A DNA stretch of 64,000 bases from assembly GCA_951406725.2 (NCBI GenBank), contig OX597834.1, forward strand, positions 25,296,001 to 25,360,000. Reading direction: 5' to 3'. The DNA is from Octopus vulgaris. Its lineage: Eukaryota. The translations under genes were made by a program, and so were the position numbers. Within the stretch, counting starts at the first letter, position 1; each line of letters opens with the position of its first letter. Shown piece after piece: positions 1 through 64,000 of the stretch. The notes under the pieces are model-generated. The model searched no databases. It was not told where the DNA came from and saw nothing but the letters and a program-made list of their open reading frames with translations.

Positions 1-234
1 GTGTATATGTGTGTGTGTGTGTCCGACAATTCTAGACGTGTGTTTAACACGCGTATGTATCCCTGTCAATAAATAAAAGAACGTAAATACATATAATACT
101 TTTTTTTTTTTTTATTTTGCCTTCCTCTGACAAGGAATTTCTTTCAGCGAAATGTGAAATAAAAAGTGAAACATTCTAATTTCGTTAATCGAGGTTTTGG
201 TAAATTTATATACATACATACATATACATACATA

Positions 235-303
<69 letters not shown>

Positions 304-1121
304 CATATATGCATATATACATATGTATGTATATACGTAGGTGTATACATATAAGTACGCGTACGTGTATACACATATATGCATATATATATATGTGTGT
401 GTATGTATGTATATATACATATCTACATACATATATACACATATATGTGTATATATACATATGTGTGTGTGTATGAATAAATATGAATATATATGTGCAT
501 GTATATAGATGTGTGTGTATGCGTATGTTCGTGTGTATGTATGTATGTATGTATGTATGTATGTATGTATGTATGTATGCATGTATGTATGTATGTATGT
601 ATGTATGTATGTATGTATGTATGTATGTGTGTGTGTGTGTATGTATGTATATCTATATAGAAGAAAAGATTAAAGAAAAGAGGAAGAGGACAGCAGCAAG
701 AATGATAGATTGATAGATAAACGGATCGATAGATCGATAGCGAGATCGAAATTGATAAAGAATTGGTGACTTAATTACAAAACTTATTTATATTCGTAAA
801 TATATGTATGTACATTTCTAAGTATATATATATCTGTGTGTGTGTGTTGTGTGTGTGTGTTGTGTGTGTGTTGTGTGTGTGTGTGTAGATATATACATAT
901 ACATCCATGTATGTATGTATGCATGTATGTATGTACGTATATGCATATGTAAGTATATAGATATGTATCTATGTATCAGTATATCGATGTATATGTGTAT
1001 GTGTGTACGTATGCATATATGTATGTGTATGTCTATGTAGTAATATATGCATATACATATGTGCCTGTGCGCATGTGTATGTGCGCACAAATATATGTGA
1101 GTGTGTGCGTGTGTGTATATA

Positions 1122-1195
<74 letters not shown>

Positions 1196-1243
1196 CATAC
1201 ATACAAATATATATATATTCATATGTGCAAATATGTATGTATT

Positions 1244-1309
<66 letters not shown>

Positions 1310-1780
1310 TGTATGTATGTGTGTATATATATATGATTATGTGTATGAATGTATACATATGTGTACGTATGTACAGGTACAGCTGTATGTGAACGTATAT
1401 ATGTGCCCGGAAGCATGAGCGAGTGTATGCATGTGTGTATAAGTGTGTGTACATGTGAGTCAGTGTGTGAGGGGGGCGTGAATTTTTGCTATAATCACGT
1501 AATTGAGAAGCAAAAAAACCCCACTTGTTTGCAATATTTTAATGCGTGTATAGTCTTATGTTCATGTATATATATATATTCATATATATATATATTCATA
1601 TATATATATATATCCATACGCTGAATGTATAGTTTAAGTAGAGTGTGTAGTGTGTGTGTATGTGCACAGAACAATTTTGTTTCTTCTGCATATGTAAATG
1701 TGTATAAACACAATTGCATGTGTGTTTATATGTATAGCTTGTTACGCGTATGTGAATATGTGTTTTTTCTGCTTCTCAAT

Positions 1781-1814
<34 letters not shown>

Positions 1815-1934
1815 CGTGCGTGCGTATGTGTGTGTGTGTATTTATTGATATGTGCAATTATGTGCTTAATACGCCTGTGTGTGAGAGAAAGTGTCTGCAT
1901 GATATGTAATGCGTGTGTGCGAGAGTGTGCGTGT

Positions 1935-2015
<81 letters not shown>

Positions 2016-2215
2016 ACTTGTCCATGTGTGTGTTCTGTCACGCGGTAGCAACGTTTTTAAATAAATCGTAATTTCAAAGTGAAATAACTACAATAATAGA
2101 AGCAACGATAATGATAGTAATAATGATAATAACAAATGTGTTAATAACAGCAAAAACGAGAAGTACGGTAATAACAATAATAATTATTATTATTATTGTT
2201 GTTATTTCTACTCTA

Positions 2216-2552
2216 GGAGGCGCAATGGCCCAGTGGTTAGGGCAGCGGTTTCGATTCCCAGACCGGGCGTTGTGAGTGTTTATTGAGCGAAAACACCTAA
2301 AGCTTCACGAGGCTCCGGCAGGGGATGGTGGTGATCCCTGCTGTACTCTTTCACCACAACTTTCTCTCACTCTTACCTGTATTTCAAAGGGCCGGCCTTG
2401 TCACACTCTGTGTCACGCTGAATATCCCCGAGAACTACGTTAAGGGTATACGTGTCTGTGGAGTGCTCAGCCACTTACACGTTAATTTCACGAGTAGGCT
2501 GTTCCGTTGATCGGATCAACTGGAACCCTCGTCGTAGTAACCGATGGAGTGC
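2216..2552 (+). mobile_element. tRNA-derived SINE (family C)
   Basis: Head GGAGGCGCAATGGCCCAGTGGTTAGGGC...GGTTTCGATTCCC has A/B-box-like motifs. The body recurs at 6083-6380, and the head recurs inverted at 41180-41354. Confidence 0.75.
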
Positions 2553-2569
2553 TTCCACTATTTCTACTC

Positions 2570-2775
2570 TAGTTCTTGAAAATTCGTGGGGGGGGGAGCG
2601 GGCTAGTCGATTATATCGACCCCAATGTGTAACTGGTATTTCTTTCATCGAATCCGAAAAGGATGAAAGGCGAAGTCGACCTCGTTGGAATTTGAACTCA
2701 GAACGTAGCGACAAGACGAACTACCGCGAAACATTTTGCCAGGAGTGCAAATGATTCTGCCAGCTCGCTTGCCTT
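2570..2775 (-). mobile_element. SINE (family B)
   Basis: Reverse complement of the GGCGGCGAGCTGGCAGAA...GAGTTCAAATTCC...GTCGACTTTGCCTTTCATCCTTTCGGGGTCGATAAA consensus seen many times in the window. Confidence 0.75.
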
Positions 2776-2776
2776 A

Positions 2777-2866
<90 letters not shown>

Positions 2867-2959
2867 TTACTACCCATGTATTTTAATTTAACTTAAAAAA
2901 AAATAAAAAATGAACGAACTAGTGAGTTTAGTTTAATGGCCTACCAATGTATACTATGA

Positions 2960-3042
2960 GTTTCTCTGCCCTAGGAGTCGGGAAGACACTCGGCAAGAAA
3001 TGGAAGCAAATTTGAAAGAAGAAAAAAAAAGATGATAGTAAC

Positions 3043-3091
<49 letters not shown>

Positions 3092-3253
3092 TTTCTTTTC
3101 TTAGGCATTCACTAGTACAACACTAAATGCAAAACCAAATATATGGCACACTAGGCATAACAACAATACGAACTTCCAACCTGTTGCCTCTTGAGGTCTC
3201 TGGGTGAGACTTGGAGCCAACTTGTACAAATATAAAGCAAAAGTCAAACATAC

Positions 3254-3255
<2 letters not shown>
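2960..3255 (+). mobile_element. Two short 3' tails of probable R4/Dong-like non-LTR retrotransposons, each ending in (TAA)n
   Basis: CCCTAGGAGTCGGGAAGACACTCGG (2968-2993) and TGAGGTCTCTGGGTGAGACTTGG (3192-3214), each followed by an A-rich stretch and a (TAA)n array. They resemble Dong/R4 3' UTR hairpins (from memory), and Dong targets TAA repeats. Confidence 0.35.
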
Positions 3256-3299
<44 letters not shown>

Positions 3300-3474
3300 G
3301 CCCTGGTGCAGTACCAGGCACTGGTCCTCGTGGCTTCTGCTCTTAGCTGAAGTATTATCATATACACGTTATGCCTTGGTGTAAAAGATGGGCTACAGCA
3401 AATATTCTGCTGAATACCATAGACTTGCTTGTCAGCTGTTTGACCTTAACCAGTTAAGCATGTCTCTTAGTGAT

Positions 3475-3606
3475 ATCGACCCCCCGAAAGGATGAAAGAC
3501 AAAATTAAGCTCGGCAGAATTTGAACCTAGAACGTAGCGACGGGCAAAATACCGCTAAGCATTTCGTCCAGCGTGCTAACGATTCTGCCAACTCGCCGCC
3601 TTAAAT

Positions 3607-3637
<31 letters not shown>

Positions 3638-3885
3638 AGAAGAAGAAGAAGAAGAAGAAGAAGAAGAAGAAGAAGAAGAAGAAGAAGAAGAAGAAGAAGA
3701 AGAAGAAAAAGTTAAGTCGATCATATCAAAAGCCAGTACGCAACTGGTACTTAATTTATTGATTCCGAAAGGATGAAAAGCAAAGTAGACCTCGGTGGAA
3801 TTTGAACTCAGAACGTAAAGAGCCGGAAGAAATGTTGATAAGCATTTTGTCCGGCGTGCTAACGACTCATCCACTTCACCGCCTT
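3475..3885 (-). mobile_element. Two SINE family B copies separated by a (GAA)n tract
   Basis: Copies at ~3475-3602 and ~3710-3885 match the family B reverse complement. Confidence 0.7.
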
Positions 3886-3886
3886 C

Positions 3887-4200
<314 letters not shown>

Positions 4201-4806
4201 TAATGTATTTCTATGCATTTTCTTATTTACTCTCTTCTCTCTCCCCCTCTTCTCACACCCACCCTCCTCCTTTTCTCTCTCCTTCTCTCCCCCTTTCATA
4301 CATGCGTGTATGTGTGTGTACGTGTATGTCTGCATGTGTGCACGTGCATGTACATTTGCATGTGCGCCACGTTCACGCATACATCGACTTTAAGCAGAAT
4401 CGTAAGCTATTATTTCTGTGTCGTATTGTATGAAATATGTCTGAATTTGCCTTTGTGAATGTGTGTGTTCGGGGAGTGTTTCTATGTACCTCTGTGTCTA
4501 CGTGTCTGTACATCTGCATGTGCGTGTCTGTGCGTGGTGCATGTGCGTGTGTGTGTGTGTGTCTATGTGTGAGTGTGCATGCGTCTATCTGTGTGTGCGC
4601 TTGAATGTATTTTAACAGTTTCATTTCTCTAATATTTCGGTAATTTTTCGGATATTTTTCTATTTATTCCTCTTTCGTCTTTTTAGATTGAACTTTCAAC
4701 TGTCAGGTTATTACAGAGAAACACTCACGTTCTCTCTCTCCCTTTCTCTCTCTGTCTCTCTCTCACTCACTCTCTCTCTCTTTCTCTCCCAGTAAACCTG
4801 TGAAAT

Positions 4807-4834
4807 ATCATTATCATCATTAGTATTATTATTA

Positions 4835-4919
<85 letters not shown>

Positions 4920-4933
4920 CATCATCGTCATCG

Positions 4934-4976
<43 letters not shown>

Positions 4977-5018
4977 TATTATTATCATTATTATCATTAT
5001 TATCATTATTATTATTAT

Positions 5019-5053
<35 letters not shown>

Positions 5054-5103
5054 TCGTTATTATTATTATTATTATCATCATCATCATCATTATTATTGTT
5101 ATT

Positions 5104-5177
<74 letters not shown>

Positions 5178-5209
5178 CATCATCATCATCATCATCATCA
5201 TTATTATTA

Positions 5210-5288
<79 letters not shown>

Positions 5289-5372
5289 CATCATCATCAT
5301 TATTATCATCATCATGGTTGTAACTATTATTACTATTACAGTTGTAATTATTATTATTATTATTATTATTAT
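4807..5372. repeat. Compound (ATT)n/(ATC)n/(AGT)n trinucleotide array
   Basis: Directly visible. It is the source of the poly-N/D/I/M ORFs. Confidence 0.95.
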
Positions 5373-5613
5373 TGCTGTTTTGCGGCTGTTGATATTTGTT
5401 TTCTGACACGGTGTGGTGTGGTGTGGTGTGGGTAGCGACGGATGCTTATTTAATAAACAGATTAGACATAAAGCTATTAAATCTAAGTGAGATGGGTTCG
5501 CTTTAGTAATGAATACGTTTACACCAAACTGGAAACAGAGGTAAAATATAGTCTGCCGTTGTCATTGAGCATAAGTGAGTGAGTGTGTGAGTGAGTGAGG
5601 ATGAAAGAGTATA

Positions 5614-5646
<33 letters not shown>

Positions 5647-5764
5647 CAGTGTGTATTTATTATTACGTGTGAGTGCTTGCTTTCAAATGATTCTGTTAAT
5701 TTTTTTATTTTGCGGTGATTCCATGGAATGGTAATATATTGAATACGTGTAATTACACGTGTGC

Positions 5765-5956
5765 GTGCTTGTGTGTGTGAGTGCTTCTCTGCCTATGTGC
5801 TTGTGTGTGTGAGTGCTTCTCTGTCTATGTGCTTGTGTGTGTGAGTGCTTCTCTGCCTATGTGCTTGTGTGTGTGAGTGCTTCTCTGTCTATGTGCTTGT
5901 GTGTGTGAGTGCTTCTCTGTCTATGTGCTTGTGTGTGTGAGTGCTTCTCTGTCTGT
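5765..5956. repeat. 32-bp minisatellite, 6 copies
   Basis: Unit GTGCTTGTGTGTGTGAGTGCTTCTCTG(C/T)CTAT starting at 5765, 5797, 5829, 5861, 5893 and 5925. Confidence 0.9.
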
Positions 5957-6082
5957 GTGCTTGCGTATCTGTGGCTGTGTGTGTGCGTACGTAGTTGTGT
6001 GTCGGTGTGTGTGTGTGTGGTGTGCTTTCGGTTGTATGTGCTTGCGTGTGAGTAAAATTCATCTGATTAAATACACAAAGTG

Positions 6083-6380
6083 AAGGCGCGTGACTTAGTG
6101 ATTAGGGTAATCGGCTCGCGATTGTAAAATCCAGAGTTCGATTCTCCGCAGCGCGCTGTGTCCTTGAGCAAGACACTTTATTTCTCGTTACTTCAGTCCG
6201 CTAAGCTCCAAAAGTCAGTTGTATCTGAAAATCAAAGGGGCGGCCCTTGTCACACTCTGTGTCACGCTGAATCTCCCTGGCAATTTCGTTAAGAGTAGTG
6301 TCTGTGGAATGCTCAGCCACTTGCACGTTATTTTCACGAGAAGGTTGATCCGTTAATCTGATCAAATGCAACTCTCGTGC
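6083..6380 (+). mobile_element. Diverged tRNA-derived SINE (family C-related body)
   Basis: tRNA-like head, then CCTTGAGCAAGACACTT, then the same GGCCCTTGTCACACTCTGTGTCACGCTGAAT...GCTCAGCCACTTGCACGTTA body as 2216-2552. Confidence 0.65.
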
Positions 6381-6491
6381 CAGGTTTTTCCTAAATACAC
6401 AAAGGTATGTACCTATCACATGATACTATGACAAGCTGTATATTTGATTATATGCTTACATAAAACCTCATTCAGATTTTATTTATTCCCA

Positions 6492-6770
6492 GGGCTTGAA
6501 TGCCAGACCTATAGAGCCTACAACATGCTGGGTATCACTGGAGCTTGTAAATAGAAGGTCATCAAGTTGGCTATAAAAGCAACAAAGGTTGCCTCCAGGT
6601 AGCTATGTGGATTAGTAGGTGTGACCCATCAAAGGGATAATACTACTTGGAGTAATGATCAAAGGGGGCCTTAATCGCCCCTCCCCCACCTGGATCACCC
6701 GGGTGATGGTCTCTGATTATTCAAAAACCCGAGACACCTAATAATCCTGGGAAACATCATTGATGATGTC
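6492..6770 (+). mobile_element. 3' end relic of a HERO-like (restriction-like endonuclease) non-LTR retrotransposon
   Basis: Translates GLECQTYRAYNMLGITGACK*KVIKLAIKATKVASR*L-(frameshift)-WISRCDP, matching the HERO C-terminus (RAYxxLGITG...AIKxAxxAAExASRWLWIxR). It is followed by a HERO-like 3' UTR ending ACATCATTGATGATGTCC. Confidence 0.65.
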
Positions 6771-7237
6771 CAGATGCAAGAAATAACTACACACACACAC
6801 ACGTCCACACACATGCATACATATGTACATATGTCAGCACACATACACACACACACATACACGTCCACACACATGCATACATATATACATATGTCAGCAC
6901 ACATACACACACACATAGGGGATACTGATAATACAGACACATACCCCACACACACACACAAACGCACATTTACTAAACATAGACACACAGGAATATACTC
7001 ATGCGCAAATAAAGACACATACAATAGAAATACAAAATGGCTGATTATTAATAAAGAAAGACATACAAAAAAAAGAAAGAGGAAAGCAAAGGACCACTGA
7101 TGAGGTCACAGAAGTGTGACGAAAGAACTCTGGCCGAAATACGATTAATATAAAATGGAGCTGAAGCAAGTGAACACCAAATACATAGTGTGCGTGTTTT
7201 TATTGGCTAAACTGGCAACATGACCATCCCCAAATGC

Positions 7238-7298
<61 letters not shown>

Positions 7299-7362
7299 TA
7301 TATTCATATATACATACATATATATGTAAAGAGAGTGCGTGACATGTGTTTGTGTGCGTGTA

Positions 7363-7425
<63 letters not shown>

Positions 7426-8431
7426 GCGTGTACTTATGCACTGTAAAATATATTTACATTGAGAGAAATTTGAAAACCTACAATACATCCTGTCATGCAA
7501 AACAACACAGATAATATGAGAGGTGCCAGGAAAGCGACACAATTATACGCCCTTTACATCTAAAACCCCTTACACTAAGATATCCATAAAACCAACACCG
7601 CAACAACTCCATTTTAGATATCACTTTCTCCTATAGACATCCACATTCAACAAGTAGAAAACTTCAGGTTCGATCTGTAAAAGTAGCAGCTAAATCACCT
7701 CGAATCACACCGTAACAGAAAAATAGAACCTTATGTTGGATAATTCATTCGCAAATGTATTCGAAATGACATGATGGCTCTGGCTGGAATCGTCTCTGTT
7801 CCTAGATCTGCTCTGACCGCGAACTAAACAACATCAACAACAATAACAATAACATAACAAACAACAATCGTTTGATCCCGTGAGCACGTGACCATATCAT
7901 CATTACAATCCCCTCCCTTCCCCCACAGCTCAGCATAAAACAAGCACATCTCGTTGAAGATCCCTTCCAGCGAGGGACTGACTTAGAGTTCACTGGCCTG
8001 ACTACCTCCTAACCAGTGGTGCGCAACACCACGGCAATACGCCGGCAAAAATGCCCAACAGAGATGCTGCAATGATTCACTAAAAGAGAAAAATCTTCAA
8101 AAAATTCTTCAAAAAATCTCACAAAATAAAGCCCAGCCCAAATCTACACAACTGGGACGACTAACTTGATCAAAGATTGACCCAACTTTACATAAATACA
8201 TTACATAAACATCACCACTGCCACCACCATCATCCGAACTGTCACGTCATCATCGTCATCATCGTCATAATCATCATCATCGTCATCATCGTCATCATCA
8301 TCATCATCGTCATCATCATCATTATCTTTATCAATATCATCATCGTAATCGTCATACCCAGCATCATTGTGATCAGTATCAGCATATCTTTGTGCTTTAC
8401 TATTTTCCTCCTTTGTTCCACATTTCAGTAG

Positions 8432-8469
<38 letters not shown>

Positions 8470-8959
8470 CTTCTTCTTCTTCTTCTTCTTCTTTTTCTTC
8501 TTCTTCTTCTTCTTCTTCTTCTTCTTCTTCACTTTCTTCACCTTCTTCACTTTCTTCACCTTCTTCTCTTTCTTCACATTCTTCTTCTTCTTCCTCCTCC
8601 TCCGCCTTCTCATTCGTCTCCTTTTTCTTTTTCTCTTCTTTCTCTTTTGACTCCTTTTTCTTCTTCTCCTCCTTCTCCTTCTTTTCCTTTTCCTCATCTT
8701 CCTCCTCCTCCTCCTTCTTCTTCTTCCCCTTCTTCTTTCCTTCCTTCCCCTCTTCCTTCTTCCTTTTGTTTCTCTTTCTTCTTCAACTCTTCCTTCTTAG
8801 TCTTCTTCTCTATCCCGTTATATTTCTCTATCTTTTCCATCTTTATGTTCTTCTACTTCAAATTACTCTCCTCGTTCTTTTCCTTCAAAGTACAATAATC
8901 AAATTTTACACCCTATAAATTAAGGGGTAATTACAATAAAATTAATGTCGGTAATTTAA

Positions 8960-9230
8960 TCACCCCGCCTAGAGGCGTCGTTGATCATCAGCCTCCATTC
9001 TCGTCTTTCACATTTAAGACTCACTAAGTTAATAGGTCAGTCTTTCAGTAGCCATTAGTTCGACCAACGGATATCCTTTTCTTGCCTTCCCACAATCCTC
9101 TTCCACAATTCTTTCTCCTTTCAGTCGTCCAATTGTTGCAAAATGTACAAAACTTCCTTTGTCTTTTCATTTGATGTCCAAATTACTGACCCTGTTGCGT
9201 CCTATTCTTTCTTATGTTAAGAGGTTTTCT
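8960..9230 (-). mobile_element. Highly decayed RTE-like LINE 3' end
   Basis: Minus-strand fragments FGHQMKR...ATIGRLKGER...CERREWRLMINDASRRG resemble the RTE ORF C-terminus (FGHxxR, GxxxGxR, DRxxWR). Confidence 0.4.
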
Positions 9231-9268
9231 GGTAGATTCTACTCGTCAAAGGATTCTAATTCTCTCTT

Positions 9269-9334
<66 letters not shown>

Positions 9335-9389
9335 ACAAACACACACATTCATGCACACGCACACATACACTCTCTCGCCTTCTCTTTCT

Positions 9390-9454
<65 letters not shown>

Positions 9455-9744
9455 CAGAATCCTTATTTCTTGCAATATAGGTGCTATTCAGCACCCTTAT
9501 TCAATTAGTGACTATAAGATTTTCTTTTATGGTTTTATATTGCGCATAGCTGCCTATATTGATTATATATATATATATGGCGGTGCCCCAGCATGGCCAC
9601 AGCTCATTAGCTGAAACTGGAAAAATCAAATATATATATACATATATATGTTATTTTTTTCCTTCTTTCTTCAAGTTTTCTTCCGTTTCTCGCCGAATGT
9701 TTTCCGTACACCTAGGGCATTATTCTTATTATTATTATTATTAT

Positions 9745-9812
<68 letters not shown>

Positions 9813-9841
9813 ATAGTAGTAGTAGTAGTAGTGGTAGTAGC

Positions 9842-9881
<40 letters not shown>

Positions 9882-9989
9882 TCTTTATTATTATTATTAT
9901 TATTATTATTATCATTATCAAGGATACAATCTATATAAGATTTTATGAAGTAGCTACCATGTAAAACCCTTTAGGTATAAATTAATAGA

Positions 9990-10032
<43 letters not shown>

Positions 10033-10131
10033 GCCTATATCTATGTGATAAATAAAGTAGTTTTAGAGTCATTTGACATATTCTAGTGGCTCTACCAGGT
10101 AATTGCCCTTATTATAATTACATATGCATAC

Positions 10132-10180
<49 letters not shown>

Positions 10181-10329
10181 CATTTTTTGCATAATGAAAT
10201 AAAACACCAAAGCTGTATAGGTATTAGAACATTTATAGATAGAAGGTCTTGCAGCTATTTCCAGGATATTTATTAATTATAGCCCTTCTATTCGCTGCCG
10301 TTTCCTAATTCATGCAGAATATATATATA

Positions 10330-10766
10330 CAAGGGTTGGACAAAATAATGGAAACACCTAGCATCATAGAAGCATAATTTTGAAATATCTATAAAACTGT
10401 CAAAAGCTTGTTTATTTTTATGTTTTTTTATTCATTATTAGTGTTGCTTAATATGCTTTGCTAAAACTGCTGTTTCTTTTCAGATATCATCAGTAAAAGA
10501 TAATTAAAATCCATTAAAATGAAAGATCTATTGGATTTTCAAAGAGGTTAAATTGTTGGTGCTCGTATGGCAGGCGCTAGCATAACGAAGACAGCCGAAG
10601 TAGTGGTTTTCTGATTGCAGCCCTCCCGAAATCTGGCTTTGTGCAGCTCCCGGCGACCAGTTTTTGTGGAAACTGTGTTCTCGAAGTGCTCTGCAGTAAT
10701 TTTGGGAGCTGTATTTTTGTGACCCTTTCTAACAATTCGCGTAAGAGTCCGACGGTCCCTATCTGA
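10330..10766 (+). mobile_element. Truncated, internally inverted Tc1-like transposon
   Basis: TA|CAAGGGTTGGACAAAATAATGGAAACACC left TIR. Plus-strand MKDLLDFQRG*IVGARMAGASITKTAE (10519-10600) abuts minus-strand SDRDRRTLTRIVRKGHKNTAPKITAE...VSTKTGRRELHK...GRAAIRKPLL (10766-10600). Confidence 0.85.
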
Positions 10767-11004
10767 ATCCAAAGTTGATACGTCATTAAACAAAAGGACA
10801 GCTTTATTATATGGAGATAAAATGACAGTCGTGAGTAGCCATCAGCACGATCGTTGTCCGACCTTGTCTCTGGTAGCCGAAGGAATTTAAGCTTATACAA
10901 AAAAGAGTAGAATACGTGGCATAGGTAATTTGCATAATTTAACCAAGAATGAAGAAAGAGAAATAATACAGAGTTGCCAGTCCCTTATATTTAAATAACA
11001 TAAA

Positions 11005-11423
11005 CGTGGCTGTGTGGTAAGTAGCTTGCTAACCAACCACATGGTTCCGGGTTCAGTCCCACTGCGTGGCACCTTGGGCAAGTGTCTTCTGCTATAGCCC
11101 CGGGCCGACCAATGCCTTGTGAGTGGATTTGGTAGACGGAAACTGAAAGAAGCCTGTCGTATATATGTATATATATGTATATGTATGTGTATGTGTTTGT
11201 GTGTCTGTGTTTGTACCCCTAGCATTGCTTGACAACCGATGCTGGTGTGTTTACGTCCCTGCCACTTAGCTCCCTGTCACTTAGCGGTTCGGCAAAAGAG
11301 ACCGATAGAATAAGTACTGGGCTTACAAAGAATAAGTCCCGGGGTCGAGTTGCTCGACTAAAGGCGGTGCTCCAGCATGGCCGCAGTCAAATGACTGAAA
11401 CATGTAAAAGAGTAAAAGAGTAA
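11005..11423 (+). mobile_element. tRNA-derived SINE (family A), near full length, with internal microsatellite and CR1-type tail
   Basis: GTGGCTGTGTGGTAAG...GGGTTCAGTCCC head, CCTTGGGCAAGTGTCTT core, tail GGCGGTGCTCCAGCATGGCCGCAG...(GTAAAAGA)n. More than 10 copies in the window. Confidence 0.85.
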
Positions 11424-11639
11424 ATATACAAGCATTTCAAATAGCTTACAGCATGAATTAGGACAGCTGTATTATTCGTTTAAGGAACCACATTTGTAAG
11501 TTTTTATTGTACCCTGCTTCCGGGTCATACAGCTGTGTGTAAGGATAGGTTCTGAGTCTGTCTTCTAAAACTCTATAACATCCCCACAACTGAAATAAAT
11601 GTCTTCTTCAATTAAATAAACAAAGAAAATATGGTTTCA

Positions 11640-11845
11640 AATTTTGGCACGAGGCCAGCAATTTCGGGAGAAGGGCTAAGTCGATTAAATTGACCGCAGT
11701 CATCGACTGGCACTCATTTTATCGACTCCTAAAGGATGAAAGGCAAAGCTGACTTCGGCGGAATTTGAACTCAGAACACGAAGACAGATGAAAAGCCGCT
11801 AAGCATTTGCTCGGCGTGCTAATGATTCTGCCAGCTCGCCGCCTC
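11640..11845 (-). mobile_element. SINE family B
   Basis: Matches the family B reverse complement. Confidence 0.7.
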
Positions 11846-12061
11846 ACTAAACAAAGGAAAAAAAGCAACAAAAAAATGTAGACAACAGGAATAAGACAAA
11901 TATTTGTGACCAAAACAACATTGTAAAATGTCACTAGGGACAACAACAACAACAACAACAACAACGGCCATACTAAACACACATTATCACCATAACACTA
12001 ACATGTACAAAATACTAAAGAAACAAGCCCCTCTATCAAACACAATTTCTAAAACCAGTCA

Positions 12062-12109
<48 letters not shown>

Positions 12110-12894
12110 ACACTCATTCACTCACTCACTCACTCGCATGCACGTACACACACACACAGAAGACTGAAACGCGATCTGTGAGATACACAATCTTCCATCT
12201 TGATCGTGACTTTGATATCGTCTTTCTATGCGATACCAAAAACATTATAGAGAAATCCCAAACTCAAGAGCCTCGGGGCTCGATGTAATCACAAAAATGC
12301 ACCATAAAAAATATCACCGACTTCCTGAAATAATTATTGAACACAAAAAATACAATAAACACTAACTATTCAATCGTACGGAATCACAAGAATCTGGAAA
12401 CTGCAACAAAATTATAAGAAAAACCCAATCGAAGTTGCATCGTATAAACTTAGGGCCTTTTTTTTCTGTTTTATGAGCTGCTACATATTCGTTTGAAATG
12501 CAAAAAAAGTCGACCAAAATCTCCCTCAAAATGTATCCTAGCATTTTTAGAAACACATTAGATACATCAGTCCTAGGTATATTATGCCTGAAAATTAGAA
12601 GAGATGGTCATGGCTAGAATACTTTCCATCCTTGATCTTTGCATGAGAATTGTTTGGCGGGTGGGATAAACAACAATAGACCTAGAAAGATGCCCGTAAA
12701 TATCACCAACCCATACATTGCCCGATACCAATCACAGTTATGAGTTCAGGTCACTATATTTACCCGCCAACCGAAAGACAATGAAGAAACCTCGATAAAA
12801 CAGCAGCCAAATCTTACTCAAAATCATACCCAACAGTTTTAGCAAAAGGCACATTGGATAATGTCAGTCCTGGGACTCCTGCACATAATATATA

Positions 12895-13220
12895 GCTTTA
12901 CTACCCACAAGGGACTAAATATAGAGGGGACAAACAAGGACAGACAAAGGGATTAAGTCGATTACATCGACCCCAGTGCGAAACTGGTACTTTATTTATC
13001 GACCCCGAAAGGATGAAAGGCAAAGTCGACTTCGGCGGAATTTGAACTCAGAACGTAGCAGCAGGCGAAATACCTATTTCTTTATTACCCACAAGGGGCT
13101 AAACACAGAGGGGACAAAAAGGACAGACATAGGTATTAAGTCGATTACATCGACCCCAGTGCGTAATACCGAAATACCGCTAAGCTTTTCGCTCGGTGTG
13201 CTAACGATTCTGCCAGCTCG
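12895..13220 (-). mobile_element. SINE family B with internally duplicated/dimeric structure
   Basis: Two tails (TACCCACAAGGG at ~12902 and ~13086) in tandem. Confidence 0.7.
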
Positions 13221-13592
13221 ACAGACTGAGTGGTCACAGCCAGAGTGTCTTTGAATATAAGTCTGCTCTAACATGGCTGCCCTATGGCTAAACCACGATT
13301 ACAACAAAAATTCACACTTAGGACCATCGTTCATCAATGTTCACCGTGTAAATACAGATATGATCAAGTTTTGCTTTTTTGGTTGTTTCTTGCTTTTTTA
13401 TGATCACCAGCAAACAGACAAGTCACTTTTTCCTCTTCACCGATGTTTGTCCAAGATGAAGAAAACGCTTTGGGCCAATACATCTTGGCACCAGGGTCGT
13501 TACAGATGCTACTAACAAAATGCAAATATCCAGAACAGATACTACCAGACAGACACTGCCCGACCCACTAAGAGGTTTCCTAAAGTTTCGGC

Positions 13593-14002
13593 GCGGGCAT
13601 GGCTGTGGCGTAAGAAGCTTGCTTCCCAACCATATGGTCCCGAGTTCAGTCCCACCGCGTGGCACCTTGGGCAAGTGTCTTATATTATTGCCTCGGCGAC
13701 CACTACCTTGTGGGTGTATTTGGTAGGCGGAAACTGAAAGAATCCCATCGTGTGTATATATGTATATATATATGTATATATCTATCTAAATATATATATA
13801 TATAATGATTCAAAGTCAGTGATCAACTCTTACGATACCGGTATGACTTTGAATCTATATAATTATTCATAATAATGATTTTTATACTTAATAATTCCAC
13901 CTCAAATCATCTAATTGTATGTATATATCTATGCTTTATTTTAAAAAAAGCCTTTACTTTTTATATCTAATGTGCATTTTCTTTGTTTTCATTTTACTTT
14001 GC

Positions 14003-14055
<53 letters not shown>

Positions 14056-14352
14056 TGGCATATAAAACCGATTTAAGAGGAAACATGGTAACCGCCAAGA
14101 TTATATATCCCTTTGAACTAATTTTTGGATGTGTGTGTGTCTGTGTCTGTGTTTGTGCCTCTCCATTGCTTGACAACCGGTGTTGGGTATAATTACGCCC
14201 CAGTAACTTAGCAGTTCGGCAAAAGATAACTATAGAATAAGTACCAGGCTTAACTAAAAGCAAGTACTGAAGTCAATTCATTCGACTAAAATAATATTCA
14301 AGGCGGTGCCCAAGCATGGCCGCAGTCTAATGGTTGAAGCAAGATAAAAGAT
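13593..14352 (+). mobile_element. SINE family A split by ~370 bp of AT-rich sequence in its central microsatellite
   Basis: 5' half at 13593-13752, 3' half at ~14130-14352. Confidence 0.65.
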
Positions 14353-15027
14353 AATTTCTGTCGACTTAGAACGGATTAAAGACAAAGTTAATCTTAGCAG
14401 GATTTAAACTTGGAGCAGAGGTAATCGAAACCAATGTCACGTGACATTTTACCCATTACTCTAAAGATAGAAAATGGCGAGTTGGTAAATTCACGGTCGT
14501 CATACTGCTCAAAAACAAGGATGTTTTCGACAATACCCAGAAAATCCCCGATATTGTATCATTCTAGGTACCAACGACATCAGCAAAACTTTTATTCCAT
14601 ATACTTACATATATTTAAAATCTAAATTCTAGAAATTCTTCGAAGAAACTAAAATATGACTCTGACGAACCAACTAGTTCTCAGAGTGCCAAACTTCTGT
14701 AGAATACAGTACAAAGTTTTAAAGAATTTATGATTCCCCGAACGCAGTTATTTCTTCAGCCTTTTCTATTCTTACCAACACATGTTCACACCTTGCCATC
14801 CATGCAGCGCCGTCACGTGCCTCTCACCGTTCCCTAAACACAGCACCACCATAACGACTTCTGCAACCCTCTATCAATCACCAAGAATGCTGGCTCCACC
14901 ACAACAGACTCTACTGTAGCACCTACCATAATCTATTGTTCCTCTTCTTGCAAGCAATAACACCAGACAATAAGAATTTCAACTAAATATCACACTCCAC
15001 AACACGCTTTGATGTGACACCTTACAA

Positions 15028-15087
<60 letters not shown>

Positions 15088-15457
15088 TCTCTCTCTCTCT
15101 TTCTTTCTTTTTCTCTATCTATCTCTCACATGGACCTTATCTTTCTTTCTCAAACACTCATGTCTCTATTTCTCTTTACTTTGCATTAACACCACAGATT
15201 ATCAACTACAGCCAACCATCACACACTCAACAGCATAACTATATCACACACACACACACACACACATACTCCACACACTTACACATGTATACACACACAG
15301 AATACACAAATAAACACACGCACAGATATTCAGATATATCTTTGAAAAAGAAACATACCGGAATACGCACACACACATAAACATATATACATACATATGC
15401 ATGCATACATAAATAGATATGCATACATGCATACAAATACATACATACATACATACA

Positions 15458-15678
15458 TATTTCTTTACTACCCACAAGGTGCTAAACACAGAGAGGACAA
15501 ACAAGGACAGACACACGGATTAAGTCGATTACATCGACCCCAGTGCGTAACTGGTACTTAATTTACCGACTCCGAAAGGATGAAAGGCAAAGTCGACCTC
15601 GGCGGAATTTGAACTCAGAACGTAACGGCAGACGAAATACGGCTACGCATTTCGCCCGGCGTGCTAACGTTTCTGCCA
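15458..15678 (-). mobile_element. SINE family B
   Basis: Near-consensus copy embedded in (ACAT)n. Confidence 0.8.
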
Positions 15679-16932
15679 CATACATACATACATACATACA
15701 TACATACATACATACATACATACATACATACATACATACATACATACATACATACATACAATCATGTGCGCATGCTTATATGTGTACACTATATCTGAAA
15801 TAGCCACAACTGGAATGTCTTTGACCATAGGTCTTCTCCATCAAGAACGATTTAGTGCTAAACAACGGTCATTACACCATTCTAAGAACAACATACACGA
15901 CTACCAGCACCACCATTTCCCTATGTCGAGCCGAACACAGAACCATATATAGACACAAGAATAGTTAACAACATTATGTAGAGCCGTTCTTTCCTCCTAT
16001 AAGCCACGGTCGACCACGCGTCTGTACAGGCTTGAGGAAAGATCTTTTTGAGATCTAACAATTGACCGCTTATGCCCTCTTCTTGGCACCAACGGGATTT
16101 GAATTCAGAACATAAAATGCTGAAAGAAATACCGCAATGCAGTTTTCCTGGCGTCGGCCATCTTTACATAAACACATAAAATACTGTATTTATGTACTGT
16201 GATCGCAAATTATAGATACAAAGATGGGGCAGTTTTCGTACTCCAACAGAATGCTGTTCGCTTGTGTCCGCAGATATACAGAACTAGGGTAAGCAATAAC
16301 AGAAAATACAGGCTACTCAGATTGTACCTCATACAATAAACTACCCTGTGACGATCTGACGAAAAAGTAACTGTCAGGGGAACGCATCTTCCACAATCAA
16401 ATTTGAAACCATTTCCTCGTGAAGTACTTTTAAAGCCTGGAGTCCAAACTTTTGATACATATTTAATATAAGTTATAAATCTATGAATTTGTAAAATTGA
16501 ATATTCTTTTTTTTTTTTACTTATAAACTGCAGGTTCTTATAAAATTGCAATTGGCCTCTGGTGCTAAATAAATTACTGAAGCCTTCGAGTAAAGCAGTA
16601 ATTTAATAAAACCGACATACCTATAACGAAATTGCTAAATTAAAGATTCGATATTTCCTCTCGGCACCTATTCCTCTACTCGCCGTCCATGTTCTTGCAA
16701 TTAGCCCCTGGTTCTAAAAGAGTTTTACCATTCCTGTCAGCACAATTGCTTGGTGTGCTCTCAATAACAGCTAAGTCTCTTGCTCTAACACTCAAAAGAG
16801 TACACTGGATTACGTAGTTTTACATACAAATTGTCTGAAATATGTGTGCGCATGCGTATATGTGTATAAATATATATATGATTTTGTGTGTGTGCGTGTG
16901 TGTGTATTCGTATATACATATAATATATATGC

Positions 16933-16964
<32 letters not shown>

Positions 16965-17360
16965 ATGTATATATGAATGTATGTATATAAATGTTTATAC
17001 ATTTATATACATATATGAGTATATGTGCGTGTGTGTGTGTGCGTGCGTGTGTGTATCTGTGTGTGTGCGTGTGTGTGTATGCGTGTGTGTATCTGCGTGT
17101 GTGTGTGCTTGTGTGTGTGAATGTATGCGCGGATGCAGCAAAGAGAATGTTTAAGAGATTCACTTCCTAATCACGAAATATCAATGTGAGATCGAGTTCG
17201 ATCTCGCATTGCGGCGTCTCAGTCACGTGTCAATTACCATAGTTTCATGCCGATCCAAAATTTTATCAGCGAAAATAGAGAATCGGAAACCGTGTGGAAG
17301 CCTGCTGGATGGATTATACCCGATTCTACCTGATTCTACATTCTGTAAATGAGGTGGGTG

Positions 17361-17479
<119 letters not shown>

Positions 17480-17599
17480 CGTTAGCGCGCACCTTTACGT
17501 GTGTCAAGAAGTTTTTAGCACATTCTTTCTTTTAAGAGTAGCAGTTATAACTGTTCTAGATTATTGTGATTTTAGCATATCATTATTAGACATCTAATA

Positions 17600-18025
17600 A
17601 AGCGGCGAGCTGACAGAATCGTTAGCACGTTAGACGAAATACTGAGAGGTATTCCGTCAGCCGTTACGTTCTGAGTTCAAATTCCGCCGAGGTCGACTTT
17701 GCCTTTCATCCTTTCAGGGTCGATAAATTAAGTACCAGTTTCGCACTGAGGTCGATGTAATCGACTTAATCCCTTTGTCTGTCCTTGTTTGTCCCCTCTA
17801 TGTTTAGCTCCTTGTGGGCAATAAAGAAATAAAAAACGTTAGCACGTTAGACGAAATGCTTAACAGTATTTCGCCCGCTGCTACGTTCTGAGTTCGAATT
17901 CCGTCGAGGTCGACTTTGCCTTTCATCCTTTCGGTGTCCATAAAGTACCAGTGAAAGACTGGGGCCGATCTAATCGACTATTCCCCACTCCCAAATTTCA
18001 GGCTCTATGCCTATAATAGAAAGCA
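17600..18025 (+). mobile_element. Tandem pair of SINE family B copies with different tails
   Basis: First copy 17600-17830 ends CCTTGTGGGCAATAAAGAAAT. Second copy 17836-18025 ends CCCAAATTTCAGGCTCTATGCCTATA. Confidence 0.75.
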
Positions 18026-18730
18026 TTATTATACATCTAAAAAGCTGACCTACCGACGTTTGTTATTCCAGATTGAAGGAGACAGCTGTAACAGGACCTC
18101 AAATACACCCTACTAAACACTACACAGCTGACGAGTTTGCAGAATGCAGTCGGGACGTGAAGAAGACTAGGAAGCCCGCTCTATAATAAAAGTTTGTGTT
18201 AAACTAGTCAAAAACGCCACAAAAACATATAAAATGATCAAAGTGGTTTGTGGATTGTGTGAGCCAAGTCTCTGTTTTTCACTGGCACTAGAACGCAGGC
18301 ATAGCAAATTTATCAGGAAGCTAATGGTGATCCCCTATTTTCTACAGCAAGTGCATCATCTAAATCTACTGGGTTCCCTTTGGTCAGACAATAAACAAAG
18401 AGTGCTTTATGGAGGTTTTGACGGAATCCGAAAGAGATTTGGTCCGAACAGCACAGAGCACCTGCAACAGGAAAATGCACCAAGCCCGCAATTCTATCCT
18501 GTACACGAAGATAAGCATCGAATCACCCTCCCCACATTCCAAACCTTGCTGTCTTGGCTTTTGTTTGCTTCCCAGGCTCAGTTTGAGAATCCTGCTTAAA
18601 GAAGATGAGAGTTTTGTACTTTCTCTTTTTACAAATAATAAATGTCTTCCGAAAACGTCTCGAAACTTCTTGAATGCACCAATATATGTGTGTGTTTGTG
18701 TGTGTATTTATATATATATATATATATATA

Positions 18731-18962
18731 TATTTCTTTACTACCCACAAGGGGCTAAACACAGAGAGGACAAACAAGGACAGACAAAGGGATTAAGTCG
18801 ATTACATCGACCCCAGTGCGCAACTGGTACTTAATTTATCGACCCCGAAAGGATGAAAGGCAAAGTCGACCTCGGCGGAATTTGAACTCAGAACGTAACG
18901 GCAGACGAAATACGGCCACGCATTTCGCCCGGCGTGCTAACGTTTCTGCCAGCTCGCCGCCT
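18731..18962 (-). mobile_element. SINE family B, full length
   Basis: Complete head-to-tail copy within (TA)n. Confidence 0.85.
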
Positions 18963-19901
18963 TATATATATATATATATATACAAGGTCGTGAACAGTCC
19001 GTGGAGGGCTATAACGTAATATGAAGACAACATCAATAATGAGAGAAAAGAACTTGATACTTCTTTATTTCATCTGTTGCATATGCACGATAATTAAATG
19101 ATGTCATACTATAAATGCATTTCTCGTCTGTTTGAGAAATTGCTTAGTCTCGATTATTTGTCCAGGAATCGCCCAGTCTCAAAAGGTCATGTTTCCCTTT
19201 GGGGTTTGCATCTAAGGATTGCTTCTATAGTGTGACTACATGCATTAACGAAAGCATGTCTAATTGATGAAAGAAGGGAATATAAAGTTCAACCCCCCCA
19301 CGTTTTCTCTCTCATCATGTGTATATATGTGAGCTTGTGCATATACGTGCCTGCGCTGCGCGTGTTCGTGTGCTTTCTCGAGACTAGTCCAATGACCCAT
19401 TAATTTGGAAATCTGAAATTCCCCTAACTTGCTTTCGTTCGCAGAGACCTGAATTAACTGAATGTGAGACAGAAAGAAAAAGACACACACACCATCGGGA
19501 ATAGACTGGACACACGATTAGCCGAATCCACTCACAGGCTTTGAGCCCAGGTCACCAGAAAAATGGCTCGTTCATACCTTCTCTATCATTAAGTTGAATC
19601 ACAGACCATCTACAAGCCTTCATTACAGAGGATACCAAAGAAGAGATTCAAGGACATCGTGAAGAAATTTCCGTGACTGTCACATGGCCCCGTTGCCGGT
19701 GACCTACACTGGTTTCCCATTGCAAAGCCTAGCGACACTCAGTTGTCGATAAAACACAGAGAAGGGCGGTCAGAGATCCCAGAATAGAATTCTCCTTGCA
19801 GTAAGTATTTTTTTTGTCATCAGCGAGCCTGCAGTAGACGTGAAACGCCATATTCCAGAATATTCGTTGTTTGCGAAACCGAGCCATGATAGATACACAC
19901 A

Positions 19902-20019
<118 letters not shown>

Positions 20020-20150
20020 TGCACACACATAAACGCACACACTCGTACACACACACGAGCGTGTATAGATATACTTGAATGTGATAGAAATATAAATATA
20101 TATATATATATATGTACATACATACATACATACATACATACATACATACA

Positions 20151-20186
<36 letters not shown>

Positions 20187-20227
20187 TGTATGTATAAATA
20201 TATGTATATATATATATACATATACTG

Positions 20228-20273
<46 letters not shown>

Positions 20274-20299
20274 ACACGCTCACCTGTACGTGTGTCAAG

Positions 20300-20530
20300 T
20301 ATTCTTATTTTTATGTTCCTAAAATTTTTGTTACGTCTTGCAAGACTATTGAAAAGGTTGCAAGACGCAACGACAATTTTAGGAAAATAAGAATAAGAAA
20401 TAAGTGGAAATTTTACCGGTGAGTGTGTTAAATTATAAGACTCAAGAAGAAAATGACTCTCCCCAGACACAACAGAATATGCTTCAGCACACGAACTCAT
20501 ATAAAGAATCTTGCAAACCAAATCCAAAAA
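20300..20530 (-). repeat. Dispersed repeat with terminal inversion (same family as 29130-29275 and 29630-29920)
   Basis: Reverse complement of GGATTTGGTTTGCAAGATTC...GTGTCTGGGGAGAGTCATT...CTTGCAACCTTTTCAATAG. Confidence 0.7.
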
Positions 20531-20549
20531 CGAAATATATATATATATA

Positions 20550-20750
20550 ACGGGAAGCTTTATGAAAATAAACAAAAGACGAAGGCAGGTGGAGTACAAA
20601 CAAACAATTGTATTAGTATGGCGCTCAGGAATATAAATAAAACAAGTCGTTTATGTTTCGAGCCTACGCTCTTCGACAAAAAGATACACAGAAAAGAAAT
20701 ACGGAGAGAAACAAGGAGAGAAAAAAAAATGCGTGCAGAAGCTAGCGATT
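20550..20750 (-). mobile_element. Dispersed repeat with degenerate minimal hammerhead motif (same family as 30395-30592)
   Basis: Minus strand TCTTTTTGTCGAAGAGCGTAGGCTCGAAACATAAAC. Flanks match 30395-30592. Confidence 0.65.
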
Positions 20751-21055
20751 CAACATTTACACACATGTATGTATGTATGTATGTATGTATGTATGTATGT
20801 ATGTATGTATGTATGTATGTATGTATGTATGTATGTATATAAAGTTTATAACATGGTAGGCACAGACATAACTTTAGGCTCAACATTTCTGGGTCAAACC
20901 AGTACTTAAACGCATCCCGTTTTTACGTTTTGTTTTTTAACCACGAAACTTTACGCCCTTGAGTTATTCTCGAAATGTGTGTGTGTGTGTGTGTCTGTAC
21001 ATATACATATGCATGTGTGCATACACATATCTGCACACACACACACACACACACA

Positions 21056-21220
21056 TACGATGAGATTCTTTCAGCTTTCGTCTACCAAATCCACTCACAA
21101 GGATTTGGTCGACCCGAGGATATAGTAGAAGACACTTGGCCAAGGTGCCACGCAGTAGGACTGAACGCGGAACCATGTAGTTGGTCGGCAAGCTACTTAC
21201 CATACAGCCCCTCCTGCGCT
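21056..21220 (-). mobile_element. SINE family A, 5' half
   Basis: Matches the family A head. Confidence 0.7.
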
Positions 21221-21390
21221 TATATATATATATATGTATGTGTGTATGCATGTATGTATGTATGTATGTATGTATGTAAGTATGCATGTATGTATGTATG
21301 TGTGTATAAGTATATGTACGTATATATGTATGCATGTATGTATGTATCTATGTATGTATAAGTATATGTATGTATATATGTATATGTATT

Positions 21391-21438
<48 letters not shown>

Positions 21439-21845
21439 CTTTGAGTGTGTGTGTATACACGCAAACACACACATATACATACACACACACACACACAAAC
21501 AAACAAACAAACAAACAATGTGCATAGGAGGGTATAGTATCACTTTCTATATATTCGAGTCACCCCCAACCCGATGAGGGAATCTGAGTAGAAGGGAAAC
21601 TGTACGGAAACCTGTCTGATGGACTTGTACTCGTCATTTAACGAAGTACAACTTTGTAATATAGTCTTAGGTTGATTAGGTCTGAGAATAATGTCGAAGG
21701 ATCATGTGGTCTACGGAATATTCAGCCGCAAGAGAACATAACTGAATGAATCTGGTTTTGTTTATTGTTGATGGAACGCCGGAAGACTCGTGACCGCAAA
21801 TTCTCGCCAAGATCCAGTCATGCAGGTTCGCATGAATGAGTGCGT

Positions 21846-21914
<69 letters not shown>

Positions 21915-21995
21915 TGTATGTGTGTGTGTGTGTGTGTTAGTGTATGTGTGTGTGCATGCATTATAAATGTATATGTGTATATATGTATGTATATA

Positions 21996-22065
<70 letters not shown>

Positions 22066-22074
22066 TATTCTTTT

Positions 22075-22510
22075 ATTCTTATATTTTCTACTTGTTTCAG
22101 TCATTTGACTGCGGCCATGCTGGAGCACCGCCTTTAGTCGAACAAATCGACTGTAGGACCTTGTAACCCTAGTACTTATTCTATCGGCCTCCTTTGCCGA
22201 ACCTCTAAATTACGGGGGCGCAAACACACCAACATCGGTTGTCAAGAGATGGTGGGGGGACAAACACAGACACACATATAGATACATATATATATATATA
22301 TATACATATATATATTGTGTGCGTGTGCGTGTATGTACGTGTGTGTGTGCGGCGGATTTCTTTCATTTTGCTTGTACCAAATCCACTCAGTAGGCTTTGG
22401 TCGGCCCGAGGTTATAGTAGAAGACACTTGTCCAGGGTGCCTCACGGGGGGACTGAACTCGCAACTATGTGGTTGGGAGCAAGCTTCTAACCTCACAGAC
22501 ACACCTGTGC
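22075..22510 (-). mobile_element. SINE family A
   Basis: Head-to-tail copy with internal microsatellite. Confidence 0.75.
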
Positions 22511-23094
22511 GTTATTGCTATATATAGTTCAAATTTACAGAAAACAGAGGACGAAAACAGATGAAGGAACATCAGGCAGGTGTATTAGTTTGACGCTCGG
22601 GAAGAATGGAAAACTCCTTCACGTATGTGTATATATATATATATTTATATATATACAGCATATATGCATATATGTATGTAGGATATTATATACATGTGTG
22701 TGTGTGTGTGTGCATATATATGTATACATGTATATATATCAAAGAGGTGTCTTATAAAACTATTCCACATACAATAACACCCATACCAACCTAATACACC
22801 ACCATCACATATATAACTTATGTATGTGTGTGTGTGTGTTTGTGTGTGTACATATATGTACATATATGTACATATATATATATATATATCGCTTGACAAC
22901 CGGTACTGGTGTGTTTACGTCACCGTAACTTAGCGGTTTTGTAAAAGACAACAATAGAATAAGTACCTCACTTTAAAAAAATAAGTACTATATTGTCCCT
23001 ACATGGCTGCAAGTCTAATCGCTGAAGCAAGTGGAAGAGACAGACAGACAGACAGACACACAGACACACAGACCGTTAGATAGATAGATAGATA

Positions 23095-23385
23095 TGTTTC
23101 TTTATTAGCCACACAGGGCTGCACACAGACAGGACAAATTACAAGGTAGAGCTTTTCTTTTGGTTTTCGAAAGAGGACAAAAAAGGGGGGGATTAAAAAA
23201 AGGGGGAGGGGTGAATTGATCAATAGGGATCGTTATCACAGAAATGTCAATATGAAGTGTAAAGGGGAGGACAGGTGAGGTTTACCCGTGGAAAGAAAAG
23301 CCTACGGAAAAGACCACGGTAACCTCGGTCAATGAAGTCACATGTTATATTTCTTTTTTTTTTTTTGCAAATAAGCAACTCTCTG
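23095..23385 (-). mobile_element. Probable LINE 3' UTR fragment whose tail resembles the SINE family B tail
   Basis: Minus strand ends TTTGTCCTGTCTGTGTGCAGCCCTGTGTGGCTAATAAAGAAAC. Flanked by (GATA)n on both sides. Confidence 0.4.
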
Positions 23386-23393
23386 TATTAATG

Positions 23394-23490
<97 letters not shown>

Positions 23491-23832
23491 GTTGTGTGGA
23501 GTGTGTCAGGGAATCCTACTGAATATATCGTTGTCTTCGTTCCAGTGCTCTGTTCTCTAAGTTCAAAAGCCGCCGTCTTATATCTGCCTTTTATCCTTTC
23601 GTGGGGCACAAATACAATAATCCCAGTTCTGTAATCCAAGATTTCTGTTCTCTTTCTCTCTCTTTCCCAGTTTGTCTTTGGAACAAATCTTCTCTATTCA
23701 TATCTTGACAGGGATGGATAAACTCGAGCATTAAAAATGACCATCACACGCCAAATATAACGGTGGTACATCTACGGCACTCCTCCATCAAGAACTAAGA
23801 CCCCCACGCACACACACATAGATTCCTAAATG

Positions 23833-23865
<33 letters not shown>

Positions 23866-24118
23866 GTGTGTGTGTGCGCGCACCTGTGTGTTGTGCGAGT
23901 ATGTACGTTTGCATGATGCATGTATGTATGTGAGTATATATGTATGTATGTGCGTGTCTATATATATGTGTGTGTGTGTATGTGTGCGCGTGTGCGCGTG
24001 TGTGTGCGCGTGTGTGTGTGTGTGTGTTTGTGTATGTGTGTGTGTGTGCGTTGCCTGTGTTGTGCGAGTATGCACGTTTGCATGATGCATGTATGTATGT
24101 ATGTGAGTATATATGCAT

Positions 24119-24175
<57 letters not shown>

Positions 24176-24584
24176 ATATATATATGTGTGTGTGTGTGTG
24201 CATAGGCGGGTGCTTGTGTACTGAAAAGTTCTTAGCTTTAACAGAGTCACAAAAGGGCTTAGAAAAACTGCAACACTGCTGCAATAAATGTGTGAATATG
24301 TTGAATAAAATCATAATTAACTGACCCTCTTGTATTTTCTTTTACCCAAAGCAAGGGCTCTTCAGTATGTATGTATGTATGGATGGATGGATGGATAGAT
24401 GGATGGATAGATGGATAGATGGATGGATAGATGGATGTATGTATGTATGTATGTATGTATGTATTTATGTATGTATGTATTTATGTATGTATGTATGTAT
24501 GTATGTGTATATACATTTACGTCCGTGTGCGTTTATCTATATTTACCAAAACAAATACTCTACAAGGTGCATGTATTTACAATC

Positions 24585-24688
<104 letters not shown>

Positions 24689-24796
24689 CGATCGATCGAT
24701 CGATCGATGGACACATATACACACACATAGACACACAGTTTAAATAATAACAAATACAAAATGGTATATAATAAATTTGTTACCTGGGACATTGAA

Positions 24797-24851
<55 letters not shown>

Positions 24852-25157
24852 TAGATAGACAGATAGATAGACATACATGCATGTATATTTTTTTATTTAT
24901 ACAGATACAAACATACATACATATTTACGTATTACGGGACATTTATGTAAATACCAGATGCAAATCCATACTGTTATCCTATGTATACTCGTAGAAAACA
25001 TACACCAAAATATGTAAGTATAAACATATACGCCTATTCTACATACGTGCACGCATATATATATTATGTTTACGTATACGGTACGTATATCTATGTAGTA
25101 AATTCAATCGATCGATCGATCAAGTGATAGAATGATAGCTAGATGAGTGTGTGTGTG

Positions 25158-25215
<58 letters not shown>

Positions 25216-25507
25216 TACGTGTGTATATATCTACACGTGAGTGTAGGTATGTATGTATGCATATGTATATATGCGTGTGTGTGTATGTATATTTACACGT
25301 AACTGTAGGCTTGTATATGTGCATATTTGTGCACATAAGTATATATGAATATATATATATATATATGTGTGTGTGTGCATGTGTGTGAGTGTGTGTGTAT
25401 GCGTGTGTGTATGTATACACAAACACATATATATATATATATACATATATACACACACACACACACACACAATATATATATATACACACACACACACACA
25501 AAAATAT

Positions 25508-25566
<59 letters not shown>

Positions 25567-25742
25567 ACACACATACACACTTATGTGCATAAATATGCAC
25601 ATATACATGCCTACAGTTACGTGTAAATATACATACACACACACGCATATATACATATATACACGTACACGTAGAATTGCACGTACGTACACACACTTTA
25701 TGTATGCACCGTACATTCATGTCTCTACGTGTGTACACTCAC

Positions 25743-25836
<94 letters not shown>

Positions 25837-25865
25837 GGATGGATCGATCGATGGATAGATAGGTG

Positions 25866-25942
<77 letters not shown>

Positions 25943-25971
25943 AAAGATAGATGGATAGATAGGTGGATAGG

Positions 25972-26040
<69 letters not shown>

Positions 26041-26152
26041 GATGGATGGATGGATGGATGGATGGATCGATCGATCGATCAATCGATCGATGGACACATA
26101 TACACAGTTTAAATAATAACAAATACAAAATGGTATATAATAAATGTGTTAC

Positions 26153-26597
26153 CTGGGACATTGGCTCTCGGCCAAATTAAACTAAGAGGTACAAACACTC
26201 CATGATCTAGACCTCGACTGTGAATATTGGTACAACTTATTCCTTTCGCCTTAAACAGCTGCAACACCCGGGCCGCCACGGCCGGAGCGCCAGAAACTTG
26301 CCACTTGACGTTGTACGTACTGTCCGGGAAACCGTAGTAATCGTAATAAAGCGAGTGTGACTTGTCTTCCATCACCGTAGCAACCTGCTCCGACCAGTGG
26401 GCACTGACCACTAACACCGCCTTCGGCCGGTTCCTCAGGTAGGTCCGAGTCAGCTCACGCAGAAACTGGGCGGCATCCGAATGTTTGTCCATTCCACCCG
26501 TGCTCGGGTATTGTTTAGCATCCATGAAGAGCGACGGCCCTCCGCCGTGACTCAAAAATAGAACCGGCTGCCGTAGGTTCTTCGGAACGGCGCTCAT
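26153..26597 (-). CDS. First coding exon (148 codons + 1 nt) of a LigB-type / class III extradiol ring-cleavage dioxygenase (4,5-DOPA dioxygenase extradiol / YgiD-like)
   Basis: Translation MSAVPKNLRQPVLFLSHGGGP...PKAVLVVSAHW...LYYDYYGFPDSTY...GAPAVAARV...RGLDHGVFVPLSLIWPRANVP carries the family motifs SHGxG/P (His17), SAHW (His67), YD(F/Y)xGFP and RGLDHG. ATG has A at -3 and an in-frame TGA 9 nt upstream. Homology stops at CCCAG|GTAACAC (GT at 26152-26151), a phase-1 donor. The exon is clearly GC-richer than its flanks. Confidence 0.92.
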
Positions 26598-26769
26598 ATT
26601 GTCTCAAATGGTTGTGTTGAAGCTTATTAAAGCGATGATGATTGTGGTTGTGTATATATATGCATATATATATGCATGTATGTATATATATATGTGTATA
26701 TATATATATGTATATATATGCGAGTGCGCGTGTGTGTATTTGTGTATTATAAAAAAGGTGATGTATATG

Positions 26770-26819
<50 letters not shown>

Positions 26820-27644
26820 AGAGTTACGTTCACAGACTTTAACTATGGGTAACACAAATGCATGTATGCATGTTTTTCTGTCTGTCTGTCTGTTTGTCTG
26901 TCTGTGTATATATCTATATGAGTGTGTATGTGTTTGTCTGTGTGTTTGTAGTGAGGATGTGTGTGTATGCGTGTGTATGTGCGTGTGCGTGTGGTGTGTA
27001 TGAATATTTGTATACGCGCGCACCTTCGCAAATGTAATAAAGCTTTGTTATTTTCTGCCGTGCACACCTGTGCGAACGTTCCAATGTGTACCTGTATATA
27101 TCTGTGTGTGTGTGCGCGCGCGTGCGTATATGTGTGTGTGTGTACGTGTGTATGTATAATTATGTATGTATGTGTATATGTACGTGTGTGTGTTCTATGT
27201 ATATACGTATAGACGTATGCAAATGAGGGTTTTGTTTTACGAAGCGTACGCTTTTGTGGGTGGGGGAGGTCTGTGTATGTATATTCGTGTGGTGTGTGTA
27301 AGTGTGTGTGCGTGATGCACGTGTGTGTGTGCGTGTGTGTTTGTTTGTGTGTTATGTGTGTGTGTGTTTGCAGGTGCGTGCTTCTCTATATAAAGGTAGT
27401 ATTAGTAGTGTTCTAAACAGTAGTCAGAACGAGAGGGACAAAGAAAGAGAGAGAGAGAGAGATGTAGTTGATGGGGGAGGTTCAGAAGATAGAGAGAACA
27501 GAATAGTGGAATGGATGAAACGAATGTAAGAACGGATGGACGGAAAAGAGGAATAGAAATATGGAGGAATGAAGGAGATAGAGTGAAGAAAGGAATGTAG
27601 AGGAAAGAAGGAGAGATGGAAAGAAAGAAATTGGCAGACAGACT

Positions 27645-27686
<42 letters not shown>

Positions 27687-28756
27687 CAAACAGGCAGGCA
27701 GATAGCGAGAGAGACAACCAAAAAGGGCTTCGTAAAGGTATTCAGAAACTTTCGTCGTAGCCGTTGTTTTTGTTGTTGTTGTTGTTGTTGTAGTGGTGGT
27801 GGTGGTGGTGGTGGTTGTTGTTGTTGTTGATGTTGTTGTTTTTGTTGTTGCTTATCCCCAAGTCAGTCACGATCCAGCAACAGACCTATCAATAAAGACA
27901 GACACTCCAGTTGTGACCATACCGTCTCTTCTTGATTCAGAAAGGCCACGTTATCCAAAAAGTTCTACATCACATTTAAAAAAAAACAAAAACAAAAACA
28001 ACGTCAAGTTGCGTGAATATATGCGTATATGTGTGCGTATGTGTGTATGTGTATGTGTATGCGTGTTGTTATGAGTGAGTGTGGGTGATTTGGAGAAGAT
28101 TTGACGGGATGTTCGTAAAAGATTGAGCAAGCATATAAAAGCTCTGCCGTTGGTTCCACTGTTTCGGGTTTTCTTTACGGAGGGTGAACGACACCGAAAC
28201 TCTGTTTCTCAGAGAAGTTCTTTAAGACCAATCACTCGACTTACCACCATTACTGACCAACCAGCCAGCAAGCCAGCAAGCCAAGAACGTCTGTCTGGGC
28301 AGCAGACGACAGTAAGGGAGAGACAGAAGTAAAGAGAAAGAGAGTGAGAAAAAGGGGAAGAGATTGAGAGGAAGAGGAAGAGAATGAGAGAGAGAGAGAG
28401 AGTGATATCGTTATGGAGTCGCCGTCGTCGTTGTGTATAGTAAATATGTTTGAGAGATTTTTGGTTGTTGTTGTTGTTACTGATGTTGTTTAGCCCTAGG
28501 TCAGTCCTGATGCGGCAGATCTATTTCTAATCAACTTTCTAACAGCCGTGAACATCGCATTTTTTAACAGATTTAACTGTCTGCGTGTAGGTATGTTATG
28601 CATCTATGCATATTTGTATGTATATATGTACATATCTCTATGTGTATAAGTTTGTATGCATGTGTGTGTGTGTGTGAATGTGTGTGTGTGAATGTGTGTG
28701 TGTATGAGAGTACTATATATCATTTACTATTTATTAAATCTGTCTATCTATCTCTA

Positions 28757-29772
<1,016 letters not shown>

Positions 29773-29920
29773 TTCTAAAATTTTCGTCGTGTCTTGCAAC
29801 CTTTTCAATAGTTTTGAATATTGAAAAGGTTGCAAGACGCAACGAAAATAAGTGGAAATTTTACCGGTGTGCTAAATTATAAGGCACTAAAAGAGAATGA
29901 TCATCCCCAGACACAACACA

Positions 29921-29962
<42 letters not shown>

Positions 29963-30006
29963 AAGCTACTTACCACATAGCCACTGATATCTATATATAA
30001 TAGATA

Positions 30007-30308
30007 GGCGCAGGAGTGGCTGTGTAGTAAGTAACTTCATCACCAACTGCATGGTTCCGCGTTCAGTCCCACTGCGTGGCACCTTGGGCAAGTGTCTTCT
30101 ACTATAGCCTCAGGCCGACCAAATCTTTCAGAGTGGATATGGTAGATGAAAACTGAAAGAAGCCTGTCGTGTGTGTGTATGTGCGTGTGTGCGCGCGCGC
30201 GCGTGTGCGTGCGTGCGTGTGTGTTTGCGTGTCTGTGTTTGTCCCCCCAACATCGCTTGACAACCGATGCTGGTGTATTTCCGTCCCCGTAACTTAGCGG
30301 TTCGAAAA
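30007..30308 (+). mobile_element. SINE family A, 3' truncated
   Basis: GGCGCAGGAGTGGCTGTGTAGTAAG head through AACTTAGCGGTTCG. Confidence 0.8.
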
Positions 30309-30458
30309 AATTGAACGAGAGACAATTTATATATATATATGTACGTATCTAAAAAAATTTTTTATATATATACATATATATATATATACATGTGCGTGTT
30401 GGATCGTTAGCCCCTACACGCAAATTTTTTTTTTCTCTCCTTGTTTCTTTTCTGTGTA

Positions 30459-30496
30459 TCTTTCTGTCGAAGAGCGTAGGCTCGAAACGTAAAAGA
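30459..30496 (+). ncRNA. Minimal type I hammerhead-like motif with variant core (CUGUCGA) in a probable Penelope-derived repeat
   Basis: TCTTT-CTGTCGA-A-GAGC(GTAG)GCTC-GAAAC-GT-A-AAAGA. Stem I is TCTTT/AAAGA, stem II is GAGC/GCTC, and stem III is a loopless palindromic AC/GT with a GUA site. Confidence 0.5.
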
Positions 30497-30591
30497 CTTG
30501 TTTTATTTCTATTCCTGAGCGCCATACTAATACATTATTTGTTTGTGGTCCACCTGCCTTCGTCTTTTGTTTATTTTCGTAAACCTCCCTG

Positions 30592-30647
<56 letters not shown>

Positions 30648-30765
30648 CCGTTATCACCGTGACTCACCAGGCTATCATATGTTGCTAAATATCGCTGGTC
30701 ACAATGCGCTTCGCATTGTTTTAGCCTTCAAATGACGCTATCCCGCTGGTTAAGCGAGCAGGCCA

Positions 30766-30851
<86 letters not shown>

Positions 30852-30939
30852 GGTAATGTTTCAATATTTATTGGTCAAAATATTCATATTACAATGTGGA
30901 TACAGCTGGATATTTTACAGTATTGATAATGTTGATATA

Positions 30940-31916
30940 CAAAACCCTGAAACAATACAAAACCCTGAAAATATTGCGCATCTGCAACAGGAGTTGGATA
31001 AAATATACAGGTGGGCGGAGGACAACAACATGCAGTTTAATGCAGGTAAGTTTCCAGGCCCTGCGCTACCGGCACACAAAGGTAAACGACGTGCAGACTG
31101 GATACACTGGCCCAGGAAGAATTGCAATCCCTGAGTCAAAGTCAGTGCGTGACCTAGGCATTGACATGAGCAATGATGCATCTTTCCAAGTGCATATTAC
31201 TAATCTGGTGATAAAATGCAGACGGCTAGCTGGATGGATTCTCCGAAATTTCAGAACAAGAGAGGAGACACTGATGGTCCTCAGGAAAACATTCGTCCTC
31301 AGCCGCTTGGACTACTGCTCCCAACTATGGTCACCACACAATATAAAACTAACAGCAGAACTCGAAGCAATTCAGAGAAGCTACTCAAAGAAGATCGTCT
31401 CAATGCAAAATATCAGCTACTGGGAAAGACTGAAAGTATTAAACCTCTTCTCCCTAGAGCGGAGGCGGGAGAGATATGCGGTGATATACATCTGGAAAAT
31501 CCTGGAGGGTCTTGTCCCAGACTTTGGCATTCAAAGTTACCCCAACCGCAGAACGGGGCGCCACTGCATGGTGCCAAAGATTCCAACATAACCATCAAAA
31601 TACAGGACCAGATACTGCAACAGCTTGGGTTTCAGAGGACCACAGCTCTTTAACATCCTCCCTAAATGCCTGAGAGACTTACATGGTGTGGATGTGGGTT
31701 TCTTTAAAACTAAACTGGATCTCTTCTTGTCGGGAGTCCCAGATGAACCTACCTCACGACAGGAGACGCAGATGCGGGCAGCAGCATCGAACTCCCTTGT
31801 TGATCAAGTGCCACGTATCAGAGGTGGATTCACATATTAGTGTAACTCATTCAGTGGTGGTGCCCCAGCATGGCCGCGGCCTTCGGGCTAAAACATTTTT
31901 AAGGATTTAAGGATTT
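30940..31916 (+). mobile_element. 5'-truncated CR1-group LINE: RT C-terminal region plus 3' tail (pseudogenised)
   Basis: LQQELDKIYRWAEDNNMQFNAGKF...VRDLGI...LDYCSQLWSP...LEAIQR...SYWERLKVLNLFSLERRRER, with a frameshift near 31055 and a stop at 31589-31591. Tail GGTGGTGCCCCAGCATGGCCGCGG...(TTTAAGGA)2. Confidence 0.92.
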
Positions 31917-32282
31917 ATACTTATAATGATGTCACAGCATTCGTAATGTGTTTTAAATAACGTAAATTGGTTGAAACGATGGCATGTTGATAATGTTGGC
32001 TTCTTGAGAAAATTGATAATATCTGAATTATGTTGATAATACCTAAATATTGATAATGTTGCCTTATTGATAATGTCGTGTTGATAATGCTCTCGTGTCA
32101 ATAACGTTGTCTTCCTGATAATGGTGCTATGTTGTTAATAATATTGTAATGCTGATAATGTTGAAGTCTTAATAACATTGACAATTGTTTACAATGTTCT
32201 CAATAATGTTTTGCTGATAATGTTACTTAGTTGCTGACTTGCTGCTATTTTGATTAATTGATTGATTGATTGACTGATTGAC

Positions 32283-32329
<47 letters not shown>

Positions 32330-32404
32330 CTGATTGATTGACTGATTGATTGATTGATTGATCATGCTGTCCTTGATATAGTTGATTTGCAACTTCTTTC
32401 GCAG

Positions 32405-32820
32405 TTTTATAATTTACTCTCTCTTTCTCTTTTACTCTTTTACTTGTTTCAGTCATTTGAATGCGGCCATGCTGGAGCACCGCCTTTAGTCGAGCAAATC
32501 GGCCCCAGGACTTATTCTTTGTAAGCCTAGTACTTATTCTATCGGTCTCTTTTGCCGAACAGCTAAATTACTGGGACGTATACACACCAGCACCGGTTGT
32601 CAAGCGATATGGGAGGATAAACACAGACACACAAACATATACACATATATACATATACATATATACAACGGGCTTCTTTCAGTTTCCGTCTACCAAATCC
32701 ACTCACAAGGGTTTGGTCGACCCGAGGCTATAGTAGAAGACACTTGCCCAAGGTACCCTGCAGTGGTACTGAACCCGGAATCATGTGCTTGGTAAGCAAG
32801 CTACTTACCACACAGCCACG
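32405..32820 (-). mobile_element. SINE family A (duplicate at ~44866-45266)
   Basis: Head-to-tail match to family A. Confidence 0.8.
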
Positions 32821-33147
32821 TTGCTTTACATATTTGTTGTTGATGACGATAACGACGACGATGATCATCATCATCATCATCATTGTCGTCGTCGTCGTCA
32901 TCATCATCATCATCGTCATTACCAAAATGATTAAACCAAAAGAGAGGATGGAAGAAGGAATTACAACATATGTAGACAAAAGAAATCTTTAGTGTTGTCA
33001 CTACCATCGTTGTTGTTATTGTTGTTGTGTGGGGGGGGAGAAAAGCTGTACCTGCTTTGAATAAGTTTCAATCAATTTTTTTCCAACGCCCTCCCCTTCT
33101 CCTACCTCCACTCCCCATTACGACGTCCTCCATCTTTATTTCTCTCT

Positions 33148-33179
<32 letters not shown>

Positions 33180-33358
33180 TTATTTCAGTCTTTCTTTCGT
33201 TCAGTCTATCTTTCCTCCTCTTTATATTTCCTTATTTCTCTCTGTCCTTCTTCATCGAATACTCTTCGTTGATCTGAAGCATAGAAAAAAAAAATAAACG
33301 ATACTCGGAGTAATTTTAACATAGAGAAAATAGGTGAGGGTATTTAGTGTTACGTAAT

Positions 33359-33470
<112 letters not shown>

Positions 33471-33570
33471 AGGAAGGAAGGAAGGAAGGAAGGAAGGAAG
33501 GAAGGAAGGAAGGAAGGAAGGAAGGAAAGGAGAAAGGAAAGGAGGAAGGAAGGAAATAAGAAAACAATGA

Positions 33571-33618
<48 letters not shown>

Positions 33619-33828
33619 AGGAAGGAAGGATGGAAGGAAGGAAGGAAGGAAGGAAGGAAGGAAGGAAGGAAGGAAGGAAGGAAGGAAGGAAGGAAGGAAA
33701 GAAAGAAAGAACGAAAGAAAGAACGAAAGAAAGAACGAAAGAAAGAAAGAAAGAAAGGAAGGAAGGAATGAAGGAAGGAAAGAAAGAAAGAAAGGAAGGA
33801 AGGAAGGAAGGAAGGAAGGAAGGAAGGA

Positions 33829-33876
<48 letters not shown>

Positions 33877-34142
33877 AAAAAAGAATAAACGTGCGAAAGA
33901 ATTAGGGAAAGGCGAACAGTTTTTATATAATTGTTTCATTTAATGTCGAGTGGGAGATAAGAAAGAGGTTTTGTTCTGCCCGAACAACTGAACATGGATA
34001 TGTATTGTTATCTGTACAAAATCTACATGCATGCACAGAAATACATACATGCATATATGTACGCATGTATGTATGTATGTATGTATGTATGTATGTATGT
34101 ATGTATGTATGTATGTATGTATGTATGTATATGTATGTATAG

Positions 34143-34244
<102 letters not shown>

Positions 34245-34673
34245 GTATATATATATATATATGTATATATATATGTATATATATATACATATACATATAT
34301 ATATACATACACGTATATATATGCACCAAATGTATATATATACATAAATATATACACACATATATACATAAATATATATACATAAATATATATACACACA
34401 TATAATCAGAGAAAGTATATACGATATATTCAGTAAGTAATCCACTTTAGCATACATACACACATTCATATACAAGCACACGTACATACTTAAGCATATA
34501 CATGTATATATATATAAATATATATATATACATATACACATACATGTGTATGTATGTATGTCTATATATATACACACATACATATATGCATACATACACA
34601 CGTAAATGTGTACATATGGGTGTTTGTATGTGTGTGTATATGTATATGTATGTATATATATATATATATATAT

Positions 34674-34741
<68 letters not shown>

Positions 34742-35605
34742 GCATATATATAAACATACCTATAAAGATATACGTATGTATGTATGTATGTTTGTATGTA
34801 TGTATGTATGTATGTATGTATGTATGTATGTATGTATGTACAGAAGTTGCTACGTTTATATGTACGTATATGTAGACACCATCCAGCACTACTCTGAAAG
34901 CCATGTTCACTAATTATTCCAGTTTAACAATTCCTTTCTCATTAATTAATTAATTTCTTTCATTTAATTTATTTAATTATTTTTGTATTTATTTCATTTT
35001 ATTCAATTGTGCCTTCAATTCAGGTTCGCCTTTCTTTTCTGTCCCCGTCATCATCATCACCATCATCATCTTCATCATCATCTTCATCATCACGATTATC
35101 ATCATCATCATCATCATCATCATCGTTGTCGTCATCACCAACACAATTACCATCACGACGACGACCACCACCACCACCACCACCACCATCGTCGTCGTCG
35201 TTGTCTCGATCATTTTCATTATCGTCGTCAGCACCATCATCATCATCATCATCATCAACAACATCATCATCGCCATCTTCATCATCATCATCAACAACAG
35301 CAGTACAAACTGACTTATGGATGTGACCTAATTTTGTGGTGCAATCATTTCTTCGGCAGCGTTTTGTTGTCCTCCTGTTGAAGGAGAAGGAGAATCTGTG
35401 ATGAATATGCATGTCCCATTGTTACTGCTTGAGGTGTTGAACTTAAGACAACGAACCGACGGACAGTGAGGCGCCGTTGTGAAGTCTAAAATTCTCCTTT
35501 GCAACATACAACCACACACATACACTCGACACACACACACACACACACACTCACTCACTGACACACACACACACACACACACACACTCACTCACTGACAC
35601 ACACA

Positions 35606-35664
<59 letters not shown>

Positions 35665-35755
35665 GCACACACAGACACTCACATACATATATGCTTACAT
35701 ATTCCAATAGATGTTATTAAAGAGTCCCGATTATGACGTGTATATATGTGTGTGT

Positions 35756-35873
<118 letters not shown>

Positions 35874-36017
35874 CCTTTGCCCATATAATACAGTAAATGA
35901 ATTGATTGCATCGCAATCCTTAACATTTATGTATTAACTTTGTTGGGTACTTCACTAGCAGTATATTGGATATATGTTATTCCATGGAGGGTTGCATTTA
36001 CAACCCCTATCTCAATT

Positions 36018-36066
<49 letters not shown>

Positions 36067-36251
36067 CAAAGTAAGATAGGGGTTATGAGGGTAACCCACA
36101 ATGGGATATCATTTATCCAACATACTACTGGTGTTTTGTTCGATTTTCATGTTCCTACTTATATAATTAATAAATAATATGAAATGGTAATATCTGTAAG
36201 TTGATGTTCGAAATGAATTTGTTCCTCCATTTTCTTATTTGCGTGTATATA

Positions 36252-36316
<65 letters not shown>

Positions 36317-36532
36317 TGATAAATAATTATCAGCTCAAAGGGTCTAAGAGTAGGAAGTTTTTACGCTTCGAGTAGTCTGTGGTAAGTCTAAATTATATCT
36401 TGAGTGCGTTAACTTGAGATTCCTTAAAGACTCCGCCTGGTACTCCTTGTCCAGTAATAATTAAATCAGAGTATCTGCAAGCGAGGAAACATATGTAGCC
36501 TGGATTTTATCTGCTCCACTCCCTCAATTTGG

Positions 36533-36585
<53 letters not shown>

Positions 36586-36590
<5 letters not shown>

Positions 36591-36912
36591 AAGACTCCCT
36601 TCGGTCATGAATAACCATGCGATTGCACCTAGAAAGTTACCTTCCAAGGTACACAAGTCCCGTCAAGGTTGTTTATGGGAGACCAGCAGTCGCCCATGCA
36701 TACCAGCATCCTATCTCCACGCCACCGGAAAGGCAGAGGTCGATACAGCTCCGCACCAGTCACGTCACAACTCATTTCTACACCTGAGTGAACTGGTGCA
36801 ACATGAAATAACGTGTCTTGCACAAGAACACAACACACAGCCCGGTCCGACAATCGAACTCATTACCTCATGATTGTGAACCCGACGCTCTAACCACTGA
36901 GCCATGTGCCTT
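36586..36912 (-). mobile_element. tRNA-derived SINE (family D); duplicate at ~49123-49450
   Basis: Minus-strand head GGCACATGGCTCAGTGGTTAGAGCGTCGGG...GAGTTCGATT and tail CATGACCGAAGGGAGTCTTTACCC. A second family member lies at 42231-42546. Confidence 0.75.
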
Positions 36913-36965
36913 CTTTTGGGCATATATATATATATATATGTTTTTTTGTGCTTTCTTGTTTGGAT

Positions 36966-37034
<69 letters not shown>

Positions 37035-37199
37035 TTATACACATATATATATACATATATACACATATATATACATATATACGTATACATATATACATAT
37101 ATATACATATATATACATATATATACATACATATATATGTGTATGTATGTGTGTTTGGCCATACATACATATATATATACCTCAGCATGGCCACGAGCT

Positions 37200-37640
37200 G
37201 TGGCACTGCCATTTGGTGTTGCTGCATAATTTTTACTTCACTACTTCCTTTTACAACTTGACATTTGGTGCATGGGTGGGGGGGGGGGGGCTGACGCCGC
37301 TGCTTTCATTTGCACTTCTTGCTATGAAGTTGGTTCATCTGGGACTCTTGACAGTAAGAGATCTAGTTTTGTTTTGAAGACATCTACATCCACGCCTTCG
37401 GGAGGATATTGAAGAGCTGTGGGCCGTTAAAGCCCATGCTATTGTAATATCTTGTCCTATAATTTGATGGCAAAGTGGGAGTCTTTGGAACTATGCATTG
37501 GCATCGTGTTCTAGCGTTGGTGTAACTCTCAATGCTAATGTTCTTGATGTATAAAACTGCATATCTTTCCTGCATACGCTCCAGGGAATAGAGTCTTAAT
37601 CTCTTGAGTCTTTCCCAGTAGCTTATATGCTGCATAGAGG
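37200..37640 (-). mobile_element. CR1-group LINE 3' fragment (duplicate at ~49717-50157)
   Basis: MQHISYWERLKRLRLYSLERMQERYAV...YRTRYYNSMGFNGPQLFNILPK, homologous to 30940-31916. Confidence 0.85.
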
Positions 37641-37865
37641 CTATCTTCGTGTACTTTCATATACATACGTATACATACATACACATATGGATATACATAT
37701 ACATACATATACACAAACATAAATATACGTATACTCACAAAAATTAACATACATGCACGCACAAATAAAAAAAACAGGTATATAATCAAATATCTGCATA
37801 TACACATACGTACACAAATATGCATGTGTGTATGTAAAAATGCATTCACTTATATAAATATAATT

Positions 37866-38373
37866 TTTTTGCACTGACGAGAATGGTAATACATAACTAA
37901 TTTAATTATCACTAGCAGTATCGCCCGGCGTTGCTCGGGTTTGTAAGGGAAATAACTATATAAGCATTTTTAGAGAGTTATAGCAAAAAAATAGCAAAAA
38001 AATGCATTAAAAATGGAAAAAAAATGATGGTAATTTTTTTTTTTAAATCGTTGACTCATCGTAGACATTTTTAGAGACTTACTTCCCTTATACAATAGCG
38101 AAAAAAATGCATTTAAATGGAAAAAAATGATGGTAAATTATTTTTAAAATCGTAGACTCATCGTAGACGCGCGCTAATACCCAGAAGGGCTCGATATGAA
38201 TCACGACTATAAGATACCCGGTTTTGGTTAAACTGCACCGCAAAATGTGGGAGTAGTTAGGAATCTAAATCGTAGGAGACAGACACACAACTTGACTTTT
38301 ATTTATAAAGATTATAATTAATATCTTTTTCTTACATATTGGTATTATTATTCGAAACGGTCGTATGTGAAAA
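37866..38373 (+). ncRNA. Type I hammerhead ribozyme (Penelope-type) interrupted in loop II by a Helitron
   Basis: Stem I TTTTTGCA/TGTGAAAA; CTGACGA at 37874-37880; 12-bp stem II GAATGGTAATAC (37881-37892)/GTATTATTATTC (38342-38353); GAAAC-GGTC-GTA with predicted cleavage after A38365. Confidence 0.7.
37912..38311 (-). mobile_element. Non-autonomous Helitron (400 bp)
   Basis: Minus strand begins A|TCTTTATAAATAAAAG and ends with hairpin CCCGAGCAACGCCGGG + CGATACTGCTAG|T. This gives TC...CTAG termini inserted between A and T, with no TSD. Confidence 0.85.
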
Positions 38374-38550
38374 TTGTAAAACTATGAGATAAATTTAAAC
38401 CGAAAACCTGTTTCTGATAGCGGTTCAGTCAATCCGACAAACCAGGGAGTAGTCCGTTTTATATGAGTTCTGACTGATAGAGCGGAAATTGTGAAGCTTC
38501 TTGTCTTCGTAGTTTAGACTCACATAATAGTAATTTTACAGCAATAATAT

Positions 38551-38754
38551 CTGAAAAAGAAGTAATTTCTACTCTTCTCCTCTGGAAGCCATCTACTCGC
38601 AATACCAGAGGGCGCACACTCTCCTACCCTGATGTAATCTTCAGGGATACAGGCATCCAGCAACAGGACCTCCATAATGCCATGATGGACCGTGAAGTCT
38701 GGCGTAGCATGGTAAATTCCATTGTCTCGACCACGGTCGACCAATGATGATGAT
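38551..38754 (+). mobile_element. RTE-like LINE 3' end with (TGA)n tail (duplicate at ~51067-51270)
   Basis: EKEVISTLLLWKPSTRNTRGRTLSYPDVIFRDTGIQQQDLHNAMMDREVWRSMVNSIVSTTVDQ* followed by TGATGATGAT. Confidence 0.75.
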
Positions 38755-38799
38755 ATGTTTACACAGGGACAAGGGGCTAACCCTCTCGTAGCATTCTGA

Positions 38800-39720
38800 T
38801 CACCTTTAATTAGAAAATTTTGGGAAAAAAAGCTAATAAATTCCTTTTAAGCATGTTAATCTGCGATTTATATTTACTACGAGAGGCGTTGTCTAGTTTT
38901 ATATGTAGCCTAAAACTCTGAGATGATTTAATTCCTGTCTGACCATGAATGAATCTAGTGCATATCACATCAGTATTAAAAGGAATTCTAAGCATCATCC
39001 CCAACCCACACCTTGACAATGTTGAAAAGTATTGTATACAGTATCCGTATAAGTATATTTGGTTTATCAATAGATAAAAGAATGGTTGATAAAGCAGCCT
39101 TACTAATATAATGTGCCGGAGAAAATGGATTTATAAAGCTGCATTTATATTCCAAAATCTTACACAAAGACGTTAAAATATAATTTTCTTTATTTCCGTC
39201 CACTTTCTCGTTAAACACTAAATCTAATATTTAGTTCTTATAGATAAACATTTTGATATGAACCGAACATTATTTAAGAGAAATAATCTTAAGATTAGTT
39301 TCAGTTGCACTCTCAATTTTCAGAACATTTTATCAAATAAATCTAATAATTCTACTACAAGGGTAAGCAACACTATCTGTAATTGTCGAAATAGAGACTT
39401 AAGCTGCCTTGACAAATATTGCCAGAATGATTTACTAAACTATGGAGAAAACTTGATTTAAAATTCCCGGAATAAAATTAGAACTAAATTTTAAGAAATG
39501 CTGATTTAATCATATTTCATTTCACCGTAAATAAGTCAACATTTCATTGTTTGCTTCTAGTTATAAATGGAAGTTGAAAGGTAATTGTGTCAAGTTAAAC
39601 TTGGAAAATCCTCGTCTGTTGTAAACAGATACACGTTTAAAAAGTTGAAACTTCTTTATTACGCGGAGGATTTCTCATATTCAGAATTAATGTAAATAGA
39701 TAACTTCTTGAATGAAAGCT
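38800..39720 (+). mobile_element. Decayed Penelope-like element (RT thumb, linker, GIY-YIG region); duplicate at ~51316-52236
   Basis: Fragments SKHHP...KSIVYSIRISIFGLS...DKAA, FSLNTKSNI...LIDKHF...FKRNNLKISFSCTLN...CNCRN, FKK.*FNHISF...SYKWKLK. These are typical of Neptune/Naiad-type PLE ORFs. Confidence 0.75.
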
Positions 39721-41049
39721 TAGAAGTTTCTACAAAGAGTAGAAGGGGAAAACACACACACGCAAAGATACATACAGACACACGCACACACTCACACAAA
39801 TATGTATGTATATATATATATAATATATATACACGACGGGCTTCTTTCGGTTTCCGTCCTCCAAATCCACTCACAAGGCTTTGGCCGACCTGAGACTATA
39901 GTAAACGACACTTGCCCAAGGTGCCACGCAGTGGACAGAACTCGGAATCATGTGGTTGTGAAGCAAGCTTCTTACAACGCAGCCACACCCATATATATAT
40001 AAGCAGAGGGGGAGAGGGAGGAAGAAGCAGAGATGGTCGTAGAGGCAGAGGAGGAGGAAGAGGAGGGAGAGGAGGAGGAAGCAGAGGGGAGGAAGAAACA
40101 GAGATGGTGGAGAAGAAGAAGAAGAAGAAGAAGAAGAAGAAGAAGAAGAAGAAGAAGAAGAAGAAGAAGAAGAAGAAGAAGAAGAAGAAGAAGAAGAAGA
40201 AGAAGAAGAAGAAGAAGAAGATTTTTTAAGCATAATGCATTTTAACGAAGTGTTAGCGCTAAGCAGTGTTTAGGCATGAGCAGAATTAAAGTTAGTTGAA
40301 ATATGATTGTTGTATATTTCAGTTGCTAAAAGGCAAATACACTGCAGTTACCATGGAGAATATATCTTTCTTATGGTGAAAAGGCGTGAAAACACCTGAT
40401 TCGTTCAGTGTTACCATCTGTCAGGAATCCCAGACATCGACGTTCCAGACTCCTTGGCTCTTGTCGGTGAGATATACCAAAGAGAGGCAACTCTGAACGA
40501 ACTTATAAAGCCATAGCTTTATGTATGATTCAGTCAATACGTTGACTGATTTGCATTAGTAGATCGCCCGATCGAGGAAAATAACGAAGTGTTAGCGTTA
40601 GGCAGTGTTCAGGCATGAGCAGAATATATGAGCGGGTATAGAAGCTATTATGTGGATAAACAAATTAGACAAATTAAATATATTAAGCATGGGAAAATGC
40701 GATCATTATAAACCCGGAAAAATACAGAACAAGTTCTTACACTTGGAAAAGTTCAGGACAACTCATTACATGTGGTAAAGTACAGAACAAGAAAATTTTT
40801 ATTTAAAATATTGCAGCTGAGGAGAAAATTTCAAATAAAATATTTAGATTTAGAAAATATTAGCTGTTAAAATGTTAACAGTTTCGAATTTGGTTGAGAA
40901 CTGAATTAGTGACAAAGCTCTGAAGAAGCTGCGTGTGAGTAAATTGCGGCCTTAAGAATATTATTCAACTACTACCGTAGTTGAATGATATATTGAATAT
41001 ATTAAATATAATAGTTTGGGTATTAAATAGAAAATATGTATGTATGTGA

Positions 41050-41354
41050 TCACGTGATCACGTGACCGACCAGACCATCAGATGTAGTTACACATCGCTG
41101 GTCACAATGCGTTCGCATTGTTTTAGCCTTCGAATGACGCCACCCCGCTGGCTAAGCGAGCAGGCCGACAGAAGAAAGAGGTGGAGAAAGAGTGGTGAAA
41201 GAGTACAGCAGGGATCACCACCCCCCTGCCGGAGCGTCATGGAGCTTTTAGGTGTTTTCGCTCAATAAACACACACAACTCCCGGTCTGGGAATCGAAAC
41301 CGCGATCCTGCGACCGCGAGTCCGCTGCTCTAACCACTAGGCCATTGCGCCTCC
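41050..41354 (-). mobile_element. SINE family C head with alternative 3' body (duplicate at ~53650-53954)
   Basis: Head matches 2216-2360. The 3' body matches the fragment at 30645-30765. Confidence 0.7.
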
Positions 41355-41370
41355 TATGTATGTATGTATA

Positions 41371-42012
41371 CATGCAAAACGAGAGAAAGCAAAAAGTGGA
41401 GACTTTCAAATAATGAATTTTTAAGTATAAATATATAAATATTAATAGGTCCAACTTACAGAGTACAAACGACACAGGAAATTAAAGGGGTGGAAGAAAG
41501 GTGTTATAAATCCAACAACTGTTTATGCGGGATCGGAGATCCATAATAATGTTGGTAGATGTGGTTAATCACAATATGTAGCCGTATAGAAGCAATTAAC
41601 ATTGGATAAGACGAGCCTCCGTCATCAGGGTAGGGAAGATTTTACGTTTCAAATCTTAATGCAGAGAAATTAAAGATGTAATGATTAAATATGGAGAGTT
41701 AGCTGTATTAGAGGGGGAGAAATAGGAAGGTCGGTGGGGTTTGGGGAGGGGGTATTAAGACAGGGTATGATGAGAAGAGAAAAATAGTTCAGGAAGAGTG
41801 AAGGATTAATAATGAGGGTACTAAGGTAGGTAGTAGCTGAGGTGGATAGTTGGTAAATGAATAGGAGGGTAGTGTAGATAGTATTTGAATGGTAGTCGGT
41901 TGTGTAGGGTTTGTCAAAGTTTAGGCATAATAGCTATAGAATTATCTATATATTTATACACATATAAATTCATTATCTAAAAGTCTCCACCTTTTGCTTA
42001 CTCTGGTTTTGC

Positions 42013-42015
<3 letters not shown>
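41371..42015. mobile_element. ~645-bp element bounded by ~50-75 bp imperfect inverted repeats (duplicate at 53972-54616)
   Basis: CATGCAAAACGAGAGAAAGCAAAAAGTGGAGACTTTCAAATAATGAATTT versus the reverse complement of the right end CATGCAAAACCAGAGTAAGCAAAAGGTGGAGACTTTTAGATAATGAATTT. Confidence 0.75.
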
Positions 42016-42072
<57 letters not shown>

Positions 42073-42138
42073 CATACCCAAACTATTAAACTATTATATA
42101 TATTATATTTATGTGTCTAATTTGTTTATCCGCATAAT

Positions 42139-42230
<92 letters not shown>

Positions 42231-42234
<4 letters not shown>

Positions 42235-42546
42235 CTCCCTTCGGTCATGAATGACCATGGGTTTGCACCTAGAAAGTTACTCTCCGAGGCACAATCCGGG
42301 CAAGATTGTTCATGGAAGACCAACAGCCTCCCCTTTCCATGCCACCGATCTTATCCAAGGAAAAGGCAAAAGCCGATACACCGTGGCACCAGTGACGGCG
42401 CAACTCATTTCTACAGCTGAGTGAACTGGTTGGAGCAACGTGAAATAAATTGTCTTGCTGAAGAACACAACACACAACCTGACCGTGAATCGAACTCACT
42501 GCCCCGCGATTATGAACCCGACACTCTAACCACTGAGCCATGCACC
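42231..42546 (-). mobile_element. SINE family D (duplicate at ~54834-55149)
   Basis: Homologous to 36586-36912. Confidence 0.75.
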
Positions 42547-42982
42547 TATCCATCCACGCAAACACCAGCAACATCGAAGAACTAATTGTACCACTAGAAG
42601 TAACACGACCCTTTAAGGGAACATCACTTGTCAACTCACACAAAGATCTTCGAATCGGTAACATCAAACAATATTTGCTTTCTACCCTACATCTGAATTC
42701 AATGAGGAAGCGCCTGTTGTACCTAAGGTCAAACCAATGACCTATACTCTCCATCCCAATCAAAACAAGTCAAGCCATACCATATCTCCTTCCTCTCCTT
42801 TATCATTCCCATTCCTTCCTATCTTTCCATCACCTTTTCCTCTTTCCTATCAAGAAAGGACAACTACAAAATCTAGATATCTAGAACCGTCATGGCAAGT
42901 CGATCGGTTTAATATCTAAAACCATTAAAAAAAAGTTTTATAAAAAACATTTCATTTTTCTCTTCATCTCCCTCCTCTTATC

Positions 42983-43033
<51 letters not shown>

Positions 43034-43084
43034 AACATATATACATATATATATATATACATATATACATATATATATATATAC

Positions 43085-43115
<31 letters not shown>

Positions 43116-43128
43116 CATATATATATAC

Positions 43129-43271
<143 letters not shown>

Positions 43272-43514
43272 CATATATGTATGTATGTACATACAATCAC
43301 CGTTAATCCAAATACACACCGCCCTGCCTACATACCCCCCAACGAACCTTTTCATTGGGGAAAATTGATAAACATCCTTCGGTTGAACATTCGTCACTTC
43401 TAACTTTAATACTATATCGCCTGAAGAAATGAACACATGAGGAGCTGAAATATATGTGTACTCAAAACTCAAAAACGTTCCCTGTAAACGAAAATTAAAG
43501 GATGATGTATATAC

Positions 43515-43749
43515 ATACTCTTACTCTTTTTACTCTCTTACTTGTTTCAGTCATTTGACTGCGGCCATGCTGGAGCACCGCCTTTAATCGAGCAACTCGA
43601 CCCCGGGACTTATTCTTTTGTAAGCCCAGTACTTATTTTATCGGTCTCTCTTTTGCCGAACCGCTAAGTGACGGGGACATAATCACACCAGCATCGGTTG
43701 TCAAGCAATGCTAGGGGGACAAACACAGACACACAAACATACACGCACG

Positions 43750-43818
<69 letters not shown>

Positions 43819-43980
43819 GACGGGCTTCTTTCAGTTTCCGTCTACCAAATCCACTCACAAGGCTTTGGTCGGCTCGAGGCTATAGTAGAAGACACTAGCC
43901 CAAGGTGCCACGCAGTGGGACTGAACCCGGAACTATGTGCTTCGTAAACAAGCAACTTACCACACAGCCACTCCTGCGCC
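43515..43980 (-). mobile_element. SINE family A, full length (duplicate at ~56110-56573)
   Basis: Head-to-tail match to family A. Confidence 0.85.
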
Positions 43981-44079
43981 TGAAATACAATCAAGTATGT
44001 TGTCCGGCATGCTAACGACCCTGCCAGCTGTATATACACACAGACACACACGCATGCACACACGCATGCACACACGCAT

Positions 44080-44119
<40 letters not shown>

Positions 44120-44124
44120 GCACG

Positions 44125-44194
<70 letters not shown>

Positions 44195-44366
44195 AATAGC
44201 AGTCTTCTGTCCCAAAATGCCACTTACGCTACCTCTTTCTACTTCTGGTCACTTCAGCAATGTAATTACACACGTGCTATTGGAGATTTATTTTCCTTCT
44301 TTGGACTTTTCCCTTTCTCCTTTCCGGCAATGAGTTATGCTCGAAATGTCAAATTCTCTTTTTTTC

Positions 44367-44466
44367 NNNNNNNNNNNNNNNNNNNNNNNNNNNNNNNNNN
44401 NNNNNNNNNNNNNNNNNNNNNNNNNNNNNNNNNNNNNNNNNNNNNNNNNNNNNNNNNNNNNNNNNN
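44367..44466. other. Assembly gap (100 N)
   Basis: Run of exactly 100 N. Confidence 1.
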
Positions 44467-56955
<12,489 letters not shown>

Positions 56956-57032
56956 ACCGAGCATGACACTAATATATTTCTTGTACACATCCTCTTGTTG
57001 TCCGTTAATTTTATTCGCTGATTTGAATTGAC

Positions 57033-57115
<83 letters not shown>

Positions 57116-58159
57116 AAGTATGTATGTATGAAAAACATGTTTTGTTTTTACAACCATTACGCCACACACACACACAGAGTTTTATAAAATAACTATAATT
57201 GTATTATTTACTTCATTATTTATTGACATGTTCAATTTATTTTTCGCACAAGCCTTTTTTAAAAAAACAAAAAACAAATGTAGATTTCGTAAAGTGTCTC
57301 TCAAAACTTTAATTACGGATAAGTCACTTGAAATCTTAAATTATAGTTTTGTTTGAATATCGCCGAATAAAATTAGTTATTAGCTATATATCTAATGTTA
57401 TATTATATCATATCACATTATATCATATTAATTTATATTAATATCATGAAATAATATAAAGCAGCGAGCTAACAGAATCGTCTCTCTTTACGTCCCCAGT
57501 TTCAAGCCCGACTTTGTCTTTCATCCTTTTCGCGGTGGATAAAATAAATGGAGCACGGGGGGGTCAATGTTATCGATTCCCCACTGCCCCGACCTCGCTG
57601 GCCTTATTTCCAAAATTTAAAAGCAATATTATATTATACATTTCTAGTACTGGTTAAACGGGTTATTGATATTTGATTCGGCTAGTTACGCTGTTACCCA
57701 TATTAAAACTAAATCCATTTAATAAATTGTAAAGCTTGGTTTAAAAGGTGTTGACTACCAGGTTGGGCTGAGTTAGGCTGTCCTTTTGAATATTTCGATG
57801 AATCCAGTTATTTATATAAACGCATACAGAGGGTTTACTCGAGAGTAAATAGTATGCCAGATGCGTCTAGGTAAGTATCTATCACTGGAGATTCCTTTTA
57901 AACCTGGGTCGAGCAACAATCAAAACTCCTGTCTTCTCCTGGACTTCTGTTCCCTGTGCAGTCGTATATCCCGCGCGTCTACTTCTACGATTATATTTTG
58001 GCGGGAAACTATGGGGAAATTTCCATTCAAACCGAACGATCTCACGATGCATCTGAAATACAATTAATCAGAATTCAGAGCAAGACACCTGATATGCTGT
58101 AACGTATTTCTCGCCAGTGAGCTGACGTGGTTTGAAGTCTAAGCCCCGCTACGTATTTC

Positions 58160-59262
58160 ATATTACATAATATTATATTATGCATTATGTTATATCATAT
58201 TTATATTATATTATGCATTATGTTATATCATATTTATATTATATTATTTTATTTTATATTACATATTATATTATATTATATTATATTATATTATATTATA
58301 TTATATTATATTATATTATATTACATATTATATTATATTATATTATATTATATTATATTATATTAAATCATATTATATTATATTATTTTATATTATATTA
58401 TATTATATTATATTATATTAAATCATATTATATTATATTATTTTAAATTATATTATATTATATTATATTACATATTATATTATATTATAGTGTATTATAT
58501 TATATTATATTATATTATATTAAATCATATTATATTATATTATATTATATTATATCATATTACATATATTATATTACATATTATATTATATTATATTATA
58601 TATTATATTATATTATATTATATTATATTAAATCATATTATATTACATATTATATTATAGTGTATTATATTATATTATATTATATTATATTATATTATAT
58701 TACATATTATATTATATTATATTATATTATATTATATTATATTATATTAAATCATATTATATTATATTATATTATATTATATTATATTATACTACATTAT
58801 ATTACATATATTATATTACATATTATATTATATTATATTACATATATATTATATTATATTATATATAATATATCATATTAATATTATATTATATTACTAA
58901 TATATATTATATAATATTATATATATACATATATATTATATTATATTATATTATATTATATTATATTATCATATTATATTATATTATATTATATTATATT
59001 ATATATATTATAATATTATATTATATTATATTAAATATATTATATTATATTATATTATATTATATTATATTATATTATTATATTATATTATATTATATTA
59101 TATTACATATTATATTATATTATATTATATTACATATTATATTATATTATATTTTATTATATTATATTATATTATACTATATTATATTATATTATATTAT
59201 AGTATATTATATTATATTATATTATATATTATATTATATTATATTATATTATATCATATTAT
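58160..59262. repeat. (ATATT)n pentanucleotide array, ~1.1 kb
   Basis: Directly visible. A shorter copy lies at ~61285-61450. Confidence 0.95.
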
Positions 59263-59879
59263 ATCCCTAGTTCTCTGAGGACCTGGAGGTAATCTTTTCT
59301 CTAGAGTTAAGAGAATATCCTCTGAAACAGGCCCAGTTGTTTTTTTCTTTTTGCTTCAGAGAACATTAGTATATTTATTACGCCAATTGTCATTTCACAT
59401 CTTCCAAAACGAATAACTGTAGGTATATCTTCGCTACATATGTTTCATATAACATTTATATCCTATAAGTTACGAAATGGTCGCTGGTTTCAAACAAATG
59501 AAACACAATGGGACGTGCATAGGATGTCAAAATTTCTATATATCTTCCCACTAGTTTGTTTAGGCGTAAGAGCCACCTAATTTCCTCACTGACTGATGTT
59601 ATTTTATAAAGAGGAAGCACTGTTGATACGCAATGTTACTTAAGAAAATAGCAATAACTCTGACAAGTATTTTGGTTAAAGATATATCATAGGGTCGTTT
59701 TAAGGGGAGCTTTGCAGTACCTGAATCTCCACTTGACATTAACCCAAACCTTGACCTTGGGTCAGTATGACACAAATTAATTTTCAGCGACATTTGCGTT
59801 TTTTAAGTACGACTTACAAGCCGTCAAATGAGGTACATTCTAAACAGATGTTTATGATGGATGTTTTATGAAAAAAATA

Positions 59880-60390
59880 TATTCAACTTATCTGACAGGC
59901 AAAACTCACATCCATCATTTCTCTATAAAATTGTAATTTTGTTGTAATACATTCCAAATAATTTATTTTTCAAACACTCTAAGTATTTTGATAAACATGT
60001 ATCCCGAGGTTTTTCCGGATACTGATTAAATCGTCCTTCAAAGTTATATTCAGTTAACCCGATATAATCTTTGGAAAGTGAATTATCAACTGTAAATGTA
60101 ATAAGCTGTAGTTTTTTCCGAAGACACGAATTCTTTAATAGACAATTTACGAAGTTATGACAGTTGCAGCAACGTGAAGTATTACGTTTGTTAGTTCAGA
60201 TATTTTTCTATTGATGTTTGCTTTTCTGTAGCAAATTTATATATTCAGCTCAAGCTTAACTTAACATTATTCCTATTAAAAAATTTTATAATATTTATGA
60301 TACTTCAGAAAGTGTTTATCTAATAAGAACAAGAAATATCTTGCGATATGTGTATTTGCAATAACATTCCAACAACATCAAAAGGTTTCT
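59880..60390 (-). mobile_element. Decayed Penelope-like element (linker + GIY-YIG endonuclease)
   Basis: Minus strand NTHIARYFLFLLDKHFLKYHKYYKIF-NRNNVKLSLS...CCNCHNFVNCLLKNSCL...KDYIGLTEYNFEGRFNQY...DTCLSKYLECLKNK. Confidence 0.8.
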
Positions 60391-60583
60391 GTTAACCTGC
60401 AAGTTCAATGTTTGTATTTTTATTTTTATTTTTATTTATGAGTACAATATTGTTTTATTTGTCTTGGTTCAAAGACGCTAAACGTGAAACAAATAGTCTT
60501 AATCTGTGTAATTTTGCTTTAAAATACGATTTATGTGTGTATGAATATGTAAATATATATATATGTATGTATGTATATGTATG

Positions 60584-60633
<50 letters not shown>

Positions 60634-60668
60634 ATATATTTATATATATATACATATATGTATATATG

Positions 60669-60720
<52 letters not shown>

Positions 60721-61054
60721 TGTTTATATATATATATATACACATGATATGTATTATATGTGAATATATATGTGTGTAAATATGTATAATCAATATATAT
60801 ATATATATGCATATATGTATGTATATATACATACATACACACACACACATACACACACATATATATATATATACATGTATACATAGATATATATATACTA
60901 AAAAGATATATCTTCTGTGTATATGCATGTTTGTATATGCGTATACACACATACATACATACATATATACATAAATTTACATGTGTTATCATCATCATCA
61001 TTATCATCATCATTATTATTATTATTATTATCATTATTATTATCATTATCATTA

Positions 61055-61146
<92 letters not shown>

Positions 61147-61462
61147 TTATTTCTCAGAGCTCTCGATTTTACTTACGTCGGTTAGTTCTGTAAGAGCAAA
61201 AAACTTGCTATCAAAGATCTCACGAGTCTCTTTCTACGATGCTTAACATGCAAGTACCAGTCTTAAAATCTTCGCTGTTATATCATATTAATATTATATT
61301 ATATTATATTATATGTTATATTACCTTATATTATATTATATTATATTATATTATATTATATTATATTATATTATATATTATATTATATTATACTATATTA
61401 TATTATATTATATTATATTATATTATATTATATATTATATTATATCATATTAAATCCCTAGT

Positions 61463-61500
<38 letters not shown>

Positions 61501-61502
61501 CA

Positions 61503-61665
61503 CGTCGGGGTTCTTTCAGCTTCCGTCTGCCAAATCCACTCACAAGGCTTTGGTCAACCCGTGGCTATAACGGAAGACACTTACCCAAAGTGCCACGCAG
61601 TGGGATTGAACCTGGAACTATGTGGTTGTGAAGCAAGTGTCTTGCCACTCAGCCACGCCGGCGCC
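61503..61665 (-). mobile_element. SINE family A, 5' half
   Basis: Matches the family A head. Confidence 0.7.
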
Positions 61666-62156
61666 TAGCTTATTGAACTGAAATTCTTTATAGAATTTTC
61701 AATCAAATCGAACACAAATTTTAGAGATAATTTGATTTAGTAAAGTGAATGCTGTCTTCTATTCACTAAAGACTTCACGTGACGACTTTATTTTTAACTA
61801 TGACCAGGGGCTGGACACTCGAAAATGTCCCTGAATAACTAATAGACTTCTACCATTGGTCAGTAACGTTGATCGGTTGAACTATGGTCCGTAAACAATG
61901 AAAGCTGACTCAAAGCTGTTGTCAGACATTTGGTCACGTGGTGCACTGGAAAGAAGACATTGATTGGTCCCATACTGGCCGTGAGCAGTGACAAAGCTGC
62001 TTAAAAAGAGTAACGCTTTCCTTCTTTATTGTCTTGTCTGCTGACATTTACGATACTGGGATTTTTCGTTACTTATCTAAACAGATAAATGTGTCTGGAT
62101 ACTTGTATGCTTGTATGTGTGCATATATAAAAGTAAATATGAAAGTACAAGTTTGT

Positions 62157-62229
<73 letters not shown>

Positions 62230-62540
62230 AAACAAACTTTGGAAGCGCCGAATGTTTGGCATTTTATAGACAAGAGAGAAAATTTCGAACGCATTACAAC
62301 TGTGAAAACAGCAGAGAAATATTGGGTATTTAGCCTTAGATGATGGAAAAAAAAGTTGCACCAGTCGTCTGCGAAGACTTGAACACCGTACCCCTCAGAA
62401 ACTGGGTGAGTGCTCTAAAACCATAAAACCAAGCGGCCCAGCCGCCTAGTGGCAACTGCTTCGTCTTTTAAGAATGAATATACAATCTTTCTCTGGTGTT
62501 TTCACAGCGACACTGTATTCGCGATTTACTCTTTTGTCAG

Positions 62541-62685
<145 letters not shown>

Positions 62686-62694
62686 TAGACAGAC

Positions 62695-62775
<81 letters not shown>

Positions 62776-62899
62776 TAGATATATACATGTATATATACAT
62801 ATATTTATCTATATACATGTATACGCACACACACACATATATGTGTGTGTGTGTGTGTGCTTATGGATGTATATATGTACATATGTATGTATATTTATT

Positions 62900-63510
62900 T
62901 ACAATCAGGGTACAAGATAGTACAACATTGCTGGCAATAAGTGTCAAACGGCTCAAGAACCACAGTAAATCACTTATACACACACTGGTGAATTCAAGCA
63001 AAACGGGTATATAAAAAGCCATCTATCTTGTACCCTGATTACGAATTAATAATTTTACCCTTTTGGTTGTTTTATGCTTCCTAGCCACTTATACTATTAT
63101 TTATTATTTATAATAATATATTTATCTTTATAATTTTATTCACTACGACCATTTTGAAATTGCCTCTGCAATCATATAATCAATACACACATGGTGACGC
63201 GAGTATTTTAGCCCTCGGCAGTAATACTCACAGACGAAGACTAAGTGTTTATAACAGGGTCCTAAATCAAGTGACTCATTTGCGACCCTTTTGCGATTTT
63301 TACTCCCCTTTGGTAAGACGGCTTTCTATATACTCGTTTTCCTCGAATTCACCAGTGTATATGTAAGTGATTTACTGTGGTTCTTGAGCCATTTGACCTC
63401 TATTTCTAGCAATGCTGTGAACTATTTTGTACCCTGATTATAAATTGATAATTTTACATTTTTTGTTATTTAATGCTTGCTAGTCACATATTATTATTTG
63501 TTATTAATAA
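62900..63510. repeat. Inverted + direct repeat arrangement reminiscent of Penelope pseudo-LTRs
   Basis: 62900-63024 is the imperfect reverse complement of ~63317-63442. 63025-63105 is directly repeated at ~63424-63505. Confidence 0.65.
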
Positions 63511-63538
63511 TATCTGTATATATATATATATATATATA

Positions 63539-63735
63539 AGGCGGTGTGCTGGCAGAAACGTTAGGGCGAAATGCTTAGCGGTTTTTCGTCTTTCTTTACG
63601 TTCTGAGTTGAAATTCCGCCGAAGTCTACTTTACGCTCCATCCTGTCAGGGTCGATAAATTAAGTACCAGTTGCGTACTGGGGTCGATCTAATCGACTGG
63701 CCCCTCCCCAAAAATTTTGGGTTTGTGCATAGAGA
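63539..63735 (+). mobile_element. SINE family B
   Basis: GGCGGTGTGCTGGCAGAAACGTTAG...GGGTCGATAAATTAAGTACCAG. Confidence 0.75.
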
Positions 63736-64000
63736 ATATATATATGTATATATATATTTATAATAATAAGGGATTTTTGCAACAAGTTGCTTAAACCACA
63801 TACCGAAAATATTAGAAATAACAGCCAAAGGGCTACTATTTCCTTTTACTACGAAAATAGATCTCCACTGACAACAATATTTGTAACTCACATATGGTAG
63901 AAAAAGAAGAAAAGCAATGAAATCACACAGTCTTGGGGTTTAATTATAGACGGACGTTTCTGGATTAGAATCGTAAGGTTCATTTCCTTATCAACATAAT

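What the first reader, a model, noticed from the sequence alone, without database searches (positions are those of the whole stretch)
26153..26597. Intron-bearing LigB/4,5-DOPA-dioxygenase-like gene in a probable cephalopod genome
Seen: an intact exon with SHGGGP, SAHW, YDYYGFP and RGLDHG motifs and a GT donor, embedded in host repeats, so bacterial contamination is unlikely. Known: this class III extradiol dioxygenase family (plant DODA, E. coli YgiD) opens catechol rings, e.g. L-DOPA to betalamic acid, and is best known from bacteria, fungi and plants. Inference: cephalopods are rich in L-DOPA/dopamine (ink, melanin, salivary glands), so this could be an uncharacterised catechol ring-cleavage or pigment pathway, possibly acquired horizontally in the lineage.
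Basis: partly seen in the sequence, partly recalled or inferred. Interest (0 to 1): 0.75.

Follow-up and report, generated by a model that had tools for sequence, protein, structure and literature searches.

The report
Mollusc-wide catechol ring-opening enzyme gene
This is the first exon of a real, spliced octopus gene for an enzyme of the family that makes beetroot pigment; snails, clams and cuttlefish have it too, so it is an old mollusc gene that likely breaks down catechol compounds, not a recent bacterial gift tied to ink.

Summary
Observation confirmed. Window 26597-26153 (-) is exon 1 of a two-exon DODA/YgiD-type (Pfam LigB) gene. Exon 2 lies 101,572 nt away, outside the window; contigs from 4 runs of 4 studies join the exons at the GT-AG sites. 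The spliced 287-aa protein keeps all five metal and catalytic histidines. A paralog on contig C2 has the same intron. The gene already carries an automatic annotation, and orthologs occur in 17 mollusc genera (cephalopods, gastropods, bivalves) in a tree that broadly follows the classes. An unidentified sister group shares the same phase-1 intron. A cephalopod-plus-bacteria clade is rejected (AU p=0.011), so lineage-specific transfer fails. The deeper origin is open: protist-like sequences are nearest, a bacterial donor to the stem is not excluded, and a freshwater sponge copy nests separately among chrysophyte algae. The plant betalain motif is absent, and the post-His188 loop and C-terminal strand are mollusc-specific. 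Best reading: an Fe(II) extradiol dioxygenase for catechol catabolism or detoxification; substrate untested. Ten literature searches found no study of the mollusc gene; tardigrade DODA1 is the animal precedent. A real, uncharacterised member of a known family; moderate interest.

The parts
26153..26597 (-). Coding exon 1 (Met1-Pro148 plus the first base of Val149); carries His17, His67 (predicted Fe ligands) and His132 (predicted catalytic)
   Evidence: covered by contigs of 4 runs
26598..26641 (-). 5' untranslated stretch continuous with exon 1 (at least 44 nt; beyond it lies repeat that the tool skips)
   Evidence: contigs X1, X2, X6, X12 run to 26641; in-frame stop upstream of the ATG
26147..26152 (-). 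5' splice donor GTAACA, phase 1
   Evidence: loose ends of all four runs break at 26153
1..26152 (-). Window part of the single 101,572-nt intron. It runs past window base 1 to exon 2 at G000:C21:25220580-25220162 (419 coding nt including the stop; His188, His248), outside the window
24692..24794 (-). Local duplicate of the last 11 exon bases, the donor and the first intron bases (84% over 103 columns); not used in the spliced contigs

Best explanation
This is exon 1 of a spliced two-exon octopus gene for a 287-residue DODA/YgiD-type protein, shared across cephalopods, snails and clams, that likely acts as an iron-dependent extradiol dioxygenase opening catechol rings for breakdown or detoxification rather than for pigment. 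Mechanism, by homology with beet DOD: His17, His67 and His248 would bind Fe(II); the catechol would chelate the iron, helped by His132 and His188; O2 would be inserted next to the diol, giving a ring-opened semialdehyde that cyclises or is degraded. Shown: gene structure, splicing, the five histidines, the fold of the paralog, the mollusc-wide clade and the shared intron. Inferred: catalytic activity (about 0.75), cytosolic location (no hydrophobic leader by eye), and a catabolic role on dietary or endogenous catechols, DOPA and dopamine derivatives included. History: present with its intron before the three sampled mollusc classes split, inherited vertically since, duplicated in cephalopods; it most likely entered animals from, or was retained from, a eukaryotic stock.
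For: Spliced ORF of 287 aa, GT-AG intron; junction in 4 of 4 runs laid. Histidines map to BvDOD His15/53/119/175/229 (PMC11926856 passages; alignments) and are invariant in 20 of 20 mollusc rows. The model of paralog P0003 (pLDDT 85.6) matches 8IN2 at Z 34.5, rmsd 1.7 A over 258 residues, above LigB 1BOU at Z 21.4. Paralogs show dN 0.31 with dS saturated. All 20 animal-named rows among the 120 listed are molluscs, 17 genera. Careful tree: molluscs 99/95, molluscs plus sister group 99/99, gastropods 97/90, cephalopods 100/100. The same phase-1 intron is in the C2 paralog and in sister-group loci L103 and L119. In the 512-row tree the animal clade lies in a 208-row group (support 85) holding 0 of 77 named GTDB bacterial rows and several EukProt/MMETSP rows. 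The family's pocket is variable and non-pigment roles are documented: Arabidopsis LigB makes alpha-pyrones (PMC4493658 passages; PMC11926856 section 22).
Against: No assay, tissue or metabolite data; the substrate class is inferred. Below the NCBIfam DODA equivalog cut-off (121.6 bits for the paralog against 233), so function cannot be transferred by rule. The Asn after His188, kept in most other groups, is lost in 17 of 20 molluscs, so activity may have shifted. Deep placement is weak: a tree with molluscs, sister group and bacteria on one side beat the quick tree by 18.7 log units (p 0.76) and its log-likelihood is only about 7 below the careful tree's. Land-plant, fungal, oomycete, tardigrade and YgiD sequences were not in the trees, most protist-like rows are unnamed, and the root was assumed. 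Solemya does not group with the other bivalves.
Confidence: 0.55

Rival explanations
1. The enzyme is a dedicated L-DOPA dioxygenase that makes betalamic acid, muscaflavin or betaxanthins in molluscs as pigments or antioxidants, as reported for tardigrade DODA1.
For: Nearest solved structures are plant DODAs. Bacterial, fungal and tardigrade enzymes make betalains outside plants (PMC13263728, PMC13389832, PMC12186922 passages). Molluscs are rich in DOPA chemistry (recalled).
Against: The plant motif H-P-S/A-N/D-x-T-P (PMC12186922) reads H-T-F-E-K-M-G here. The beet loop SHGTP reads SHGGGP, and T17A nearly abolishes beet activity. Searches listed no report of betalains or DODA in molluscs. The gene is kept in unpigmented and inkless lineages alike.
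Confidence: 0.12
2. The mollusc clade has shifted to a different substrate or reaction (for example an aminophenol, a hydroxykynurenine/ommochrome-related or halogenated aromatic), using the same 3-His iron site with a rebuilt pocket.
For: A C-terminal [E/D]-H pair is in 20 of 20 mollusc rows and 1 of 41 other eukaryote-side rows; the H-N motif is lost in 17 of 20; aminophenol dioxygenases share the fold.
Against: Both catechol-binding histidines are invariant. Aminophenol dioxygenases are far more distant (Z 22-23, 13-14% identity). Whether the C-terminal His faces the pocket was not tested.
Confidence: 0.25
3. The gene was acquired from bacteria within the cephalopod lineage and serves ink or salivary chemistry.
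For: Two cephalopod paralogs on a long branch (0.48); bacterial homologs at 36-46% identity.
Against: Gastropod and bivalve orthologs are closer than any bacterium; the intron is shared outside molluscs' named clade; AU p=0.011 against cephalopods plus bacteria.
Confidence: 0.02
4. Origin only: the gene is an ancestral animal gene kept by sponges and some lophotrochozoans and lost elsewhere, with no transfer at all.
For: A sponge (Ephydatia) has a relative; nearest neighbours look eukaryotic; animal monophyly was not rejected against the quick tree (p 0.088); unnamed rows may hide other animals.
Against: The sponge copies nest among chrysophytes (100/99), share their 2-residue insertion and are called as full-length frames on long contigs, which suggests no intron. 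Animal monophyly is rejected against the better tree (p 0.003; the group was named after the tree was seen). No other animal phylum was named.
Confidence: 0.35

Closest known systems
Plant 4,5-DOPA extradiol dioxygenase (Beta vulgaris 8IN2, Mirabilis 9J2L)
   Same: Fold (Z 34.5, rmsd 1.7 A over 258 aa for the paralog model), 3-His metal site and two catalytic His.
   Different: About 35% identity; no H-P-S/A-N/D-x-T-P motif; Gly where beet has Thr17; mollusc-specific C-terminal [E/D]H; no known betalains in the host.
E. coli YgiD (2PW6; NCBIfam PRK10628)
   Same: 3-His site, single-chain class III fold (Z 27.5).
   Different: Below the equivalog cut-off; lacks H-N-L-R; belongs to a separate GGGP-loop subgroup; intron-bearing.
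Tardigrade DODA1 (Hypsibius henanensis)
   Same: An animal gene annotated as DOPA dioxygenase; the published precedent (review passages in PMC13389832 and PMC13263728; the primary paper was not seen).
   Different: Reported as horizontally transferred and betalain-forming. Its sequence was not held, so homology and orthology were not tested; no tardigrade was named in my searches.
Arabidopsis / class I plant LigB
   Same: Same family; a non-pigment ring-cleavage role (alpha-pyrones; PMC4493658 passage).
   Different: Class I H-N-L-R motif absent here.
Sphingomonas LigAB (1BOU)
   Same: Superfamily fold (Z 21.4), Pfam PF02900.
   Different: 2-His-1-Glu site and 13% identity, against 3-His here.

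Membership tests
Class III extradiol dioxygenase (PF02900 LigB) | Pfam score above gathering cut-off | tested here: met
   70.6 against 26.3 bits for exon 1 alone; exon 2 28.6 bits
Class III extradiol dioxygenase (PF02900 LigB) | LigB-type fold over the whole chain | tested here: met
   Tested on paralog P0003 (62% identical): Z 34.5, 258 aligned
DODA/YgiD-like subgroup | Three His metal ligands plus two catalytic His | tested here: met
   His17, 67, 248 and 132, 188
DODA/YgiD-like subgroup | Fe(II)-dependent catechol ring cleavage | not testable with these tools
   needs an assay
NCBIfam 4,5-DOPA-extradiol-dioxygenase equivalog (NF007914) | Score of at least 233 bits | tested here: not met
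   121.6 (paralog), 125.5 (cuttlefish cluster), 56.6 and 41 for the two exons
Plant betalain-forming DODA (class II) | H-P-S/A-N/D-x-T-P after the catalytic His | tested here: not met
   H-T-F-E-K-M-G
Plant betalain-forming DODA (class II) | Pocket residues Thr17, Asp254, Tyr260 | tested here: inconclusive
   Thr17 position reads Gly by motif; alignments to 8IN2 stop before residue 254, so the other two were not mapped
Plant class I LigB | H-N-L-R motif | tested here: not met
Betalain pathway | Betalamic acid or betalains made in vivo | not testable with these tools
   needs metabolite data
Cephalopod-specific transfer from bacteria | Nested among bacteria and absent from sister lineages | tested here: not met
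Older transfer into the mollusc/lophotrochozoan stem | Supported nesting in a donor group | tested here: inconclusive
   open fork among protist-like rows; bacterial side not rejected

The most novel reading that the evidence does not exclude
Molluscs and a sister lineage picked up a catechol dioxygenase from a microbe before the mollusc classes split, rebuilt its pocket, and use it to open DOPA or dopamine into seco-DOPA products (betalamic acid, muscaflavin or related compounds): an unrecognised pigment or antioxidant pathway across the second-largest animal phylum, with a freshwater sponge gaining the same family separately from golden algae.
Probability: 0.1. Interest if true: 0.8.

Novelty: new member of a known kind. 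Interest (0 to 1): 0.4.

Why it matters
Catechol extradiol cleavage of this type is not part of textbook animal metabolism (recalled), and the one characterised animal DODA that I found cited is in tardigrades. A conserved, spliced, mollusc-wide clade with its own pocket signature is a cheap enzyme to test. It could reveal how molluscs dispose of DOPA, dopamine or dietary phenolics, or a hidden pigment route. The analysis also indicates that the public octopus model lacks the third metal ligand, and flags a probable alga-to-sponge transfer. The gene itself is already auto-annotated in many genomes, which limits the surprise.

Tried and rejected
Motif scan and tblastn for exon 2 inside the window: nothing. 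Contamination and pseudogene: rejected by splicing, repeat context and the intact ORF. Retrocopy as the source of the joined contigs: one copy of exon 1 by DNA search and only four exon hits by protein search; both give lower bounds. The run search listed no holder on record as RNA (14 guessed RNA among 20 holders), so tissue and level are unknown. Exon 2 has no read support of its own; its 3' end rests on contig length. The first translation of exon 2 was mis-framed and redone; the L103 start was off by one, so that row is missing from that tree, and was fixed. The quick tree was sub-optimal, so a careful tree was built; both AU results for animal monophyly are given. The sister group could not be named: 0 named members in the clusters of P0015, P0167, P0239 and P0396; two Atlas searches gave only oomycete-rich and bacterial clusters. 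Ten paper searches listed no study of the mollusc or sponge gene; 15 and 66 were too loose to count, the library lacks most subscription papers, and no supplements were opened. Earlier-findings look-ups were empty. Two genome stretches fetched were not examined.

Full report
OBSERVATION. The minus strand from 26597 to 26153 is an open frame of 445 nt, 148 codons plus one base, set among microsatellites. It scores 70.6 bits on Pfam LigB against a cut-off of 26.3, and its only 4 PDB sequence matches are three plant DODAs and E. coli YgiD. The GT donor follows at 26152.

GENE STRUCTURE. No second exon lies in the window. A genome search with a cuttlefish-cluster homolog gave four exon-sized matches: this exon, a C-terminal exon at C21:25220580-25220162, and a second two-exon gene on C2. 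Splicing at the GT-AG sites gives one stop-free frame of 287 residues across a 101,572-nt phase-1 intron; the C2 gene has the same intron site and phase, 2,697 nt long. Contigs from 4 runs of 4 studies cover exon 1 and break at 26153 with a loose end equal to the start of exon 2. The tool only guesses that these runs are RNA, but a join across 101.6 kb at splice sites, with no retrocopy found, is best read as spliced mRNA. The C2 product equals P0003, which its source names Octopus vulgaris DOPA dioxygenase extradiol-like. A public model of the C21 gene, P0168, is identical for residues 1-211 and then diverges, losing His248. Two contigs carry 464 letters past the junction, which fits 419 coding bases plus 45 bases ending in a microsatellite, whereas the public model leaves the exon after about 188. 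This is a length argument only.

ENZYME ANATOMY. His17, 67, 132, 188 and 248 correspond to beet DOD His15, 53, 119, 175 and 229: three iron ligands and two catalytic residues (PMC11926856, passages and section 22). They are invariant in 20 of 20 mollusc rows. The paralog's model (pLDDT 85.6, pTM 0.89) matches 8IN2 at Z 34.5, 9J2L at 33.0, YgiD at 27.5 and LigAB at 21.4 (Foldseek ranks the same three entries on top). The window's own protein was not folded. The paralogs are 62% identical, with dN 0.31 and saturated dS, which fits purifying selection. Specificity markers point away from plant betalain enzymes: after His188 the sequence is T-F-E-K-M-G, neither the betalain motif (PMC12186922 passage) nor class I H-N-L-R (PMC4493658 passages); the beet SHGTP loop reads SHGGGP; the NCBIfam equivalog cut-off is missed. 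Molluscs have their own signature: Asn after His188 lost in 17 of 20, and a C-terminal [E/D]H in 20 of 20 against 1 of 41 other eukaryote-side rows. Non-plant betalain formers need not carry the plant motif, so this lowers but does not exclude DOPA cleavage.

DISTRIBUTION. Of the 120 rows listed by the profile search, 20 carry an animal name and all are molluscs; with the cuttlefish name this makes 17 genera: 2 cephalopod, 5 gastropod, 10 bivalve. No other animal was named in the lists, but most rows are unnamed, and one of them turned out to cluster with a sponge, so absence elsewhere is not shown. A sister group of unnamed sequences exists. Two of its genomic loci have a GT-AG phase-1 intron at the same codon (413 and 631 nt), a third shows the donor, and 9 short predicted proteins end just after that site. 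Its taxon is unidentified; an annelid or other lophotrochozoan, or an unsampled mollusc class, is my inference from tree position.

PHYLOGENY. FastTree on 512 of 541 rows (those covering at least 200 profile positions) put the animal clade in a 208-row group with 0 of 77 named GTDB bacterial rows and several EukProt/MMETSP rows. A 78-row IQ-TREE C20 analysis, rows chosen by me from that tree, gave molluscs 99/95, sister group 100/99, both 99/99, cephalopods 100/100, gastropods 97/90, a bivalve-side group of 9 rows 100/97 without Solemya, and the 14 bacteria apart at 100/91. The window gene pairs with the cuttlefish cluster (99/92; 73% identity), not with its paralog. Cephalopods plus bacteria is rejected (p 0.011). 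Molluscs plus sister group plus bacteria was not rejected against the quick tree and beat it; it was not re-tested against the careful tree. Ephydatia and three close unnamed rows nest among chrysophytes (100/99) and the named sponge row shares their 2-residue insertion; all animals as one clade gives p 0.003 against the careful tree and 0.088 against the poorer quick tree. Plants, fungi, oomycetes, tardigrades and YgiD were not in the trees, and the root was assumed. So the gene predates the split of the three sampled classes; whether it came by transfer from a protist, from a bacterium, or by patchy retention is open.

HOW IT LIKELY WORKS. An Fe(II) extradiol dioxygenase, probably cytosolic, that chelates a catechol and cleaves the ring beside the diol. 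The beet study notes that the pocket varies across the family, and Arabidopsis LigB serves a non-pigment route. Retention in filter feeders, grazers and predators alike fits general catechol catabolism or detoxification better than ink. I give this 0.55, a shifted substrate 0.25 and a betalain-type role 0.12.

PRIOR KNOWLEDGE. The gene is auto-annotated in many mollusc genomes. Ten searches of the held library listed no study of it (listings only, two of them too loose). Tardigrade DODA1 is the animal precedent, seen only through passages of PMC13389832 and PMC13263728. Supplements of genome and transfer surveys, which I did not open, may list the gene.

VERDICT. Real gene, correctly recognised; the cephalopod-transfer and ink readings fall. 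New member of a known kind, uncharacterised and easy to test. Interest 0.4.

Noticed in passing
P0467 / P0058 / P0410 / P0053 (cluster named Ephydatia muelleri): A freshwater sponge relative nests among chrysophyte algae (100/99) and shares their 2-residue insertion; full-length frames on long contigs suggest no intron. Probable separate alga-to-sponge transfer; contamination not excluded, though the named record lies on a 5.4-Mb contig.
   Followed up: partly
window 32018-44366 and 44467-56955: A 12.4-kb near-identical tandem duplicate (95.6-98.6%) on either side of a 100-N gap at 44367-44466; likely two haplotypes assembled in a row.
   Followed up: partly
window 24692-24794: Duplicate of the exon end, donor and first intron bases 1.4 kb into the intron.
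   Followed up: partly
P0168 (public model of this gene): Diverges after residue 211 and lacks the third metal ligand; likely a wrong 3' splice call.
   Followed up: partly
G000:C2:6876858-6880412 (L003, L004): Second paralog with a 2.7-kb intron against 101.6 kb here; the named O. bimaculoides and O. sinensis proteins match this copy.
   Followed up: yes
P0002 cluster; P0006; P0269: N-terminal extensions of 35-50 residues (Arg-rich in the cuttlefish cluster, hydrophobic in Pomacea) that could be targeting signals or over-long gene calls; absent from the window gene.
   Followed up: no
L101, L103, L119; P0015, P0164, P0166, P0167, P0170, P0239: Unidentified intron-bearing sister group to molluscs, seen only in unnamed transcript and metagenome assemblies.
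   Followed up: partly
window 30857-31650 (+) and 49904-50173 / 37387-37656 (-): Open frames that look by eye like decayed retrotransposon reverse-transcriptase remnants (recalled resemblance, not scanned).
   Followed up: no
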